A stretch of 64,000 nucleotides of DNA, taken from NCBI GenBank assembly GCA_905234755.1, contig CAJOIT010000002.1, forward strand, positions 26,405 to 90,404, written 5' to 3'. Each line of letters opens with the position of its first letter. Within the stretch, counting starts at the first letter, position 1. The notes beneath the pieces were generated by a model that saw nothing but the letters and a program-made list of their open reading frames with translations, did not search any database and had not been told where the DNA came from. Shown here one piece after another: positions 1 to 64,000 of the stretch. The DNA is from an uncultured Bacteroidales bacterium (GTDB lineage: Bacteria; Bacteroidota; Bacteroidia; Bacteroidales; ML635J-15). A program made the translations under genes and the position numbers.

Positions 1-2
1 AC

Positions 3-929
3 AAACTGCCAAGTGTATTACTATCGTTTGCGCTCATTATAGCATATATGCTTTGGAACTCGCATCTGCGAAGCCAATACGGCTCGCTATTTCTCAACGA
101 ACTTATGCCTGCCGACAATGTTGAAGATTTTCGTGACTTCCTTAACGATGCAAAAAATAATTGGGAATACCAATATTTCCAGAAATTACATTACCGCATT
201 TTCGAAGTGCTTGCCGTATTGGCAGTAATTGCAGGGATTGTCAAGTTAATAATGATACTTAGGGGCAACAAAGACGAGAAAGCAAAGAAAAAGCAACTCA
301 CAATCTGGCTTATACCTATTATATATCTGTTCGGATGTCTGCTATTCTTAGTTGCCATGATAAGGCAGTTTCCAAACCACGACTACTATTTCGTTGATAC
401 ATTTTTCTTACCCATATTGATGCTATATGCTTTGATGCTAAGTGCATTGCCTCGAATAAAGAATTATGTTGTTGGTGGAATAAGCCTTGTTGCACTGGGT
501 GTATTGTGTTTCTTCATGATTTCCAATGTGAAAGAAACTCAGTCGAGCCGCCGCTGGATAGAAGACGGTGCATACAAAACCTACCTCAACTTTGATGGAG
601 CAGACCAATTCCTTGATTCTCTGAACATTCCACGCAACACAAAGATTCTATCGCTCTATGCTTACCCGCAGAACGGTTCTTTCATACAAATGAAGCGCAA
701 GGGCTTTTCGGTAATGTGGCACAAGGAAAAAATCGTAAAGCCAGCATTAACATGGGACTTCGATTACATTGTCGTTGAAAACCAAGTTTTCCGCGGCACC
801 TTCGATGAACGCAAGGATGTGCTTGGTCGTCTGAACAGGATTGCCGACAATGGCAGAATTTCGGTATGTACACTATCGGACACAATCGTATGCACAAATC
901 CAGAGGAATTCTTCGCTGAAAAGCAATAA
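3..929 (+). CDS. Polytopic membrane protein, 5' end cut by window edge (possibly the C-terminal part of a GT-C/ArnT-like glycosyltransferase)
   Basis: The frame is open from nt 3 to TAA at 927-929. Several hydrophobic helices are followed by a soluble C-terminal domain. The function is a guess from topology only. Confidence 0.55.
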   Translation, partial: KLPSVLLSFALIIAYMLWNSHLRSQYGSLFLNELMPADNVEDFRDFLNDAKNNWEYQYFQKLHYRIFEVLAVLAVIAGIVKLIMILRGNKDEKAKKKQLTIWLIPIIYLFGCLLFLVAMIRQFPNHDYYFVDTFFLPILMLYALMLSALPRIKNYVVGGISLVALGVLCFFMISNVKETQSSRRWIEDGAYKTYLNFDGADQFLDSLNIPRNTKILSLYAYPQNGSFIQMKRKGFSVMWHKEKIVKPALTWDFDYIVVENQVFRGTFDERKDVLGRLNRIADNGRISVCTLSDTIVCTNPEEFFAEKQ

Positions 930-956
930 AAAAGCCGCCACAAGGACGGCTTTATC
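928..956. terminator. Hairpin between convergent genes (AAAGCCG..CGGCTTT)
   Basis: 7-bp stem at 931-937/947-953 plus 2 inner GC pairs. An A-run lies on one side and a T-run on the other, between stop codons at 927-929 and 974-976. Confidence 0.55.
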
Positions 957-973
957 TAACAATGATATGATTC

Positions 974-2173
974 TTACATTGTTCTGCCTGGATATACTTC
1001 CAAAGCATGCTTCAAAACCTCGATTGCATTTTTGAGGTCTTCAATCTTGAGAACATACGCAACGCGAACTTCGTTCTTACCAAGTCCTGGGGTGTTGTAG
1101 AAACCAGTTGCAGGTGCAACCATTACGGTCTGACCATTGTACTGGAATTCTTCGAGCATCCACTTTGCAAACTTATCGGAATCATCGATAGGAAGCTTAA
1201 CCACTGTGTAGAAAGCACCCTTAGGATTCGGGCAATATACGCCTGGGATTTCGTTCAAGCCCTTAACCATAAAGTTACGACGAGCAATGTATTCTTCGTA
1301 AACTTCGTGGAAGTACTGGTCGGGAGTATCGATAGCAGCCTCAGCAGCCACCTGACCGAATGAAGGCGGGCAAAGACGAGCCTGCGCAAACTTTGTTGCA
1401 GTTGCTATAACTTCCTTGTTCTTAGTTACCATGCAACCAACGCGTACACCGCACATGCTGTAACGCTTCGAAACCGAGTCCATCATGATTACATTCTGCT
1501 CGATTCCAGGAATGTGCATTGTAGAGAAATGCTTGTGTCCATCATAGCAGAATTCACGGTAAACCTCATCAGCATAGAGGTAAAGGTCGTGCTTCTTAAC
1601 GATTTCAGCCAACTGCAAGAGTTCTTCCTTTGAATAAAGGTAACCTGTCGGGTTGTTAGGATTGCAGATTACAATACCTTTGGTCTTTGGTGTGATGACC
1701 TTCTCGAACTCGTCTATTGAAGGAAGAGCGAAATCGTTCTTTATGCTTGAAGTAATGGGCTTAATAACAACACCTGCCTGCATTGCAAAACCGTTGTAGT
1801 TTGCGTAGAAAGGTTCTGGAACAATAACCTCATCGCCAAGGTTGAGAGTTGTCATAAATGCAAAGACTATAGCTTCGGAACCACCAGTTGTGATAAGCAT
1901 ATCGTTTTCTGTAACATTGATGCCAATCTTCTGGTAGAAAGCAGCCAATTTCTTTCTGTAAGAAATGTTACCTGCGGTATGGCTGTATGCTATAACCTTG
2001 TCGGTCATATTCTTTACTGCCTCCAATGCAACTTCTGGAGTCTTAATGTCGGGCTGACCGATGTTGAGATGATAAACCTTTACACCTCTTGCCTTTGCTG
2101 CGTCTGCGTAAGGAACGAGCTTACGAATTGGCGACGACGGCATGTTTTTTCCTTTTTCTGATATCTGTGGCAT
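974..2173 (-). CDS. Pyridoxal-phosphate-dependent aminotransferase, class I/II (aspartate aminotransferase-like)
   Basis: 399 aa with an ATG start. Motifs: SPIRKL near the N-terminus, NPNNPTG, and SVSKRYSMCGVRVG (PLP lysine). Confidence 0.85.
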   Translation of the reverse strand: MPQISEKGKNMPSSPIRKLVPYADAAKARGVKVYHLNIGQPDIKTPEVALEAVKNMTDKVIAYSHTAGNISYRKKLAAFYQKIGINVTENDMLITTGGSEAIVFAFMTTLNLGDEVIVPEPFYANYNGFAMQAGVVIKPITSSIKNDFALPSIDEFEKVITPKTKGIVICNPNNPTGYLYSKEELLQLAEIVKKHDLYLYADEVYREFCYDGHKHFSTMHIPGIEQNVIMMDSVSKRYSMCGVRVGCMVTKNKEVIATATKFAQARLCPPSFGQVAAEAAIDTPDQYFHEVYEEYIARRNFMVKGLNEIPGVYCPNPKGAFYTVVKLPIDDSDKFAKWMLEEFQYNGQTVMVAPATGFYNTPGLGKNEVRVAYVLKIEDLKNAIEVLKHALEVYPGRTM

Positions 2174-2208
2174 ATCTTTTAATTTATAATTTTATTGTAT
2201 TAAAACTT

Positions 2209-2760
2209 TTACTTCTTGTTTGGCTTTACTTCTTCAGACTTGACTTCCTTGACTTGCGGATTAACGACTTTCTTTGTGTCATCAACTTCTTTTACCTTTT
2301 TTTCGACAGGAACAGTCTTAACATCATTTGCATTGGGAGCAACGATTGTTCCCTTAATTTCCAACTGGATTGGGTTTTCTTCTCCCTCGATATAAACCTT
2401 TATGGTTTTGGTAAACTTGCCAACCCTGTTGCTGTCGTATTTTACCTTTATCGAACCTTTTTTCTTCTTTGCTATCGGTTCCTTTGGCCAGTCAGCAGCG
2501 GTGCATCCACACGAAGTCTTTACATTTGTCAAAGTAACAGGTTTCTTGGTCACATTCTTGAAGGTGAAAACACAGCTTGCATCGCCACCTTTTTCCATTG
2601 TACCGAAATCGTGTACCAACTTATCGAACAAAATGCTTGAACGCTTTTCTACATTTTCAGTCTGTGCCTTTTCCTTCTTTTCCTTCTTTGGTGCATTCTC
2701 CTGCGAAAATGCCATACCTGCAATCAGTATGATCGCAACAATAAAAAGTATCCTTTTCAT
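2209..2760 (-). CDS. DUF1573 domain lipoprotein/secreted protein
   Basis: Signal peptide, a Lys-rich linker, then the DUF1573 pattern HDFGTMEKG..FTFKN..KPVTLTNVKTSCGCTAADWPKEPI..GSIKVKY. Confidence 0.8.
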   Translation of the reverse strand: MKRILFIVAIILIAGMAFSQENAPKKEKKEKAQTENVEKRSSILFDKLVHDFGTMEKGGDASCVFTFKNVTKKPVTLTNVKTSCGCTAADWPKEPIAKKKKGSIKVKYDSNRVGKFTKTIKVYIEGEENPIQLEIKGTIVAPNANDVKTVPVEKKVKEVDDTKKVVNPQVKEVKSEEVKPNKK

Positions 2761-2790
2761 GACTATAATTTTTTACAAAGGTAGAGTAAA

Positions 2791-2846
2791 TTTTGATTCA
2801 ACGATTAAAAAATTTGATGATTCAAAAATTTGAAAATTTGATGATT
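2791..2846 (-). repeat. 7 in-phase octads AATNNTNN downstream of the glucosaminidase stop
   Basis: Minus strand reads AATCATCA AATTTTCA AATTTTTG AATCATCA AATTTTTT AATCGTTG AATCAAAA. Confidence 0.75.
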
Positions 2847-2880
2847 GTTTATGATGATGTGAAACTTAGAAACAATCCTT

Positions 2881-3843
2881 TTATCTCAATCTTACCTTGG
2901 AACCTTCGACAGGCTGAACACCCTGCTCCCAACCGTTCTTCTTGTAGAGTTTGTTTATCTTGACCGCATACTTTTGCGAAATGTCTCGCATTGTTTCGCC
3001 ATGTTGAACAACATGAACCGTATATTTCTTTTCCGCCTTATTGCGCTTTGGCTTCAGATATATAATCTCACCTGCTTGGATTGTATATTTCTTAGGCAAG
3101 TCGTTGTACTTGGACAACTCCCACGGAGCCATTCCCAATTTGCGCGACAGAACCTGAATGTCCATTGCATACTTCAATACTATATAATCCGTATTGTTGT
3201 TCGTTCCCAATGAATATTCCGACATGCTAAGTTCAAAGCCATTCGATGTATAATACCTCGTAGGCTTCTTGTCAGCAGCAGTGCCATCAGCTGGTTTTTC
3301 GGCAGAAGCAATAACATCAGAGGTCACAGATGCTGGAACGAATGTACCTGAATCGTACTGCGCCAAGTTGTATTTTTCGATGATTTCTATAAGACGGGTA
3401 GCGTATGTGGGACTTGTGGCGTAGCCTGCTTTTTTCAGCCCTGTAGCCCAACCCTTGTAATCCTTCGGATTCAGTTTGAACAGCGATGCATAGCGCTGGT
3501 TGTTGCGCAGAAAGTCGGAATGGTCGCGAAACGACTCCGATGCATTATGATACATACGGAAGCATTCATTCTTTGCATCATCGTCAACATACATTTTACC
3601 GCCTGTCCAGTCGGAATGACATTTTATGCCGAAATGGTTGTTACCCTTTATCGAAAGCTGCGAAGTTCCACTGCCAGACTCCAAAATACCCTGTGCCAAG
3701 GTGATACTTGCTGGCACCCCAGTTCTGCCCATCTCCTCGACAGCAATCTGACAATACTTATTTATGTACTCCTCCTGCACCGACTGTGGAAAACACATCG
3801 GCACAAACATAAACATTATCACTATTATCAGCAGACTTCTCAT
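2881..3843 (-). CDS. Peptidoglycan N-acetylglucosaminidase (FlgJ-type glucosaminidase domain) with C-terminal LysM repeats
   Basis: Motif PASITLAQGILESGSGTSQLSIKGNNHFGIKC, plus LysM-like YTVHVVQHGETMRDISQKY. The ORF-track start at 3891 is TTG. The ATG at 3843 gives the clean signal peptide MRSLLIIVIMFMFVPMCFPQ. Confidence 0.8.
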   Translation of the reverse strand: MRSLLIIVIMFMFVPMCFPQSVQEEYINKYCQIAVEEMGRTGVPASITLAQGILESGSGTSQLSIKGNNHFGIKCHSDWTGGKMYVDDDAKNECFRMYHNASESFRDHSDFLRNNQRYASLFKLNPKDYKGWATGLKKAGYATSPTYATRLIEIIEKYNLAQYDSGTFVPASVTSDVIASAEKPADGTAADKKPTRYYTSNGFELSMSEYSLGTNNNTDYIVLKYAMDIQVLSRKLGMAPWELSKYNDLPKKYTIQAGEIIYLKPKRNKAEKKYTVHVVQHGETMRDISQKYAVKINKLYKKNGWEQGVQPVEGSKVRLR

Positions 3844-3957
3844 CTCGCAGTTTTTAGGATTGTAAAAGTAAAGATGCAATATGTACCACAATTCGCCAAC
3901 ACAAACAAAATATCAACAATTCAAAGTTGAAACCAAATCTTTTTGTAAACTTGCAGT

Positions 3958-4476
3958 ATGAAATTGTCGCTCAACATATCACTTTTCATAATATGCCTGC
4001 TTGCTCTATCATCGTGCAGTAACAATAAAAGGCTGACTACAAACGACATAGCAACAATAGAAGTAACAACGCCGTGCTCCGAACTCGGAGAATCCGACAA
4101 TGAATTTTTCCGTGCCAGTGCAAGCGCGACATCAAGTAGCATAAATCTTTCGCGAGACAAAGCCATTAACCAAGCAAGAACACAATTAGCACAAAAAATT
4201 ATTGACAACACCAAATCGGCAGGCTCCAAATATTCATCAAAATACAAAAATACCGACATTAAAACCTTCGAATCGGTTGCCAATGATGCCATTGAAATAC
4301 TTCTAAAAGACTTGTCACCAACCTGCGAAAAATACAGCGAAACAAATGGCAGATACACAACAAACATTGCCCTTGAAATCGAAAGAAGCAAAGCATTAGA
4401 CAAAATAAAATCATTGTTATCCAGCAAAATACAGGAATTCGACGCTGAAACATTCGCAACATTCTTCAACGAATAG
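3958..4476 (+). CDS. Small lipoprotein (LPP20-like, tentative)
   Basis: Lipobox LLALSSC follows the ATG. The remainder is predicted helical and rich in Ala/Ser/Lys. The overlapping minus-strand ORF has no comparable features. Confidence 0.6.
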   Translation: MKLSLNISLFIICLLALSSCSNNKRLTTNDIATIEVTTPCSELGESDNEFFRASASATSSSINLSRDKAINQARTQLAQKIIDNTKSAGSKYSSKYKNTDIKTFESVANDAIEILLKDLSPTCEKYSETNGRYTTNIALEIERSKALDKIKSLLSSKIQEFDAETFATFFNE

Positions 4477-4516
4477 GATTTCTAAACAAAATCTTGCTTG
4501 TTTCAAGTCAAAAAAC

Positions 4517-4524
4517 TACTTTTG
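4517..4524 (+). promoter_or_regulatory. -7 box TACTTTTG
   Basis: Matches the Bacteroidota TAnnTTTG consensus, 27 nt upstream of the ROK gene ATG. Confidence 0.5.
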
Positions 4525-4551
4525 TATTGTCTAATTTAAAACGGCAAAACC

Positions 4552-5619
4552 ATGATAGTACTGACACTCGATGCAGGCGGAAGCAAATTCGCATTTTCCA
4601 CGATAAAGGACGGAAAGTTCATAGGTGAAACAAATAAAATCCCATCCAACAGCCACGATTTGGACTTATGCTTAAAAGGCATGATTGATGGTTTCAAGCA
4701 ACAGCAAGAACTTGCAGGTGGACCTATCGATGCCATAAGCTTTGCCTTCCCCGGTCCTGCCGACTACCGTCAGGGCATCATCGGCGACACCGAAAACCTG
4801 AAAGGCTTCCGCGGTGGCGTTCCGCTGAAGGCAATGCTCGAGGAAATATTCAAGGTGCCGGTATTCATCAACAACGATGGCGACCTGTATGCCTACGGAG
4901 AATCACTCGCCGGTTCGCTGCCACTTATCAACGCTCAGTTGCAAAAGGCGGGGAACAAAATGCAATATAGGAATGTCGTGGGACTGACCATAGGTTCTGG
5001 CTTCGGTGGTGGATTCGTCCACGACAAGATTCTCGTCAGAGGCGATAATGTAACCGCATGTGAAGTCTGGAAAATGTCAAACCGCCTTGACCCCGACCGC
5101 AACTGCGAAGAATTAATTGCAATACGCTCATTGAGAAGATTTTATGCTGAATACGCAAGGATTCCTTTCGATGATACGCCTATGCCACGCGAAATATACC
5201 TCATTGGCATCGGAAAGGAAAAGGGCGACCAGCAAGCAGCAAAAAAGGCATTCTACCGCATGGGCGAGTGCCTAGGCGACGCTGTTGCAAATATGATAAC
5301 CATTTTCGATGGAATAGTTGTAATAGGTGGTGGCGTTTCGGGTGCAAGGGAACTCATTATTCCCGGCGTAGAAAACGAACTGAAGCACAACTTTGCTACT
5401 CTGTCGCGCGTTACGCAGAAAGTCTATTGCCTAAACGACGAACAACAACTGGCAGAATTCTTAAAACCCGAAAGCAAAACACTGAATGTGCCATTTGCGG
5501 ACAAAACTGTAGAATATTCGTACATGCCAAAGTGTGGCTACATTTTCTCATCATTCGACACCAGCATGATGATTAATATAGGTGCTTACCACTTTGCAAA
5601 GGAAATGTTGAAAAAATAG
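4552..5619 (+). CDS. ROK family sugar kinase (no N-terminal HTH)
   Basis: LDAGGSKF phosphate-1 motif, plus FAFPGPADY..G and VFINNDGDLYAYGE. Confidence 0.75.
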   Translation: MIVLTLDAGGSKFAFSTIKDGKFIGETNKIPSNSHDLDLCLKGMIDGFKQQQELAGGPIDAISFAFPGPADYRQGIIGDTENLKGFRGGVPLKAMLEEIFKVPVFINNDGDLYAYGESLAGSLPLINAQLQKAGNKMQYRNVVGLTIGSGFGGGFVHDKILVRGDNVTACEVWKMSNRLDPDRNCEELIAIRSLRRFYAEYARIPFDDTPMPREIYLIGIGKEKGDQQAAKKAFYRMGECLGDAVANMITIFDGIVVIGGGVSGARELIIPGVENELKHNFATLSRVTQKVYCLNDEQQLAEFLKPESKTLNVPFADKTVEYSYMPKCGYIFSSFDTSMMINIGAYHFAKEMLKK

Positions 5620-5632
5620 GGCTACGCATGTT

Positions 5633-5662
5633 TGTAGGCACGCAATGCATTGCGTGCCTACA
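5633..5662. repeat. Perfect 30-nt GC-rich palindrome (REP-like family, copy 1)
   Basis: TGTAGGCACGCAATG/CATTGCGTGCCTACA, between convergent genes. Related copies lie at 33435-33464 and 50131-50160. Confidence 0.85.
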
Positions 5663-5703
5663 GAATTATTCATTATCAATTGTTAATTGTCCATTATCAA
5701 TTA
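5661..5703 (-). repeat. 6 in-phase heptads AATKNAY overlapping the LtaS-like gene stop codon
   Basis: Minus strand reads T AATTGAT AATGGAC AATTAAC AATTGAT AATGAAT AATTCTG. Confidence 0.75.
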
Positions 5704-7518
5704 CTTTAGTCCAGCATAGTACTCTGCCACTTTCTGGCAATACATCTTAGTTTTGCGTTTGCAATCATCCGAGACATTTTCAGGAGAAAAAGCATCAGAA
5801 TCACTTGCATACCAAACGCTTTCCTTTGCATTAACAAACGAAAAACCTCGTCCGAAAGTTGAAAATGCAGTCGGGCAATGCTTGCCAAAAATATTCTCGC
5901 TAAACGGAAATTCGTCATGCTCAACGCCTAAAGCAGAAAGCAATGTCGCCGAAATATCAGCCTGGTCGCATGGCAAATCACAGACAAACGACTCATTGAC
6001 CGCGCCGCCCAACCATTGCATAACAATGTGGCTCTTGTCCAAACTCTGCCAGTTCTGCGAACGGAACAACCGTCCATGATCCGACACCAATATCACAAGC
6101 GTCTTGTCCCATACTGGCGACTGCTGCATGTTCTCCAGAAAAACATTCAGGCATGAATCTGTATAATAATAGGCGTTCATGCTCCGCGAAAGTTCATCAT
6201 CGGTACCATACGGCGACACCGGCGCATCAAATGGCTCATGGCTATTAAGCGTGAAAAGTATTGAAACCGAACCTGCACCCACATTCTGGACATGGGAGAA
6301 AAATTCATCAAACATACACTCGTCATCATAACCCCAAGATGCTTTTCTGCAATCAAGATGCAAGTTGTTTTGCGACACAACCTCTACCCCATTCTGACGG
6401 AAATACGAGTTCATGTTTGCAAAATTGGCATCACCGCCATAATAGAACGATAAATCACTGTAGCCATTGTCGGCAAGCTTGCGCAAAAGCGAAGACATCT
6501 GCTGCGACTTTTCAGGGAACTTAATCACCGAATAGTCGAGTAACGATGGTGTTCCGCTGAAAATTGACGCTATTCCGCGAACACTTCTGTCGCCCGATGC
6601 ATAACAGTTGCCGAAGAAAATACCCTTGTCGCGCCACGAAAGCAACTTTGGCGTAACACTTTCTGCTGGATTGTCGTAGCACATTGCCGTCCATGTGAAG
6701 CTTTCGAGAAGCACAAAGACAATCTGATCAGGCTTTTCTCGCAAAATCTTCCTTCCATGAAATGGATTTGCTGTCGTATCCGATGGGATATCAAAAGTTT
6801 CATCGTAATACATGTATTTTTCAAAATCGGCATCGCTAGCAAAGAAATAACTTCCGAAATTCCAGTAAACATTTATTGCCGAATGGTTTGCAAACGAATT
6901 GTCGCAAAAATATACCGTACCGACATTTATTGGTGCCGTACCTACACCTCCTCTGGCTAGAATCACCAAAAGACCTGCGATAGCAATGAACAACAATGAA
7001 TATAACTTTTCGGGAATCAAACTTTCGTACAATTTTCGTGTAAACAGCTTGTACAGGAAGAAAAGTGCAACTGTAATCAATATTGCAGTCACCAACAAAA
7101 TCACAATCCTCAATATTGGCGTTGAAGCAAAGACTAGTTCTGGATTGCTAAAATATTGCAGCACTGATGCATCAATCCTAAATTGCCACGACCTATAAAC
7201 CTCAGCATCTCCAACCGCTATCAGCGAAACAACAATAAGCATCAAGCCTGTAAGCACACCCATGAACACATTGAAAGCTTTATGCGACTTTAGAAACGAA
7301 AAGAGAATGAAAAACGGCACTAGAAATATACCTATATAGGCAACTGTCGACAAATCCATGCGCAATCCGTGCAACATAGCTCCGAAGAATTCGGACACCG
7401 AGCACGAAAAACCATTCGCAAGGTTGAACAGCATAAAAAAAACACGCATCAGTTCAAAGGCTACAAGCCAAAACAATAGATACACAATAAATAATATGCC
7501 TCGCCTAAAGTTTTTCAT
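5701..7518 (-). CDS. LtaS/sulfatase-like phosphotransferase (alkaline phosphatase superfamily, N-terminal multi-TM domain)
   Basis: About 5 TM helices, then LLESFTW..., SGDRSVRGIASIFSG and NSHEPFD motifs. The ORF-track start at 7560 is TTG. The ATG at 7518 (MKNFRRGILFIVY) is preferred. Confidence 0.75.
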   Translation of the reverse strand: MKNFRRGILFIVYLLFWLVAFELMRVFFMLFNLANGFSCSVSEFFGAMLHGLRMDLSTVAYIGIFLVPFFILFSFLKSHKAFNVFMGVLTGLMLIVVSLIAVGDAEVYRSWQFRIDASVLQYFSNPELVFASTPILRIVILLVTAILITVALFFLYKLFTRKLYESLIPEKLYSLLFIAIAGLLVILARGGVGTAPINVGTVYFCDNSFANHSAINVYWNFGSYFFASDADFEKYMYYDETFDIPSDTTANPFHGRKILREKPDQIVFVLLESFTWTAMCYDNPAESVTPKLLSWRDKGIFFGNCYASGDRSVRGIASIFSGTPSLLDYSVIKFPEKSQQMSSLLRKLADNGYSDLSFYYGGDANFANMNSYFRQNGVEVVSQNNLHLDCRKASWGYDDECMFDEFFSHVQNVGAGSVSILFTLNSHEPFDAPVSPYGTDDELSRSMNAYYYTDSCLNVFLENMQQSPVWDKTLVILVSDHGRLFRSQNWQSLDKSHIVMQWLGGAVNESFVCDLPCDQADISATLLSALGVEHDEFPFSENIFGKHCPTAFSTFGRGFSFVNAKESVWYASDSDAFSPENVSDDCKRKTKMYCQKVAEYYAGLK

Positions 7519-7523
7519 CGTGG

Positions 7524-7531
7524 CAAAACTA
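7524..7531 (-). promoter_or_regulatory. -7 box TAGTTTTG only 5 nt upstream of ATG 7518
   Basis: TAnnTTTG match on the minus strand. The spacing implies a leaderless or nearly leaderless mRNA. Confidence 0.4.
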
Positions 7532-7720
7532 TTCGTTTTTTTGCAAACAAAAAAATGCAAAATGCCACATCGCTAATAATCAACTAGTTAAACAATTGCT
7601 TTTTCATTTCACCTTAACCATTTAAGCCTCAACACAATAAAAAGTTGCCATCAGCGTTCATTTAACATAAAAGTGTTGATAAAAACCAGTTTTATAAAGG
7701 TTTTGTAACGGATTAGGAGA

Positions 7721-7728
7721 TACTTTTG
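7721..7728 (+). promoter_or_regulatory. -7 box TACTTTTG upstream of exbB
   Basis: TAnnTTTG match 32 nt upstream of the ATG at 7761. A TTTG lies at 7702-7705, which is shorter than the ideal spacing. Confidence 0.45.
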
Positions 7729-7760
7729 CAACCGATAAAGAATAAATAAACGCAAGGAAT

Positions 7761-8456
7761 ATGTTGCTATTGGATGACACGATTAACGCAGTTGCGGCAA
7801 GCGAAACCGCAGCAGAAGTTGTTGAAAAGGGCGCTGCTAGCCAGTCGTACTGGGACTTGGCAATACAGGGCGGATGGATAATGATTGTTCTCGCAGTTTT
7901 GTCGGTGCTTGCAATTTACATATTTATCGACAAGTATTTGGCTGTGAAAAAGGCAGGCAAGAATCAGGACGGATTCATGCAGAACATCAAGAATTATATC
8001 AAGGAAGGAAAGATTGATAATGCGATTGACAGCTGCCGCAATAACGACAGCCCGATTTCGAGAATGATAGAAAAAGGTCTGCAACGCATTGGTCGTCCTC
8101 TCAACGATGTCAACACTGCAATCGAAAATGTCGGCAAGCAGGAAGTTGCCAAGCTGGAAAAGGGACTTGCACTTCTCGCAACAATAGCCGGTGGTGCTCC
8201 AATGATTGGTTTCTTCGGAACAGTAACCGGTATGGTTCAGTCGTTCTCATCGATGGCAGCTGCGGGAAACGCACTCGAAATTAAAGACCTCGCAGGCGGT
8301 ATCGAAACAGCACTTGTAACAACAGTCGGTGGTCTGTTCGTTGGTATCATCGCCTACTTTGCCTACAACATCTTGGTTGCAAAGGTAAACAACTTGGTAA
8401 ACGACCTCGAATCCAAGACAACAGAATTTATGGATGTATTGAACGAACCCGCATAA
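7761..8456 (+). CDS. exbB: MotA/TolQ/ExbB proton-channel protein
   Basis: 231 aa with 3 TM helices. C-terminal ExbB pattern: GAPMIGFFGTVTGMV...ALVTTVGGL. Confidence 0.85.
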   Translation: MLLLDDTINAVAASETAAEVVEKGAASQSYWDLAIQGGWIMIVLAVLSVLAIYIFIDKYLAVKKAGKNQDGFMQNIKNYIKEGKIDNAIDSCRNNDSPISRMIEKGLQRIGRPLNDVNTAIENVGKQEVAKLEKGLALLATIAGGAPMIGFFGTVTGMVQSFSSMAAAGNALEIKDLAGGIETALVTTVGGLFVGIIAYFAYNILVAKVNNLVNDLESKTTEFMDVLNEPA

Positions 8457-8467
8457 ACTGACAAACC

Positions 8468-8878
8468 ATGAGCCTTAGGTCGAGAAATAAGATTAGTTCG
8501 GAATTCAGCATGTCGTCAATGACCGACATCGTATTCCTGCTGCTCATCTTCTTCATGGTGACATCAACTATGATTGCGCCAAACGCCTTGAAATTGTTGC
8601 TTCCATCAAGCAACAACCAGACGCAGGCAAGTCCACTCGCATCGGTGTCAATCAAGGACAACCAGAACGGCACTTACACCTACGCTGTCGGCACAACCAT
8701 AATGCCATTCGAGAATCTGGAAACAGCACTTGTTAAGGAAATGGCAGAAAAGAGCGATGAAGCATATGTTTCGCTTCATGTCGACAAGTCGGTGCCCATG
8801 GAAGAAGTGGTTAAGATAATGAACATCGCAAAGAAACACGAATACAAACTTATATTGGCAACGCAACCCGGAGAATAA
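8468..8878 (+). CDS. exbD: ExbD/TolR biopolymer transport protein
   Basis: 136 aa. N-terminal SSMTDIVFLLLIFFMV TM helix followed by a periplasmic domain. Its stop overlaps the next start (TAATG). Confidence 0.85.
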   Translation: MSLRSRNKISSEFSMSSMTDIVFLLLIFFMVTSTMIAPNALKLLLPSSNNQTQASPLASVSIKDNQNGTYTYAVGTTIMPFENLETALVKEMAEKSDEAYVSLHVDKSVPMEEVVKIMNIAKKHEYKLILATQPGE

Positions 8879-9654
8879 TGAACTATTTCATGCAGCATAA
8901 GGAAGCTTTTATCGGTTCGGCAATATTTGTTATTGCTGTACTGCTTTTCCTTTTGCTCTGCGGGCTGAAAATGCCGGATCCCCCATTAGTGGAGGAATGC
9001 ATACTATTAGACTTTTCAACTCCTACAGAGGAGTCAACATTACTTGATACCAGAGGTGGCGGCGGAAATCCCAACGCAGGAGCATCGACCGCTAATGCAA
9101 CTACAAGCAATCAAAATACCTCTACACAAAACTCAAATTCAAACTCAAACTCAAATCCCAGCGTCGAATCTCAGGCCTTCGAGGATGCTGCGCCCCTCCC
9201 ATCAGGTAATGATAGCAAAAGTGAAACAACAGAAAACACTGAACCAACGCCGACATCGAGGACTGAAGGTCGCGTCAACTTTGGCGGACTTGCTGGCGGA
9301 AACGCTTCGGGCAATGGCGGAAGCGGTTCGGGCAGCGGCAACCCTGGTTGGGGTGGCGGAAGCGGCTCGGGCGGCGGAAGCGGAAATGGTCCCGGCGGTA
9401 TCGGCGGAAGCATAGGCAACCGCAAGGTTACCAAGGTCTTGCCCGAAAACAAGGACAATATGACTGGAACAGTAAAACTCAAGATAACTGTCAACGAAAA
9501 AGGAATCGTAGAAACTGCTGAACCTGCAAGCGGAACAACATGTAGCGAGTGCGTACCTTTCGCAATCAAAGCCGTTAAGCAATGGAAATACGAAGCCAAG
9601 CCTGGAAGCGGCACACAGACAGGAATTGTCACAGTTGAATTTAAACTGAAGTAA
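8878..9654 (+). CDS. tonB: TonB-family energy transducer with a low-complexity N/S/G linker
   Basis: N-terminal TM helix, an Asn/Ser/Thr/Gly-rich linker, and a C-terminal TonB_C-like domain (GTVKLKITVNEKGIVE...VEFKLK). Confidence 0.7.
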   Translation: MNYFMQHKEAFIGSAIFVIAVLLFLLLCGLKMPDPPLVEECILLDFSTPTEESTLLDTRGGGGNPNAGASTANATTSNQNTSTQNSNSNSNSNPSVESQAFEDAAPLPSGNDSKSETTENTEPTPTSRTEGRVNFGGLAGGNASGNGGSGSGSGNPGWGGGSGSGGGSGNGPGGIGGSIGNRKVTKVLPENKDNMTGTVKLKITVNEKGIVETAEPASGTTCSECVPFAIKAVKQWKYEAKPGSGTQTGIVTVEFKLK

Positions 9655-9658
9655 TCCA

Positions 9659-10762
9659 ATGAAAACAACAAGATTTGAAATTATTATCGCACTGATAATA
9701 AGCGTTTTGTTGTGCAATTCCTGCAAAAATGACAACGGCTTTACAATAGATGGACAAATATCCAATTGCTCAAATTGCAACATCGTGCTGGAAAAACTTT
9801 CTCCGATGAAAATAGATACCGTTGCGAGTGCAAATTCGGGATTCAACGGAAAATTTAGTATTACCTACAACGATAGCATACGACATTTATACAGAATCAG
9901 AATAAACAATGCTACTCCAATACATATTTGCGCAGTCAATGGCGAAAGCATTTCATTATCAGCAGACTTCAACAATATAACCGATTATTCAATATCAGGC
10001 ACAACCGATTGCGAAGAACTGAAGCGACTAAATGTCAGAATGATAGAAAGCACGCAAAAGGTTGAAGAACTGCGAAGTACTGTAAGCCAGCAATTCGGCA
10101 TCGACAAGGCAAGTCTCGAAAAAAACAACCACATTGCCGACAGCTTATACCAGAGCGACAAACAGTTTATTACCGATTTCATTAAGAAAAATCACGAGTC
10201 ACCGATAATATATTTTGCCCTGCACCAATATGTTTCGACTACGCCGATAATGCAACTCCCTGCCGACTACGAAACCTACAAGTATGTTCTTGATGAAATG
10301 AAAGCTCACAATCCCGACCTTGAGGAAACTCGCTACCTTGAATCGGAAGTCAAGCGCTTCGAATTGCAGCAGGAACAACAAAATCGGCAATATGTAAACC
10401 TAACCGAAGGTTCTCCCGCTCCTGACTTTTCGCTACCCGATGAAAACGGTGAAAAGATTTGTCTCGCCGATTTCAAAGGCAAGGATATAACATTGTGCTT
10501 CTGGGCATCGTGGGAGAAAAAATCGGTTACTGCAATACAAAAATACCTAGCAGAAAACACCGACAGACAAATTATCCTTATTTCCCTCGACACCAATCGC
10601 GAACAATGGCTTCAGGCAATAAAGTTCCACAAATTAGGCAACGCAACAAATCTATGCGACTTCAAGTCGTGGGAAAGCATAACCGCAAAACTCTACGGAA
10701 TAAAAACTATTCCAACATTTGTGGAAATTTCGGAGGAAGGAAGGATTGAGAAGATTCAATGA
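9659..10762 (+). CDS. TlpA/AhpC-like thioredoxin-fold lipoprotein lacking the CXXC motif
   Basis: Lipobox LLCNSC and a DUF4369-like N-terminal domain. The thioredoxin-fold segment reads APDFSLPDENG..FKGKDITLCFWASWEKKS, where the canonical sequence is WASWCGPC. Confidence 0.7.
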   Translation: MKTTRFEIIIALIISVLLCNSCKNDNGFTIDGQISNCSNCNIVLEKLSPMKIDTVASANSGFNGKFSITYNDSIRHLYRIRINNATPIHICAVNGESISLSADFNNITDYSISGTTDCEELKRLNVRMIESTQKVEELRSTVSQQFGIDKASLEKNNHIADSLYQSDKQFITDFIKKNHESPIIYFALHQYVSTTPIMQLPADYETYKYVLDEMKAHNPDLEETRYLESEVKRFELQQEQQNRQYVNLTEGSPAPDFSLPDENGEKICLADFKGKDITLCFWASWEKKSVTAIQKYLAENTDRQIILISLDTNREQWLQAIKFHKLGNATNLCDFKSWESITAKLYGIKTIPTFVEISEEGRIEKIQ

Positions 10763-10804
10763 TTCAAATTCTCCAATCATAAATCGCAAATCGTAAATTT
10801 CATT
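10763..10804 (+). repeat. 6 in-phase heptads TCNNAAA starting at the first nt after the stop codon
   Basis: TTCAAAT TCTCCAA TCATAAA TCGCAAA TCGTAAA TTTCATT. Confidence 0.7.
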
Positions 10805-10811
10805 ATCTTTG
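10804..10811 (+). promoter_or_regulatory. -7 box TATCTTTG upstream of lon
   Basis: TAnnTTTG match 70 nt upstream of the ATG at 10882. Confidence 0.45.
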
Positions 10812-10881
10812 GCACACGGATTGCCCATATAGGGTGCGTGATTAAAAATTAAGAATTAAGTGCCATTTTGACATATTTTTT

Positions 10882-13329
10882 ATGAACAAATTTGACGACT
10901 ACAGATTGATGTCCGATGTGGAAGAAGGCGAAAGCATTATTCCTATTTTTACGGATGTGATAAAGAAAACTGATGATTTAAAGGACTTTCCTGAATTTCT
11001 GCCGATACTACCGCTTAGGAACTCGGTGCTGTTTCCAGGAGTCGTACTGCCAATAAACATTGGCAGAGAAAAATCCTTCAAATTAATACGCAACATACAG
11101 AAAACCACAAGGATTTTTGGTGCATTGTCGCAAATTGACGCAGAGGTAGAAGACCCGAAATACTCCGACTTGCACAAAATCGGTACAGTAGCCGAAATAC
11201 TGAAGGTTATCGAAATGCCAGACAACACCATTTCGGTCATAATCCAAGGAAAATCAAGGTTTGAAGTGTTGGAATACACAAGCGATGACCCGTATTTCAC
11301 TGCAAGGGTGCGCTATCTGAAGGAATCGCCGGATGTACGCAAAGACAACGATATGGATGCCATAATATCCTCAATAAAAGACATTTCCATAAAGATTGTC
11401 CGCATGACACAAAATGCTCCGGGCGAACTGGCATTTGCATTGAAAAACATTGACAACCCGACTTTCCTTGTAAACTACATTGCAACAAACTGCAACTGCA
11501 CCAACGATGAAAAACAGTCGCTTCTTGAAACCAACGAACTGAAGCAGAGAGCAATAAACCTTCTTCGCCTGCTCAACGAGCAAAAGCAGTTCCTTGACCT
11601 CAAGAACGAAATTCAAGGCAAGGTAAAGAAGGATATGGACAAGCAACAGCGCGAATACCTTCTTAATCAACAAATTAAAACCATACAGGAAGAACTTGGC
11701 GGTTCTCCTTACGAAAAAGAAATCGCTGAACTGCGCGAAAAAGGCAACAAGAAAAAATGGAGCAAGGAAATAGGCGAAGTTTTTGAATCTGAGCTGAAAA
11801 AACTTGAACAGTTGAACCCAATGTCGGCAGAATTTTCGGTGCAGATGAACTATGTTCATGTGTTCGTCGATTTGCCATGGAACGAATATACCAAGGACAA
11901 TTTCAACCTTAAACATGCCCAAAAAGTCCTTGACCGTGACCATTTTGGACTGGATGAAGTTAAAGACCGCATTCTCGAACACCTTGCAGTTCTGAAACTT
12001 AAGGGCGACTTGAAATCTCCGATTCTCTGCCTCTATGGCCCTCCGGGAGTCGGCAAGACCTCGCTTGGCAAGAGCATCGCTGACGCACTTGGCAGAAAAT
12101 ATGTCAGAATGTCACTTGGTGGTCTGCACGATGAAGCAGAAATTCGTGGACATCGCCGTACATATATTGGTGCAATGCCAGGAAGAATTTTGCAGAACAT
12201 AAACAAGGCAAAATCATCAAACCCAGTTTTCATCCTTGATGAAATCGACAAGGTTGGTAACGACTATAAGGGCGACCCATCATCGGCATTGCTCGAAGTA
12301 CTTGACCCGGAACAGAATACCGAGTTCCACGACAATTTCATCGACCAAGAGTACGACTTGTCGAAGGTAATGTTCATCGCTACGGCAAACAACATTTCGA
12401 CCATAAATCCCGCCCTTCGCGACAGGATGGAAATGATTGAAATCAGCGGTTACATTACCGAAGAAAAGCTAGAAATTGCAAAGCGTCACCTTATTCCAAA
12501 GGAGTTTGACAACCACGGAATTAAGAAATACAAAATCAAGGTTGACGATTCAGCAATCCAGAAAATTATAGAGGACTACACCCGCGAATCAGGAGTTCGC
12601 GCCCTCGACAAGCAGATTGCAAAACTGGCTCGCCGTCTTGCAAAAGCCATCGGACTGGATGAAGAATATCCAAAGACCATCACAGCCGAGAACCTTGAAA
12701 CTTTCATCGGCAAACCGCTATTCCACCGTGACATGTACGAAGAACAGGAATATGCCGGCGTGGTCACTGGACTTGCATGGACGGCTGTCGGCGGCGAAAT
12801 CCTCTACATCGAGACAAGTCTTTCGGCTGGTGATGGCAAGATGACGCTCACTGGCAACCTCGGCGATGTGATGAAGGAATCGGCAAAACTGGCTATGGAA
12901 TATGTAAAAGCACATGCCGATGTACTTGGCATTAAGCCAGAAGTCTTCAACAAGTGGAACATCCACCTGCATGTGCCCGAAGGCGCAATTCCAAAGGACG
13001 GCCCATCAGCTGGTATCACAATGGCAACCGCTATTGCATCGGCATATACCCAGCGCAAAGTGAAGTCGCACATTGCAATGACGGGCGAAATCACCCTTCG
13101 TGGAAAAGTTCTGCCGGTAGGCGGAATCAAGGAAAAGATACTTGCAGCAAAACGCGCAGGAATCACCGAAATCATACTTTCGCGCGAGAACGAAAAGGAC
13201 ATCAACGACATAAAGCCAATTTACCTCGAAGGAGTTGAATTCCATTATGTTGATACTGTTTCCGATGTATTCAAACTTGCCATTACTGACAAAAAAGTAA
13301 AGAACGCTAAAAAACTCGACACAAAATAA
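10882..13329 (+). CDS. lon: ATP-dependent Lon protease (endopeptidase La)
   Basis: 815 aa with an LON N-domain, Walker A GPPGVGKTS, and protease motif PKDGPSAGITMATA with the catalytic Ser. Confidence 0.95.
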   Translation: MNKFDDYRLMSDVEEGESIIPIFTDVIKKTDDLKDFPEFLPILPLRNSVLFPGVVLPINIGREKSFKLIRNIQKTTRIFGALSQIDAEVEDPKYSDLHKIGTVAEILKVIEMPDNTISVIIQGKSRFEVLEYTSDDPYFTARVRYLKESPDVRKDNDMDAIISSIKDISIKIVRMTQNAPGELAFALKNIDNPTFLVNYIATNCNCTNDEKQSLLETNELKQRAINLLRLLNEQKQFLDLKNEIQGKVKKDMDKQQREYLLNQQIKTIQEELGGSPYEKEIAELREKGNKKKWSKEIGEVFESELKKLEQLNPMSAEFSVQMNYVHVFVDLPWNEYTKDNFNLKHAQKVLDRDHFGLDEVKDRILEHLAVLKLKGDLKSPILCLYGPPGVGKTSLGKSIADALGRKYVRMSLGGLHDEAEIRGHRRTYIGAMPGRILQNINKAKSSNPVFILDEIDKVGNDYKGDPSSALLEVLDPEQNTEFHDNFIDQEYDLSKVMFIATANNISTINPALRDRMEMIEISGYITEEKLEIAKRHLIPKEFDNHGIKKYKIKVDDSAIQKIIEDYTRESGVRALDKQIAKLARRLAKAIGLDEEYPKTITAENLETFIGKPLFHRDMYEEQEYAGVVTGLAWTAVGGEILYIETSLSAGDGKMTLTGNLGDVMKESAKLAMEYVKAHADVLGIKPEVFNKWNIHLHVPEGAIPKDGPSAGITMATAIASAYTQRKVKSHIAMTGEITLRGKVLPVGGIKEKILAAKRAGITEIILSRENEKDINDIKPIYLEGVEFHYVDTVSDVFKLAITDKKVKNAKKLDTK

Positions 13330-14594
13330 TGCAACGCAATCGCACCGACATTGACCTCATGGCTCCAGTTGGCTCATACGAGTCGCTGATGGCAGCAATA
13401 CAAGCTGGAAGCAATTCCATATACTTTGGTATTGAGCAACTTAACATGCGCGCCCGCTCGTCAAACAACTTCACTTTCGATGACTTGCGCAACATTGTAT
13501 CGATATGCGAAGAGCACAATGTCAGAACCTACCTCACCGTAAATACTATTATCTACGACGAGGAAATGGAAAAGATGCACAAGGTTGTGGATGCTGCCGC
13601 AGAAAACCATGTCACAGCCATAATTGCCTCCGACATTGCCGTTATGCAGTACGCCCGCAGCAAAGGCGTTGAAGTTCACGCATCAACACAATTGAACATT
13701 TCAAACATTGAGGCGGTTACATTTTTTGCGCAGTATTGCGATGTAATGGTTACGGCACGCGAACTAAGCCTCGACCAAGTGAAATACATCACCGAGCAGA
13801 TTCGCCAACGCGACATCCGTGGACCAAAGGGCGAACTTGTAAAGATTGAGATTTTCTGCCATGGTGCATTGTGTATGGCTGTTTCTGGTAAATGTTATCT
13901 AAGTTTACACGAATACAACCACTCTGCAAACCGAGGAGCATGCTTGCAGGCATGCCGCAGAGCTTACAGCGTTACCGACATCGAAAGTGGCGATGAACTC
14001 GAAATCGACAACAAGTACATCATGTCGCCAAAAGACTTGTGTACAATCGGTTTCGTGAACAAAATCATCGATGCAGGCGTAAGCGTACTGAAAATTGAAG
14101 GTCGCGCCCGCTCCTGCGAATATGTCAAGACGGTTGTGGAATGCTACAATGAAGCACTGAATTCCTGCTTTGATGGAACCTACGACCGCGAAAAGATTGA
14201 TGGTTGGAAGAAACGCTTGGAAACGGTCTTCAACCGAGGATTCTGGGACGGTTACTACATGGGACAACGACTTGGCGAATGGTCTGAAGTTTACGGATCG
14301 AGAGCTACAAAAACCAAAGTATATCTTGGCAAAGTTCTCAACTTCTTCTCGAAGATAAATGTCGCAGAAATAAAACTCGAAACCGCTGAAGAACTGAATG
14401 TCGGTGATGAAATCCTGATAACAGGCACAACCACAGGCGCTTTGCAACAGACAGTAGACGAAATCCGCGAAGACTTGAAGCCAGTGCAAAAGGTTGTGCA
14501 AGGTTCGCTGTTCTCAATAAAGACAAATGATGTTGTCCGCCGCGGCGACAAGCTATATAGGATTGTTGATACACAATTTGCAAGTTGCGAGTAA
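13329..14594 (+). CDS. Peptidase U32 family protein (RlhA/TrhP-type candidate RNA hydroxylase)
   Basis: 421 aa. U32 signature region EIFCHGALCMAVSGKCYLS..NRGAC.QACR. The start overlaps the lon stop (TAATG). Confidence 0.8.
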   Translation: MQRNRTDIDLMAPVGSYESLMAAIQAGSNSIYFGIEQLNMRARSSNNFTFDDLRNIVSICEEHNVRTYLTVNTIIYDEEMEKMHKVVDAAAENHVTAIIASDIAVMQYARSKGVEVHASTQLNISNIEAVTFFAQYCDVMVTARELSLDQVKYITEQIRQRDIRGPKGELVKIEIFCHGALCMAVSGKCYLSLHEYNHSANRGACLQACRRAYSVTDIESGDELEIDNKYIMSPKDLCTIGFVNKIIDAGVSVLKIEGRARSCEYVKTVVECYNEALNSCFDGTYDREKIDGWKKRLETVFNRGFWDGYYMGQRLGEWSEVYGSRATKTKVYLGKVLNFFSKINVAEIKLETAEELNVGDEILITGTTTGALQQTVDEIREDLKPVQKVVQGSLFSIKTNDVVRRGDKLYRIVDTQFASCE

Positions 14595-15457
14595 TGGAAA
14601 TCTGCATCCACGACCTCTGGAACGAATACGAACTCATTGACTGTGGCAATGGTCGCAAACTTGAGCGTTTCGGTGAAATTACCCTCATCCGCCCCGAAAT
14701 ATCAGCCACAGGCAAACCACATCTTTCCGAAACACAATGGAAGGAAATGGCGAATGCAGAATTTGTAGAGACATCAAAAAAATCGGGAAAATGGAACATT
14801 TTCAAGCAAAATCCTGAAACATGGCAGATGTCGTACAATTCGCCATCGGGAATTCGGCTTACAGCCAAACTTTCGCTGACAACATCGAAACATATCGGCA
14901 TATTTCCCGAACAAGTCATAAACTGGCAGTTCATCGACCGCGAACATGGGGACTTCGGAAGCGAAAGTTTTCTCAACTTATTCGGTTACACAGGATTATC
15001 CACAGTTTTCGCATCCAATTTCTTTGAAAAAGCAACACACATCGACTCTATACGCAAGATGGTTGAATGGACTCGTAGCAACGCAGAATGCTCTGGCAGA
15101 AGTAACATACGCCTCATCACCGAAGATGCCCAGAAGTTTGTAGAACGCGAAATCAAGCGTGGAAACACCTATGACGGCATAATCCTCGACCCGCCAGCCA
15201 TTGGCAGCGGAGCAAAGAACGAAAAGTGGATTTTTGACGAAATGATTGAAAATCTGCTGACTAATGTAAACCAGATTGCAAAACGCAAATCATTCATAAT
15301 AATGAACCTCTACACGCATTCGGTTTTCGGCATGGACATCCACGAACTACTGCACAAATGCTTTCCAAATCACAACATCGAAATTTGCGAGGAAGTAAAA
15401 AGCACATCAATATACGGTGGGAAAATAAGCCACGGAATATTTTTGTGGATGAAGTAA
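14594..15457 (+). CDS. Class I SAM-dependent methyltransferase (RlmI/RlmK-like, PF10672-type)
   Basis: Motif I LNLFGYTGLSTVFAS and motif IV DGIILDPPA. The ORF-track start at 14585 is TTG. The ATG at 14594 overlaps the U32 stop (TAATG). Confidence 0.7.
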   Translation: MEICIHDLWNEYELIDCGNGRKLERFGEITLIRPEISATGKPHLSETQWKEMANAEFVETSKKSGKWNIFKQNPETWQMSYNSPSGIRLTAKLSLTTSKHIGIFPEQVINWQFIDREHGDFGSESFLNLFGYTGLSTVFASNFFEKATHIDSIRKMVEWTRSNAECSGRSNIRLITEDAQKFVEREIKRGNTYDGIILDPPAIGSGAKNEKWIFDEMIENLLTNVNQIAKRKSFIIMNLYTHSVFGMDIHELLHKCFPNHNIEICEEVKSTSIYGGKISHGIFLWMK

Positions 15458-15484
15458 TAATTTAGGAAATTCAAAACAATTCAT

Positions 15485-15492
15485 TACTTTTG
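15485..15492 (+). promoter_or_regulatory. -7 box TACTTTTG
   Basis: TAnnTTTG match 26 nt upstream of the ATG at 15519. Confidence 0.5.
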
Positions 15493-15518
15493 CCTAAACA
15501 GTATATAATATATTCAAT

Positions 15519-16205
15519 ATGAAAAACATATTTAAAACAATAATCGCATCATTAATACTAATATTAATATTACTACCTAGCTGCATAATTATTGAATATC
15601 ACCCCGAACATGATAAGGGAAGATATATAGGTATATGGGCGATAATGGAATCCGACTCAAAAATAATAAAGGATGGTAATTTGATAATTAGAACATCCAT
15701 AAATGATTTGGATTATCACGAAGTAACAACTGACAAGAACAACAATCAGGTATTGAGTGATGAAACATGGACTATCGGAATTGATACTATCGAAAACGGA
15801 CACGGAAGGTTCCTTAAGGACTGCGATTTGAATTTCTATGACGAAAATACTATGATAAAGATGCTTATATACAAACATATTGATACTATTGAAAACACAG
15901 ATACGACAATAATAACAACTATCAAGAAGAGATACGAAGGAGATTGGCAGGTATATAAGAAGGAAAATCGCCATGATAAGACCAAGATAGTATTTACGAT
16001 AAACCACACAGAGATTGACACATGCTATGAAAAATATACATCAGACGGATTTGTTGATGACGAAGTAATAAACAATGGCTACTGGGGCAGTGGTTCATGG
16101 ACTTACGAAGTTGAAAAAATAAAAGGAGGCCTTAAGCTTTCCGGAACTTATGTGAATGAAGACGAATACGGATACGAAAACCTTGTGCTTAAGAAATCCT
16201 TTTAG
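15519..16205 (+). CDS. Hypothetical lipoprotein, visibly AT-rich ORFan
   Basis: Signal/lipobox LILILILLPSC. I recognise no family motif. The composition is clearly more AT-rich than the neighbouring genes. Confidence 0.55.
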   Translation: MKNIFKTIIASLILILILLPSCIIIEYHPEHDKGRYIGIWAIMESDSKIIKDGNLIIRTSINDLDYHEVTTDKNNNQVLSDETWTIGIDTIENGHGRFLKDCDLNFYDENTMIKMLIYKHIDTIENTDTTIITTIKKRYEGDWQVYKKENRHDKTKIVFTINHTEIDTCYEKYTSDGFVDDEVINNGYWGSGSWTYEVEKIKGGLKLSGTYVNEDEYGYENLVLKKSF

Positions 16206-16262
16206 CATGCACAATACACGAATTACAGCACAACAAACTATGTAAAGAAGTAAAAAACGTAT

Positions 16263-18095
16263 ATGAACAAAGTTAGAGAAATTCCCATAGAAGAATTTTT
16301 CCGCAATTCGGAAAAATCATCGTTCGACATTTCGCCAGACGGCAAACACATTTCGTACATGGCTCCGTATAAGTCGAGAATGAACATTTTTGTAAGTGGC
16401 ATCGACTTGGCAGAACCACATCAAATAACTTTCGAGGAAGAGCGCGATGTGGCCGGCTACATGTGGGCTAATAACAACCGAATCCTTTTTATGAAGGACG
16501 ATGGTGGAGATGAAAATTTCCAACTTTACGGCGTTGATGCCGATGGTTCCGATATGCGTCCCTATACCAAGATGAAAGGCGTCCGCACCCACATTCTTGA
16601 CGACCTCGAAGAAATTGACGATGAGATTCTTATAGAGACCAACCAGCGCAATCCTGAGATTTTCGACCCATACAGGCTAAACCTCAAAACAGGCGAAATG
16701 ACTATGCTCGCCGAAAATCCAGGCAATATTCAAGCGTGGATGACCGACCATGACGGAAAACTGCGAATCGCCTACTCCATCGTTGATGGTGTAAACCAGG
16801 AAATGCTTTACCGCGATACCGAGGACGAGGATTTCCGCCCCGTTATAAGAACTTCGTTCCGCGAGGATGTTTCGGCAATCGTCTTTACTGCCGACAACAA
16901 AAATGTCTATGCAATTACAAACCTCGGTCGCGACAAGTCGGCTCTTGTGCTGATGAATCCAGCAACAGCCGAGGAACTTGAGGAAATATTTACCAACGAC
17001 CGCTACGACATTTCTGGCGTTGGATGGTCGAACCTACGCAAAAAATTGACAGCTGTTTCGTATGTTGGTCACAAAGATACGGTACGGCATTTCTTTGATG
17101 CCGAGGCAGAACGCATCAACACAAGGCTTACCGCAGCCTTCCCTAATCATAAATTCGGCACCGCCGCCACCAACAAGGCAGAGGACATGAGAATAATCTA
17201 TGCAGGCAACGACCGCACTCGCGGCGCATACTACCTATACGATGTCAAAGCCGACAAGCTCAGCAAGATAGCCGATTTGTCACCATGGCTAAAGGAGGAA
17301 GAACTATCGCCGATGATTCCAGTGGTTTACACTTCGCGCGACGGCCTGCAAATAGAAGCATACCTGACCTTGCCAAACGGCTACTCGCTTGAAACAGCAA
17401 AAGGACTTCCTACCATCGTTATCCCCCATGGCGGACCTTGGGCACGCGACTATTGGGGCTACGATTCTGAAGTGCAATTCCTTGCAAATAGAGGTTATGC
17501 CGTATTTCAAATGAATTTCCGCGGTTCTACTGGCTACGGACGCAAGTTTAAGGAATTGTCGTACAAGCAATGGGGACAAACCATGCAAGACGACATTACC
17601 GATGGCGTTATGTGGCTCATTGACAATGGATATGCTGACCCAAAGCGAATTGCAATCTACGGCGGAAGTTATGGCGGATATGCAACCTTGCAAGCCTTGG
17701 TAAAAACGCCAGAACTTTTTGCCTGCGGTGTTGATTATGTTGGTGTTTCAAATCTTTTTACCTTCATGAATACAATTCCGCCATACTGGAAGCCGATGCT
17801 TGAAATGATGTACGAGCAGGTTGGCAATCCAGAAATCGACAAGGAAATGCTTGCAGAGAACTCCCCTGCCCTGAATGCCGACAAGATTGTCCGTCCGCTA
17901 TTTATTGCACAGGGTGCTAATGACCCACGCGTCAACAAGGCAGAATCTGACCAAATGGTTGATGCTTTGCGCAAACGAGGCGTAGATGTTGACTACATGG
18001 TGAAGGACAACGAAGGACATGGATTCCACAACGAGGAAAACAGATTTGAATTCTACCACGCAATGGAAAAATTCTTGAAAAAATACATGAAATAG
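16263..18095 (+). CDS. S9 family serine peptidase (prolyl oligopeptidase / dipeptidyl aminopeptidase type)
   Basis: N-terminal beta-propeller-like region. C-terminal alpha/beta hydrolase with the nucleophile motif GGSYGGY, then GANDPRV and EGHGF. Confidence 0.85.
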   Translation: MNKVREIPIEEFFRNSEKSSFDISPDGKHISYMAPYKSRMNIFVSGIDLAEPHQITFEEERDVAGYMWANNNRILFMKDDGGDENFQLYGVDADGSDMRPYTKMKGVRTHILDDLEEIDDEILIETNQRNPEIFDPYRLNLKTGEMTMLAENPGNIQAWMTDHDGKLRIAYSIVDGVNQEMLYRDTEDEDFRPVIRTSFREDVSAIVFTADNKNVYAITNLGRDKSALVLMNPATAEELEEIFTNDRYDISGVGWSNLRKKLTAVSYVGHKDTVRHFFDAEAERINTRLTAAFPNHKFGTAATNKAEDMRIIYAGNDRTRGAYYLYDVKADKLSKIADLSPWLKEEELSPMIPVVYTSRDGLQIEAYLTLPNGYSLETAKGLPTIVIPHGGPWARDYWGYDSEVQFLANRGYAVFQMNFRGSTGYGRKFKELSYKQWGQTMQDDITDGVMWLIDNGYADPKRIAIYGGSYGGYATLQALVKTPELFACGVDYVGVSNLFTFMNTIPPYWKPMLEMMYEQVGNPEIDKEMLAENSPALNADKIVRPLFIAQGANDPRVNKAESDQMVDALRKRGVDVDYMVKDNEGHGFHNEENRFEFYHAMEKFLKKYMK

Positions 18096-18096
18096 G

Positions 18097-18136
18097 AAAA
18101 AGTAGGGGCAGGTTTGAAACCTACCCCTACTTTTTC
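18097..18136. terminator. Bidirectional intrinsic terminator between convergent genes
   Basis: AAAAAGTAGGGGCAGGT-TTGAA-ACCTACCCCTACTTTTT. The stem has one mismatch and is flanked by A and T runs. Confidence 0.8.
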
Positions 18137-19047
18137 TTTCGTTTATACATTTCCTCCATCGAATCAATAATGTTTTTCATATAAATGCGTAGCGAAACTG
18201 GTTCCAATACCTCAACCTGATTGTGCATAGTAAGAAGCTCCTGAACAAATTCGTATGTTGGTTTTAGATTGTACTCGAAGATGGCGTATTCATTGGTTGC
18301 CTTCTTAATGTTTTCCTTTTGCGAACTATGCAAAGGAAGCGAGCGCAAATAGCAGTCACGATAACCAAACTCAGCCCCCTTGTAAGCCTTTACGACAATG
18401 TGTTCCATTTTTTTGTTGGTAATGCTGATGCCGATAATGTTGTCGAAAACCTCTTCGGGATTGTTGTCTGGCAGTTTGTATTTCTGGTCGGTACATTCAG
18501 CATTATTGATTCTGTCGAGAGCATAAATGCGTACTCCGCGTTCCGACTTTGCGAGCACATACCAGCGCTGCTTGTATAACTTTACACAATATGGTTCAAT
18601 TAAGAAATTGCTTTCCTCCTTTCCGAAACCTTGATGCCAAATGTGGACTTTTCGTTGGTCACGAATGGCTTCTATCAAAGTTGTTAGAAACATTTGTCCA
18701 GACGGAATATTTTCGAGCAAAATGCGCTTTTTCAACTGCTGGCTTTCGCAGACAAAGTTGTGCAACGACATTGAATTCAGTAACCATGATTTTGTTGAAT
18801 CGGATTTGCTATCATCGCTGGTGATGAAATAATTGTATTCGCCACACCCTTCACATTCGATGTCGATGCCAAAGATTTCAGCAATATCGTTGATATGTCG
18901 CAGAAAGGTACGCTTGCTTAACTCCAATCCGCCATCGCGTTCTTCGCGTTGCCATGCTCTATTTATTTCCTTGAACGGAACTCTACCTCTTCGGCGTATG
19001 TAACTTATTAACCACACATAATTGGAAATCAATGATTTTGTATCCAT
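18127..19047 (-). CDS. WYL-domain transcriptional regulator (wHTH-WYL-WCX architecture)
   Basis: 306 aa. N-terminal HTH-like segment and a WYL core: KLYKQRWYVLAKSERGVRIYALDRI. ATG start. Confidence 0.75.
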   Translation of the reverse strand: MDTKSLISNYVWLISYIRRRGRVPFKEINRAWQREERDGGLELSKRTFLRHINDIAEIFGIDIECEGCGEYNYFITSDDSKSDSTKSWLLNSMSLHNFVCESQQLKKRILLENIPSGQMFLTTLIEAIRDQRKVHIWHQGFGKEESNFLIEPYCVKLYKQRWYVLAKSERGVRIYALDRINNAECTDQKYKLPDNNPEEVFDNIIGISITNKKMEHIVVKAYKGAEFGYRDCYLRSLPLHSSQKENIKKATNEYAIFEYNLKPTYEFVQELLTMHNQVEVLEPVSLRIYMKNIIDSMEEMYKRKKK

Positions 19048-19075
19048 ATTGCGTTCGCATTTCTATTAATATTTG

Positions 19076-19083
19076 CAAATCTA
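19076..19083 (-). promoter_or_regulatory. -7 box TAGATTTG for the WYL gene
   Basis: TAnnTTTG match on the minus strand, 28 nt upstream of the ATG at 19047. Confidence 0.45.
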
Positions 19084-19113
19084 AGAAAAAGATACGACAA
19101 AAAATGTCCGAAG

Positions 19114-19153
19114 CAAAGAAAAATAAAAGGCGAACCTTTTGAGTCCGCCCTTT
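19114..19153 (-). terminator. Intrinsic terminator of giant gene 1
   Basis: Minus strand reads AAAGGGCGGAC-TCAAAAG-GTTCGCCTTTT then ATTTTT. The stem is 11 bp with two G-U pairs. Confidence 0.75.
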
Positions 19154-19177
19154 AAAGAATGAGAGTAGAGTATATTT

Positions 19178-22100
19178 TTAATAAACTATAGTTACCGCAC
19201 CCTTGTATGGTTCATCGTCATTGAACAAGTCGATTACATACAGATATGTTCCAGCTGGTACGAAATGACCTCTGTAGCTTCCATCCCAAGGTTCTGCATA
19301 ACCCTTAGATGTGAACATCAATTGACCCCAACGGTTGAATATATGAACCTCAGCAGCCGGGAACATTTCAATGTTGACGATTTCCCATGTATCGTTAACG
19401 CCATCGGCATTAGGTGTAAATACATTAGGAATACGCAAGCAGTCAACATCCACATCGGTCAATGTTATCAGCATTTCAGTTGACTTACAGTTGTTTCCAT
19501 CAACTACGCTAACCACATACTCGCCAGACGGAATGTTCTGCAGATATGATACATCAGATGTGCTATTGTTCAAGCTGTACAAATAAGGCTCGACACCACC
19601 GACAGCACTTACATTAATCTTACCTGTACGGCTATTCCTACAGAATGGATCCTCAACTTCCACATTCATTTGCAGTGCATCGGGTTGAGGAACAAGAACT
19701 GGCTCGCTTACATCGCAGTTGTTGTTATCAATTACATGCAATACATAGTATCCTGCGCTCAAATTGTTGAATACGCTTATGTTTGACTGTTCAACAAGAC
19801 CTTCTATCATGTAGCGGTATGGGAGGACACCACCTTCTGCAGTAACCTCAATACGACCTGTCTTGTCGCCATTACATTTAATCTCACCAATAGTTGTTTC
19901 AACATTTATTGCCGCAGGCGCTTCAAGTGTTATTGTCCTAGCAACAGAGCAACCTGCTGCATCAGAAATTGTCACCGAATATGTACCCATGCCAATGCCG
20001 GAGACTTCACTTTCGTGGGTAGAATTGCTCCAGAAATATTCGTAAGGAGCCATACCACCGAATGCAGAAACTACAATGCTACCATCCTTTGAATTATGGC
20101 ACAACGGCGCTTCTGAATATACCTGGACATCCATTTCCTGCGGTGATACAAGATTTACACCTGCCTGACCAGTACATCCCCAAGCATCGGTAACTGTTAC
20201 CATATATACACCCGCAAAGAGGTTGTATAGTTCAGGAGATACATTTCCTGTATTCCATGAATAAATAGCCGGTTGTGCAGCATTCGGACATACAGCAGCA
20301 ATAGAACCATCGTTGAAACCGCTACAACTTACAGGCTGAGTAACTGTTGCATTTACAGAAAGCATGCCCTGCATCGATACATTTGCCTCGGCACTTGCCA
20401 TACATCCGTTTGCATCTATTACTGTAAGTCCATAGGTTCCAACTCCGAGGTTATCATTCGTCATTTCCGTTATTCCATTCGACCATACATAAGACTGATA
20501 TGGTAATGTTCCTCCGATTACCGAAGCGGTCAACGAACCTTGCGAAACACCGCAGTTGATGTCGCGGACATTGATAGTCGGACGAAGTTCGAGTGGCTGA
20601 ACTATTGCACAAGGCAATACTGCGGAGCATCCGCCATTATCGGAAACCGTGACAGAATAGCCACCAGCGACAAGATTGTTTGCTGTCATACCCGACTGTC
20701 CATCACTCCATTCGCAGAAGTATGGCGGATTTCCACCTGTAGCTGTTACTGATGCAGTAGTGCTACCACCATAGCATAATACAGTGCCAGGTGTCACTTG
20801 CGGAACAAATTCAGGAGCCCTAGTAATTGTTATACTAGCAGTACCTTCACATCCGTTAGTTCCTGTCGCCGTTACAGTGTATAAATCATCTGCATATACG
20901 GTGGTTGTCGCCGTTGTCGCATTGTTCGACCACAAGTAAGAATCAACAACACCAACTACATTCAAATCGATAGATGTTATAACGCAATTCAGTTCTGTAC
21001 CTGGAGTACTTGTAATACTTATAATTGGAGCATCAAAATCCTGTCGCAAGGTTATGCTTGCTGTTGACTGACATTCGTTAACTGCAGTTACAGTAACAAT
21101 ATATTGACCTCCAGCTGTCAATGTTCCATGATCGTCATCGCCAGTGTAGTTGCTACTCCACAAATATTCGTATGGTCCATCAGCACCACTAACTATTACC
21201 GTAATTGGCATGCTTGGATTATTACAATCCAGAGTAGTAATATCGCCAAGTCCATTATTAATAGTTACTTGCGGAGTATCATGGTTGTCTGCTACCGTTA
21301 TAGAAGTAGTTTCAATACAACCGTTGAAACCAGTTGCGGTAAGATAGTATACTCCACCTGCCAAGAATGTATTGGTCTGTGATGCCGGAGTTGTACCGCC
21401 CGACCACATATACGACTGAGCATTACCAACAGCAGTTACAGTAACTCTCGATACTGCACAATTAAGTTCCAATCCATTCGGAGTATCAAAGTCATAAAGT
21501 GTTGGCGGTTCCAAATTGCTGTCAATAGGTATCTGAGCAGATGCTGTACAACCATTGCGTGCTGTAACAGTAACTGTATAAGTACCTGGGGTTGTTACAT
21601 ATTGTTCAGGACCACCACCCCACAAAGCATTGCTCCATGCGAAACTATATCCACCCTGGGCAATAATATGTATTGAATCCAAATTACATGTAAGAACTGT
21701 TTCTCCTGTAATATTGTCGATTCTTGCATCAGGTGGGGTAAAGTTGTCGAGCATCTCTATACTAACCTCATTTTCGCATCCGTTAATACCCTGAACTGTA
21801 ACAGTATAAATACCAGCCTGAGATATTGTTATAGACTGTGAGAAGTCTCCATTATCCCACAGATATGTACCTCCGCCAACAATATTGGCAGTCAAATCGA
21901 CTGTTCGGTGAGCACAATCAAGTGCTGGATATGAAGGTGTTATAGAAGCCTGAGGTACTGTAAAGTCTTCTGTAATAACAACGCTTGCATAATTAACACA
22001 TCCATTTGCTCCTGTTGCAGTTACAGTATAAGAACCAGCAGCAGTCAAATCAATTTCCGCACCTACATGTCCGCCTGGCCATTCGTACGAAACACCTGTT

Positions 22101-25100
22101 CCTGTTGCAATAGCATGTACAGATTGAGCATTACAATTAATTTCGTTGAATCCGCTTTCGTTTCTTATCGAAACAACTGGTGGCGTAAGGTTTTCCGAAA
22201 TCGATACAGATGTCACTGCAGTACAACCATTGGAAGCTGTAGCTGTAACAGTATATACTCCCGTACTTTCAACCTGGTTTACTGCGTCATTAGGATACAA
22301 ACCTCCTGACCAAACATAGCTAACTGCATCACCAGTAGCAGTAAGTGTCAAATCGGTTGTTGCACATGTAAGAGTAGTATTAGGAGCAAGGATTTCCACA
22401 TGCGGTCTACCCATTGTTTCCGTTATCTCTATATCAGCCGTAGCCGTACAACCATTATCTGCCGTTGCTGTAACAACATATGTACCTATAGTTGTAAGTT
22501 CATTCGGTGCCTGATTAGTATATGAACCACCAGACCAACTATAGTAAACTACGCGGGCAGAACCTACTGCAGTAACATTTATTGTCGAAACATCACATGT
22601 GAGAACATTTGTTCCTGTAACATTGTTAATGCTAACTGTTGGTGCTTCGAAATCAGACCTGATATCAATGCTTGCAACAGATGTACATCCGTTAGGTGCA
22701 GTTGCTGTTACATAATATGTAGCAGCTTCTGTGAAAGCATTACCTGTACCTGTCAAGTTTTCACCGCCAGACCATTGGTAAATATCAGCATCGGTATCAT
22801 CTATGAGTGATACAGAAATCGAAGGTCCAGCACATGTAAGTATATTCGTATTCGAGTTGTTTCCTATTTCAACATTAGGAGTTGAAATGTCCTGCTGGAT
22901 TTCAATCTGCTCCGTTGCGACACAACCATTTTCGGTAGATGTTGCCGAAACAATATATATACCTGGTTCGGTTACCGAATATGTAACACCAGTTCCGGGA
23001 CGAGTTCCTGCCTCATTATTCCACTCGTATGTTACAGAAACATTTGCACTAGCGGAAAGTGTTATTTCATCGAACGGATCCCCATCCGAATTACACATAA
23101 GCACTGTGCGCGGTGCTTCAATCGAAACTTGTGGCAAGTTACCATCGCTACTGATTACTGATGAAGCCGATGCCGTACAACCATTCGGTGCTGTTACTAC
23201 AACTGTATATGTACCAGCAGATGTTACATCCTGTGAATCCCATGACAAAGTTGCCCCCGTAGTGATAGATGAAGCCACAAGTTCAATTGATGGATTAGCA
23301 CATGTAATAACGCCAGTCTCTGGTGTTACTTGCGCATCAGGAATGTCATTGTCGATACCGACATAAATGGTTGCAGTTGCCATACAGCCATTAGCAGCAG
23401 TAGCTGTTACTGTGTATGTATTCTGCTCATGAACAGTATAACTTGCCTCATGAGGTCCCTGATACCATGCGTATGAAGTTCCGGTTCCTGATGCTGTAAG
23501 AGTAAGAGACTGCTCGGCACAAGTCAAAGTAGGATTATCTGGACTTATGCTTACTTCCGGCAAGTCAACATCCTTGTCGAGATGTATTGTTGCCTCGGTT
23601 GTACAACCGTTATCAAGTCTTGCAGTAACAGTGTAATCACCACTTACAGGATAATTGTCAAGTGTTGCAACATTCGATGGCGACCAGGTCATAGTTCCAT
23701 TTCCTGTTGCGTTAAGAGTTATCGATGTAGTCGTACAATTCAAAGTAGTTGTTGACGGCGGTACAATTGATACCGTTGGAGTATTGCTATCACTTAAGAT
23801 TTCAAACGATGCAGTAGCCGTACATCCGTTTTCTGCCAAAACTGTTGCCACATATACGCCTGGAGCTGTTACTGTCAAAGGATTGGTGTTTGTTGCAGTC
23901 GGTTCTGTCCACGACAATGTTGCGCCAGTAGTAGTTGTTGTTGCGAGAAGTTCTATCTGGTCAACATCACAAGTAAGCTCGTTTGTATTAGGACTGTTTT
24001 CAATTCTTACATTCGGCATAGAATTATCAATACCAACGACAAAGTCATTTGTTGCCGTACATCCATGTGCATCGGTTACCGTTACTATATATGTTCCGTC
24101 TGTAGTGAAAGTATTGTCGGCAACATTTACAGAATTCGACCATGAATACGAAGTTCCACCTGTTGCGGTTACAGTAATTTCCTGTTGTGTACAAGTGATA
24201 ATATTTGTTCCGCCTGCAGTGGTATTGAGAATATCAACAGTAGGTAAAGAATAAATAGTTACCGAAACATCATCAGTATAATCTGTAAATGATCCGCTAT
24301 CGCTACATGAGTTTGCACTCAATGTTGCAGTATATGTATATGTATTATCGCTTGTAGGAGTTACTGTTATGCGCTCGCCGTTGGTTGTACTCAATCCAGC
24401 GCCTGCAGATGGGCTTGCCGACCATGTAACCGTATAACCGGAACCAGCATTTGATACATTGGCCTGCAATACAAGATTATCACCAAGACAAACATTGTCT
24501 GCGACAACATCTACGGCTGGGACATCTCCAAGAGTAATTGATACTGAATTCGTTACCTCACAACCATTTGCATCGGTAACTGTTACCGAATATGTTGTCT
24601 GACCTGTAAGGTTCGGTGTTACAAGCACATCGCTTGTCGAGTTATCCGACCAATGGTAAGAGTATGCTTCCAGACCGTTAGATGCATGAGCTGTAAGCGT
24701 GGTATTTGAACCTGTACATATTGACAACGAACCCGAAATTGTAACTTCAGGACTTGTCGGCATATTGGAAATTACCATAGCCTGCTCGGTGTAGCAATCG
24801 GCAGATGTTGTTTCGTTTGTTATCCTTACGGTATATGAACCTTCTTCAAGGTTGCTGAAAGTTACAGCAGCACCTGTTGATGTCTGGTTTGGTTGACCAG
24901 TAACGCTGACAGTATAAGTAGAACCAGCAGTACCACCAGCAAAGTTGCTTACTGTTATAGTGCCATTGTAAGGAGCAACACACTTAGTGTTATCGGTCTT
25001 TGCTATGTCGGCGGTAGGTGTTTCGGAAACAGAGATAGTCTGCGAAACTGTAGCCGTACAGTTGTTTCCATCCGATACTCTCAATACATAAACCACATCT

Positions 25101-28100
25101 GCACTTCCTGGTGTTACTGTCGGACTGATGGTAATGGATGAGGTTGTGGTCGATGCTGGCATACCAGGTGTTATGGTATGTGTTGCATCGCTTTCGGTAG
25201 TGCATGTCCAACGATACTGGCTGAATGATGCCGGATTAGCTGTCAATATAACCGATGAGCCGTTGCATATTTCGTCATCAGATGCATCAATAGTAACATC
25301 TGGCGTATCGTAGATTGTTATCGAAACAGCCATATCATCGTCTGTACATGGAGCTGTTGCACCTGTGGTAGTAACAGAGAAATCGAAAGTACCAGTTTCT
25401 GTTGGCGTTCCGCTCAATGTCAGCGTATGAGCAGTATTGTCAAGGCTTGACTGAACGCCAGCAGGCATTGTTCCATTAACAGAAAGGCCTGTTGCACCTC
25501 CACCGTAAGTAAATACAATGCTACTCAATTCGGTTCCAAGGCAGAAACTCTGTGTTGTATTTCCTGCTACATCCAATTCAACGCTTTCGCTAACTACTAT
25601 TATTCCATACCTTTCTGCAGGCTTACATGGTGGTATTACACCGGTTGTTGTTACAGTGTAACGGAATGTTCCTGTTTCAGTCGGTGTACCATAAATAGTA
25701 ACGGTATGCGCTACTGTATTTACGGTAAAATCAAGACCAGCAGGCAATGCATCCGCAAGCGTTTGCTCGTCTATTCCAGTTGCTCCACCGCCGTAGGTGT
25801 AAACTATATTTGTGAAAGTTTCTGGGAGACAAATGCTCTGGTTGTCGGTTCCAGTTGCCGATGTAAGCAAAAGTGTTGCGTTTGTAGAAATAGATATTGT
25901 ACCGGATAGCGACTTGTTTTCACATGGCTCTTCAACTCCAGTTGTCGTTATCGTATAATCATATTCACCAGCCTCAACACCCAATGATGGCGAGCCATAA
26001 ATAGTCACTACATTACCAGATACTGATGCTGTAATACCATCAGGCAAACCTGTTACTACTGCTCCAGTAGCAGCGCCACCGAAAGAGTACTGAATGTTTT
26101 CTGCCCATGGAACTTCGACACACAATACTGCATCTGGCGAATCCGAAAGCAAGGTCAATTCGGCTGGATCACTTATGGCAATCGTAGCCGTAGTACTTAC
26201 ATTTGAACAAGGAGATGTAGCACCAGTTGTAGTAACTGTAAATGTTCCCGCAGCTGTTGGTGTTCCACTTACAGTCAATGTGTGAGCTGTTGTATTGAGT
26301 GATGATGTAAGTCCAGCTGGCAAGTTGGTTGCTTCAGCGCCTGTTGCTCCCGTATATGTGAACACAAATTCTGTAATATTGGAACCTTCGCAAACTGTTT
26401 GCGGTGAATTACCAGATGTTAGTTCGATTGTTGCAGGATCTGTAACCGTTATGGTACGCGTTACTGAAATATTATCGCAAGGCGATACTGCACCGGTTGT
26501 TGTTACCGTATAATTATATGTTCCTGCGGTCACATTGGTTGTTCCAGTAATTACTATAGTATGGTTAGATGTGTTAACATTGAATTCCAATCCTGTTGGA
26601 AGGCCAGTAACATCGGCACCATTTGCTCCTCCTCCGTATGTGAATACTATGTTTGCAGAAGATTCGCCCTTACACAATGTTTCGCTACCTGATGTATAAG
26701 AAAGTGTTGGAAGCGGATTTACAGTGATTAACATTGTGGTTATTGTTGCACACTGACCGAAATCAGGAGTAAATGTATAAGTATTGGTTCTGTTGGTAAT
26801 TGCCGGCGACCACGAACCAGTTATGCCATTTGTTGATGTTGTTGGCAAAGCATCAACGGTTGTACCTTCGCAATATGGACCAGCCTGATCAAAGGTAGGA
26901 GTTATATTACCTTCGTTGACAATTATACGACCGGTAACGGTTTGCTCCGTACAACGAAGTCCTGTTTGGCTAACTGTTGTTATAGTATAATTATAGGTAT
27001 TATGAGTTGTCGGAGCACCAGAAATGGTAACTGTATTTCCAGATATGTTCATTGTAACACCATCCGGCAAACCGGTTACCGTTGCACTTACAGCCACACC
27101 GCCCAAAGTATACACTATATCAGTTAATGCCTGACCTTCGCAAACTGTCTGTATTTCCTCTCCTGAAACATGAGTTATTGTAGGTGCTACGGCAGTGTAT
27201 GTAAGCGGGATATTTGTAGAACAACCAAGATTATCCGACAATATGATATTGCAAGTCTGCTCAGTATTAGTTGCGGTTTGTGGTTCAATTGTCATATTGT
27301 TGCCTGCAACCGTAGCAATGCTTCCGCAGTCGTTCGAAACACCTTCGAGGTCAACTGTATAATCCCAGTTGCTTGGCAAAAGGTCTTCCGAAAGTGATAT
27401 TTCCCAGTCGAATACATATCCGTTGTCTTCTGCCCAGCTGTCGCAGACAGAAATTGACCATGTTCCATTTAGTGGACAACCAATAAGGTTGGAGAAGTTC
27501 TGGAATGGCTGATACATTTGCGTTCCTGCATCTACATTGGATGGTATTATATGATGAAGCGTAGTTGTTTCCGCAACTCCGTCGTCATATACTGTTGTCG
27601 AAGAGGACATGTTTGCCACATTATAAACATAGCCAACTGTAGTGTATTGTGAATTGCTTGTCCATGCATAATCGTAACCTACACCATGTATATTGTGTTC
27701 GTTGCTTCCATCGCAAATTTCCGCGGATGTCAAATCATCGCCATCACTAACATCATATAAGTCAGGCTCACCAAAATAAATTCTAGTGTATCTGCCTTCA
27801 ACGGTATAAGATGAAACCACACCGTTTCCTCCACAAACATATGTGAGGAAATACTGTGCCGCCTCCTGAGAAGCAAACGAAAATGCATTGTTTTCTGTTG
27901 TATTGTCGCGTGTCAGCCATACTATATAACCTTCATCACCTTCATATGTATATCCTATTACATAATACAATGTATTATCATTGCCATCCGTAATTCTATA
28001 AACAACATAATCTCTACCTGAATAATAGCGCGACAAGTAATTAGTTATAAAGTCTTGAGCATCTGTTCCGCTACTGAACGAAGCCAAATAATATGTATAT

Positions 28101-31100
28101 CCGCCTGTTGTATATGCTTCGTTCTGGTCCTCAAACACCTCATAGCGGCCTAGCATATGCTGACCTGTGTACCAGTTGGTTGCAGATGTTCCAACATGCC
28201 AACGAGTTGTAGTTACTCTATCCGGCCATACATATGTATATGGGTCAATTGCATTGCTGCTATATACATCGCTTTCTGAGTCGTTGCTGTAGTAGTCCTG
28301 CAAAATTATAGCAGAACGACCATTAGGACATGTAAGTTTTATCTGCACATCACCGATGAACGAATGTTCCATATTGAGGCGAACATACTTTATTGCATTA
28401 ACATTAGTTACAACATCGCCATCATTGAAATCGTAGAAAGTAACATCTGATGTATAGCACTGCGTAGCACAATTCAATCCATCAGGGATGAAAGTTGTTT
28501 CGGCATGACCAAGAGATGTTTCAATTGTATGAGGTTCCGGATTGACTTGAATGTCGGAACCTGTACCGCCGATTGTGATTTCACGGCTGTCTCCGACACA
28601 TATATTACCAAGAGCATACGAATCCAAGCTTGTTTCCAATCCGCCCGACACACGGATTCTTCCGTATGCAACGGTTGAACATTGTCCCTCTGATACAGTA
28701 AGCGATACATCGTAGCCCTGCTCTGCACCCGGAGTATATGATGCATTCTGTGTATTTACAACATATGGAGCGACACCGCCGTGAGGATTAATGCTCCATC
28801 TCCACGATGGATTGGTGTAGCCAGTCTGTGTACCACCCATATTTACACCAGAACCAAGACATACATCGAAATAGTATCTGTCACCAATAACTTCGGTGTA
28901 ACCTGTCATAGCCACTGTCGCATCAGGACAATCGATTTGGCATTCTGGAGCATCAATATAAGTTATTCTCTCGCAGTTTGTTGTTGACGAAACAAATGAT
29001 GCTGTTATAGTATGTTCCTGTCCATCACCCTGTATTCCGCTAAGCGAATATGAAATAGGGCTTACGAAAGGAGGTGTGAATACCTGTGATACTGAACCAT
29101 CAGAAATTGTAAGAGTACCGTCAACCGGCGGATCGGTAAAGTTGATATTACCACTAACCGAGAAAGTCTGGTCGGTACTGCAATCGCCAACTATTGTTGT
29201 AATGCTTGATATGCTACAGTCATTAACAATTGTACAGTCGGAACGGCCAGCATTGGGATCATTGAGATTTGTCTGGTTCATCGTTATTGTGCCGGTACAA
29301 CCAGCAAAGTTTGCGACCACAACAATATAAATCTCCCCTTCCTGTGCATTTGTAATTTGCAAATACTCATCATGAGAAGTAGAACCTCCATAGTCAACAA
29401 GGTTTCCGCTAGGAACTGCCAAGGCAAAAGTTCCATTAATATAAGTGCTTGTAGTTGATGAAGTAGGCGTTGTTCCTCCATACGAAGTGCCATAGTATGT
29501 AGCCTGATCTGCTCCGGAATAATACGAATAGTCCGTTCCATTTGTCAAGTCATTTGTGCGGTCGCAGGTAACATTGTCAAATGGTCCCCAGCAACCGAAA
29601 TCGACATCACCACAATCGGAATGAATTGTCATATTGATAGGACCGGGTTCGGAAATACGCAGGAACCACCAAGTAGGACTATGAGTAAGGAAACTACCTA
29701 TTCCGCCTTCGGTGTCATCTTCTGTATCACTAATTGTCAAAATGTATTCTGCCACATCGTTTGACGCGCAAAAAGCCATAGCCGATTCGCAATCGGGACT
29801 ACCGGTAATCTCTGGTGGCGTGCTGGAGTACTGGGCATACAAAGTTACATCTGCACAGCCCAAATCTACAGTTGCCCCAGCAGTATAAGAAGTTCCCGAG
29901 CCATCGGCAGCGGTATTCCAACCGTGGAAATATGGCAGTGAGGAACAAGTGGGTTCCGTAGATGTAACAATTGCGGTTGTTCCTGTTGCACCAGAAGGTG
30001 CAGCACTTGCCGTACCACCTGCACAATTTGTGGTAGTATTATAAGTTAAACGATGTGAAGTTCCCGTTACAGTAACAGTATAAGAACCAGTTGCACCACA
30101 ATAATCACCACTAGTAGCCAATCTTGCAGTAATGACTGCCGTACCTGTTGAATGTGCTGTTACTACACCTGTTGACGACACCGTCGCTACATTCTCATTA
30201 GATGATGACCAAGTAATAGTACCAGAAGTACTGCCGCCACTAATTGTAGGATTCTGCGAAGTTGTTCCTGTACAACTTGATATGTTTACATTAGAATTAT
30301 TGAAGGTCAATGTTCTTTGTATACAGTCATCTATACAGAATTTCATTTCTGGACGTTGCGAGGTAGTTGATCCTGTTGAAGTTGACACATTGTTGCCATC
30401 AAGAGTTACTGATGAGGAGGAATTAGTACAATATGCCGTCATATTATCAACACTCGTATAATAAAAATTAGGATATGTTGTACCACTTGGAGTAGTATTG
30501 CTTGTTCGCCTAATAGCTACCAATATGTTACTAGCCCCATCCCAGTAAAGACCTGCCGAACTTATATCAATGCTCGTCCACTCGTTAATAAAGCTAATAG
30601 TTCCAGAATATACCAATGTCAAACCAGCATCTGATATCCAAGAAGTGGGAACTGCTGTCTGGGAAGTAAATCCAACATAGACCTCAAACGACAAAGCATT
30701 TGTTGTGGTTTCCGCATAGTGTAACGCAAGCGATCTAAGCGTTCCTGCAAAAGCACCAGCTGCAGTTAATTCGGTAGCAGTATATAGTTGCTGAGTATAT
30801 GCATAATAATTGAAATATGTATATATACCGCCATAAGTTCCTGAAGATGACGAAGTAGAACCAGTACCAATTCTTGCACATCCATCATTAACATTCACAG
30901 TCAGATACAATATCTTATGACAATAAGCAGAGTTAGAAGGAGTATATTCTATTCTAATAGTTGTAGATCCTTCCGCTACTCCTGTTATCACACCGTTAGT
31001 TACTGTTGCAACTCCAGTATTAGACGATGTGTAAGAAATCGTTCCTGAAGGTGTAAGCGTATTGGTAAGGGCATTAGAAATATTATATGTACTACCTGCT

Positions 31101-32596
31101 GTAATATTTATTGTACTGGGATTTAGCGCAAATGTACCTGTTGGCTGAGTACAATCTTCAGTTATACAGAACTTAGCATTGGCACGGTTTGCTCTTAATG
31201 CCTTACTTCCGCTAAACGACCCGAGATTGTAGGGATCTGGATTATAAGAATCGCTGTAATGATCCAAAACACTATTTGACACACTGGTATACGTAAAGTA
31301 CCTGCTTGAATATCCATTTGTATTCTCGTCCATTGCCACAAGGAGATTACTAGTGCCATTATAATCAAAAGGTGCAGACAAGTTAATGGTAACCCACCCT
31401 TCTTCGCCAGGAATAGTCCAAGAACCGCTATACACAATGTCTGCAGCAGTAACAGTTTCGTAATCCGTAGTGCTTGCAAAAGTACTACGTGTCACTTCTT
31501 TCATATACAGCACTATATTATTTGTCTGGGCTGTTGTTGTCGAAGATGGCTTATGGTAGAAACTAACAGAGGTTATCTGTCCGGACGTTCCAATTTCCCC
31601 TGCGGTATATATCTGTTCTACAAACGAATATCCGTATAACGAATTGAAAGGTACATAATAAGTTGTAGATGTTCCAGTTCCTACGGTAACACAGTCATCC
31701 GACGGAGGAGTTGAACCACATCCTGAAGCAGTTATTGTGGCAGACCAACCATCAGCATAAGTTGAAACATCCGAACTCCATACTACAGTCATTGTTCCGC
31801 TTGTTGCTGTTAGATTAGCAGGTGCAGCCGAACCACTATAGGCACTCAAAAGTGCAGTTCCAGATGTAGTGCCATCATATACAGTTATCTTATCGTAATT
31901 AGATTCCGTATTAAACGTAGCAAAAGATAATGTTATATTTCCTGTTGATGTGAATGTTGCCGTCATGCTCTGGCTATTGCTATAACTACCATTCGGTCCT
32001 CCTGAATCGTAGAAACAATATGTAGTACCACAATCTATTGTTCTTGACAATCCGTCTGCCATATTGAATGACACATCACAAGAAAGAGGTGCCACATACT
32101 TGTATGCAAGAGTATAGGAACCAGAAGTTGATGAACTATATGCTGTTATATACAAAGAAATCCATCCGGTTTGAGTAGCAGTATATGTAATCACTGATTG
32201 ATTTCCACTACAACCATCGTCATTATATGCCAAACATGACCTATCGGAACTATAACAACCGTAGCCATAACCATATATAGCCATATATGTATCAAAACCT
32301 GCCGTTCCTCCTCCTTCCCCTTCTGGACAAAGAGAAAAGGTATATGTCCGACCTTCAGTAACATAAACATCATGACGATTATAACTACCACTCGAAACAC
32401 TTTCACTTAATGTCTGCCAAGTTGTAGTTGGAGAAATATCGCCAGGATAATTACATGTTCTATCAGAGAAATACGAGCTTTGCGCATAACTCATTTGCGG
32501 TGCAAGCATACTCCACGAAAGCATCACAAATATCACAACTAATGCCGTTCGCATTGGCATTACCTTATTCATGAATATATGGTATATATTTTTCAT
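19178..32596 (-). CDS. Giant (4,472 aa) SprB-like modular surface adhesin, T9SS type B cargo
   Basis: Uninterrupted 13.4-kb ORF with an ATG start and signal peptide (..VIFVMLSWSMLAPQMSYAQ). Modules in order: PPC-like, CUB-like, 2 x (unknown module + Big_2), Listeria-Bacteroides repeat, a Cys-rich unassigned region, a split P-domain, He_PIG-like repeats, 19 Ig-like repeats, 6 SprB repeats, and a CHU_C sorting domain. The start could instead be Met13 or Met15. Confidence 0.9.
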   Translation of the reverse strand: MKNIYHIFMNKVMPMRTALVVIFVMLSWSMLAPQMSYAQSSYFSDRTCNYPGDISPTTTWQTLSESVSSGSYNRHDVYVTEGRTYTFSLCPEGEGGGTAGFDTYMAIYGYGYGCYSSDRSCLAYNDDGCSGNQSVITYTATQTGWISLYITAYSSSTSGSYTLAYKYVAPLSCDVSFNMADGLSRTIDCGTTYCFYDSGGPNGSYSNSQSMTATFTSTGNITLSFATFNTESNYDKITVYDGTTSGTALLSAYSGSAAPANLTATSGTMTVVWSSDVSTYADGWSATITASGCGSTPPSDDCVTVGTGTSTTYYVPFNSLYGYSFVEQIYTAGEIGTSGQITSVSFYHKPSSTTTAQTNNIVLYMKEVTRSTFASTTDYETVTAADIVYSGSWTIPGEEGWVTINLSAPFDYNGTSNLLVAMDENTNGYSSRYFTYTSVSNSVLDHYSDSYNPDPYNLGSFSGSKALRANRANAKFCITEDCTQPTGTFALNPSTINITAGSTYNISNALTNTLTPSGTISYTSSNTGVATVTNGVITGVAEGSTTIRIEYTPSNSAYCHKILYLTVNVNDGCARIGTGSTSSSSGTYGGIYTYFNYYAYTQQLYTATELTAAGAFAGTLRSLALHYAETTTNALSFEVYVGFTSQTAVPTSWISDAGLTLVYSGTISFINEWTSIDISSAGLYWDGASNILVAIRRTSNTTPSGTTYPNFYYTSVDNMTAYCTNSSSSVTLDGNNVSTSTGSTTSQRPEMKFCIDDCIQRTLTFNNSNVNISSCTGTTSQNPTISGGSTSGTITWSSSNENVATVSSTGVVTAHSTGTAVITARLATSGDYCGATGSYTVTVTGTSHRLTYNTTTNCAGGTASAAPSGATGTTAIVTSTEPTCSSLPYFHGWNTAADGSGTSYTAGATVDLGCADVTLYAQYSSTPPEITGSPDCESAMAFCASNDVAEYILTISDTEDDTEGGIGSFLTHSPTWWFLRISEPGPINMTIHSDCGDVDFGCWGPFDNVTCDRTNDLTNGTDYSYYSGADQATYYGTSYGGTTPTSSTTSTYINGTFALAVPSGNLVDYGGSTSHDEYLQITNAQEGEIYIVVVANFAGCTGTITMNQTNLNDPNAGRSDCTIVNDCSISSITTIVGDCSTDQTFSVSGNINFTDPPVDGTLTISDGSVSQVFTPPFVSPISYSLSGIQGDGQEHTITASFVSSTTNCERITYIDAPECQIDCPDATVAMTGYTEVIGDRYYFDVCLGSGVNMGGTQTGYTNPSWRWSINPHGGVAPYVVNTQNASYTPGAEQGYDVSLTVSEGQCSTVAYGRIRVSGGLETSLDSYALGNICVGDSREITIGGTGSDIQVNPEPHTIETSLGHAETTFIPDGLNCATQCYTSDVTFYDFNDGDVVTNVNAIKYVRLNMEHSFIGDVQIKLTCPNGRSAIILQDYYSNDSESDVYSSNAIDPYTYVWPDRVTTTRWHVGTSATNWYTGQHMLGRYEVFEDQNEAYTTGGYTYYLASFSSGTDAQDFITNYLSRYYSGRDYVVYRITDGNDNTLYYVIGYTYEGDEGYIVWLTRDNTTENNAFSFASQEAAQYFLTYVCGGNGVVSSYTVEGRYTRIYFGEPDLYDVSDGDDLTSAEICDGSNEHNIHGVGYDYAWTSNSQYTTVGYVYNVANMSSSTTVYDDGVAETTTLHHIIPSNVDAGTQMYQPFQNFSNLIGCPLNGTWSISVCDSWAEDNGYVFDWEISLSEDLLPSNWDYTVDLEGVSNDCGSIATVAGNNMTIEPQTATNTEQTCNIILSDNLGCSTNIPLTYTAVAPTITHVSGEEIQTVCEGQALTDIVYTLGGVAVSATVTGLPDGVTMNISGNTVTISGAPTTHNTYNYTITTVSQTGLRCTEQTVTGRIIVNEGNITPTFDQAGPYCEGTTVDALPTTSTNGITGSWSPAITNRTNTYTFTPDFGQCATITTMLITVNPLPTLSYTSGSETLCKGESSANIVFTYGGGANGADVTGLPTGLEFNVNTSNHTIVITGTTNVTAGTYNYTVTTTGAVSPCDNISVTRTITVTDPATIELTSGNSPQTVCEGSNITEFVFTYTGATGAEATNLPAGLTSSLNTTAHTLTVSGTPTAAGTFTVTTTGATSPCSNVSTTATIAISDPAELTLLSDSPDAVLCVEVPWAENIQYSFGGAATGAVVTGLPDGITASVSGNVVTIYGSPSLGVEAGEYDYTITTTGVEEPCENKSLSGTISISTNATLLLTSATGTDNQSICLPETFTNIVYTYGGGATGIDEQTLADALPAGLDFTVNTVAHTVTIYGTPTETGTFRYTVTTTGVIPPCKPAERYGIIVVSESVELDVAGNTTQSFCLGTELSSIVFTYGGGATGLSVNGTMPAGVQSSLDNTAHTLTLSGTPTETGTFDFSVTTTGATAPCTDDDMAVSITIYDTPDVTIDASDDEICNGSSVILTANPASFSQYRWTCTTESDATHTITPGMPASTTTSSITISPTVTPGSADVVYVLRVSDGNNCTATVSQTISVSETPTADIAKTDNTKCVAPYNGTITVSNFAGGTAGSTYTVSVTGQPNQTSTGAAVTFSNLEEGSYTVRITNETTSADCYTEQAMVISNMPTSPEVTISGSLSICTGSNTTLTAHASNGLEAYSYHWSDNSTSDVLVTPNLTGQTTYSVTVTDANGCEVTNSVSITLGDVPAVDVVADNVCLGDNLVLQANVSNAGSGYTVTWSASPSAGAGLSTTNGERITVTPTSDNTYTYTATLSANSCSDSGSFTDYTDDVSVTIYSLPTVDILNTTAGGTNIITCTQQEITVTATGGTSYSWSNSVNVADNTFTTDGTYIVTVTDAHGCTATNDFVVGIDNSMPNVRIENSPNTNELTCDVDQIELLATTTTTGATLSWTEPTATNTNPLTVTAPGVYVATVLAENGCTATASFEILSDSNTPTVSIVPPSTTTLNCTTTSITLNATGNGTMTWSPSNVATLDNYPVSGDYTVTARLDNGCTTEATIHLDKDVDLPEVSISPDNPTLTCAEQSLTLTASGTGTSYAWYQGPHEASYTVHEQNTYTVTATAANGCMATATIYVGIDNDIPDAQVTPETGVITCANPSIELVASSITTGATLSWDSQDVTSAGTYTVVVTAPNGCTASASSVISSDGNLPQVSIEAPRTVLMCNSDGDPFDEITLSASANVSVTYEWNNEAGTRPGTGVTYSVTEPGIYIVSATSTENGCVATEQIEIQQDISTPNVEIGNNSNTNILTCAGPSISVSLIDDTDADIYQWSGGENLTGTGNAFTEAATYYVTATAPNGCTSVASIDIRSDFEAPTVSINNVTGTNVLTCDVSTINVTAVGSARVVYYSWSGGSYTNQAPNELTTIGTYVVTATADNGCTATADIEITETMGRPHVEILAPNTTLTCATTDLTLTATGDAVSYVWSGGLYPNDAVNQVESTGVYTVTATASNGCTAVTSVSISENLTPPVVSIRNESGFNEINCNAQSVHAIATGTGVSYEWPGGHVGAEIDLTAAGSYTVTATGANGCVNYASVVITEDFTVPQASITPSYPALDCAHRTVDLTANIVGGGTYLWDNGDFSQSITISQAGIYTVTVQGINGCENEVSIEMLDNFTPPDARIDNITGETVLTCNLDSIHIIAQGGYSFAWSNALWGGGPEQYVTTPGTYTVTVTARNGCTASAQIPIDSNLEPPTLYDFDTPNGLELNCAVSRVTVTAVGNAQSYMWSGGTTPASQTNTFLAGGVYYLTATGFNGCIETTSITVADNHDTPQVTINNGLGDITTLDCNNPSMPITVIVSGADGPYEYLWSSNYTGDDDHGTLTAGGQYIVTVTAVNECQSTASITLRQDFDAPIISITSTPGTELNCVITSIDLNVVGVVDSYLWSNNATTATTTVYADDLYTVTATGTNGCEGTASITITRAPEFVPQVTPGTVLCYGGSTTASVTATGGNPPYFCEWSDGQSGMTANNLVAGGYSVTVSDNGGCSAVLPCAIVQPLELRPTINVRDINCGVSQGSLTASVIGGTLPYQSYVWSNGITEMTNDNLGVGTYGLTVIDANGCMASAEANVSMQGMLSVNATVTQPVSCSGFNDGSIAAVCPNAAQPAIYSWNTGNVSPELYNLFAGVYMVTVTDAWGCTGQAGVNLVSPQEMDVQVYSEAPLCHNSKDGSIVVSAFGGMAPYEYFWSNSTHESEVSGIGMGTYSVTISDAAGCSVARTITLEAPAAINVETTIGEIKCNGDKTGRIEVTAEGGVLPYRYMIEGLVEQSNISVFNNLSAGYYVLHVIDNNNCDVSEPVLVPQPDALQMNVEVEDPFCRNSRTGKINVSAVGGVEPYLYSLNNSTSDVSYLQNIPSGEYVVSVVDGNNCKSTEMLITLTDVDVDCLRIPNVFTPNADGVNDTWEIVNIEMFPAAEVHIFNRWGQLMFTSKGYAEPWDGSYRGHFVPAGTYLYVIDLFNDDEPYKGAVTIVY
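19181..19432 (-). other. T9SS type B C-terminal sorting domain (CHU_C / gliding-motility-associated CTD, TIGR04131-like)
   Basis: IPNVFTPNADGVNDTWEIVNIEMFPAAEVHIFNRWGQLMFTSKGYAEPWDGSYRGHFVPAGTYLYVIDLFND... Confidence 0.85.
19433..20812 (-). repeat. 6 SprB-type repeats (about 77 aa each)
   Basis: Each unit has C-x(2-4)-(D/T/Q)G-x-(I/L)...GG-x-x-PY-x-(Y/F)-x-W...G-x-Y-x-(V/L)-x-V-x-D-x-x-x-C. Confidence 0.7.
20813..25300 (-). repeat. 19 tandem Ig-like beta-sandwich repeats (about 75-80 aa); the last 15 form one regular family
   Basis: Recurrent pattern LTC..x..I.L.A.G....Y.WS.G......G.Y.VTAT..NGCT....I.I......P.V.I. The repeats are divergent at the DNA level. Confidence 0.6.
25301..27195 (-). 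repeat. 6 He_PIG-like (putative Ig / dystroglycan-cadherin-like) repeats plus one unrelated Ig-like module
   Basis: Recurrent pattern Q.VC.G..I..IVYTYGGGATG..VTGLP.GL.......T(L/I)T(I/V)SGTPT..GT(Y/F).(Y/F)TVTTTG....C. Confidence 0.5.
27385..28400 (-). other. Proprotein-convertase P-domain split by an insert of about 270 aa
   Basis: N-terminal half VRLNMEHSFIGDVQIKLTCPNGRSAIILQD at about 28310-28400. C-terminal half GCPLNGTWSISVCDSWAEDNGYVFDWEISL at about 27385-27480. Confidence 0.55.
29825..30055 (-). other. Listeria-Bacteroides repeat (InlB B-repeat-like)
   Basis: HRLTYN...FHGWNTAADGSGTSYTAGATVDLGCADVTLYAQY. Confidence 0.5.
30062..30320 (-). other. Big_2 (bacterial Ig-like group 2) domain, copy 2
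   Basis: ITWSSSNENVATVSSTGVVTAHSTGTAVITA. Confidence 0.6.
30885..31135 (-). other. Big_2 (bacterial Ig-like group 2) domain, copy 1
   Basis: ISYTSSNTGVATVTNGVITGVAEGSTTIRIEY. Confidence 0.6.
31720..32075 (-). other. CUB-like domain
   Basis: C..YCFYDSGGPNGSYSNSQSMTATFTS..ITLSFATFNTESNYDKITVYDGTTSG..LLSAYSGS..P..LTATSGTMTVVWSSDVSTYADGW. Confidence 0.6.
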
Positions 32597-32607
32597 AGTC
32601 GTATGTT

Positions 32608-33216
32608 TTATTTGTTCTTACCGTTTTCGTTATAGTTTGCTGATGAAGCCTGTTCTGCTCTCTTGCTGTTTTTACTATTCTCAGCAGACTGCTGGTTTAC
32701 AGGTTGAGCATTTACTGGCACAGCATGCAAATCGCTTGATTTTTTTTCAGAATTTTTCTCCTGCGATACCCTCATTTCGGGAGATTCTGAAACTTTTACC
32801 GTAGTAACATTGCCCGGATGTTTAGTAACCTTGACATTCGACGGCTGCTTTTCGTAGTCCTGTGGCGATGCTGGCGGGAAGTCGCCATTCTGCTCCCTGT
32901 ACTCCTTCAAAGCATCGTTTACGGCATCAACAATCATTTCTGGATCAATGCTCTGCAAAGCCTCATACATGAAAGTTTCGCCATTCCTATATATCGTGAC
33001 TCTATTTACATCTGGATTTTCAAGTATCATCTTCGAAACGAACTCCCGCATTTCTGGCGAGTTTGGAAAATCTGCCATCTTGAAATAAGTGATACGAGTA
33101 CCATTTTCGTAAAATTTGGTATCGCCGCTGTCCGAAAGCTTTACTTGTGAGAAAACAGGCAGACATATAGACATAATTGCTATGCCCAAAATAAGTTTTA
33201 ATAAACATCTCTCCAT
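32608..33216 (-). CDS. 202-aa secreted protein of unknown function, ending 11 nt upstream of the giant gene 1 ATG
   Basis: ATG start and signal peptide MERCLLKLILGIAIMSICLPVFSQ. A folded-looking domain of about 100 aa is followed by a low-complexity polar tail of about 90 aa. I recognise no family motif. Confidence 0.65.
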   Translation of the reverse strand: MERCLLKLILGIAIMSICLPVFSQVKLSDSGDTKFYENGTRITYFKMADFPNSPEMREFVSKMILENPDVNRVTIYRNGETFMYEALQSIDPEMIVDAVNDALKEYREQNGDFPPASPQDYEKQPSNVKVTKHPGNVTTVKVSESPEMRVSQEKNSEKKSSDLHAVPVNAQPVNQQSAENSKNSKRAEQASSANYNENGKNK

Positions 33217-33312
33217 ACTCTACTTCATTAATAATCAACAAATAATATACAATTCTACTCTATCTCTTTTTGCGATTCCGAACCATAAAAATACAGTTAC
33301 AGAATTAACGAC

Positions 33313-33320
33313 CAAATTTA
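33313..33320 (-). promoter_or_regulatory. Candidate -7 box TAAATTTG for the 202-aa ORF / giant gene 1 unit
   Basis: TAnnTTTG match on the minus strand, 96 nt upstream of the ATG at 33216. No good -33 TTTG is present. Confidence 0.3.
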
Positions 33321-33420
33321 CACAAAGATTTTAAAAATGCAAAAAAAATTTTAAATATTTTTTAAGATTTACAAAACTGACATTTCAAAGGAACAATATT
33401 TGACCTCAAAAAACGACATA

Positions 33421-33464
33421 AAAAACACAAAAAAAATAGCGGCGCAATACATTGCGCCGCTACA
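33421..33464 (-). terminator. Intrinsic terminator of giant gene 2 (REP-like palindrome copy 3 plus U-tract)
   Basis: Minus strand reads TGTAGCGGCGCAATGTATTGCGCCGCTA followed by TTTTTTTTGTGTTTTT. Confidence 0.75.
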
Positions 33465-33466
33465 AA

Positions 33467-33494
33467 ATTTATTATCCATTGTTAATTGTTTACA
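33467..33494 (-). repeat. 4 heptads NNNNATT (plus-strand reading) next to the palindrome
   Basis: ATTTATT ATCCATT GTTAATT GTTTACA. The same palindrome-then-heptad order occurs at 5633-5703. Confidence 0.55.
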
Positions 33495-33540
33495 ATAATC
33501 TATACCCAGATGCTGAAACAAGTTCAGCATGACATAGGGA

Positions 33541-33603
33541 GGGCATTATGCATTATTAATTATACATTGTCAATTATCCATTATCAATTGTCCATTGTTC
33601 ATT
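33541..33603 (-). repeat. 9 in-phase heptads AATKNAY overlapping the giant gene 2 stop codon
   Basis: Minus strand reads AATGAAC AATGGAC AATTGAT AATGGAT AATTGAC AATGTAT AATTAAT AATGCAT AATGCCC. The TGA stop lies in the first unit. Confidence 0.85.
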
Positions 33604-36600
33604 CAACCACAAACCTTTCAACCAAAACCTTGTCACCAGAAACAAATCTTGCGAAATAAACGCCTGGTCTAAGTTCATGGTAGAACTCCATCGTCATTCC
33701 TTCGTCAACATAAATGTCGCGCTCCTCAATGATAGCACCTGACGCATTTACAAGCTGATATACAAGATTTCCGCTTATTCCTGCGAAGTCGACCATGAAG
33801 CGTCCATCATTCGGGTTAGGATAGAGCGATGTAGAAACTGCAACCTCATCGGCAACACCAACGGCAATGTGCTTGAATGTAACACGGAAAGTATGGTTTT
33901 CATTGACATCAGCAAACTCGTATGTATTTCCATCTGTAATTATGTACTCGCCATCAACGAAAACGCTGTCAAGCTCGTAGCCAATATACGGATTGAATGT
34001 AAATACCTGCGTTGCACCAGGCTCAACTTCGACAATGCCAGATGGTGACAATTCACCATGAGGACCAGCTTCTGCGGTTATGAAATATACCAACGGACGG
34101 AACGAAACATAGATGTAATGATTTTCTGTCACATTCTCGAACATGTAGGTATTGCTTTCGGGCGAAAATCCCTGTCCATCGACAACAACCCTGTCGAGCA
34201 TATAACCATCGTTCGGAACGAAAGTAAACTCTATGTCATCACCATTGAGGACATACTGTGTTCCGTTAGGAGTGATTGAACCATTCGCTCCAGAAACAGC
34301 CGTTATCGACCACATAGGCAACAAGTCAAAGTTAACCCTTACGACATGGTCTTCGAGAACATTTTGCAAAGTATACGAATTACCTGTAAACTCGACACTT
34401 ATGTCATCGACAAGCACTTCGGAAACAATATAACCGACACTTGGAGCGAATGTGAATGTTATGTCGGAACCCTCGTCAACTTCCTGCTCTCCCGATGGGT
34501 TTACGCTTCCATGTTCGCCTGCAATGGCTGTTACTACATGCTTGTAAACCTCAAACGATGCCGAAATAGTATGGTCGGCTGTAACATTCTGGAACTGGTA
34601 CGAATCGGCTACATCGACAGCCTCGCCATCGACGAGCAACGATGAAATGTAGTAGTGTTCGTCGGGAATAATCTGGAAGGTCTGGCTTTCGCCATCTACA
34701 ACACGGACTCTGCCGCTCGGCGATATGCTTCCGTGTACACCGGCAGTAGCTGTAATTTCATGCCTAATAATATTCATAGGTGTAAATATCGCAACTACTG
34801 CATGGTCGGCAGTTATGCTGTCGAATGCATAAGAATTGCCTTCAACATCCTGCGAGATATTGTCGACCAAGAAATTAAGCAATTCGTATTCTGCTTCTGG
34901 TTCAAACTCCAATGTAAGGTTGTCGCCATGGTTTACTGTAATAGTTCCGCTCGGCGTAATAGTTCCGCCTTGTGCGTATGCCACTATGGTATAGGTATTT
35001 ATTGCAAACTCGGCATGTATTGTATGATCCTCCGTAACATTTACGAAAGTGTATTCGCCTTCAGCAACTGCCGATGGAACATCCTCGTCATCAACTGTTA
35101 CCGATACGATATGGTAACCAGCATCAGGAACAATATAGAATGTCTGGTCGGTACCGTTTTCTACAGAAACATCACCATTAGGAGTTATAGTACCATGTTC
35201 GCCATATGAAACAGCAATCGGATAATATACATTTTCGACAAACGAAACTTGCACATTGTGGTCAGCTGTAATATTCTCGAAATAATAATTGTAACCATGT
35301 GCAATCAGTTCTTCCACCGCATCGACACCGTCAACCAAGAACTCACGAATGATAAAGTCATCATACGGAATTACCGAAATTGTCAAGTTTTCTCCCTCCT
35401 CGACAACGACATCGCCACTTGGAGAAACAAGTCCGTTATCACCAGCGACCACATGAATAGTATGGTAAATAATTTGATTGAATGTTGCATGAATTGTATG
35501 TGATGCTTCAACATTCTCGAAGGTATAAATGTAACTTCCTTGTTCTAGTTGCTCGGCAATACCGTCAACAATCACATCGCCCGGACGATAACCCTCATCG
35601 GGGATTACAACAAACGAAACCGTATCACCATGCTCTGCAACAGTGACACCATCGGTTACAATATGTCCGCCCTCACCAGCCGATGCTGTAAAGGTATAGC
35701 GTTCGGTAAATGTTGCTATCAATGTATGTTCTGCATTCACATCGGCAAGCGTGTAGATTCCGTCAACTACTTCGTCTGAAACATCCTCGCCGTCAAGTGT
35801 CAACGAGAGCAAATCGTTGTATTCGTCAGGCACGATTGCAAATTCGGCGCTTTCGCCAGGAGCGACTTCTACAATGCCATCAGGGGAAATCGTACCGTTG
35901 CCTTCCGACGAAACATTTATCACATAGTCGGATACCAAAACCTTGAAATCATCAATATACAAGCGATACCTATTTGCTTCCGACTTACATTGTATCTCAA
36001 TATCAACAAGTTGCCCTGCAAAATCGGAAAGGTCAACCGGTCCGTATGTCTGATATGTTTCGTTGCTTACAGTCAGCGAATCCAATTGCACTGTGTCGTT
36101 CCCATTTGAGACAAGCACCAAGAAAGTTTCCGGATAAGAGAAGTTGCCAGCCTTGTACTTGAACTCCAGCTTTGCGTTCTGAAGAATCTGCAACTTTGGT
36201 GAAACAAGATAATCGTCGGCTTGATTTGTGCGTGAGAATGTGTACATAGCCTCGCCATTTGCAATAGACCAAGTCCTGCCATCATTGTTGTAATCATCTA
36301 TTTCCCAGCAATCAACATCAGAGAAATCCTGTTCGTACGGAAGCGTAAATATGCCACACGCGGTTTTTTCTGTCCAACCAGTTGCACCGCAATTCGACTG
36401 GACATATATATAATAATAGGTATAAGCATCCAATCCTTCTATTACCGACCTACGCCAACCATAACCTACCGAATCGGGTTCAATAATACCATCGAACAAT
36501 TCAGCAGTTTCTGTTTCTGGGTCAATAGGTTGAGATGAAATCTTCAAGTTGTATGAAGTTTCGTTGTTAGCAGGATAAATATATATATCAGCAGAATCGC

Positions 36601-39600
36601 CATATTCATAGAAATATATGTCATCGGCAGACGGATTCGGGCAGTAGTTTTCGTCAAGGCCAACGCTTACAGTCCAAGTCTTTGATGTTACACCATCCTC
36701 GGCAGTAACTATATATTCTACGGGTACTGAGAAATTACGCTGCACACCGGACTGCACATTGACAGTAGCATTCTCCGAAATTGTGAAGGTCGGAGTAAAA
36801 TACATACTGTTAGACACGCTAGCAACATAAACCGATATGGTAGCATTTTCCGAATCTATAACCGATTCTGCAGTCTGTTCCGGAACTTCGAAGGTAAGAA
36901 TTTCCGCTTCACTACTCATAGGTCTCAACAAGATATTGTCGATTGAACATTCGCGGTAGCCGCTCAATACAAAGTCGAAACGAGCCTCGCCCACATACTG
37001 CGGAACATTTATCGACATCCTAGTCATTCCGTTGCTTGACGCATTCTGTATAGCAATAGACCTTAACGTATCGGTTCTATAATTGTTTACATACAAGACA
37101 AACAGCGAATCGGGACGAGTAATATTTTGTGTTGACTGCAATACATCAAATTCGAGCGAATAGTGTACATCGGCGGTCAAATTGAATCGCGGTGACAGCA
37201 AATGAGCTTCGACCTGCGAATTTCCGTATGCCAAATGAGCCACTCCATCGCTTACCGACCAAGTATTACGTCTGTTGCTTGTAGTTCTCCAGCAATCGGG
37301 AAGTTCGCCATTGGCGACTTCGAAATCCTGTGTATATGGCAAATCAACTATCTGGCAATCGGTTGTTGCCTCAACAGTTGCACTGTACCAGTCGCTTTCT
37401 ACACCTGCAACGCAAACGCCTTGGATTTCTGCAGAAATATTGTAGCTGACACCCGACTGAAGTCCACCGATTGTCAAACGCGGTTCGTCAACAGTAGCTT
37501 GAACGGCAGCACCGCCGTCGATTGAATACCTCACAAGCCAAGTTCCATTTATGGCATTTATATCCGACCATGCCAATACAACACTCTCTTCTCCAACCGA
37601 CTCGACAATCAAATTGCGTGGAGCAATACAATCGACAGCCTGGTCGATTGTCAGATTGTCGACATAAACGCCACCTGCATTGTTTGCCTTTCCGACAAGT
37701 ATCACATAATTGATTCCGACACCCGTTCTTGCATTAAATGTGTAGGTGTACCATCCTGCCGACAATTCTTCGCCGACTTCATCGCCATCCGACACAAGAT
37801 AGTTCTTCGAGATATAGCCGAGTTTCTGCGGATTGCCGTTTACGATGTCAGGATAACTATTAACCCATACCTCCACGCCTTCGTCGGCTGCAGAAGCGGA
37901 ATTTGTCGAGCGGTAAACATCAAGACTTATGGAGTATCCGTTGATTGTTTCGGCAAACTTGATTGCCGTAGATGCCAAATTGTGTACCGAACCAGCCCTC
38001 GTATCGGCAAGCAAAGCCTTTGGAGTAGAGTTGTCGCCTACAACAGCCGAAGCACTCATCCATGCTCCGTTAATATAGCTTACGCCCGTTCCAGTACCGG
38101 CAGCTGTCCTTTCTTGCGACCAGCATACCGGAGGGAATACATCCGAATTAAAATCTTCGATGTACGGGAAATTCCTTACAATTATACAAGGTGTGGTAAA
38201 CTCTATTTCAGCATAGACTGAATTTTCGTTGTCGCACAAAGTGCGTACCCTAACATTGTATGTTGTAGAAAGCTGAAGATCTGTCAAGGTAACAGTTGTT
38301 TCATCAACGGTAAATGTAGTGTATTCAGAATCCGATTCCTTCTTGTAGCCGACTTCCCATTGCGTCATATTGAAGCCCAACCACGACAAGGTTGCTTCAT
38401 CGTCATATATATTCGAAGCCGTCAAACCTTCCGGATACTGGCATGCTGCAATCGTTGATGTAGAAAGTAATGACCATTCGCTGTTGCCATTTTCGCCTGT
38501 ACAGTTTGCACGGACATAAATATCGTATGGCGTTGATTCTGGAAGTCCAGTAATTTCGTAGTGAGTATCGGTAAGGCTAACCTCTGTGCCTTCGGTATCC
38601 AAATCGAAGCCCTGATTTCCATACTTCAAAGTCCAGTTGTCACCCACATTGTCTGACGACCATGTAACATCGAGTTCATTTTGCAAACGAACTGCGTCCA
38701 AATCGTTAACAACATAACAATGTGGCAATGCATATATCTGAATTTCATACGAAACATCAGCACCATCACTATCAATAATTACGTATGTAGAACCTGCAAG
38801 ACAATCGACAGAGAACGATGCATTGGTCTCATTTGTCTTTGAGTCAACCATATACGAATACAATGAACCGCAATTATTCATTACGAATACATTGAAAACT
38901 CCGCTGAACGAATGCGCATCAATAACAAGCATCTTCCTTGCCTGCAAGTCAATCCTATATACCGCATCGTTGCCCGGAAGTTCAAATCCAAACTCAGGCC
39001 TATCGGTGTAATAAGTGTTTATCATATTGTACAATCCCTCGGTTGTAGCAGAATTGAAATACGGCAAATCGTTTTCGGCATCAACCACATACGGATTTGA
39101 ACAATCGGCACCAAGAGGAGAATCAATGTATGTAACATTTATGATCCAGTCCTTTGTATCCACTCCATTTTCAGCAGTAACTGTAAATACTCGCGGATTC
39201 GTGAAGTCGTAAGCCCTGCCCTCGATCTGATTTATGCTTGCCAAAGGCGAAATTTCTATTGTAGGTACAATAGATGTAATGTCGTACATGCGGCTAAGTG
39301 TTGCATTGACGGTTGCATTATCGTGATCAATTGTAACATCGAACAAACCGTCCGTCCAGAACGATAGGATTTCTACATCGGCAACAGCATCCCGCCTTGA
39401 AACCATTACAGTCCATTCCTGGGAAATTCCCGATTCAGCCGTAACCGTATATACAAATGGATATGAAAGGTTTACAGCCTCTCCGCTTTGCGGACTTATT
39501 GTTGCAAGATCAGAAATCTCTATTTGCGGAGTTACACCTCTCAAGTTCCACGAATACGGAACATCGCAGGTAATTATATGATTTTCGGTGTCAATATGCA

Positions 39601-42600
39601 CATTGTCTGCACCATCGAATGCAAACGAAAGAATATCGTTTTCATCGGACAGACGTACAATCGAGATATTATCGACAGCAGCAGGGAAAGGTGATGAATA
39701 ATAATTGTTAAACCATTCAAACACAACAAAATAGTTACCACTTTCCAACGAATATACATTACCTGAGAATCTTTCCCATGTAGACGAAGCAGAATTAACA
39801 AAAGATCCTACATATATCCAATTATCATAGTCATATACAAGTTCAAACGGAGAATTTGACTCATAAGGTACAAGGTACACACCCATTCCATTATATATTT
39901 CGGTCGTACCATAATAACTATATTCCACACCATCACACAGCCAGTCGAAAGAAACATTAATGCCACCTGGAGAATCCATATTAATAGCAAAATAAGCGTC
40001 CGAATAACTAGATCCGCTATTATTAAAACCGTATGTAGCTCCTCTGTCATTTGAAACATACATCGCCCTTTCACCATCGCGCGAAACAGCCGTACCAAAA
40101 TACCATCCGTTAGATTCATTATCTCTGCGCCATCCCTGAATATAATCAGATTCAAAATCCTGATAATATGGCAACGACATGATATTAATATCTGGCGTTT
40201 CAAAATATAAATGCGTCCATGAACTATGCTCGTAATCGCTACAGCCAGGAGAAATATAAATGTGGTACCCCTGTCCCGGTTCAGGCAAATCCAAATTATA
40301 ATCAAGCGAAGTTGAAGTTATATAATACGATTCGGCATTAATCTCATCATCAGACATTTCTGTAAATGACGGATACAAAAGATAACTGCTGTAAGAATAC
40401 GGGGAGAACCATGAAATATATGCATTATCCTGCAAGACATCGGCTGTAAGTCCATATACCGGCTCGCAAGGTGGCAAGGTAGAGAACCTTACAGCTCTCG
40501 ACCATGGACTTTGTTCCGATTCGGAGCAATAGGTGCGTACAAATACATAGTAGTTGCCATTTGGATAATCTGGATTTTCATCAAGGTTTTCGGCTACATA
40601 CGACATCGTAGAAACCAACACCGGACTTTCGGTAGCCTCATCGGGATTGTCTGACATAGTTACCAGCACCTGCCACTGCGAACCTGTAGCCGATGTCCAC
40701 GAAATGTCAGCGGAATTGCGAGTGATGTTATCCACACTAACATTACCCTCGAACATACAGTACGAAACATATTCAACGCTTATATTATCGATTGCACCCG
40801 GCGGATCGTCACGTTCACGATTATTATCAGACCAGAAGAATACCAAATAATAGTCACCAGGTTCCATTATATTATGTTCCTTGGAGTTGGTATGCCAGTT
40901 CCATCCATCGCTAACTGAATATTCAGACAAAGCGTTAATATCCAACGCATTTATCCATCCATTAGGTGATGACAAACTATTACTCATTCCGTTTGCATTT
41001 CCCGCGTTTAACGACGGATTCAAACCAACAGGAATAAGGAATGGCCTTACGCTATGATGATAATACCAGCCCACACATTTCCAGTCCAACTTAACCCTAA
41101 CTACTCCTTGCCGATCGAATCTCAGGCGACAATACGCATACGAATAATCCGTTGTGTTTGTCCAACAATATGAATTATTAGCACCACCATCCATGGATAC
41201 ATACATTGACCAGTCGCTATTGTTTCCTGTTGCTGTACCCAGATACCATCCGACTGTATTGTTACTGGTCACCCAGTTTTCAACCACTCCATCCTCGAAA
41301 TCCTCATAGTATGGCAATGGCAAGGCTTCAGTTTCAGGCGTTGTAAATGTAGTGTGTACCCAGTCGCTTATTTCGTTGTCGCCACAATCAACTGTAACAT
41401 AAATGTGATATGTGTGTCCCGGCGTTAACGAATTATCCGTATATGTTGTCGCTCTTTGTTCTAAATACTCGGCAGAAGCAAGTTCTACATCTGTTAGTTC
41501 AGTTTCCGATTTTACTATACGGTAATTGGTAACATCATACGGATGCCTCCATGAGAGGTCAACGGAACTAGGCCTTACAAAAGCCTTAAGTTCGTATATC
41601 GGCTCGCAAGGCGGCAAGGTGGTGAAAGAAACACCGCCTACCCACGAACTTTGTTCCGATTCGGAACAATATGTACGAACAAATGCCTTATAACGTGTAT
41701 TGGGGTTAAGTCCACCAACATTGGGAGTCAGGCTATTTACAAGCACTGGTGTTTCTGTAGCCTCTTCGGCATTATCTGCTGTCGTTACCAATACCTGCCA
41801 TTGCGTAGCAGCGCCATCATAATCATACGATAGCGCTACCGAATTCTTGCCCACCAAGGTAACTGCTATATTTTCAGGGAACAAACAAGTAGACGCGACT
41901 TCAACACTTATGTTGTCAACTGCAGCTGGAGGCATTGTACCAACACCACCATCATTCTTCCAGAAGAATACCAAATAATACTCTCCGGATTCACGCAGTG
42001 CAACTTCGCTTGACGACCTCTGCCACGATGAATTCCTTCTTAATAATTCTGAAGCTTCAATCCAACCTTCAGGCGCCGTATTTGTGCTGGAAGTCATACC
42101 ATTGGCTTCTCCTGCCACAAGTACTGGATTTACAGATGCTGGAATCATATATGCATGAAGCAAATCATAACTACTTTCACCGTAACACCACCAATCGAAC
42201 GAAACATTCACCACTAAAGGATAATCGGCACGCAAACGACAATATGCATAAGAATACGATGTATTATTAGTTGTATAAGTATTTGTCTCTCCATAATCAG
42301 ACGAAATATACAGTGATTTATCTCCAGTATTTGCTACTGCATTACCTTCATACCAGCCATTTGAATCATTGTTAAGATGCCAGTTCTGCAACACATCGGA
42401 CTCGAAGTCCTGATAGTATGGCAAAGGCATTACCTCATCGGACTCTGTTGTAAACTGGAAATACGTCCAGTCGCCAAAACCATCGTTGCAGTCGGCACTT
42501 ATATAAAAGTAGTATGTCTGGTTAGGCGTAAGACCATCTGCATAATACGACATTACTGCACTTGTATTAACAGTAACATATTCTTCCGAACCTAAAGCTT

Positions 42601-45600
42601 CAAGTTGACTTTCTGTCATTGTTGTAGGCGAAACATACACATGGAAGTTATTTGTATATGGATGATCCCAAACAATTCTAGCCGATGTAGCAGACAGAAC
42701 ACTCAAATGAATATCGGTTGAGCCTACACATGGTGGCCATGTAGTAAATTCTACCCCTTCCGACCACGGACTTTGATGCTCTGCAGAACAATACGCACGC
42801 ACATACACATAATACTGGGTGTTCATTTCCAACCCGCCTACCGTTGCAGAAGTAGTATTTACACTAATGGGCGATTCTGTTGCTAACGCGGGCTCGTTCG
42901 ATGCGCTTACAAGCACCTCCCATTGCGATACCCCTTCGACATCTGTCCACGAAAATTCCACAGAAGTCCTGTCGTAATCATTAACGGCAACATTCACTAC
43001 AGGCAAGCAATACGGCAATGTCGCAAACTCCGATTCATACCATAATCCCAGATTCGTTGCCGAGCAGTATCCACGAAGATATACATGATAATCTGTTTCG
43101 GGAATAAGATCGTTAAGCGTATATGATGTATTTTCAACTAATATTGGCATTTCAGTTGCTTCGTCAGGATCGCTGGCTGTTGTTACCAATAACTGCCATT
43201 GCGAAACATACTCGCCATCCGGCCACGAGAAAGTAGCAGAAGTCTTGCCTATATCCGAAACATTTATATTTCCGCTATACAAGCATGACAGCGGGGAAGT
43301 GACATGCAGATTGTCAATTGCCGCCGGCGGCTGATATCCGTAACCACCATCATTTTTCCAATAGAATGCCAAATAATACTTTTCTTCTGTCAGAGTAAAC
43401 TGCTCTGACACAGTTGACCAATTACTATTACCAACCAAACCACCACTAACACTTATCCAACCGCTTGGTACACTGCCGTTATATATATACTCAGTGAATG
43501 TAGGCTCCAATGAAACAGGGATAAGGAATACATTTAAATAATCATCAATATAATAATAGTAACTCTGATAATAATCTCCGTTACATTTCCAGTCGAACGA
43601 CACATTTACAATACTCGGCGTACCGATATTCAGACAACAAAATGCATAAGATTCCGATGTGGAACCAAGATCGTAATGATTAGAGCCACCGTTATTATCG
43701 GATATATACAACGAATAAGAACCTCCGCTAGACGTTCCGGAACCGACATACCAGCCGTTTATACCGTTCCTCATAACCCAATTTTCTACAGCACCTGACT
43801 CAAAGTTTTCATGATATGGCAAATTTTTAGCTTCCAACGGAAGGTAAAACTCTGCGCTTACCCAGTCGCTATACTCTGTCTGTCCACAATATGAACGTAC
43901 ATACACATAATAGCGGGTCATAACAGGAAGATTGGAAACCGTATAGCTGGTATTGCTGAGAGTCACAAGGCTGGCTTCTTCCAAATCGCTATCACTCATT
44001 TCCTCTTCCGAAATATACAACTGGTATGATGTCGACAATGTACCGCCTGTCCATGTTATTGTTGCTCGTGTCGGAGTTGTCGCCACAGAAAGGTTTGCAA
44101 CCTTACAATCGGGGGTATCAAATTCTACAGCACTGCTCCATTCGCCGTAATTATATTCGGAACAGCCACTACGTATATATGCATAATAATGAGTATCAGG
44201 AGTAAGACCTGTTATTGTCTGTGTCGTCGATGTCATTACAACTGGCGATTCGGTTGCCGCCTCGGGATCCGAAGATGTAGTCAGCAATACCTGATAACCT
44301 AAACCACTACCGGACGTGCCTGTAATTTCTACAGAACTACTTCCCAGTACGTTTGCACTCAACGAAGCTGTAGCCGTACAAGGTTCTGCAATCTCTATGT
44401 CATCCACAGCAGCAGGTGGTGAATAAGTGCCGGAACCATCGTTCTTCCAGAAAAATACCCAATAGTAGTCTCCTGCAGTGCTAATGTCAATAGTCCTACT
44501 GCTAATCTGCCAATCTGAGTGTAAAGAAAGCTGTCCTTCAGGATTAGCCACATCAATCCATCGGGAAGGCGTCGAATTGCTAGAACCACTCTGATTATTA
44601 GAATAGCCCCCATTAAGTACCGGATTTACACTTGTAGGAATCAAAAATGCTCGTAGTAAATCCCACCTTGATTCTCCATTGCATTTCCACTTGAACGACA
44701 ACAAATAACTGCCGGCATTGGCGAAATTGATTAAACGCCATGCATATACATACGAAACATCTCCCGTATAATAGTTTGCTGAATTGTTGTATGTAATATA
44801 AAGAGAATTGGACGGACTGACACTTGTATAACTGCCGATAATCCAGCAATTTACCTGGCCATCATTTGCCAATGTCCACTTTTCATTTTCAGTACTATTT
44901 TCAAAATCGCAGGTATATGGAATAGTAGCTGGAGGCACTCTAGGAATAAACTCAATAGCACTACTCCATTCGCCATGAGTTGATTCGGTGCAATAAGCCC
45001 TGATATAAGCATAATAGTGTGCTAATGGTGTCAGACCAGTAATTTCCTGCGTGTCAGAAGTCATCAGAATGGGTGATTCTGTTGCAGTAGCAGGATTTGA
45101 CGAAGTTGAAACCAAAATTTCGTACTTCACGCCATTACCTGATACGCGCGTCAGCAATGCACTACTAGGACTTAGAACATTAACGCTTAATTCGCCCGTA
45201 GCACCACATGAAGTAACAAATCCTACAGCACTGCTCCATGGTCCATACATATCCTGGGTACAATAACTGCGTATGTATGCATAATACTGAGTTTCTGGAG
45301 TAAGACCTGTTATTGTCTGCGTTGTCGATGTCATAGCAACTGGCGATTCGGTTGCCGTAGCAGGGTTCGACGAGGTTGAAACCAATACGTCATACTTTAC
45401 GCCATCACCAGACGCACGCGTCAATGATACCGATGTTGAACTCTGGACATTAGCAGTTAAAGTAGCGGTCTTATCACATGTAGTAACAAAGCTTACCGCA
45501 CTGCTCCATGGTCCATACATATCTTGGGTACAATAACTGCGTATGTATGCATAATACTGAGTGGCTGGTGTAAGACCGCTTACCGTTTGCGTTGTCGATG

Positions 45601-47932
45601 TCATAGCAACTAGCGATTCGGTTGCCGTTGCAGGATTCGACGAGGTTGAAACCAATATGTCATACTTTACGCCATCGCCAGACGCACGCGTCAATGATAC
45701 TGATGTTGAACCTTGGACATTAGCAGTTAAAGTAGCGGTCTTGTCGCAACTGGTAACAAAGCTTACCGCACTGCTCCATGGTCCATACATATCTTGTGTA
45801 CAATAACTGCGAATGTATGCATAATACTGGGTGGCTGGTGTAAGACCGTTCACTGTTTGCGTAGTCGATGTCATAGCAACTGGCGATTCGGTTGCCGTTG
45901 CTGGATCTGACGAGGTCGAAACCAATATGTCATACTTCACGCCATCGCCAGAGGTACGCGTCAATGATACTGATGTTGCACTTTGGACATTAGCAGTTAA
46001 AGTAGCGGTCTTGTCGCACGTTGTAACAAAACTTACAGCACTGCTCCATGGTCCATGCGTGTATTCTGAACAATAGCTGCGTATATATGCGTAGTATCGT
46101 GTACCAGGGATTAAGCCTGTTATTGTCTGTGCAGCGGAAGTCATCGCAACCGGCGTTTCAGTTGCGGCTTCGGGATCAGATGAAGTGGAAACCAGAATTT
46201 CATACTTTACACCGTTACCCGATGTACGATTAATCGATGCAGAAGAACTTCCAGTTGAACTAGCATTTATTGTTGCGATTTCATTACAAGGTTTTGCTAT
46301 CGAAATGTCATCGACAGCCGCTGGAGGATTTGTACCGGCACTATCATCATTCTTCCAATAAAACACAAGAGTATATGCTCCGGCAGTTGAAATTGTGATA
46401 GTTTTTGTTGAAGTAATCCAATCACTTTCACGATTAGTCCACAAGAACACTCCCGATGTATTGTAACTTTGTGAAACATCGGCCACATTAATATAACTGG
46501 TGGCAGGAAATGAATTTGTACTGCCAGAAACATTACTGGCTGGCGGAAATGTAGTACCCGATGGCACCAACGCGGCGTACATGGCATCCCAGCAACCACT
46601 TTCGCCTCGAGCTTTCCACTTGAACGAAACTACATAATCGCCAGTATTGGCAAAATAAAATGAACGATATGCATATCCGTACGAAGAACTACCATTATCA
46701 TAGGAATACGAAGAACCATCATTAGTTATATACAAAGAATTAGAACCGCCACTGCTCGTACCACTTCCAATCATCCAGTAGTTTGTATAAGAACCATTTG
46801 AGAATGTCCAGCGACCATTTTCAGTACTATTTTCAAAGTCACAGTAATATGGAGGCGCACCGATAACACTTTCCACCTTCACTGAATATTGAGCTTTTTG
46901 TGAAGAATAATAATTATCCGCTATAAGATAATAGGTTGTACCGCCAGTCAACGAAAGAGATTTTGCCCCAGAATTCCAACAATTACCAATTACATTTGTT
47001 CCTGTATTTCCATAAGAAGACATCAAGAAGAAATCCGGGTCGCCTGAAGGTTGAGCCGCTGTAAAAACATACGAACCGGAAAATGGCGGCGTGAAAGAAA
47101 AAACATGCTCTTCTCCAGGTTCTTCGTAACCACAACTTGTGTATGTATTCCAAACACTAACAGTTCCCAATGTTCCTGTATATGTAACCCCAAGTTCCAT
47201 AGGTGTAACAGGATCAAACAGATAGTATCTGCCAGCATCAGGCCAAGTAGAAGCTGCTATCGTAGTACTCTGTCCGCTTGTATAATGCGTCATATTATGG
47301 GACGCATCCACCAGAATTATATCATTGCCTCCTGTGCACATACCATGCTGGCATACAACTGCAGGATTTACAGAAGGAAGCGAAGACGGATAAATTACAA
47401 TTATCTTGTTTGTAGTTTCATACAACTGCACCTGCCAAGAGTATATGTTTCCTCGCGATGACGAGTTATAAGTGGTTGTTGCAAACTCGATTACACAAAC
47501 CCTATTAGGAGAAGTTCCCAGCACCTCATACTTAACATACCCACCATCTGCTTCAGAAGGCATATAGCCGTCGCAACCGAAAAAGTTTATCTTCGGAGCA
47601 TTTGATGCAGCATTAGAACTGGAAAAAGGACTACTATAATTATACGTTCCAGTCACAGTTTCGCCAAACTTCAGGTTACCATCGGCATTTACAGAAAATT
47701 GCGTATAATTTGTCGCACCAAACTTAAATGAAAAACCTAAGTCATGTACAGCAGAAACTGCATAATCTCCTCCACCGGTCAGGATTGTCGTTGGACTTGA
47801 AAACGTTCTCCACAGACTAGTATTCGTACCTGTAGTAAACTTATAATCTGCCAATGATTGTCCAAATGCTGTAATACTAAATGACATAACAGCCATCAAA
47901 ACAAAAATACCCAAGCATATTTTATTTCTCAT
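33599..47932 (-). CDS. Giant (about 4,777 aa) modular FN3 / jelly-roll / B-repeat surface protein, T9SS type A cargo
   Basis: Uninterrupted 14.3-kb ORF. The ORF-track start at 47956 is TTG. The ATG at 47932 gives the signal peptide MRNKICLGIFVLMAVMSFSITAFGQ. I count 9 MAM/choice-of-anchor-J-like jelly-roll modules, 18 FN3 units, 3 cadherin-like sandwiches, 2 PPC-like domains, 9 B-repeats and a Por_Secre_tail domain. Confidence 0.9.
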   Translation of the reverse strand: MRNKICLGIFVLMAVMSFSITAFGQSLADYKFTTGTNTSLWRTFSSPTTILTGGGDYAVSAVHDLGFSFKFGATNYTQFSVNADGNLKFGETVTGTYNYSSPFSSSNAASNAPKINFFGCDGYMPSEADGGYVKYEVLGTSPNRVCVIEFATTTYNSSSRGNIYSWQVQLYETTNKIIVIYPSSLPSVNPAVVCQHGMCTGGNDIILVDASHNMTHYTSGQSTTIAASTWPDAGRYYLFDPVTPMELGVTYTGTLGTVSVWNTYTSCGYEEPGEEHVFSFTPPFSGSYVFTAAQPSGDPDFFLMSSYGNTGTNVIGNCWNSGAKSLSLTGGTTYYLIADNYYSSQKAQYSVKVESVIGAPPYYCDFENSTENGRWTFSNGSYTNYWMIGSGTSSGGSNSLYITNDGSSYSYDNGSSSYGYAYRSFYFANTGDYVVSFKWKARGESGCWDAMYAALVPSGTTFPPASNVSGSTNSFPATSYINVADVSQSYNTSGVFLWTNRESDWITSTKTITISTAGAYTLVFYWKNDDSAGTNPPAAVDDISIAKPCNEIATINASSTGSSSASINRTSGNGVKYEILVSTSSDPEAATETPVAMTSAAQTITGLIPGTRYYAYIRSYCSEYTHGPWSSAVSFVTTCDKTATLTANVQSATSVSLTRTSGDGVKYDILVSTSSDPATATESPVAMTSTTQTVNGLTPATQYYAYIRSYCTQDMYGPWSSAVSFVTSCDKTATLTANVQGSTSVSLTRASGDGVKYDILVSTSSNPATATESLVAMTSTTQTVSGLTPATQYYAYIRSYCTQDMYGPWSSAVSFVTTCDKTATLTANVQSSTSVSLTRASGDGVKYDVLVSTSSNPATATESPVAMTSTTQTITGLTPETQYYAYIRSYCTQDMYGPWSSAVGFVTSCGATGELSVNVLSPSSALLTRVSGNGVKYEILVSTSSNPATATESPILMTSDTQEITGLTPLAHYYAYIRAYCTESTHGEWSSAIEFIPRVPPATIPYTCDFENSTENEKWTLANDGQVNCWIIGSYTSVSPSNSLYITYNNSANYYTGDVSYVYAWRLINFANAGSYLLSFKWKCNGESRWDLLRAFLIPTSVNPVLNGGYSNNQSGSSNSTPSRWIDVANPEGQLSLHSDWQISSRTIDISTAGDYYWVFFWKNDGSGTYSPPAAVDDIEIAEPCTATASLSANVLGSSSVEITGTSGSGLGYQVLLTTSSDPEAATESPVVMTSTTQTITGLTPDTHYYAYIRSGCSEYNYGEWSSAVEFDTPDCKVANLSVATTPTRATITWTGGTLSTSYQLYISEEEMSDSDLEEASLVTLSNTSYTVSNLPVMTRYYVYVRSYCGQTEYSDWVSAEFYLPLEAKNLPYHENFESGAVENWVMRNGINGWYVGSGTSSGGSYSLYISDNNGGSNHYDLGSTSESYAFCCLNIGTPSIVNVSFDWKCNGDYYQSYYYYIDDYLNVFLIPVSLEPTFTEYIYNGSVPSGWISVSGGLVGNSNWSTVSEQFTLTEEKYYLAFYWKNDGGYGYQPPAAIDNLHVTSPLSCLYSGNINVSDIGKTSATFSWPDGEYVSQWQLLVTTASDPDEATEMPILVENTSYTLNDLIPETDYHVYLRGYCSATNLGLWYESEFATLPYCLPVVNVAVNDYDRTSVEFSWTDVEGVSQWEVLVSASNEPALATESPISVNTTSATVGGLEMNTQYYVYVRAYCSAEHQSPWSEGVEFTTWPPCVGSTDIHLSVLSATSARIVWDHPYTNNFHVYVSPTTMTESQLEALGSEEYVTVNTSAVMSYYADGLTPNQTYYFYISADCNDGFGDWTYFQFTTESDEVMPLPYYQDFESDVLQNWHLNNDSNGWYEGNAVANTGDKSLYISSDYGETNTYTTNNTSYSYAYCRLRADYPLVVNVSFDWWCYGESSYDLLHAYMIPASVNPVLVAGEANGMTSSTNTAPEGWIEASELLRRNSSWQRSSSEVALRESGEYYLVFFWKNDGGVGTMPPAAVDNISVEVASTCLFPENIAVTLVGKNSVALSYDYDGAATQWQVLVTTADNAEEATETPVLVNSLTPNVGGLNPNTRYKAFVRTYCSESEQSSWVGGVSFTTLPPCEPIYELKAFVRPSSVDLSWRHPYDVTNYRIVKSETELTDVELASAEYLEQRATTYTDNSLTPGHTYHIYVTVDCGDNEISDWVHTTFTTPETEALPLPYYEDFEDGVVENWVTSNNTVGWYLGTATGNNSDWSMYVSMDGGANNSYCWTNTTDYSYAYCRLRFDRQGVVRVKLDWKCVGWYYHHSVRPFLIPVGLNPSLNAGNANGMSNSLSSPNGWINALDINALSEYSVSDGWNWHTNSKEHNIMEPGDYYLVFFWSDNNRERDDPPGAIDNISVEYVSYCMFEGNVSVDNITRNSADISWTSATGSQWQVLVTMSDNPDEATESPVLVSTMSYVAENLDENPDYPNGNYYVFVRTYCSESEQSPWSRAVRFSTLPPCEPVYGLTADVLQDNAYISWFSPYSYSSYLLYPSFTEMSDDEINAESYYITSTSLDYNLDLPEPGQGYHIYISPGCSDYEHSSWTHLYFETPDINIMSLPYYQDFESDYIQGWRRDNESNGWYFGTAVSRDGERAMYVSNDRGATYGFNNSGSSYSDAYFAINMDSPGGINVSFDWLCDGVEYSYYGTTEIYNGMGVYLVPYESNSPFELVYDYDNWIYVGSFVNSASSTWERFSGNVYSLESGNYFVVFEWFNNYYSSPFPAAVDNISIVRLSDENDILSFAFDGADNVHIDTENHIITCDVPYSWNLRGVTPQIEISDLATISPQSGEAVNLSYPFVYTVTAESGISQEWTVMVSRRDAVADVEILSFWTDGLFDVTIDHDNATVNATLSRMYDITSIVPTIEISPLASINQIEGRAYDFTNPRVFTVTAENGVDTKDWIINVTYIDSPLGADCSNPYVVDAENDLPYFNSATTEGLYNMINTYYTDRPEFGFELPGNDAVYRIDLQARKMLVIDAHSFSGVFNVFVMNNCGSLYSYMVDSKTNETNASFSVDCLAGSTYVIIDSDGADVSYEIQIYALPHCYVVNDLDAVRLQNELDVTWSSDNVGDNWTLKYGNQGFDLDTEGTEVSLTDTHYEITGLPESTPYDIYVRANCTGENGNSEWSLLSTSTIAACQYPEGLTASNIYDDEATLSWLGFNMTQWEVGYKKESDSEYTTFTVDETTVTLTDLQLSTTYNVRVRTLCDNENSVYAEIEFTTPCIIVRNFPYIEDFNSDVFPPVCWSQERTAAGTGTGVSYINGAWMSASAVVGDNSTPKALLADTRAGSVHNLASTAIKFAETINGYSISLDVYRSTNSASAADEGVEVWVNSYPDIVNGNPQKLGYISKNYLVSDGDEVGEELSAGWYTYTFNARTGVGINYVILVGKANNAGGVYVDNLTIDQAVDCIAPRNLIVESVGEESVVLAWSDINAINGTWLVRYSIDGGAAVQATVDEPRLTIGGLQSGVSYNISAEIQGVCVAGVESDWYSATVEATTDCQIVDLPYTQDFEVANGELPDCWRTTSNRRNTWSVSDGVAHLAYGNSQVEAHLLSPRFNLTADVHYSLEFDVLQSTQNITRPDSLFVLYVNNYRTDTLRSIAIQNASSNGMTRMSINVPQYVGEARFDFVLSGYRECSIDNILLRPMSSEAEILTFEVPEQTAESVIDSENATISVYVASVSNSMYFTPTFTISENATVNVQSGVQRNFSVPVEYIVTAEDGVTSKTWTVSVGLDENYCPNPSADDIYFYEYGDSADIYIYPANNETSYNLKISSQPIDPETETAELFDGIIEPDSVGYGWRRSVIEGLDAYTYYYIYVQSNCGATGWTEKTACGIFTLPYEQDFSDVDCWEIDDYNNDGRTWSIANGEAMYTFSRTNQADDYLVSPKLQILQNAKLEFKYKAGNFSYPETFLVLVSNGNDTVQLDSLTVSNETYQTYGPVDLSDFAGQLVDIEIQCKSEANRYRLYIDDFKVLVSDYVINVSSEGNGTISPDGIVEVAPGESAEFAIVPDEYNDLLSLTLDGEDVSDEVVDGIYTLADVNAEHTLIATFTERYTFTASAGEGGHIVTDGVTVAEHGDTVSFVVIPDEGYRPGDVIVDGIAEQLEQGSYIYTFENVEASHTIHATFNQIIYHTIHVVAGDNGLVSPSGDVVVEEGENLTISVIPYDDFIIREFLVDGVDAVEELIAHGYNYYFENITADHNVQVSFVENVYYPIAVSYGEHGTITPNGDVSVENGTDQTFYIVPDAGYHIVSVTVDDEDVPSAVAEGEYTFVNVTEDHTIHAEFAINTYTIVAYAQGGTITPSGTITVNHGDNLTLEFEPEAEYELLNFLVDNISQDVEGNSYAFDSITADHAVVAIFTPMNIIRHEITATAGVHGSISPSGRVRVVDGESQTFQIIPDEHYYISSLLVDGEAVDVADSYQFQNVTADHTISASFEVYKHVVTAIAGEHGSVNPSGEQEVDEGSDITFTFAPSVGYIVSEVLVDDISVEFTGNSYTLQNVLEDHVVRVNFDLLPMWSITAVSGANGSITPNGTQYVLNGDDIEFTFVPNDGYMLDRVVVDGQGFSPESNTYMFENVTENHYIYVSFRPLVYFITAEAGPHGELSPSGIVEVEPGATQVFTFNPYIGYELDSVFVDGEYIITDGNTYEFADVNENHTFRVTFKHIAVGVADEVAVSTSLYPNPNDGRFMVDFAGISGNLVYQLVNASGAIIEERDIYVDEGMTMEFYHELRPGVYFARFVSGDKVLVERFVVE
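33602..33838 (-). other. T9SS type A C-terminal sorting domain (Por_Secre_tail, TIGR04183-like)
   Basis: SLYPNPNDGRFMVDFAGISGNLVYQLVNASGAIIEERDIYV...LRPGVYFARFVSGDKVLVERFVVE. Confidence 0.85.
33839..35935 (-). repeat. 9 tandem InlB-B-repeat-like units (about 78 aa)
   Basis: Recurrent pattern Y.I.A.AG..G.ISP.G...V..G....F.I.P..GY.....VDG........Y.F.NV...H.I...F. Confidence 0.6.
39125..39645 (-). other. Two cadherin-like/DUF5018-like beta-sandwich modules
   Basis: ILSFAFDGADNVHIDTENHIITCDVPY...VTPQIEISDLATISPQSGEAVNLSYPFVYTVTAESG..EWTV, plus a second copy. A third copy lies at about 36655-36915. Confidence 0.4.
44961..46310 (-). repeat. 5 tandem 270-bp units (90-aa FN3); the central three are near-identical
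   Basis: The string ctgctccatggtccat recurs at 45231, 45501, 45771 and 46041 (period exactly 270). Protein copies 2-4 differ at 7-8 of 90 residues. Confidence 0.9.
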
Positions 47933-48024
47933 ATCAATAAATTTTATTCGTTTCAAAAATCTAAAATTCGTGAGGCAAGCATCTACAAAATGAGAACAAT
48001 ACCTCTAATAAATATAAAAACGCG

Positions 48025-48032
48025 CAAACTTA
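48025..48032 (-). promoter_or_regulatory. Candidate -7 box TAAGTTTG for giant gene 2
   Basis: TAnnTTTG match on the minus strand, 92 nt upstream of the ATG at 47932. The nearest TTTG is only 12 nt upstream, so the -33 element is non-canonical. Confidence 0.35.
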
Positions 48033-48034
48033 CA

Positions 48035-48050
48035 AATTTGAATTCAAATT
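48035..48050. promoter_or_regulatory. Perfect 16-bp palindrome AATTTGAATTCAAATT abutting the candidate promoter
   Basis: Read directly from the sequence. It lies 3 nt upstream (on the minus strand) of the candidate -7 box. Confidence 0.4.
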
Positions 48051-48097
48051 GACAAGAAAAAATTAAGAAATATACCTTATAAATATAAAAGAATCTG

Positions 48098-48181
48098 AAT
48101 GAACAATGGATAATTAGCAATGGAAAATTGATAATGTATAATGGACAATGGACAATTTACAATTGATAATGGATAATTGGC
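48098..48181 (+). repeat. 12 in-phase heptads AATKNAY in the divergent spacer upstream of giant gene 2
   Basis: AATGAAC AATGGAT AATTAGC AATGGAA AATTGAT AATGTAT AATGGAC AATGGAC AATTTAC AATTGAT AATGGAT AATTGGC. Confidence 0.85.
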
Positions 48182-48272
48182 ATAACCATAAAAATGTGCA
48201 CCGTCCATAAAATATCAAAGCCACATTCTCACCATCGAAAACCGATTTTTAGTCCCAGACAAGCAAAAACAT

Positions 48273-48320
48273 TTCGTCCCTCGCAAAATACTTCGCCCCT
48301 CATTTTGAAATTTCGCCCCT
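48273..48320 (+). promoter_or_regulatory. Three direct repeats TTCGYCCCT at 19-20 bp spacing
   Basis: TTCGTCCCT at 48273-81, TTCGCCCCT at 48292-300, and TTCGCCCCT at 48312-20, all 115-160 nt upstream of the acyl-CoA ligase ATG. Confidence 0.45.
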
Positions 48321-48433
48321 AAAAACGAACTTTTACGACTGAAATACAGCGCAATACCACATTTATTTTATCAGCACTTTTAAAGTGTATTCCTTTGCAT
48401 CGCAAAATTCAAAACAATTTAAATAAAGGAAAA

Positions 48434-50053
48434 ATGATAAAGGAATTATTTGTTGATTATTACAAGAACGCAATTGTAAACAACTGGAATCTCCCTGCTT
48501 TGCAGGACTACGACAACAAAGAATCAGTAATCACTTTCGGAAAATTAGGCAACAATATATTAAGGTTGCACAAATTGTTCAAGGACTGTGGCATAAAGGA
48601 AAACGACAAGATCGTTCTCGTCGGCAAAAACTCAGTAAACTGGGGATGCGTTTACCTCGCAGCAACTACTTATGGTGCAGTTATCGTTCCTCTGCTTCAG
48701 GACTTTACACCTAAAGACATATACGCACTGACCAACCACTCCGATGCTCGCTTGGCATTCGTTTCGGAATACATCTTAAACAAGATGGATGTCAGCAACT
48801 TCACAATCGTTGAGGAAATTTTCAAGCTCGATAACTTCGATTCTTACTACACTCGTAACGGCGAACAGCACACTTTCGACCGTAATATGCAGGAAATTAC
48901 CGCAAAAGATTTTACATTGCCGAATCTTCCAAACGACAAGCTAGGCGTAATCCTCTATACATCAGGCACATCAGGTAGTCCTAAGGGCGTAATGCTGACG
49001 CTCAACGCTTTAGCAGCAAATATAAAGTTCGCACGCGAGAACATGTTCCTCGTAAGCGGCGACAAGTTGGTTTCGTTCCTTCCGCTCGCACACTGCTACG
49101 GCTGTGCATTCGACTTCCTCTACCCGCTCACCGAAGGATGCCACATAATCTTCCTCGGCAAACTGCCTTCACCGCAGGTAATACTCAAGGCATTCGGCGA
49201 ATACAAGCCACGCTTGATACTTTCGGTTCCGCTGATTCTCGAAAAGATATACAAAGGCAAAATTAAGCCGACACTCGAAAAACCTGCAGTTAAGTTCATG
49301 ACAAAAGTTCCAGGACTCCGCAGCATCATTTATCGCAAGATTCGCAAGACCCTCGAAGACGCTTTCGGCGGAAACTTCATCGAGCTTATCCTCGGTGGTG
49401 CAAAGGTAAACCGCGAAGTTGAAACTTTCCTCAAGAAAATCGGATTCCGCTTCACCGTTGGCTACGGCATGACCGAATGCGGACCACTTGTAGCATACAG
49501 TGGCTGGAAGACAAACCCAATGTACGCAGCAGGCAAGCTTGTCGACTGCCTCGAAGCAAAGGTAGAATCGAGCACACCAGGCAAAATCGGAGAAATCCTT
49601 CTCCGTGGCGAAAACATAATGTGCGGTTACTACAAGAACCCAGAAGAAACAGCAAGAGCTCTCGACAGCGAAGGTTGGTTGCATACCGGCGACCTCGGCA
49701 TTATCGACAAAGACGGCTTCATTTCACTCAAAGGTCGTAGCAAGACCATGATTCTCACCAGCTCGGGACAAAATGTATATCCAGAAGAAATCGAATCGAG
49801 ACTCTGCAACTTCCCATTGGTTTCGGAATGCGTAGTTGTAAGTCGCGCTGCCAAGATAGTTTCGATAATCTACCCGAACCCTGATCTCACAAAGGGAATG
49901 TCTCCAGAGCAAATCGAAACCGAACTTGCTGAATACCAAAAGCAAATAAATTCCGAAATGCCAGCCTATATGCAAATCAACAAGATTCAGGTTCGCGACC
50001 AGGAATTTGAAAAAACGCCTAAAAAGAGTATCAAGAGATACCTATACGAATAA
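48434..50053 (+). CDS. AMP-dependent acyl-CoA synthetase (long-chain fatty acid-CoA ligase-like)
   Basis: AMP-binding motif LYTSGTSGSPKGV, plus GYGMTECG and TGDLG. The ORF-track start at 48395 is TTG. The ATG at 48434 (MIKELF) is preferred. Confidence 0.85.
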   Translation: MIKELFVDYYKNAIVNNWNLPALQDYDNKESVITFGKLGNNILRLHKLFKDCGIKENDKIVLVGKNSVNWGCVYLAATTYGAVIVPLLQDFTPKDIYALTNHSDARLAFVSEYILNKMDVSNFTIVEEIFKLDNFDSYYTRNGEQHTFDRNMQEITAKDFTLPNLPNDKLGVILYTSGTSGSPKGVMLTLNALAANIKFARENMFLVSGDKLVSFLPLAHCYGCAFDFLYPLTEGCHIIFLGKLPSPQVILKAFGEYKPRLILSVPLILEKIYKGKIKPTLEKPAVKFMTKVPGLRSIIYRKIRKTLEDAFGGNFIELILGGAKVNREVETFLKKIGFRFTVGYGMTECGPLVAYSGWKTNPMYAAGKLVDCLEAKVESSTPGKIGEILLRGENIMCGYYKNPEETARALDSEGWLHTGDLGIIDKDGFISLKGRSKTMILTSSGQNVYPEEIESRLCNFPLVSECVVVSRAAKIVSIIYPNPDLTKGMSPEQIETELAEYQKQINSEMPAYMQINKIQVRDQEFEKTPKKSIKRYLYE

Positions 50054-50084
50054 TCGAAACACACAACAAAAACTCCTAATGAAG

Positions 50085-50117
50085 AAGCGCAGGCCTCCCA
50101 AGTCTGCGCTTTTTTTG
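50085..50117 (+). terminator. Intrinsic terminator
   Basis: AAGCGCAG-loop-CTGCGCTT followed by TTTTTT. Confidence 0.8.
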
Positions 50118-50130
50118 TGTGAAATATTTA

Positions 50131-50160
50131 TGTAGCGGCGCAAAGCATTGCGCCGCTACA
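50131..50160. repeat. 30-nt GC-rich palindrome (REP-like family, copy 2)
   Basis: TGTAGCGGCGCAA-AGCA-TTGCGCCGCTACA. Confidence 0.85.
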
Positions 50161-50237
50161 AGAAATATCAAACCAGCAAGCATATTTTATGTTTTTAGAA
50201 AAATTCTATATCTTCGCAACCGATAAAAAATAATACT

Positions 50238-51869
50238 ATGATACAAAAATTTCTCACAGTAATAATCCTTTGCGCAATAGCATCATTCGCATCAGCCCAA
50301 ATCGACTATACCGACTGGGTTGGAAACTACCCCGACGGATGCACAAGCATAACAGTTGGCAAAAAAGCCAGTGCAGACGGATCGGTATTCACATCGCACA
50401 CCGACGACAGCCACCGCTCTAAATCGGAATTCAACATAGAGCCAGCAAGGGACTACCCCAAAGGCGCAACCAAGAAAATATACAAGCGCGTGTCGAAAAA
50501 CATCTACGCAATGCCAACATACGAATTTGAGGAAGTTGGTGAAATTCCGCAGGTTGCACACACATACCGCTACATAAACACCGCCTACCCCTGCATGAAC
50601 GAAAAGCAGCTCGGCATCGGAGAATCGACCTTCGGCGGACGCAAGTCGCTTGTTTCAGAAAACGGCATCATCGACTGCACACAGCTATGTCAACTGATGC
50701 TTGAGCGTTGTGCTACAGCCCGAGAAGCCATAAAGTTAGCAGGCGAACTAATAAAGGAATACGGCTGGATTGATGTTGGAGAGTGCCTCACCATAGCCGA
50801 CAAAAACGAAGTATGGCACCTTGAAATAATCGGTCCGGGCAAAGGCAAGAAAGGTGGAATTTGGGTTGCACAGCGCGTCCCCGACGACCACATTGCCGTA
50901 AACGCCAACGCTAGCACAATCAAACACATAGACCTCAGCAACAGCGATATGTTCATGGCAAGCGAAAACATTTTCAAGATGGCAATGGATTCGGGTTGGT
51001 GCAAGTCGGAAGCCGATTTTGAATTCTGCCACGCCTACGCTCCCGAAAGCCGCAACAGCATAGCTGCCCGCCGCCGCGAGTGGCGCGTGTTTGACCTAGT
51101 TGCTCCGTCACTAAAACTCGATGCCAACGACAAGGACTATCCATTTTCGGTAAAACCCGACAAACCAGTGACTTTGGAGCAACTTTCGATGATTTTCCGC
51201 GACTACTACGAAGGTACGCCGTACGACATTACCCACGCACTTACAGTTACCGACAAGAATGGGAACGAAGTAATTTCGCCAATGGCAAACCCGCAGATGC
51301 CATACGACCAGATGAAAATCGAGAATGTACGCGGTTCTTGGTACGATGTTGACTCGAAAACAGGCAAAATCGAAATGCTCGGAGAGCGCACAATAGCCCG
51401 CTGGTACACGATGTATGCCACTATTTTGCAATGCCGCTCATGGCTGCCAGATGAAATTGGCGGTGTGGCCTGGATTGCCCTCGACAATGTTGCAACTTCG
51501 ATTTATGTGCCCTTCTACCCACAGATAACGCAACTGCCAAAATGCTACGAAACCCCCGGTCGTCCAAACGGTTACACTCAGGAATCGGCTTGGTGGGCGT
51601 TCAACAGATTGGGCACACTTACGCACCAGCGTTGGGGCGACATGCGCAAGGATGTCGTTGATGCAGTGTGGATTCCTTGGCAGAAAGAACTTTTTGACAA
51701 CCAGAAAAATATTGAGGAGGGAGCCAAAACCCTGATGAACAAGAAGAACGGGCGCAAGGAAGCCATTGCCAAGTTGACCGAATATTCAAATATGTGGGGA
51801 CAAAAAGTAGTTGACAAGGCATGGAAACTTGGCGACTTCCTTTGGACAAAATACGATGAAAAATTCTAA
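50238..51869 (+). CDS. C69 family dipeptidase
   Basis: Signal peptide, then CTSITVGKKASADGSVFTSHTDD (N-terminal nucleophile Cys context typical of C69). Confidence 0.75.
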   Translation: MIQKFLTVIILCAIASFASAQIDYTDWVGNYPDGCTSITVGKKASADGSVFTSHTDDSHRSKSEFNIEPARDYPKGATKKIYKRVSKNIYAMPTYEFEEVGEIPQVAHTYRYINTAYPCMNEKQLGIGESTFGGRKSLVSENGIIDCTQLCQLMLERCATAREAIKLAGELIKEYGWIDVGECLTIADKNEVWHLEIIGPGKGKKGGIWVAQRVPDDHIAVNANASTIKHIDLSNSDMFMASENIFKMAMDSGWCKSEADFEFCHAYAPESRNSIAARRREWRVFDLVAPSLKLDANDKDYPFSVKPDKPVTLEQLSMIFRDYYEGTPYDITHALTVTDKNGNEVISPMANPQMPYDQMKIENVRGSWYDVDSKTGKIEMLGERTIARWYTMYATILQCRSWLPDEIGGVAWIALDNVATSIYVPFYPQITQLPKCYETPGRPNGYTQESAWWAFNRLGTLTHQRWGDMRKDVVDAVWIPWQKELFDNQKNIEEGAKTLMNKKNGRKEAIAKLTEYSNMWGQKVVDKAWKLGDFLWTKYDEKF

Positions 51870-51872
51870 GCA

Positions 51873-53318
51873 ATGTCGTTAAGGTTCAGATACATACTAG
51901 CAATATTAATGAGCATGATGCCCATTTGCACGGTATTCGCGCAAAAGGATTTCATATCATCGCTGAAAAAGAACCTTGGCAACTATAATCCGCTGTACAT
52001 CGAAGCAAAAATTGAATCTACCCCCGTAAACGAACATCTTTACCCCAAAGTTCTGATTGAGGAAGAATCTTACACCTTAACACAGAATGCAATATCATAC
52101 TACGATGCAATATCATCGCTACCAGCCGAAACAAAAACTGCGGTGCTGAAAGCGCATTCGGAAATTGCTTTCGCTGCGGAAAAAACAGGGCAAAGCTCTT
52201 ACCCAGACGAACTTTTATGGCTTCCATTTGCAATATCGGCATTCAACAAGAACTTTGAACAGGATGGGAACTGCGGGTTCTGGGGTTTGCAATACTTATA
52301 TGCAATAAAATATGGCGTTGAAATCAGTGAATGCACAGACGGACGACACGACATAATACAATCGACAAAGGCTGCAATCCGCCAACTTAAATATTTTCAC
52401 GAAAAATTTGAAAAATGGGACATTGCCTTGGCCGCCTATCTTTTCGGTCCATCGAACCTCAAACTAATGCAGGTTCAAGGCAAGCAAACTTCTGAAATAT
52501 ACACCTCGCTTGACCCATACGGCAAAAACATTTTCGACATCTGGTGCGCAGTGATTTCATGGGCAGAGAACTACAGGAACAGCAAAATCGAAATCAAGGA
52601 AATCGAACAGCAATACGACACCATCCGCATCAGCGACCGAATTCATATCGAACAGATTTCCAAGGTAATGTGCATAAGTCTAAATGAACTGAAATCTCTA
52701 AACGCGACATTCAGTTGCGAGGTTATTGATGGACGAAGAACCCCTGTAACATACAGATTGCCGTCAGGTCGCAAGAACGATTTTGCAACACTTCACGACA
52801 GCATTGTGAAGTACAACGATACGATATACTTTCCACCGCCAAAAGCTCCTGCCGAGCCGAAAAACTATGTCGTGGAAGGCAACGGCGAAAAAATAATATA
52901 CAAGATTCAGCAAGGCGACTATTTGGGTAAGATTGCGCAAAAGTTCGGCGTAAAAGTCAGCGACATACAGGCTTGGAACGGACTTAGTAACACAAACATA
53001 AGCGCAGGAAAAACCTTAGTGATATGGACTGGCAAAAAGGCTGCACATAGCAATCAGTCCACACAACCAAAGACAACATCGACTACGCAACAAAAGCCTG
53101 CAACACAATCTAATACAAGCACTTCAACCTCTGCTACATTCAACGCAAAGGACTACACTCTGGTGGAAACCTACACTGTAAAATCTGGTGACAATCCATA
53201 CAACATCGCCAAACGCTATAGCTGGGCTACCGCCGATGAAATTCTAAAATGGAACAACATCGCAGACCCATCGAAATTGCAGATTGGTCAGAAACTAAAA
53301 ATCTACAAGAAAAAGTAA
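51873..53318 (+). CDS. MltD-like protein: SLT-like domain plus two LysM domains
   Basis: LysM units YKIQQGDYLGKIAQKFGVKVSDIQAWNGL and YTVKSGDNPYNIAKRY...ILKWNNI. SLT-like segment AISAFN..GFWGLQ...ALAAY. Confidence 0.7.
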   Translation: MSLRFRYILAILMSMMPICTVFAQKDFISSLKKNLGNYNPLYIEAKIESTPVNEHLYPKVLIEEESYTLTQNAISYYDAISSLPAETKTAVLKAHSEIAFAAEKTGQSSYPDELLWLPFAISAFNKNFEQDGNCGFWGLQYLYAIKYGVEISECTDGRHDIIQSTKAAIRQLKYFHEKFEKWDIALAAYLFGPSNLKLMQVQGKQTSEIYTSLDPYGKNIFDIWCAVISWAENYRNSKIEIKEIEQQYDTIRISDRIHIEQISKVMCISLNELKSLNATFSCEVIDGRRTPVTYRLPSGRKNDFATLHDSIVKYNDTIYFPPPKAPAEPKNYVVEGNGEKIIYKIQQGDYLGKIAQKFGVKVSDIQAWNGLSNTNISAGKTLVIWTGKKAAHSNQSTQPKTTSTTQQKPATQSNTSTSTSATFNAKDYTLVETYTVKSGDNPYNIAKRYSWATADEILKWNNIADPSKLQIGQKLKIYKKK

Positions 53319-53446
53319 AATCGCGAAGATTCGCCATCAAAAAAGAGAGATTATTTTACAAAAACTGCAAGTGACAATCGCATCCAACAAGGATAACATT
53401 CTACAATTCAACAAATTGATTTTTTTGAAAAAAAGTAAAAAAAATG

Positions 53447-53477
53447 TTTGTCAGTTAAAAATGTTACACTATCTTTG
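53447..53477 (+). promoter_or_regulatory. Promoter of tRNA-Asn: TTTG-N19-TATCTTTG
   Basis: The -33 TTTG is at 53447-50 and the -7 TATCTTTG at 53470-77. The box ends 9 nt before the mature tRNA 5' end. Confidence 0.6.
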
Positions 53478-53486
53478 CACCGCTTT

Positions 53487-53560
53487 TCCTCAGTAGCTCA
53501 GTTGGTTAGAGCACCTGACTGTTAATCAGGGGGTCGTAGGTTCAAGTCCTACCTGGGGAG
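53487..53560 (+). tRNA. tRNA-Asn (anticodon GTT)
   Basis: 74 nt. I folded the cloverleaf by hand: a 7-bp acceptor stem with one G-U pair, anticodon loop CTGTTAA with GTT at 53521-23, and T-loop TTCAAGT. CCA is not encoded. Confidence 0.9.
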
Positions 53561-53563
53561 CAG

Positions 53564-53594
53564 AAAAAGACGAACAAAAAGTTCGTCTTTTTTC
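53564..53594 (+). terminator. Intrinsic terminator after the tRNA
   Basis: AGACGAAC-AAAAA-GTTCGTCT followed by TTTTT. Confidence 0.8.
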
Positions 53595-53711
53595 GTTTAT
53601 AATCAAATCATTAGCAAACCACACGAAATGAGCAACTCCAATAGCACTAATCCATTACTAACCTTAATTCTTTTTTAACATCCCAAGCATATAAAACTAA
53701 CTAAAAATTAG

Positions 53712-53719
53712 TATCTTTG
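53712..53719 (+). promoter_or_regulatory. -7 box TATCTTTG upstream of rsfS
   Basis: TAnnTTTG match 19 nt upstream of the ATG at 53739. Confidence 0.5.
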
Positions 53720-53738
53720 TCCCAAATTTTTTTAACGA

Positions 53739-54113
53739 ATGAGTAGATTTTCAGTAATAGAAGACACGCAAAAACTGCTTGAAGTTATAAATCAGGCGAT
53801 TCTTGACAAAAAAGGTGAAAATGTTGTCAACATGGACTTGCAATCCATTGAAAACCACATTACAAAATACTTCGTTATTTGCACAGCCAACTCGGTAATC
53901 CACGCCAACACACTTGCCGACTATATCAGGTATCAAACGCGTGGTACTCTAAAGGAAAGACCTTGGAAAGAAGAAGGATTCGAGAACAGCGAGTGGATTT
54001 TGATGGACTATGTTGACATTGTGGTACACATTTTCCTCCCCGAAGCACGCGAGTTCTACAAGCTCGAACAGCTTTGGGCTGACGCAGAAACCAAATCTAT
54101 AGAAAATAAATAA
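53739..54113 (+). CDS. rsfS: Ribosome silencing factor RsfS (iojap-like)
   Basis: 124 aa, with W.LMDY.DIVVHIF..E.R.FY.LE.LW. Confidence 0.85.
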   Translation: MSRFSVIEDTQKLLEVINQAILDKKGENVVNMDLQSIENHITKYFVICTANSVIHANTLADYIRYQTRGTLKERPWKEEGFENSEWILMDYVDIVVHIFLPEAREFYKLEQLWADAETKSIENK

Positions 54114-54118
54114 GACAA

Positions 54119-56158
54119 ATGGAAGGTAACAAAGGATTCAAGCCCAACAACGAAAACCAGGGCATGCCAACCAATGGTGGCAATGGCAAAGTGCGGATTA
54201 TCATATACATAGTAATCCTCGCCGTGCTAATCGCCATAACATTCATTGACTTTGGCGGCAATGCAAATGAAATAAATTGGAACAAGTTCGAGAACGAAAT
54301 GCTTCTTAACAACGATGTAGAAAAGGTCGTTGTTGTCAACCGCGAACGCGCCGACATATACATAAAGCCAGAAAGCATTGACAAGTATGGTGGTGCATCG
54401 GCAGGAAGCAACATATTTTCGGGTTCGATGCCTTCATTCTACTTCAACATTGGCGATGTAGAAAGCTTTGAGTCTAAACTTGCTGAAGCACAGAAAGATT
54501 TACCTAAAGAACAGCGCGTAAGCGTTGAATACAAGACCGAACACGACTATCTCGGCTCAATAATCAGCTGGATTTTTCCTATTGTACTAATACTTGTATT
54601 ATGGTGGTTCGTTTTCAACAAAATGAGCGGCGGAAGCGGTGGCGGACAAATTTTCAGCATCGGCAAGTCGAAGGCGCAGGTTTTCGACAAGGAACGCAAG
54701 GTCAAAGTCAACTTCAAGGACGTTGCTGGACTTGAGGAAGCCAAGGTGGAGGTTATGGAAATTGTAGATTTCCTCAAGAATCCTGAAAAATACACAAAAC
54801 TCGGTGGTAAAATTCCTAAAGGCGCATTGCTTGTAGGCCCTCCGGGAACAGGTAAAACCTTGCTGGCAAAGGCAGTAGCCGGCGAAGCCGATGTTCCGTT
54901 CTTCTCGCTCAGCGGTAGCGATTTCGTTGAAATGTTCGTGGGCGTAGGCGCATCGCGTGTAAGAGACCTTTTCCGCCAAGCAAAGAGCAAAGCGCCATGC
55001 ATTATCTTCATCGATGAAATTGATGCCATTGGTCGCGCTCGTGGAAAATCAAACAGCTTCAGCGGTAATGATGAAAGAGAAAACACTCTGAACCAGCTTC
55101 TTACCGAAATGGATGGTTTCGACACAAACAGCGGTGTCATAATTCTTGCCGCAACCAACCGTGCCGAAATCCTTGATTCAGCACTTATGCGTGCAGGTCG
55201 TTTCGACCGTCAGATTCACCTTGAACTTCCCGACGTACACGAACGTGAGGAGATTTTCCAAGTTCACACCAAGAATTTGAAGATGGCTTCGAGCGTAAAG
55301 ATAGATTTCCTTGCCAAGCAGACACCAGGTTTCAGCGGTGCCGACATAGCCAATGTATGCAACGAAGCAGCCCTCATCGCTGCGCGTAACGACAAAAAGG
55401 AAATCGACAAGCAGGACTTCCTTGATGCAGTTGACCGCATAATCGGCGGATTGGAAAAGAAAAACAAGATTATTTCGGAAACCGAAAAACGCACTATAGC
55501 ATACCACGAGGCAGGACACGCAACAGTAAGCTGGCTTCTCGAATATGCAAATCCTCTGCTGAAAGTCACGATTATCCCACGCGGAAAGGCTCTCGGCGCA
55601 GCATGGTACTTGCCGGAAGAACGCTCAATTACCACCAAGGAGCAACTTCTCGACGAAATGTGCGCAACCTTAGGAGGACGCGCAAGCGAGGAAATCAACT
55701 TCGGAAAAGTTTCAACTGGTGCTCTCAACGACCTCGAACGCGTTACAAAACAAGCAATTGCAATGGTTTCGTTCTACGGCATGAGCAACGACATTGGCAA
55801 CCTCTCCTACTACAACTCGACCGACGACTACGGATTCACCAAGCCATACAGCGACAAGACCGCCGAAAAGATTGATGCTGATGTAAAGGCTATGGTCGAG
55901 GAACAGTACGAACGCGCAAAGGAAGTGCTTCGCAACAATATGGAAGGTCTTACTCAACTTGCAGAAACGCTGTTGGAAAAAGAAGTCATCTTCAGTGACG
56001 ACCTTGAAAGGATTTTCGGCAAGCGCAAGGGCGAAAACAAGGCTCTCGATGCAATAAACGAGGCTAAGGAACAGGAAAAAGCAGAAGCAGAACAGCAAGC
56101 AGAGGCTGAACCCAAGCAAGAAGAAAACAACGAAAACCAACCCGAACAAGATGCCTAA
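54119..56158 (+). CDS. ftsH: ATP-dependent zinc metalloprotease FtsH
   Basis: Walker [14 protein letters not shown], the SRH region, the zinc motif HEAGHA, and an acidic C-terminal tail. Confidence 0.95.
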
Positions 56159-56954
56159 TATTCTGAAACGGACCATATTTGGAGCACTTTTCGTAGCAAT
56201 CACCTGCTTAATGGTGTTGTACAACGAACACACCTGCGCAATATACATAGGATTTTGCGCTGTCATTATGCTCCATGAGTTCATGAAGATGTTCAAAATG
56301 TCCCTTTTAAGGACAATGTTTATCGAAACGATTGGCACTTTTGCTATACTTACAGCATATTGGGGCAGCAAAGGACTATTTATAACCGCCATACCGCTTT
56401 TAGCATTGATTCTTTCCCTTTTCATAATACAACTTTTCGAACACGACACAAAACAGGAAGAATACCTTGGCAAGTCTTTCCTCGCTCTGATATATATTGC
56501 GCTACCTCTTAGCCTAGCCACATACATTGGCATGACTGACAACCAACTGATAATGGCTGTTTTCATACTGATTTGGATTTCGGACACAATGGCTTATTTG
56601 GTTGGCTGCAAGTTTGGCAAGCACAAGATTTTCGAGCGCATTTCGCCAAAGAAATCATGGGAAGGTGCAATTGGCGGATTTGTTTTTACAGTAACTGCTG
56701 CTGCATTTGGCGGTTACCTTTTCCCAAAACTGGGATTCGAGGTATGGCAATGGTGCATAATAGGAACTACCGTTGGCATTTTTGGAATACTTGGCGACTT
56801 CATCGAATCGATGTTTAAGCGTAGCGCAGGCGTCAAGGATTCAGGCAACATAATACCAGGACACGGCGGTATGCTCGACAGACTCGACAGCTTCATTTTC
56901 ACAATTCCGTGGGTAGCGATAGCTGTGTGGGTGATGAGAAGTTTCAATGGCTAA
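56151..56954 (+). CDS. cdsA: Phosphatidate cytidylyltransferase
   Basis: Polytopic protein with the signature SMFKRSAGVKDSGNIIPGHGGMLDRLDS. It overlaps the ftsH end by 8 nt. Confidence 0.9.
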   Translation: MPNILKRTIFGALFVAITCLMVLYNEHTCAIYIGFCAVIMLHEFMKMFKMSLLRTMFIETIGTFAILTAYWGSKGLFITAIPLLALILSLFIIQLFEHDTKQEEYLGKSFLALIYIALPLSLATYIGMTDNQLIMAVFILIWISDTMAYLVGCKFGKHKIFERISPKKSWEGAIGGFVFTVTAAAFGGYLFPKLGFEVWQWCIIGTTVGIFGILGDFIESMFKRSAGVKDSGNIIPGHGGMLDRLDSFIFTIPWVAIAVWVMRSFNG

Positions 56955-56959
56955 CGCCC

Positions 56960-57022
56960 GTTTCTGGTTTCAAGTTTCTAGTTTCAGGTTCAACGTTTAA
57001 CGTTCAAGGGTCAACGTATTTC
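56960..57022 (+). repeat. 9 in-phase heptads GTTNNNN starting 6 nt after the cdsA stop
   Basis: GTTTCTG GTTTCAA GTTTCTA GTTTCAG GTTCAAC GTTTAAC GTTCAAG GGTCAAC GTATTTC. Confidence 0.85.
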
Positions 57023-57032
57023 AAAAATCGAT

Positions 57033-57040
57033 TATCTTTG
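57033..57040 (+). promoter_or_regulatory. -7 box TATCTTTG upstream of the M14 peptidase gene
   Basis: TAnnTTTG match 96 nt upstream of the ATG at 57137. Confidence 0.4.
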
Positions 57041-57136
57041 CGCCATAATCGACACGCAGGAACAGCAAACGACTAAAAGGGGATACGATTATGAAAGTAA
57101 AACTTCAAGAGGGAATAATCAAGTCTTTCTATTGGA

Positions 57137-59017
57137 ATGAAGCATAGGATTCGTGATATACTTATAGTTACATTCATAATGCTCTGCCATTTCACTTCGA
57201 TGGCAGCAGACTCAAAGAACCCAAAGCTTTTCATAAAGCGAATACACAAAATAGCAACCGGTGATACTCCGTCGCGCTCACTTGCCGACAGTCTCACAAG
57301 ACTACTTACAGCAAAACAGAAAACAGGAGCCGAAATATTGTGCGATTTTTCAAACCTGCCCCAAAGCAATTCCAAACCCGACAGCCAATATATAGGCGAC
57401 TTGCTCACAATATTACCAAACCAAATCGAACAAAATGAACGCGACAAGCTATTGTCGTACCTTGAAAATGGCATAAGCCGCAAATACGTATGCAACTACA
57501 TCATCAACAGCGAAAGCTTCCATAGCCTGTGCGCCAAGCATGGAATTGAAAGTGGAAATGCTGGCGTCTTGGAAAATAGGGACAGAAACGCCGAACTGAC
57601 AATGCTAGCACAACGTGTATTCTCGTTCACCAACAACAGAAAGGCCTCAGCCGAAGAACTCAACCTCCTGCTCGACGGCAATGCCACAGCTGCATCAGTC
57701 GCCGACAGTATAGTGTGCAACAGCCCAATAATGAACACATTAAACGACTCTCTTTATGTAGAATGCCTTGCATCGGCGCTCGCCATAAATCTCAGAGATC
57801 GGGAAAGAGAACACTATATCGGCTTGCTTTCGCAGAACTACACACGCCGTGCAATACTCCGCCTCATCGTCAATAGTGAAGATTTCGACAGCTACTGCAA
57901 GGAACACGGAATAGAACGCGGACAACTGCACATCGGCGGTTGGAAGAACAACGAAGACGGACTGACATTCATCGACCACATTTCAGGAGCGAAAGTCACA
58001 GGATACTTCTCTGCCGATGGCGAGATGTGCTACTTCGACGAAAACGGGATACTGCGCACAAACTGGAACAAAGTCGAATGGGAGACCGACACCATAAGCG
58101 AACTTTACTCATACGACAAGCTATGTGCCGACATTGAAAGGCTGTCGAAGCAATACCCCTCGCTTCTCACAATCGACACTTTAGGTGCAACCGCTGACAG
58201 AAGGCTTGTTTTCGACCTCATAATCGGCAATGACAATTCAAGTAGACAAGTCATCGTACAAGCCACGTCACACGCACGCGAATATATGTGTAGCCAACTT
58301 GTGATGTGCCAGACAGAGCATTTCCTACAAAACTTCTGGTCGGGATCATTTGACGGCGCAAGCTATTCGGAACTGACCGAAGACTGCCAACTTCATATAA
58401 TCCCGATGCTCAACCCCGATGGAGTGTGCATATCTCAATTCGGACTTGACAGCATCCGCGACCCGCATATCCGTGACAACATAATGAAGATATACTACGC
58501 AGAAAACCCCAAGGCTCGCAATCGACCAGAACTGAACACATTCCTAAGAATGTGGAAGAGCAACGCCCTCGGAGTTGACTTGAATAGGAACTTCGATGTC
58601 AACCGCCATATCAAGACATTTTTGAAGTCACCCCGCAGCGCAAACTACCGAGGTGCCAACGCGCATTCAGAACTCGAGACTCAGGCTTTGGTCGGACTTG
58701 TGGAATCGTTAGGAAACATAGTGACCCTGATAAGCTATCATTCGGCTGGCGAGGAAATTTTCTGGGCATATGGACAGAAAGACGATTTCCGACAGCAATG
58801 CCAGAACCTTGCCGAAGGACTTAAGGACATCACCAACTACGAATATCATTCGGAGGAGGATTTCGGCACAGGATGCAGCAACTGGGCTACATCTAAAGGC
58901 ATAAAGGCCGCCACTATCGAAATCGGTTTGGGCACATCCCCACTGCCTATATCCCAATTCCAGAAAATATGGAACGACAACAAGGATGTGCTGCCGTTTC
59001 TGATGAAAAGCAAATAA
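57137..59017 (+). CDS. M14 zinc carboxypeptidase (gamma-D-glutamyl-meso-DAP peptidase-like) with DUF4214 and cell-wall-binding repeats
   Basis: Signal peptide, then two DUF4214-like units (IINSESFHSLCAKHGIE and IVNSEDFDSYCKEHGIE). A choline-binding-like repeat follows (KVTGYFSADGEMCYFDENGIL). M14 motifs are SHAREY, IPMLNPDG, VDLNRNF and SYHSAGE. Confidence 0.8.
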   Translation: MKHRIRDILIVTFIMLCHFTSMAADSKNPKLFIKRIHKIATGDTPSRSLADSLTRLLTAKQKTGAEILCDFSNLPQSNSKPDSQYIGDLLTILPNQIEQNERDKLLSYLENGISRKYVCNYIINSESFHSLCAKHGIESGNAGVLENRDRNAELTMLAQRVFSFTNNRKASAEELNLLLDGNATAASVADSIVCNSPIMNTLNDSLYVECLASALAINLRDREREHYIGLLSQNYTRRAILRLIVNSEDFDSYCKEHGIERGQLHIGGWKNNEDGLTFIDHISGAKVTGYFSADGEMCYFDENGILRTNWNKVEWETDTISELYSYDKLCADIERLSKQYPSLLTIDTLGATADRRLVFDLIIGNDNSSRQVIVQATSHAREYMCSQLVMCQTEHFLQNFWSGSFDGASYSELTEDCQLHIIPMLNPDGVCISQFGLDSIRDPHIRDNIMKIYYAENPKARNRPELNTFLRMWKSNALGVDLNRNFDVNRHIKTFLKSPRSANYRGANAHSELETQALVGLVESLGNIVTLISYHSAGEEIFWAYGQKDDFRQQCQNLAEGLKDITNYEYHSEEDFGTGCSNWATSKGIKAATIEIGLGTSPLPISQFQKIWNDNKDVLPFLMKSK

Positions 59018-59027
59018 GAACTACGCC

Positions 59028-59083
59028 GGGTCTGGTTTCTGGTTCAAGGTTTAACGTTCAAAGTTCAAGGTTCAAAGGCTAAA
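59028..59083 (+). repeat. 8 in-phase heptads GTTNNNN starting 10 nt after the M14 gene stop
   Basis: GGGTCTG GTTTCTG GTTCAAG GTTTAAC GTTCAAA GTTCAAG GTTCAAA GGCTAAA. Confidence 0.85.
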
Positions 59084-59096
59084 TAAGGCGGCAAGA

Positions 59097-59136
59097 CTGT
59101 AAGACTGCTCGCCTGTTAGACTGTGAGCCTGTTAGC
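59097..59136 (-). repeat. 5 in-phase octads NCTNACAG starting 3 nt after the lplA stop
   Basis: Minus strand reads GCTAACAG GCTCACAG TCTAACAG GCGAGCAG TCTTACAG. Confidence 0.8.
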
Positions 59137-59139
59137 CAT

Positions 59140-60111
59140 TTAAAACATCAACGAAATCACATCCTCTTTTGTTACGCCGAGGAAATAATCTTCTGGATTC
59201 ACCTTAGTAAGCAAATCGGCAACACCATCCTTTTCGTGACGCACACCAATTAATAATTTCTCAAAATCGCTGACATCGCGCTTAGCAAAGAAATCACCGT
59301 AAATCTTTGCAGCGGAGATGATTCCCTTCTCGATATTGAGATGCAACTCGACATTTCCGCCCTTTGTCCTAATCATCTTCGAGAACGAATATTTTGGAGA
59401 GTGACCGAAATTCCACTCCCATGTGGAGTATTTTTCATCACGCAACTTCTTTATTGCAACAAGATCTTCTTCCGTAAATTCGTATAGTTGACAATTTGCA
59501 CGGGTTTCCATAATATGCTTCATGATAAGGTCTGCAAACTGGAGAACCGTCATCGGCGATTTAAGATGCTCGCTAATATTTGTCACGCGCTTGCGTACCG
59601 ACTTTACGGCCTTGTCCTCGAACTTCAGCGGATTTACTTTCAATGCATTCGACATATCGGTCATGGCTGTATCGAACAACAATGTTCCATGATGCAACAT
59701 TCGACCGTTGCTTACGCATTGCGCATTGCCAGAAAACTTGCGACCATCAATCATAAGGTCATTTCTACCTTCGAAGCGAGCATCTACCCCAATTCCATTT
59801 AGCACCTCTATTATGGGCTGGGTGAAAGTGCGGAAATTGCCCTTACTGTTGCTTTCGACAAAGGTAAAATTCAAGTTCTGCAAATCGTGGAACACAGCCC
59901 CACCGCCTGTTAGACGCCGCACAACCTTAATGTTCTTTTCCTTTACATAGTCGATATTTATTTCGGCAAGCGAATTCTGGAACAGACCTACAATAATTGC
60001 AGGCTCGTTGCGCCAAAGCATGAATATATCATCAGTGAAATGCGTGAACACATATTCTTCTACCGCCATGTTGAAATAGGCATCGTTGGAGTTGTTGAAA
60101 ATACAAAGCAT
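59140..60111 (-). CDS. lplA: Lipoate-protein ligase A
   Basis: FNMAVEEY..., VVRRLTGGGAVFHDLQNLNFTF. The ORF-track start at 60117 is TTG. The ATG at 60111 is preferred. Confidence 0.85.
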   Translation of the reverse strand: MLCIFNNSNDAYFNMAVEEYVFTHFTDDIFMLWRNEPAIIVGLFQNSLAEINIDYVKEKNIKVVRRLTGGGAVFHDLQNLNFTFVESNSKGNFRTFTQPIIEVLNGIGVDARFEGRNDLMIDGRKFSGNAQCVSNGRMLHHGTLLFDTAMTDMSNALKVNPLKFEDKAVKSVRKRVTNISEHLKSPMTVLQFADLIMKHIMETRANCQLYEFTEEDLVAIKKLRDEKYSTWEWNFGHSPKYSFSKMIRTKGGNVELHLNIEKGIISAAKIYGDFFAKRDVSDFEKLLIGVRHEKDGVADLLTKVNPEDYFLGVTKEDVISLMF

Positions 60112-60146
60112 AGGCAAAAATTATTAAGTTTATAGGTTTCTGTAGC

Positions 60147-60242
60147 TGGCGCCGTTTAAATGCCTGCGGCGTTTGATGGCTTCGCCGTTTCTTGTTTTAA
60201 TGTTTCTGGTTTAAAGATTTGAAAATTTGATGATTTGAAAAT
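60147..60242 (-). repeat. 8-nt periodic array filling the spacer after the DUF4249 stop
   Basis: Minus strand from the stop reads ATTTTCAA ATCATCAA ATTTTCAA ATCTTTAA ACCAGAAA CATTAAAA CAAGAAAC. A 16-nt alternation of GC-rich and (G)TTTNNTG octads follows. Confidence 0.75.
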
Positions 60243-61214
60243 TTAAAATTTTCCTCCTATTGGCACTACGGAATCTTTACTATAAAGATAGACAGAACGG
60301 TAGTTGCAACCGTAGCCTATCCAGAAGCCTTTAGCGTCTTGTCCATCAGGGGCTATAATGTTGGTCTTTACTGTAGCAGGATTGGTAAACGGGTTGCCAT
60401 CGGTAAGATAGTTCCTGTACCAAGACTCCCAGATATTGTATGAAACATTGTCGATTGTCGATAGTTTCAACGAAACAGAATCGCCCTCACGGAAACAGAA
60501 AATGTCGCCAAGCTTATTTATAAACGAATCACGTTCCTCCTGAGTAAAGAAATTATCGTAATATGCATTGCGCTCCAAGCCCTTCACAACCATGGCAAAC
60601 GACATTTCTTCGCCATCGGCCAGCTTGTCGCTTACAATATGGTTCAAGGCATACGGACGGTAGTACATTGGTTGAAATTGATTCTTGACATGGATTGTGT
60701 AATAGTTGCTCTGGTACTTCGGATCTCGCCAGTTGATTCGCATAACGGCAAAACTATCACTCATAAAGGTCGGGAACACTGTATCTATCTTGATAGTATC
60801 GGGAATGTATGTTGACGATGTATAAGTTTTCCCCTCGTACAAAATCTTGAGGTCGTAGCGATGGTTTAGTTCCCCTTTGAACTTTGTTCCCATGAAGCAT
60901 TTGTACGGCCAACGTTGTATCGGAAGGTACTGCAAGGTGTCGGAAATGCTTCCATCCGAAACGATTACGGTAGCCTTTGTGTCGTTAATCTGCAAATCAT
61001 TTACGGCATTGGAATCTAGTTCCTGGAAATATGCTGTGCTTTTCGACAGGAAAACTACAGGATAGTCGTCAAAATCGACATATCCATCTACAACCAGACA
61101 GGGTTCCGACTGCGGCAAGTCGAGCGTAATGTCCTTGATGCACGACGAAATTGCCACCAACGACAACAACACGACAATTATCGAAATCTTAAGCAAATTT
61201 TCTCTCATCGGCAT
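60243..61214 (-). CDS. DUF4249 family lipoprotein (partner of the upstream TonB-dependent receptor)
   Basis: Lipobox LVAISSC. The size and the position immediately downstream of a CarboxypepD_reg-type receptor are typical of DUF4249. Its start overlaps the receptor stop (ATGA). Confidence 0.65.
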   Translation of the reverse strand: MPMRENLLKISIIVVLLSLVAISSCIKDITLDLPQSEPCLVVDGYVDFDDYPVVFLSKSTAYFQELDSNAVNDLQINDTKATVIVSDGSISDTLQYLPIQRWPYKCFMGTKFKGELNHRYDLKILYEGKTYTSSTYIPDTIKIDTVFPTFMSDSFAVMRINWRDPKYQSNYYTIHVKNQFQPMYYRPYALNHIVSDKLADGEEMSFAMVVKGLERNAYYDNFFTQEERDSFINKLGDIFCFREGDSVSLKLSTIDNVSYNIWESWYRNYLTDGNPFTNPATVKTNIIAPDGQDAKGFWIGYGCNYRSVYLYSKDSVVPIGGKF

Positions 61215-63625
61215 CAGAATTTAAAGTTCCATGTTATTGCTGGCAAAATAGGAATAATCGACAACTGCTTTGCAACCGTCTTGTAAGTGCCATCCTTCAC
61301 ATTTCCTGTGTTATAGACATAAATGAAATAAGGATTCTTGTGATTGTAAACATTGTAGATGGAGAAGTTGAATGACGATTCCCAATTCTTTTTCGTCTTT
61401 ATATCGTATGTTACCGAAAGGTCGAGGCGATGATAAGCAGGCATACGATACGAATTGCGTGAGCCATACACATTTACATAATCTCCATCAATCATATAGG
61501 ATGCAACCGGCAAGGTCGTGGTATTTCCTGTCGCATAAACGAAAACTGCAGATGCCGTAAGCCTTTCTGTAATCTGATAGGTGGCAGTAACGGACAGGTC
61601 GTGGCGACGGTCGTACTTGGCAGGGAAAGGTTCTCCATTGTCGATTTCGTCAAAAATCTTATTGGTTTTCGACCAAGTATAGCCAATCCAACCAGTGAAA
61701 AGCCCTACTCTTTTCTTGAAGAAAAATTCAACGCCATACGAATAGCCCTTACCGAAAATGAAATAGTTGTCGGCATTGTCGGATATGTCGTCACCTGGCA
61801 AAGCGCCGTCCATGTATTCAATCTGGTTTTTCAGTGTCTTGTAGTAAACCTCGATTGAGCCTTCAAACTTGTCGTTGAAAAGGTTCTGGAAGTATCCGAG
61901 AGCGTACTGGCTGCCCTTCTGTGGCTTCACAACATCGCTACAAGCAACCCAAAGGTCAATAGGCAAGGTAGTTGCAGAAATTGATGCCAAGTGTATGTAC
62001 TGCGAATTGCGCATGTATGATGCCTTGATTGACGAATTTTCGGTAAGCGAAACCTTGAACGATGCACGAGGCTCTATATCCCAATAGAATGCAACAGGCT
62101 GATTGTCCTTGTAACGGATTTCATCAATAGTATTCTGGTGCAATTCGTCCTTTATGTAACGAGTAAATGGTCCCACCTGAACGAAATACGAATTACGCAC
62201 ACCAATATACAGCGTGAAGCGGTCGTTTATCTTGAAATCGTCGCCAATGTAAATTCCTACTTCGTGGGCAAACTGGTTGTTATTGTTCGAGAAGTCGGAA
62301 CCAAGCGTGGTGTCGGAAATTTCGGCAGCCAGCGTATTGGGCGTAAACTTGTGATGCGTGTATTGAACGCCGAACTTCACCGTATTTTTCGGTCCTGCAA
62401 GCCAAGTGAAATCCTGCTTCAGGTTCCAGTCGTTTATTCCAGACTTCTGCTTTATGGCAAAACCGGAAGCATTTTCGTTGTTTTCTGCATTTTCGTCAAC
62501 CATAGTCAGCATCTCAACGGAAGTATTGAACTTGTAGTTAGACCAAATAAGGCTGGTATTTGAAAAGAACTTGTTGTTGAACACATGATTGTAGCGCAAG
62601 GTAACAAAGCCGTTGCCCCACGGCATATTCATGTTGAGCCCCATCTCCTTGCTTCCGAAACGGAACTTGTCGTAGCCATAGTATCCGCTGAGATAGAGGC
62701 GGTTGTTGTCGTTTATAATCCAGTTTGCCTTGGCATTTATATCGAAGAAATAGTAGCCAGAAGTCCTCAGGAGCGATGTTTTCTTTGTGAACGGACGAAT
62801 CAGAGCATCAATATAGGTTCTTCGTGCCGAAACTATGAACGAAGCCTTGTCCTTCACGATAGGTCCCTGCACCGTAAAACGCGAAGAAACAGAACCTATA
62901 CCACCTTCAAGATGATATTCCTTCATGTTGCCGTTCTTCATCGAAATGTTTAATACTGAGCTAATTCGTCCGCCATATTCGGCAGGCATACCGCCCTTGA
63001 ACATTTCCATGTCCTTTACGGCATCGGCATTGAACACCGAGAAGAACCCGAAAAGGTGCGATGCATTGTAAACGGTTGCCTCATCGAGCAGAATCAGATT
63101 CTGGTCGGGACCACCGCCACGCACATAAAAACCGGCATTACCATCGCCAGCCGACTGCACGCCAGGCATCAACTGTATGGTTTTCAGCACATCGACCTCG
63201 CCCATAAAGGCTGGCAAAGTCTTCACCGTCTCCACCGGCAGGCGCACCACGCTCATCTGACTGCTCTGCACATTGGCCTTGCGCTCGGCACTTACCACAA
63301 CTTCCTGTGTCATTATTGCAGCTGCCGACAGATGCACGGTCAGCGTTTTGTCAGCGTTCAAGTTGATGTGCAAAGTGTCGTCCTTGTAGCCTATAAATGA
63401 ATAAATTATGTCGTATTTCCCGCTTGGAAGCGTGAGCGAATAGAAGCCGTAACCGTTTGCACTTGTGCCGATTGTCTGTCCGGCAACCATTACATTGGCA
63501 CCAATCAGGTCTTCGCCAGTAGCCTTGTCCTTTATGTAGCCGCTAATCGTATATTTCTGTGCAAAGGCAAACTGCGGCAACATCATAATTGCCAGCAAGA
63601 TACAATATACACAAACACGCTTCAT
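61214..63625 (-). CDS. TonB-dependent receptor with an N-terminal carboxypeptidase-regulatory-like domain
   Basis: Signal peptide, then YTISGYIKDKATGEDLIGANVMV (CarboxypepD_reg), a plug region, and a beta-barrel ending in an aromatic residue (..ITWNFKF). Confidence 0.85.
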   Translation of the reverse strand: MKRVCVYCILLAIMMLPQFAFAQKYTISGYIKDKATGEDLIGANVMVAGQTIGTSANGYGFYSLTLPSGKYDIIYSFIGYKDDTLHINLNADKTLTVHLSAAAIMTQEVVVSAERKANVQSSQMSVVRLPVETVKTLPAFMGEVDVLKTIQLMPGVQSAGDGNAGFYVRGGGPDQNLILLDEATVYNASHLFGFFSVFNADAVKDMEMFKGGMPAEYGGRISSVLNISMKNGNMKEYHLEGGIGSVSSRFTVQGPIVKDKASFIVSARRTYIDALIRPFTKKTSLLRTSGYYFFDINAKANWIINDNNRLYLSGYYGYDKFRFGSKEMGLNMNMPWGNGFVTLRYNHVFNNKFFSNTSLIWSNYKFNTSVEMLTMVDENAENNENASGFAIKQKSGINDWNLKQDFTWLAGPKNTVKFGVQYTHHKFTPNTLAAEISDTTLGSDFSNNNNQFAHEVGIYIGDDFKINDRFTLYIGVRNSYFVQVGPFTRYIKDELHQNTIDEIRYKDNQPVAFYWDIEPRASFKVSLTENSSIKASYMRNSQYIHLASISATTLPIDLWVACSDVVKPQKGSQYALGYFQNLFNDKFEGSIEVYYKTLKNQIEYMDGALPGDDISDNADNYFIFGKGYSYGVEFFFKKRVGLFTGWIGYTWSKTNKIFDEIDNGEPFPAKYDRRHDLSVTATYQITERLTASAVFVYATGNTTTLPVASYMIDGDYVNVYGSRNSYRMPAYHRLDLSVTYDIKTKKNWESSFNFSIYNVYNHKNPYFIYVYNTGNVKDGTYKTVAKQLSIIPILPAITWNFKF

Positions 63626-63645
63626 CTCCTAGTTGAATTGGACTG

Positions 63646-63653
63646 CAAAACTA
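63646..63653 (-). promoter_or_regulatory. -7 box TAGTTTTG for the receptor operon
   Basis: TAnnTTTG match on the minus strand, 20 nt upstream of the ATG at 63625. Confidence 0.5.
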
Positions 63654-63724
63654 AAAAAATATATTGTACAGCACGGATGTTTATGAGAATTTTATATAAA
63701 AATTTCCCATTTCATAAAAGTCGG

Positions 63725-64000
63725 CTACTTACGCCTTCTTTTCAGCACATGCTTAAGAATAGTAAGCGTATGTATCTCATTGATAATAAGAATACCAAAT
63801 GCAATAGCGAGTGTCACCTTCAATGCAGTAAAACCGCTAGCAGCTGCAGCAGCGAACTGGTCTGCAACAATGTTGTAAGCCGTCCAGAAAATACCAGCAC
63901 CAGGAACAAGCGGGAAAATCCCACAAATTAGGAATACCGCCACAGGGCATTTCCTTATTATAGAAAACATTGTCGATACGAATGCAACCAAAGCAGTTGA
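63725..64000 (-). CDS. Threonine/serine exporter family (ThrE C-terminal / DUF3815-like) membrane protein, 5' end beyond the window
   Basis: The frame is open to the window edge. TM-rich sequence with GIFPLVPGAGIFW. Confidence 0.6.
   Translation of the reverse strand, partial: STALVAFVSTMFSIIRKCPVAVFLICGIFPLVPGAGIFWTAYNIVADQFAAAAASGFTALKVTLAIAFGILIINEIHTLTILKHVLKRRRK

What the first reader, a model, noticed from the sequence alone, without database searches (positions are those of the whole stretch)
18127..33216. SprB-like type B T9SS cargo without an adjacent PorP/SprF-type partner gene
In Flavobacterium johnsoniae, SprB and other type B CTD proteins depend on a cognate PorP/SprF-family outer-membrane protein. 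That partner is typically encoded right next to the cargo gene. Here the gene downstream of the type B cargo lies behind a terminator and encodes a WYL regulator. The upstream gene encodes a 202-aa soluble-looking secreted protein. Neither resembles a PorP/SprF beta-barrel of about 300 aa. Either the partner is encoded elsewhere, or the small upstream protein takes over an accessory role, or this lineage handles type B cargo differently.
Basis: partly seen in the sequence, partly recalled or inferred. Interest (0 to 1): 0.6.

Follow-up and report, generated by a model that had tools for sequence, protein, structure and literature searches.

The report
Orphan type B T9SS giant adhesin
A 4472-residue surface adhesin of an uncultured rumen Bacteroidales bacterium has a type B secretion signal but no neighbouring PorP/SprF gene; this is ordinary, because such "orphan" cargo is already known, is the rule in this lineage, and the same genome carries a PorP/SprF gene on another contig.

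Summary
The 19178-32596(-) gene encodes a 4472-aa SprB-repeat protein ending in a type B T9SS sorting domain (TIGR04131, E 5e-20). A WYL regulator lies downstream behind a terminator, and a 202-aa family-less secreted protein lies 11 nt upstream. No PorP/SprF gene occurs in the 64-kb window.

It is not anomalous. Orphan type B substrates served by a distal SprF-like shuttle are published for F. johnsoniae (3 of 12 substrates) and P. gingivalis (PG1035-PorP). In 28 type B cargo loci from about 12 related rumen MAGs, none has an adjacent PorP/SprF. The congeneric MAG RGIG7873 carries a PorP/SprF plus 1096-aa type B cargo pair on another contig. A near-identical PorP/SprF (86 of 89 words shared) lies on another piece of this genome.

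The 202-aa protein is not a PorP/SprF substitute. It is a signal peptide, an 85-aa alpha/beta domain and a disordered tail. Remote homologues are fused to the N-terminus of P0003-like adhesins, or precede adhesins carrying type A CTDs. It therefore tracks the adhesin's binding "head" domain, not the type B pathway.

Interest is low; the small partner protein is the only mildly new item.

The parts
19178..32596 (-). P0003: 4472-aa giant surface adhesin, type B T9SS cargo. Order: signal peptide, PPC-like domain, CUB, insert, 'head' beta-sandwich, about 40 Ig-like repeats, SprB repeats, type B CTD.
   Evidence: ORF, translation, Pfam, NCBIfam TIGR04131.
32483..32596 (-). Predicted Sec signal peptide of P0003 (residues 1-38; predicted cleavage ...SYA|QSS).
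   Evidence: Read from the translation. It has a hydrophobic core and A-Q at the predicted site. No signal-peptide predictor was available.
31736..31951 (-). CUB domain of P0003 (residues 216-287).
   Evidence: Pfam PF00431, E 3.5e-8. It is homologous to the CUB of the fused protein P0308 (40% identity).
28937..29809 (-). 'Head' module of P0003 (residues ~930-1220). This is the domain that co-occurs with, or is fused to, P0002-like domains in other lineages.
   Evidence: BLASTP to P0308 gives 48% identity, E 1e-73. BLASTP to the L222 1615-aa type A cargo gives 41%, E 1e-53. The AF2 model is a beta-sandwich, and Foldseek places the model beside CUB/neuropilin-type modules.
20018..20104 (-). Best-scoring SprB repeat (residues 4165-4193), one of four matched stretches.
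   Evidence: Pfam PF13573, E 1.9e-15 for the whole protein.
19187..19435 (-). Type B C-terminal sorting domain (residues 4388-4470).
   Evidence: PF13585, E 1.4e-24. TIGR04131, E 5.3e-20. It is 54-89% identical to 28 orphan CTDs of related MAGs and 38% identical to the PorP-paired cargo's CTD.
32608..33216 (-). P0002: 202-aa secreted partner protein. It comprises a signal peptide (1-23), a bb-a-bb-a domain (26-110) and a disordered K/N/S/Q-rich tail (111-202). Its stop lies 11 nt before the P0003 ATG.
   Evidence: No family hit. 66 homologue clusters, only in rumen Bacteroidales MAGs. AF2 pLDDT is about 90 for the domain. No PDB fold match at E<=1e-3.
33313..33320 (-). TAAATTTG, a Bacteroidota-type -7 promoter motif about 97 nt upstream of the P0002 ATG (candidate operon promoter).
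   Evidence: Pattern match. The motif is not enriched in the window overall (60 found, 59.6 expected), so this is weak evidence.
33436..33463 (-). Terminator-like hairpin plus T-run after the upstream type A giant gene. It separates that gene from the P0002-P0003 unit.
   Evidence: 12 pairs, 7 of them GC, then a T-run.
19124..19154 (-). Terminator-like hairpin plus T-run 24 nt after the P0003 stop.
   Evidence: 13 pairs, 5 of them GC, followed by TTTTTCTTTG.
18127..19047 (-). P0001: WYL/WCX-domain regulator. It is a variable neighbour, not a conserved partner.
   Evidence: Pfam. It is present after the orthologue in L007 and L009 only and is absent in L008, L011, L012 and L034.
33599..47932 (-). 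P0004: about 4777-aa fn3/DUF5018/InlB-B-repeat surface protein with a type A CTD. It is the conserved upstream neighbour. Its likely start is the ATG at 47932; the ORF opens at a TTG at 47956.
   Evidence: Translation and Pfam. The same gene order occurs in L002-L006.

Best explanation
P0002 and P0003 form a two-gene operon for a giant cell-surface adhesin of a rumen Bacteroidales bacterium. P0003 is exported by Sec, and the type IX secretion system recognises it through its type B C-terminal domain. A PorP/SprF-family outer-membrane protein encoded elsewhere in the genome then takes it from the translocon and holds it on the surface. It is thus an "orphan" type B substrate of the kind described for F. 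johnsoniae Fjoh_1123/1720/4934 with Fjoh_1677 and for P. gingivalis PG1035 with PorP. The orphan CTDs of this lineage form one tight family that differs from the CTD of the one PorP-paired cargo. The likeliest shuttle is therefore a shared orphan or core PorP, not the paired one.

P0002 is not part of the sorting step. It is a separately encoded N-terminal module of the adhesin, most likely a periplasmic pro-domain-like chaperone or a distal tip subunit. It goes with the adhesin's CUB/'head' binding region.

Shown: the domain calls, the operon anatomy, the absence of a local PorP/SprF, the presence of a distal PorP/SprF in this genome and in a congener, the clade-wide orphan pattern, and the P0002-adhesin gene fusions. 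Inferred: which PorP/SprF serves P0003, and what P0002 does.
For: - Type B CTD: TIGR04131 E 5e-20 and PF13585 E 1e-24.
- No PorP/SprF in the window.
- A distal PorP/SprF in the same genome: P0230 (PF11751, E 6e-46) shares 86 of 89 words with another piece of this genome.
- The congener RGIG7873 (flanks 89% nt identical) has the orthologous giant without PorP (L008). It has a PorP/SprF, an 8-nt gap and a 1096-aa CHU_C cargo on another contig (L213).
- 0 of 28 clade loci have an adjacent PorP/SprF, against 14 of 48 elsewhere.
- Orphan CTDs are 54-89% identical to P0003's, whereas the paired cargo's CTD is 31-40% identical to them.
- Literature: orphan substrates share one distal shuttle, and cross-talk needs similar CTDs (PMC12618676). 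PG1035 binds PorP (PMC9143113).
- P0002 keeps the same gene order and 11-nt spacing in three lineages.
- P0308 is a fusion of a P0002-like domain, CUB and head. P0326 is a fusion ending in what reads like a type A CTD (my reading of the sequence; Pfam found no Por_Secre_tail; head match). P0311 lies 24 nt upstream of a type A cargo that has the head domain.
Against: - The number of PorP/SprF paralogues, the core porPKLMN operon and the gld genes are therefore unknown.
- The only distal PorP/SprF shown is paired with another cargo whose CTD is just 38% identical, so it may not serve P0003.
- The 80 comparison loci were chosen by similarity to P0003's CTD, so the tight orphan CTD family is partly a selection effect.
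- In 20 of the 28 clade loci the cargo's 5' end lies outside the fetched DNA, so an upstream PorP/SprF (the orientation seen in the paired locus) cannot be excluded there.
- There is no experimental evidence for secretion or anchoring in this uncultured lineage.
Confidence: 0.8

Rival explanations
1. P0003 is served by cross-talk with the one distal PorP/SprF found here. That is the 341-aa protein encoded 8 nt upstream of the 1096-aa beta-propeller type B cargo.
For: It is the only PorP/SprF shown in this genome. It is conserved across the clade in about 30 clusters. Shuttle sharing and cross-talk are documented in F. johnsoniae (PMC12618676).
Against: Its cognate CTD is only 38% identical to P0003's. 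In F. johnsoniae cross-talk was seen only between closely similar CTDs, and SprF or Fjoh_3972 did not serve Fjoh_3952.
Confidence: 0.15
2. The 202-aa upstream protein P0002 replaces PorP/SprF as the shuttle or anchor for this type B cargo.
For: It is tightly coupled to the cargo gene, with an 11-nt gap and conserved order over 50-87% protein identity. It is secreted.
Against: It has no PF11751 signal. The fold is four strands plus two helices and a disordered tail, not a membrane barrel. The other visible orphan type B cargos of the clade have no P0002 homologue. Remote homologues accompany type A cargos or are fused to the adhesin N-terminus, the end opposite the CTD.
Confidence: 0.03
3. This lineage exports or anchors its orphan type B cargo without any PorP/SprF protein. 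For example, the cargo could be released into the medium or held by another small outer-membrane protein.
For: None of the 28 clade loci has a PorP/SprF nearby. Two loci (L024, L030) carry a 213-aa signal-peptide protein ending in GFGVRF, with a weak OMP_b-brl_2 match, 387 nt upstream of an orphan cargo.
Against: Canonical PorP/SprF-cargo pairs exist in the same genomes. Every type B substrate studied so far needs a PorP/SprF-like protein (PMC12618676, PMC9143113). The OMP_b-brl_2 hit (E 5e-3) is below Pfam's threshold, and no such gene lies near P0003.
Confidence: 0.05

Closest known systems
[quoted passage not shown]
   Same: The cargo has a type B CTD and no adjacent sprF-like gene. A PorP/SprF-family gene is present elsewhere in the genome. 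The orphan CTDs resemble each other more than they resemble the CTDs of paired cargo.
   Different: The organism is an uncultured anaerobic rumen Bacteroidales bacterium. The cargo is far larger (4472 aa). Orphans appear to be the majority rather than 3 of 12. The shuttle has not been identified. The cargo gene has a conserved small upstream partner, P0002.
P. gingivalis PG1035 anchored by the core T9SS protein PorP (PMC9143113, 2022)
   Same: It is a Bacteroidales type B cargo whose PorP partner sits elsewhere in the genome (my own knowledge, the porPKLMN operon; PMC9143113 was not read for gene positions). The CTD stays uncleaved and binds PorP.
   Different: PG1035 is about 50 kDa, the only type B protein of its genome, and possibly a cap for PorP. 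Here several giant adhesins share the CTD type, and at least one dedicated PorP/SprF-cargo pair also exists.
F. johnsoniae SprB with SprF (sprC-sprD-sprB-sprF operon)
   Same: It is a giant repetitive adhesin with SprB repeats (PF13573) next to a type B CTD.
   Different: There is no sprF downstream. Whether the organism glides is unknown. Orthology to SprB was not tested; only the repeats and the CTD match. The N-terminal CUB/head modules and the P0002 partner are not features I know from SprB.
N-terminal pro-domains of T9SS cargo and of secreted proteases that act as intramolecular chaperones (gingipains, subtilases). This is an analogy from my own knowledge, for P0002 only.
   Same: It is a small alpha/beta module at the extreme N-terminus of the secreted protein, followed by a flexible linker. 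It can be supplied as a separate polypeptide.
   Different: There is no sequence or confident fold match. The topology is bb-a-bb-a. No protease domain was detected in P0003.

Membership tests
T9SS type B CTD cargo (TIGR04131 / PF13585 CHU_C) | Type B sorting domain at the extreme C-terminus | tested here: met
   Residues 4388-4470 of 4472. TIGR04131 scores 71.4 bits against a cut-off of 35. PF13585 scores 86.4 bits against 27.
T9SS type B CTD cargo (TIGR04131 / PF13585 CHU_C) | N-terminal Sec signal peptide | tested here: inconclusive
   The translation shows a hydrophobic core and an A|Q site at residues 38/39. No signal-peptide predictor was available.
T9SS type B CTD cargo (TIGR04131 / PF13585 CHU_C) | T9SS machinery present in the genome | tested here: inconclusive
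Indirect evidence: a type A CTD giant lies next door, and a PorP/SprF lies on another piece of the genome.
Orphan type B substrate (as in F. johnsoniae Fjoh_1123/1720/4934) | No PorP/SprF-like gene adjacent to the cargo gene | tested here: met
   There is no PF11751 in the 64-kb window. The neighbours are the WYL regulator and P0002.
Orphan type B substrate (as in F. johnsoniae Fjoh_1123/1720/4934) | A PorP/SprF-family gene elsewhere in the same genome | tested here: met
   P0230 (PF11751, E 6e-46) shares 86 of 89 words with another piece of this genome. The same holds in the congener RGIG7873 (L213).
Orphan type B substrate (as in F. johnsoniae Fjoh_1123/1720/4934) | Secretion depends on, and the CTD binds, a distal shuttle | not testable with these tools
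   This needs co-immunoprecipitation, a reporter secretion assay or complex prediction.
SprB gliding adhesin | SprB repeats plus a type B CTD in a giant protein | tested here: met
   PF13573 matches four stretches, E 1.9e-15. The protein is 4472 aa.
SprB gliding adhesin | sprF immediately downstream, in an sprCDBF-type operon | tested here: not met
   A terminator and then a WYL gene lie downstream. P0002 lies upstream.
SprB gliding adhesin | Gliding machinery (gldJ and others) present, and movement on the cell surface | not tested
PorP/SprF (PF11751), considered for the 202-aa P0002 | Match to PF11751 and an outer-membrane beta-barrel of about 300 aa | tested here: not met
   There is no Pfam or NCBIfam hit. 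Two PorP/SprF HMMs found nothing. The AF2 model has four strands, two helices and a 90-aa disordered tail.
WYL-domain regulator (P0001) | WYL domain followed by a WCX domain | tested here: met
   PF13280, E 1.1e-14. PF25583, E 8.6e-5, which is just under its cut-off.

The most novel reading that the evidence does not exclude
P0002 founds a small, undescribed family with only 47 representatives among 1.84 billion proteins. The family consists of secreted 85-aa alpha/beta modules that belong to the N-terminal, distal end of 'head'-domain T9SS adhesins. In some lineages the module is fused to the adhesin. In others it is encoded 11-50 nt upstream with its own signal peptide. As a split module it would act in trans on the giant adhesin. 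It could be a periplasmic pro-domain-like chaperone for the CUB/head region, or a tip subunit that rides out through the T9SS bound to a CTD-bearing partner (piggyback export, which has not been described for the T9SS).
Probability: 0.4. Interest if true: 0.5.

Novelty: new member of a known kind. Interest (0 to 1): 0.27.

Why it matters
The headline anomaly, type B cargo without a PorP/SprF neighbour, is not an anomaly. It matches a published class, so it opens no new question about T9SS sorting.

There is a modest gain for annotation. In this abundant, uncultured rumen Bacteroidales lineage, gene adjacency cannot be used to pair type B cargo with shuttles. Several giant adhesins per genome appear to share one CTD type, which predicts a single shared shuttle.

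The one item worth a follow-up is the P0002 family. A Rosetta-stone fusion links this family-less small secreted protein physically or functionally to the ligand-binding end of giant adhesins. If it leaves the cell with the adhesin, that would be a first case of hitch-hiking through the T9SS.

Tried and rejected
- The window's genome is not in genome contigs; the best CTD match there is 89%.
- A PorP/SprF profile search of the 5.8-billion-protein set returned only relatives of the seeds and nothing specific to the clade.
- A look-up of P0229 found nothing on record. P0202, P0226 and P0230 gave the same PorP-cargo locus in other rumen assemblies, but none showed the window's own sample among the places listed. 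The link to this genome therefore rests on the word-sharing index.
Laying L091 on four runs that hold the window showed contigs, most under 90% alike, over the PorP-cargo pair. That is compatible with the reading but cannot be attributed to one genome within a metagenome.
- Foldseek and PDB sequence searches for P0002 gave no meaningful relative.
- The AF2 model of the fused protein gave the domain folds but no usable information on contacts between domains, so docking of the P0002-like domain on the head could not be judged.
- I considered and rejected three window ORFs as hidden barrels. The 290-aa ORF at 14585-15457 gives weak methyltransferase hits. The 228-aa ORF at 15519-16205 is a lipoprotein with an LPSC lipobox. 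The ORF at 3921-4469 is probably non-coding.
Full report
**What is in the window.** Four genes lie head-to-tail on the minus strand.

- P0004 (33599-47956, about 4780 aa) has fn3, DUF5018 and InlB-B repeats and a type A CTD.
- P0002 (32608-33216, 202 aa) follows.
- P0003 (19178-32596, 4472 aa) follows after an 11-nt gap.
- P0001 (18127-19047, 306 aa) follows after a 130-nt gap.

P0003 ends in a type B sorting domain. PF13585 CHU_C gives E 1.4e-24, and TIGR04131 scores 71.4 bits against a cut-off of 35. P0003 also has SprB repeats, a CUB domain and a P-domain hit. P0001 is a WYL/WCX regulator. P0002 has no Pfam or NCBIfam family.

Terminator-like hairpins follow P0004 (33463-33436) and P0003 (19154-19124). 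A TAnnTTTG motif lies upstream of P0002 at 33313-33320 (weak, because the motif is not enriched in the window). So P0002 and P0003 look like a two-gene unit, and the WYL gene is separate.

**No PorP/SprF in the window.** Pfam scans of the other 28 listed ORFs of at least 150 aa, and of P0001-P0003, found no PF11751. I built a PorP/SprF HMM from ORFs next to type B cargo in other Bacteroidota. Pfam had confirmed 13 of 32 such downstream ORFs as PF11751, and jackhmmer collected 20 ORFs. Run with --max on every ORF of at least 60 aa, this HMM gave nothing better than E=3 in the window. As a control, it detects all 90 PorP/SprF proteins later found in this clade at E<=5e-18. A clade-specific HMM also finds none in the window.

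**Organism and relatives.** The window lies on a 559-kb scaffold of an ENA rumen-type metagenome assembly. A scan of GTDB representative genomes with the last 100 aa of P0003 gave 372 relatives, of which the best 80 were kept. The first 28 loci (L007-L034) come from about 12 rumen "Bacteroidales bacterium" MAGs. For RGIG9689, RGIG7873 and RUG13712 the housekeeping flanks are 89-92% nt identical to the window and syntenic, so these three are congeners.

**Is the missing neighbour unusual?** It is not.

- Literature. In F. johnsoniae only 9 of 12 type B genes adjoin an sprF-like gene. The three "orphans" are all served by the distal orphan shuttle Fjoh_1677, and cross-talk occurs between similar CTDs (PMC12618676). 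In P. gingivalis the only type B protein, PG1035, binds the core component PorP (PMC9143113).
- Comparative data. None of the 28 rumen-clade loci has a PorP/SprF anywhere in the fetched DNA. All 28 have at least 1.2 kb downstream. The cargo start is visible in 8. For the P0003 orthologue group, L001-L006 show P0002 and the type A giant upstream. Among the other 52 loci, 14 of the 48 with enough downstream DNA have an adjacent PorP/SprF.
- Caveats. The loci were chosen by similarity to P0003's CTD, and orthologous loci are not independent of each other.

**A distal PorP/SprF exists, in a congener and in this genome.**

- I scanned metagenome contigs for that motif and found L091. It has GC 0.42 and a 353-aa PorP/SprF directly upstream of a 1098-aa cargo.
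- Its homologues form about 30 clusters of 341-aa PF11751 proteins in rumen Bacteroidales MAGs.
- One of them, P0191, lies in GCA_017551515.1 on contig JAFZLK010000081. That assembly is RGIG7873, the congener whose giant orthologue (L008) lies on contig JAFZLK010000109 without a PorP.
- The locus reads PorP/SprF (341 aa), an 8-nt gap, a 1096-aa SBBP/CHU_C cargo, a superoxide dismutase, and a 211-aa protein made only of GldM C-terminal domains. This matches two independent earlier notes on this genome in detail.
- A sister protein, P0230 (90% identical to P0191; same locus structure in L219), scores PF11751 at E 6e-46. It shares 86 of 89 short words with a stretch on another piece of this very genome.

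Hence this genome encodes at least one PorP/SprF away from P0003.

**Which shuttle?** The last 100 aa of all 28 orphan cargos are 54-89% identical to P0003's. The CTD of the PorP-paired 1096-aa cargo is only 31-40% identical to any of them. By analogy with F. johnsoniae, where pairing is specific and sharing needs similar CTDs, the orphans probably share one shuttle that is not the paired one. This step is inference, and it is partly biased by how the loci were selected.

**The 202-aa protein.**

- Distribution. It has 66 homologue clusters, all about 200 aa and all from rumen Bacteroidales MAGs.
- Sequence features. Q24, at the predicted signal-peptidase I site, is invariant and C18 is not conserved, so P0002 is a soluble secreted protein and not a lipoprotein.
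- Structure. AF2 gives a confident bb-a-bb-a domain (residues 26-110, pLDDT about 90) and a disordered tail. There is no PDB relative by sequence or fold. It cannot be a PorP/SprF barrel.
- Synteny. The order type A giant, P0002, 11 nt, type B giant is kept in lineages whose P0002 is only 51-58% identical.
- Exhaustive profile search. It found only 47 representatives among 1.84 billion proteins. Two of these are fusions.
  - P0308 (an uninterrupted ORF in L220) reads: signal peptide, P0002-like domain (36% identity, E 2e-18), low-complexity linker, CUB (matches P0003 175-296) and "head" (matches P0003 930-1220 at 48%, E 1e-73).
  - P0326 reads: signal peptide, P0002-like domain, head (E 8e-10), Ig domain and a C-terminal tail that I read as type A-like (sequence; Pfam called no Por_Secre_tail).
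- Stand-alone remote homologues. They sit 24-50 nt upstream of large surface-protein genes. One of these is a 1615-aa GEVED/Ig_7 protein that has the head domain and a type A CTD.
- Other orphan cargos. The clade's other orphan type B cargos mostly lack the head domain (one weak match, in L025) and have no P0002 homologue nearby.

P0002 therefore tracks the adhesin's N-terminal binding module and not the type B pathway. The fusion model shows the same fold for the module, then a disordered linker, a CUB domain and a beta-sandwich head. Foldseek places the model beside CUB/neuropilin-type modules. Its function is inferred only; the candidates are a trans pro-domain or chaperone and a tip subunit. 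Four bovine gut metatranscriptome assemblies contain contigs 95-99% identical to parts of the P0002 gene. The metatranscriptome contigs also cover the upstream intergenic region, so DNA carry-over or read-through cannot be excluded.

**Verdict.** P0003 is a new example of a published class, the orphan type B T9SS substrate, in a lineage where orphans are the rule and where a distal PorP/SprF is demonstrably present. The only mildly novel element is the P0002 family as a split N-terminal module of giant adhesins.

Noticed in passing
window 32608-33216; L220:1837-4389; L222:10001-15478: Rosetta-stone fusion. The family-less 202-aa protein's domain occurs fused to the N-terminus of P0003-like adhesins (P0308, P0326). 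It also occurs as a separate gene just upstream of adhesins that carry the same 'head' domain but a type A CTD.
   Followed up: yes
window 19178-47956 versus L004+L007 (RGIG9689): The adhesin cassette is far more diverged than its surroundings. The flanking housekeeping genes are 91.9% nt identical. The P0003 orthologue is only 64% aa identical over residues 571-4472, with its N-terminal 570 aa not aligned, and P0002 is 51% identical. This suggests diversifying selection or allelic replacement of the surface cassette.
   Followed up: partly
window 15519-19047: The WYL regulator, the S9 peptidase and a 228-aa lipoprotein are an insertion/deletion relative to the congener RGIG7873 (L008). There the cargo gene directly abuts the 290-aa, U32 peptidase and Lon genes. 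WYL follows the orthologue only in L007 and L009.
   Followed up: partly
L024:3399-4040 and L030 (same position): A 213-aa signal-peptide protein ending in GFGVRF gives a weak OMP_b-brl_2 (PF13568) match at E 5e-3. It lies 387 nt upstream of an orphan type B cargo in two rumen MAGs and could be a small outer-membrane barrel partner.
   Followed up: partly
L213:11401-12036 (also L212, L215, L216): A 211-aa protein consists only of GldM third and fourth domains (PF12080, E 4.5e-7). It lies two genes after the PorP/SprF-cargo pair in several relatives.
   Followed up: partly
L028:10286-11305, L029:1135-2103, L031:2191-3201: A family 2 glycosyltransferase gene starts 17-71 nt after the stop of another orphan type B cargo in three rumen MAGs.
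   Followed up: no
window 19187-19435 versus L007-L034 and L219: The orphan type B CTDs of the clade form one family, 54-89% identical to each other's reference P0003. The single PorP-paired cargo's CTD is 31-40% identical to them. This mirrors the shared-shuttle situation in F. johnsoniae.
   Followed up: yes
window 32577-33500: Short contigs from four bovine gut metatranscriptome runs match the P0002 gene and the intergenic region upstream of it at 95-99% identity. One contig touches the P0002/P0003 junction.
   Followed up: partly
window 47932-47956: The P0004 ORF opens at a TTG (47956). The signal-peptide-like sequence begins at the ATG eight codons later (47932), which is the likelier start.
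   Followed up: no

What the first reader, a model, noticed from the sequence alone, without database searches (positions are those of the whole stretch)
59018..59139. Intergenic spacers made of phase-perfect 7- or 8-nt degenerate arrays that begin at stop codons
The 122-nt spacer between the convergent M14 and lplA genes has no classical hairpin. Instead it contains two arrays. One is 8 heptads sense to M14 (59028-59083): GGGTCTG GTTTCTG GTTCAAG GTTTAAC GTTCAAA GTTCAAG GTTCAAA GGCTAAA. The other is 5 octads sense to lplA (59136-59097, starting 3 nt after its stop): GCTAACAG GCTCACAG TCTAACAG GCGAGCAG TCTTACAG. The same architecture recurs across the window. At 10763-10804, TCNNAAA heptads start at the first nt after the stop. 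At 56960-57022, 9 GTTNNNN heptads start 6 nt after the cdsA stop. At 60147-60242 and 2791-2846 there are octads after the DUF4249 and glucosaminidase stops. At 5661-5703 and 33541-33603, AATKNAY heptads overlap the stop codons. A weaker case lies at 53375-53414. Each array keeps 3-4 fixed positions per unit and holds phase for up to 12 units, but the word differs between loci. A period of 7 or 8 matches neither codon nor helical periodicity. In sense orientation four of the arrays offer one UC/CC dinucleotide per unit, the element read by Rho primary binding sites. Periodic rut-like loading tracks are therefore one hypothesis. Alternatives are a binding track for an oligomeric nucleic-acid-binding protein, or decaying slippage products.
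Basis: partly seen in the sequence, partly recalled or inferred. Interest (0 to 1): 0.7.

Follow-up and report, generated by a model that had tools for sequence, protein, structure and literature searches.

The report
Seven- and eight-base intergenic repeat arrays
The gaps between genes in this uncultured rumen Bacteroidales bacterium are partly filled with short tandem arrays of 7- or 8-base units; the arrays are real and far beyond chance, but they look like the fast-evolving heptanucleotide repeats already described in cyanobacteria and Xanthomonas, not like loading tracks for the Rho termination factor.

Summary
The periodicity is real. Intergenic DNA of the window matches itself at lags 7, 14 and 21 (z about 6) and at lag 8 (z about 4) against dinucleotide shuffles. 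E. coli spacers and the window's own coding DNA show no such signal. The focal spacer (59018-59139) holds a 7-nt array and an 8-nt array (P<0.001). Six further spacers hold arrays. One listed case fails (53375), one is marginal (10763), and one array (48098-48182) was missed.

The words are not locus-specific. They fall into about four dispersed families.

Orthologous spacers in ten related rumen MAG species carry the same families with 6 to over 20 units, or carry no array. Two near-identical copies of the focal spacer differ only by indels of 42 nt (6x7) and 24 nt.

The arrays are unstructured. In gene sense they are not C-rich and have no excess of YC dinucleotides. Their orientation ignores gene strand. 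Two of them lie upstream of ordinary hairpin terminators. The Rho-track idea is therefore not supported.

Best reading: dispersed heptanucleotide/octanucleotide simple-sequence-repeat families that are remodelled unit by unit and tolerated between a stop codon and the next functional element. This is a new member of a known kind whose function is still unknown. A polarity seen across metagenomes remains unexplained.

The parts
59028..59083 (+). Family 1 heptad array, GTTYMAR: 8 units, with a core of six units at 59035-59076. It starts 10 nt after the M14 peptidase stop codon.
   Evidence: lag-7 match 0.71; P<0.001. In orthologs the copy number runs from 6 to over 20 units.
59077..59096 (+). 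Short A-rich linker of degenerate GGCWAAA-like units between the two arrays.
   Evidence: Read directly from the sequence. Orthologs have variable GGCWAAA/AAGGCAA stretches at this position.
59097..59136 (+). Family 4 octad array, CTGTNAGN on the + strand: 5 units with a 16-nt higher-order period. It ends 3 nt before the lplA stop codon (lplA is on the - strand).
   Evidence: lag-8 0.69, lag-16 0.79. Copy number varies in orthologs. The same word occurs in the opposite orientation elsewhere (L001 20760, L009 348).
56941..57022 (+). Family 1 composite array. The head module GTTTCAATGGCTAACGCCC (a GGC/GCC mini-hairpin) encodes the last cdsA codons and its stop codon. Four GTTTCNN units and then GTTYAAN units follow.
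   Evidence: (P=0.008). It is conserved with one substitution in L010. It is absent where the upstream synteny differs.
60147..60216 (+). Family 1 head region: three GSCnnnGSC mini-hairpin modules, each followed by GTTTxxx, then GTTTCTT, GTTTTAAT, GTTTCTG and GTTTAAAG. It is antisense to both flanking genes (lplA and the DUF4249 gene are on the - strand).
   Evidence: (+ strand fold z -2.2).
60208..60251 (+). Family 3 octad array, ATTTGAWR. It overlaps the stop codon of the DUF4249 gene.
   Evidence: P=0.04; exact 18-mer shared with 2829-2846.
2791..2846 (+). Family 3 array, with periods 8, 16 and 24, between the glucosaminidase stop codon and the start of the DUF1573 gene.
   Evidence: period 24 at 86% matches, period 16 at 93%. 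(shared 18-mer). Not significant at lag 8 on its own.
5661..5703 (-). Family 2 heptad array: RAYAATK on its G-rich (-) strand, ATTRTCM on the + strand. It starts at the stop codon of the sulfatase-like gene and lies upstream of the 5633-5662 hairpin.
   Evidence: (P=0.005).
33541..33603 (-). Family 2 heptad array of 9 units, overlapping the stop codon of the 4785-aa T9SS (type IX secretion system) surface-protein gene.
   Evidence: lag-7 and lag-14 both 0.73; P=0.024.
48098..48182 (+). Family 2 heptad array of about 12 units in the divergent spacer upstream of the same giant gene. It is inverted relative to 33541-33603.
   Evidence: (P=0.008).
10763..10804 (+). Marginal TCNNAAA heptad array directly after a stop codon.
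   Evidence: lag-7 0.54, lag-14 0.61; P=0.07.
33429..33462 (-). Canonical intrinsic terminator (26-nt GC-rich hairpin plus T8), 78 nt downstream of array 33541-33603. It places that array inside a 3' UTR.
   Evidence: (dG -18.7).
5633..5662 (.). Perfect 30-nt palindrome between the convergent ROK and sulfatase-like genes, next to array 5661-5703. It is a likely bidirectional terminator hairpin.
   Evidence: (fold z -3.75 and -3.41).

Best explanation
The spacer is built from members of a few dispersed families of short-period tandem repeats. They are the counterpart, in a rumen Bacteroidales lineage, of heptanucleotide 'long simple sequence repeats' (STRR-type arrays).

Shown:
- The arrays are real, almost confined to non-coding DNA, and the same words recur in several spacers.
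- They change by gain and loss of whole units and modules much faster than by point substitution.
- They can be present or absent at the same gene end in related species.

Inferred mechanism:
- Units are added and removed by replication slippage or unequal recombination. Later substitutions make the units degenerate. Because single-base indels are rarer than substitutions, the phase survives without any selection for phase.
- A period that is not a multiple of 3, together with in-array stop triplets (all three frames on one strand in most arrays), makes an array incompatible with an ORF. Arrays therefore persist only in the dispensable DNA between a stop codon and the next promoter, terminator or gene. 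They often expand right up to the stop codon, and in four cases they supply it.
- They are probably transcribed as unstructured 3' UTR or inter-cistronic RNA.

No dedicated sequence-specific function is needed to explain the window's data. If the arrays have an effect, it is most likely a generic one: an unstructured spacer, or a block to translational read-through.
For: - Periodicity beyond chance and limited to intergenic DNA.
- Shared families across unlinked spacers.
- Orthologous M14-lplA spacers in seven syntenic genomes keep the same two families but measure 122, 152, 181, 183, 188, 237 and 275 nt.
- The window and L010 spacers are 122/122 identical apart from one 42-nt (6x7) indel and one 24-nt module indel. 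The adjacent M14 gene is 94-100% identical per 100-nt bin and lplA about 90%.
- L003, L005 and L008 have no array after M14. They have an ordinary hairpin-T-run terminator and a tRNA instead.
- Synteny breaks coincide with array borders.
- Higher-order periods of 14, 16, 21 and 28, typical of block duplication.
- Arrays fold no better than shuffles.
- Stop triplets occur in all three frames on one strand in most arrays. Four arrays overlap the stop codon of the adjacent gene.
- The same architecture is published for (GGGANTN)n in Xanthomonas and Nostoc: 89-93% intergenic, degenerate positions, close to the 5' neighbouring ORF, rare between divergent genes, and variable in length between close relatives. 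Slippage is the proposed origin and no function was found (PMC4692102; PMC4679880).
- Contigs picked for one heptad word carry many other heptad words: 298 period-7 TRF rows in 689 kb. This points to a genome-level propensity, not to one binding site.
Against: - Slippage alone does not explain why the same words, and the same 5'-to-3' order of unit types (mini-hairpin modules, then GTTTCNN, then GTTYAAN), recur at unlinked spacers. Nor does it explain the exact 18-mer shared by two spacers 57 kb apart. Some copying between loci must also occur.
- All 24 family-1 arrays share one DNA orientation.
- Across metagenomes the arrays are polar. The 5' end of the G-rich strand lies nearer an ORF boundary (50:21 and 46:17). 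Inverted partner arrays occur in only one arrangement (26:0). A purely neutral model does not predict this.
- Conserved triplets (GTT, ATT) next to variable positions could reflect recognition. Column non-uniformity is significant only for 33541 and 48100 (P=0.016 and 0.031), and block duplication can also produce it.
- No transcript data were available, so a role in 3'-end formation or RNA stability is untested.
Confidence: 0.6

Rival explanations
1. Mobile or recombination-spread modular repeat element, in the manner of REP/BIME or pneumococcal BOX elements. Under this reading, family 1 is an element with a defined head (GSCnnnGSC mini-hairpin modules, each followed by GTTTC) and an expandable heptad tail. 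An enzyme acting on single-stranded DNA inserts or copies it at gene ends, and slippage only adjusts the tail. This overlaps the best explanation; the difference is the way the arrays spread.
For: - Recurrent internal order H, then C, then A in about nine independent sites, and 24/24 arrays in the same DNA orientation.
- Head modules directly after stop codons: TAA-AGGCTACGCCGTTTC in L001, L009 and L011 and TAG-GGCTACGCATGTTTG at 5617-5634.
- Arrays at synteny breakpoints.
- An exact 18-mer at two distant spacers.
Against: - No transposase, RAYT (REP-associated tyrosine transposase) or integrase in the 64-kb window.
- No terminal inverted repeats or target-site duplications were recognised.
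- The hairpins have only 3 bp.
- Families 2-4 have no head module.
- The similarity between the two family-2 arrays that flank the giant gene is no better than at other in-phase offsets (0.78 against 0.59-0.75).
Confidence: 0.15
2. Register-specific binding track. Each 7- or 8-nt unit offers one conserved triplet (GUU, AUU or CUG) to one subunit of an oligomeric RNA- or ssDNA-binding protein. Candidates are cold-shock or S1-type OB folds (about 7 nt per domain) or a TRAP/HutP-like ring. The track would set mRNA 3'-end stability, translation of the next gene, or nucleoid structure.
For: - The conserved triplet plus variable positions hold phase over 6-12 units.
- The arrays are unstructured.
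- Polarity relative to ORF boundaries in two independent metagenome samples.
- The literature notes one CspB molecule bound per heptamer (PMC4679880).
Against: - At least four different words occur in one 64-kb window, and dozens in other genomes.
- Orientation relative to genes is mixed.
- Unit number is unconstrained, from 0 to over 20 at one locus.
- No candidate protein is encoded nearby.
- Column non-uniformity is mostly not significant.
Confidence: 0.12
3. One reading: periodic rut-like tracks that load the Rho hexamer on the transcript of the upstream gene and replace hairpin terminators.
For: - The arrays are unstructured and lie just after stop codons.
- The focal spacer and the spacers at 56955-57136 and 60118-60242 lack strong hairpins.
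- After M14, genomes without an array have a hairpin terminator and genomes with an array have none.
Against: - Sense-strand G is at least equal to C in arrays 59028, 59097, 56960, 5661 and 33541. YC content is at the chance level.
- Orientation is independent of the gene strand.
- Two arrays sit upstream of canonical hairpin terminators.
- One array lies in a divergent promoter region.
Confidence: 0.06
4. Chance low-complexity sequence or an assembly artefact.
For: The AT-rich spacer 2761-2880 is not significant at lag 8.
Against: - 0 of 500-1000 shuffles reach the observed values.
- Identical spacers occur in contigs from a second sample.
- The same arrays occur in MAGs from more than ten independent studies.
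Confidence: 0.01

Closest known systems
Heterogeneous heptamer SSR arrays of Xanthomonas, (GGGANTN)n, and Nostoc, GGGGA(C/T)T (Rehm et al. 2015, PMC4692102). The class is the 'long SSRs' with a heptanucleotide excess described by Mrazek et al. 2007, as cited in PMC4679880 and PMC4692102.
   Same: - Tandem 7-nt units with fixed and free positions.
- 2-26 units, about 90% intergenic, and many loci per genome.
- Close to the neighbouring ORF on the 5' side, mostly between co-directional genes and rare between divergent genes.
- Both orientations relative to genes.
- Length and sequence variation between close relatives at the same locus.
- No function found; slippage is the proposed origin.
   Different: - The words here are A/T-rich and cannot form G-quadruplexes.
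- 8-nt arrays are almost as common as 7-nt arrays (22 against 29 TRF rows).
- Several word families co-exist.
- One family carries mini-hairpin head modules.
- The host is an uncultured rumen Bacteroidales lineage.
Cyanobacterial STRR sequences (short tandemly repeated repetitive heptanucleotides of Calothrix, Anabaena and Nostoc) and the TAACTGA repeats of Beggiatoaceae, cyanobacteria and some Bacteroidetes (MacGregor 2015, PMC4679880).
   Same: - Dispersed intergenic heptanucleotide arrays.
- Several heptamer words side by side in the same spacer. This is noted for Gramella and Aequorivita, both Bacteroidetes.
- Sporadic phylogenetic distribution and unknown role.
   Different: - In Beggiatoa the TAACTGA sets are mostly perfect, have 2-6 copies and sit just upstream of start codons.
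- The window's arrays are degenerate and mostly next to stop codons.
Rho utilisation (rut) sites.
   Same: Unstructured RNA downstream of a stop codon.
   Different: - Not C-rich or G-poor, and no excess of YC dinucleotides.
- Not strand-specific relative to the gene.
- Two arrays co-exist with hairpin terminators.
- Periodicity is not a known property of rut sites (my own knowledge).
REP/BIME elements of enterobacteria and BOX elements of Streptococcus pneumoniae (modular intergenic repeats; my own knowledge).
   Same: - Dispersed and intergenic, often just after stop codons.
- Modular, with a variable number of internal sub-units.
- Small hairpins in family 1.
   Different: - The unit is 7-8 nt, against 35-45 nt.
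- The hairpins have only 3 bp.
- No associated RAYT-type gene was seen.
- Most arrays have no palindrome at all.
TRAP and HutP RNA targets: 11 (G/U)AG triplets with 2-3 nt spacers, and UAG triplets with 4-nt spacers (my own knowledge).
   Same: A conserved triplet plus a short variable spacer, repeated in phase. The HutP register is also 7 nt.
   Different: - Those tracks are single regulatory sites in the leaders of specific operons, read in one orientation.
- Here there are at least nine sites per 64 kb, several words, both orientations and an unconstrained copy number.

Membership tests
Heptanucleotide long-SSR / STRR-type intergenic arrays | Head-to-tail units of 5-11 nt (mostly 7), without unique spacers | tested here: met
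   TRF periods 7 and 8 with 0% indels. Units are listed.
Heptanucleotide long-SSR / STRR-type intergenic arrays | Strong bias to non-coding DNA | tested here: met
   51 period-7/8 rows in 26 kb of intergenic DNA against 3 in 225 kb of coding DNA.
Heptanucleotide long-SSR / STRR-type intergenic arrays | The same word(s) recur at many loci of a genome | tested here: met
   Families 1-4 each occur at two or more unlinked spacers.
Heptanucleotide long-SSR / STRR-type intergenic arrays | Unit number varies between close relatives at the same locus | tested here: met
   Orthologous spacers of 122-275 nt. A 42-nt (6x7) indel lies in an otherwise identical spacer.
Heptanucleotide long-SSR / STRR-type intergenic arrays | Nearer the 5' neighbouring ORF; rare between divergent genes (Rehm 2015) | tested here: inconclusive
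   Met in the metagenome samples (50:21 and 46:17; 3 of 71 divergent). Not significant within the rumen lineage (22:15).
Rho utilisation (rut) site | C-rich, G-poor RNA in the sense of the terminated transcript | tested here: not met
   Sense-strand G against C: 15/8 (59028), 10/11 (59097), 13/11 (56960), 6/3 (5661), 10/7 (33541).
Rho utilisation (rut) site | Enrichment of YC dinucleotides | tested here: not met
   0.17-1.33 per unit against 0.74-0.85 expected from the window-wide frequency of 0.106 per nt.
Rho utilisation (rut) site | Little secondary structure | tested here: met
   Fold z-scores from -0.9 to +1.45 for the array regions in gene sense. The exceptions are the strands of 5610-5710 (z -3.75 and -3.41), where the signal comes from the adjoining palindrome.
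Rho utilisation (rut) site | Rho-dependent 3' ends downstream | not testable with these tools
   No transcript data are available for this uncultured organism.
Intrinsic terminator | GC-rich hairpin followed by a U tract | tested here: not met
   None inside the arrays. Separate terminator hairpins exist at 33462-33429, 5633-5662 and 53563-53593.
REP/BIME-type elements | Imperfect palindrome of about 20-40 nt as the repeated unit | tested here: not met
   Only 3-bp GSCnnnGSC mini-hairpins, and only in the heads of family 1. The other arrays have no palindrome.
REP/BIME-type elements | A cognate RAYT / Y1 transposase in the genome | not testable with these tools
   None in the 64-kb window.
Contingency-locus SSR (phase variation) | Perfect repeats placed in a reading frame or a promoter spacer | tested here: not met
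   Units match at 68-82%. Most arrays lie downstream of stop codons of housekeeping genes.
Contingency-locus SSR (phase variation) | Copy number varies between strains or within populations | tested here: inconclusive
   The only other contigs with identical proteins are 100% identical, so probably the same strain.
CRISPR array | Repeats of 25-40 nt separated by unique spacers | tested here: not met
   Units of 7-8 nt abut each other without spacers.
TRAP/HutP-type ring-protein RNA track | A phased conserved triplet with a short variable spacer | tested here: met
   GTT+N4, ATT+N4 and CTGT+N4 patterns.
TRAP/HutP-type ring-protein RNA track | A single sense-oriented site in the leader of a cognate operon, with a cognate protein | tested here: not met
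   At least nine sites per 64 kb, next to unrelated genes, in both orientations. No candidate protein in the window.

The most novel reading that the evidence does not exclude
Short-period arrays could be polar boundary elements shared by many bacterial phyla. Whatever the heptad word, the 5' end of the G-rich strand abuts an ORF boundary: a stop codon when array and gene are on the same strand, a start codon when they are on opposite strands. Inverted pairs occur in only one arrangement. That would point to an undescribed strand-specific process, for example a 7-nt-register RNA- or ssDNA-binding protein, or a direction-specific insulator of transcription or translation. The rumen arrays would then be one lineage's version of it.
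Probability: 0.12. Interest if true: 0.75.

Novelty: new member of a known kind. Interest (0 to 1): 0.38.

Why it matters
Dispersed heptanucleotide arrays have been known since the cyanobacterial STRR sequences, and long-SSR surveys later found them again, but their origin and role are still unexplained (PMC4692102).

This window adds three things.
- An abundant group of gut/rumen bacteria devotes about a sixth of its intergenic DNA to such arrays.
- 8-nt arrays and a modular family with a hairpin head occur beside the 7-nt arrays.
- Comparison across ten sister species shows turnover by whole units on a timescale of about 2% sequence divergence.

There are practical consequences. The arrays are likely breakpoints for MAG assembly and for synteny. 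They supply the stop codons of some genes. They should not be annotated as terminators or as rut sites. The polarity seen across metagenomes, if it holds genome-wide, would turn a descriptive curiosity into a testable mechanism.

Tried and rejected
- Rfam, gathering thresholds, whole window: only one tRNA, so no known RNA family covers any array.
- Hairpin and terminator scans and folding: the arrays fold no better than shuffles, so they are not cryptic terminators.
- Promoter reading: the sigma-70-like hits inside 48098-48182 are a by-product of the 7/21-nt period, and Bacteroidetes use a different promoter consensus (my own knowledge). The TTTG-rich family-3 arrays face away from the flanking genes. 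Rejected.
- Rut composition test: rejected.
- Orientation against replication: the GC skew of flanks in 74 metagenome loci gave 48 positive and 26 negative, Wilcoxon P=0.12. Inconclusive.
- Selection on 'fixed positions': column non-uniformity is significant only for two family-2 arrays, and block duplication could also produce it.
- A common ancestral order of units in the two arrays that flank the giant gene: in-phase identity of 0.78 is not clearly above other in-phase offsets at 0.59-0.75. Not claimed.
- Strain-level mutability: look-ups of exact lplA, M14 and cdsA proteins returned only the source scaffold and one second sample with 100% identical DNA. Uninformative.
- The first lplA look-up failed because the ORF finder's TTG start was wrong. 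It was corrected to the ATG at 60111.
- Polarity within the rumen lineage: 22:15, not significant, and orthologous sites were not de-duplicated.
- Literature searches for later functional work on dispersed heptamer arrays found nothing beyond Rehm 2015 and MacGregor 2015.
Full report
WHAT IS THERE. It holds eight heptads at 59028-59083 and five octads at 59097-59136. A short A-rich GGCWAAA-like linker joins them. Self-match is 0.71 at lag 7 for the heptads. For the octads it is 0.69 at lag 8 and 0.79 at lag 16. Tandem Repeats Finder reports both arrays without indels. The spacer has no significant secondary structure on either strand (fold z -0.57 and +0.02), and Rfam finds nothing there.

IS IT MORE THAN CHANCE? 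Yes.
- Pooled intergenic DNA of the window matches itself at lags 7, 14, 21 and 8 with z = 6.4, 5.8, 5.2 and 3.9. None of 500 dinucleotide-preserving shuffles reaches the observed values.
- A family-wise test per spacer (best 5-unit window over lags 4-12) gives P<0.001 for the focal spacer and 0.005-0.04 for five others. It gives 0.07 for 10763-10881, 0.46 for 2761-2880 and 0.92 for the spacer holding 53375-53414.
- E. coli intergenic DNA shows no lag-7 or lag-8 signal, and the window's coding DNA shows only multiples of three.
- In 252 kb from this lineage, TRF lists 29 period-7 and 22 period-8 rows in 26 kb of intergenic DNA, against 2 and 1 in 225 kb of coding DNA.
- The arrays occupy 16% of the window's intergenic bases.
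- An E. coli control of 50 kb has no period-7 or period-8 array.

CORRECTIONS TO THE OBSERVATION. The words are not locus-specific.
- Family 1 (GTTTCNN and GTTYAAN heptads, often headed by GSCnnnGSC mini-hairpin modules) accounts for 59028, 56941-57022 and the first two thirds of 60147-60242.
- Family 2 (ATTRTCM on one strand, RAYAATK on the other) accounts for 5661, 33541 and an unlisted array at 48098-48182, which lies inverted in a divergent spacer.
- Family 3 (ATTTGAWR) accounts for 2791 and 60208-60251. These two share an exact 18-mer, with none expected by chance.
- Family 4 (CTGTNAGN) is the focal octad array. It recurs elsewhere in relatives in both orientations.

The case at 53375 is not supported, and 60147-60242 is not a run of twelve octads.

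ORGANISM AND COMPARATIVE EVIDENCE. The M14 protein retrieves eleven loci from ten rumen Bacteroidales/Bacteroidia MAG species at 93-97% amino-acid identity. The source scaffold and a second sample carry identical DNA, which rules out an assembly artefact.
- In the seven genomes that keep the M14-lplA arrangement, the spacer always contains families 1 and 4, but it measures 122 to 275 nt, with about 6 to over 20 heptads.
- The window and L010 spacers are identical at all 122 shared positions. They differ only by a 42-nt (6 x 7) indel and a 24-nt module indel. The adjacent M14 gene is 94-100% identical per 100-nt bin and lplA about 90%.
- Three species with a different downstream neighbour have no array after M14. 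They have an ordinary hairpin-T-run terminator instead.
- Synteny breaks fall at the array borders.
- Most relatives show the same lag-7 and lag-8 excess in their own spacers, with z up to 9.3.

TESTS OF THE RHO HYPOTHESIS. Rho's primary sites bind YC dinucleotides, and rut regions are C-rich, G-poor and unstructured (my own knowledge).
- In gene sense the focal heptad array has 15 G and 8 C. Arrays 5661 and 33541 are also G>C, and 59097 and 56960 are about balanced.
- YC counts are 0.17-1.33 per unit, against 0.74-0.85 expected from the window-wide frequency.
- Orientation does not follow the gene. All 24 family-1 arrays found in about 270 kb lie in one DNA orientation whatever the strand of their neighbours, and the 60147 array is antisense to both of its neighbours.
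- Arrays 33541-33603 and 5661-5703 lie between a stop codon and a strong hairpin. One is 33462-33429 with a T8 tail (dG -18.7); the other is the 30-nt palindrome 5633-5662. There the array is 3' UTR and termination is conventional.

Only the lack of structure fits a rut site.

WHY THE ARRAYS TOUCH STOP CODONS. This part is inference. A period of 7 or 8 shifts the reading frame at every unit. Most arrays contain stop triplets in all three frames on one strand, so no ORF can extend through them. Arrays can therefore persist only outside ORFs. They can expand until they meet a stop codon, and they then define it. The last five cdsA codons and its stop codon lie in a family-1 head module. The giant gene, the sulfatase-like gene and the DUF4249 gene all end inside arrays. 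On the far side, the arrays end where conserved promoter sequence begins.

WIDER DISTRIBUTION. These contigs carry many other heptad words: 298 period-7 TRF rows against 34 of period 8 and 14 of period 6 in 689 kb. This suggests that some genomes have a general propensity for 7-nt arrays.

Two regularities emerged.
- When oriented by the GTT strand, or for 63 unrelated words by the G-rich strand, an array lies nearer its 5' neighbour ORF. This holds whichever way that ORF points (50:21, P=8e-4; 46:17, P=3e-4). Divergent spacers are rare, at 3 of 71.
- Inverted partner arrays occur only as 5'-(GTTCAAN)n...(NTTGAAC)n-3' (26:0).

ORF calling on these contigs is crude. The rumen lineage itself does not show the polarity significantly (22:15).

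COMPARISON WITH WHAT IS KNOWN. Rehm et al. 2015 (PMC4692102) describe the same architecture for (GGGANTN)n in Xanthomonas and GGGGA(C/T)T in Nostoc. They report heterogeneous heptamers with conserved positions, 89-93% of them intergenic. The mean distance is 28 nt to the 5' ORF against 160 nt to the downstream ORF. The arrays lie mostly between co-directional genes and in both orientations, and they vary in length between close relatives. No function was found. The authors cite the proposal of Mrazek et al. 2007 that heptamers slip easily on DNA polymerase. MacGregor 2015 (PMC4679880) reports TAACTGA arrays, and other heptamers beside them, in cyanobacteria, Beggiatoaceae and some Bacteroidetes. 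Searches found no later functional work. The present case is therefore a new member of a known but unexplained class. Its own features are A/T-rich non-G4 words, frequent 8-nt arrays, and a modular family with a hairpin head.

VERDICT. The Rho-track interpretation is not supported. The most likely account (confidence about 0.6) is dispersed short-period repeat families that are remodelled unit by unit and confined by selection to the dispensable DNA after stop codons. What this does not explain is how the same words and module order reach unlinked spacers, the uniform orientation of family 1, and the polarity across metagenomes. These keep open an element-like spread (about 0.15) or a register-specific binding role (about 0.12).

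Noticed in passing
window 48098-48182 (+) and 33541-33603 (-): Two family-2 heptad arrays flank the 14.4-kb giant gene (33599-47956, -) as inverted copies. Both begin with TGAATGAACAATGGA on the side facing the gene. Their in-phase identity (0.78) is not clearly above other in-phase offsets (0.59-0.75).
   Followed up: partly
L014-L133 (metagenome contigs): Heptad arrays are polar. Oriented by the GTT strand or the G-rich strand, they lie nearer the 5' neighbouring ORF whichever way it points (50:21 and 46:17). Inverted partner arrays occur only as (GTTCAAN)n...(NTTGAAC)n (26:0). Rehm 2015 reported the same rule for G-rich heptamers. ORF calls here are crude.
   Followed up: partly
L014-L133: Contigs selected for one heptad word carry many unrelated heptad words, often abutting each other: 298 period-7 TRF rows against 34 of period 8 and 14 of period 6 in 689 kb. 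G+C ranges from 34 to 70%. This suggests a genome-level propensity for 7-nt arrays in diverse phyla.
   Followed up: partly
window 56941-57022, 59035-59076, 60147-60216; L001-L011, L133: Family-1 arrays have a consistent 5'-to-3' order: GSCnnnGSC mini-hairpin modules, then GTTTCNN, then GTTYAAN. All 24 lie in one DNA orientation over about nine independent sites, regardless of gene strand.
   Followed up: partly
window 56938-56954: The last five codons and the stop codon of cdsA (…RSFNG*) are encoded by a family-1 head module (AGTTTCAATGGCTAA). The repeat has therefore become the C-terminus of a housekeeping protein.
   Followed up: no
window 57014 and 59022 against L002-L005, L008, L009: The M14 gene with its promoter is a conserved block. 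Its flanks differ between species, and homology breaks at the borders of the arrays.
   Followed up: partly
window 5620-5634: GGCTACGCATGTTTG directly after the ROK gene stop codon resembles a family-1 head module. Compare TAA-AGGCTACGCCGTTTC after M14 in L001, L009 and L011.
   Followed up: no
window 19178-32596 and 33599-47956 (-): Two adjacent giant ORFs of 4472 and 4785 aa. The C-terminal 999 aa of the second carry Flg_new_2 repeats and a Por_Secre_tail (T9SS sorting) domain. It also contains a 270-nt tandem repeat at 45205-46210 (3.7 copies, 87% matches).
   Followed up: partly
window 18096-18126, 5633-5662, 930-973: Short convergent spacers consist almost wholly of strong palindromic hairpins (dG -12 to -30). 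They are likely bidirectional terminators without canonical T-runs.
   Followed up: no
window 53487-53560 and 53563-53593: A tRNA gene is followed at once by a canonical hairpin-T-run terminator. This shows that the organism uses ordinary intrinsic terminators.
   Followed up: no
window 18127-19047 (-): A WYL/WCX-domain protein, a likely transcriptional regulator, is encoded next to the first giant gene.
   Followed up: no
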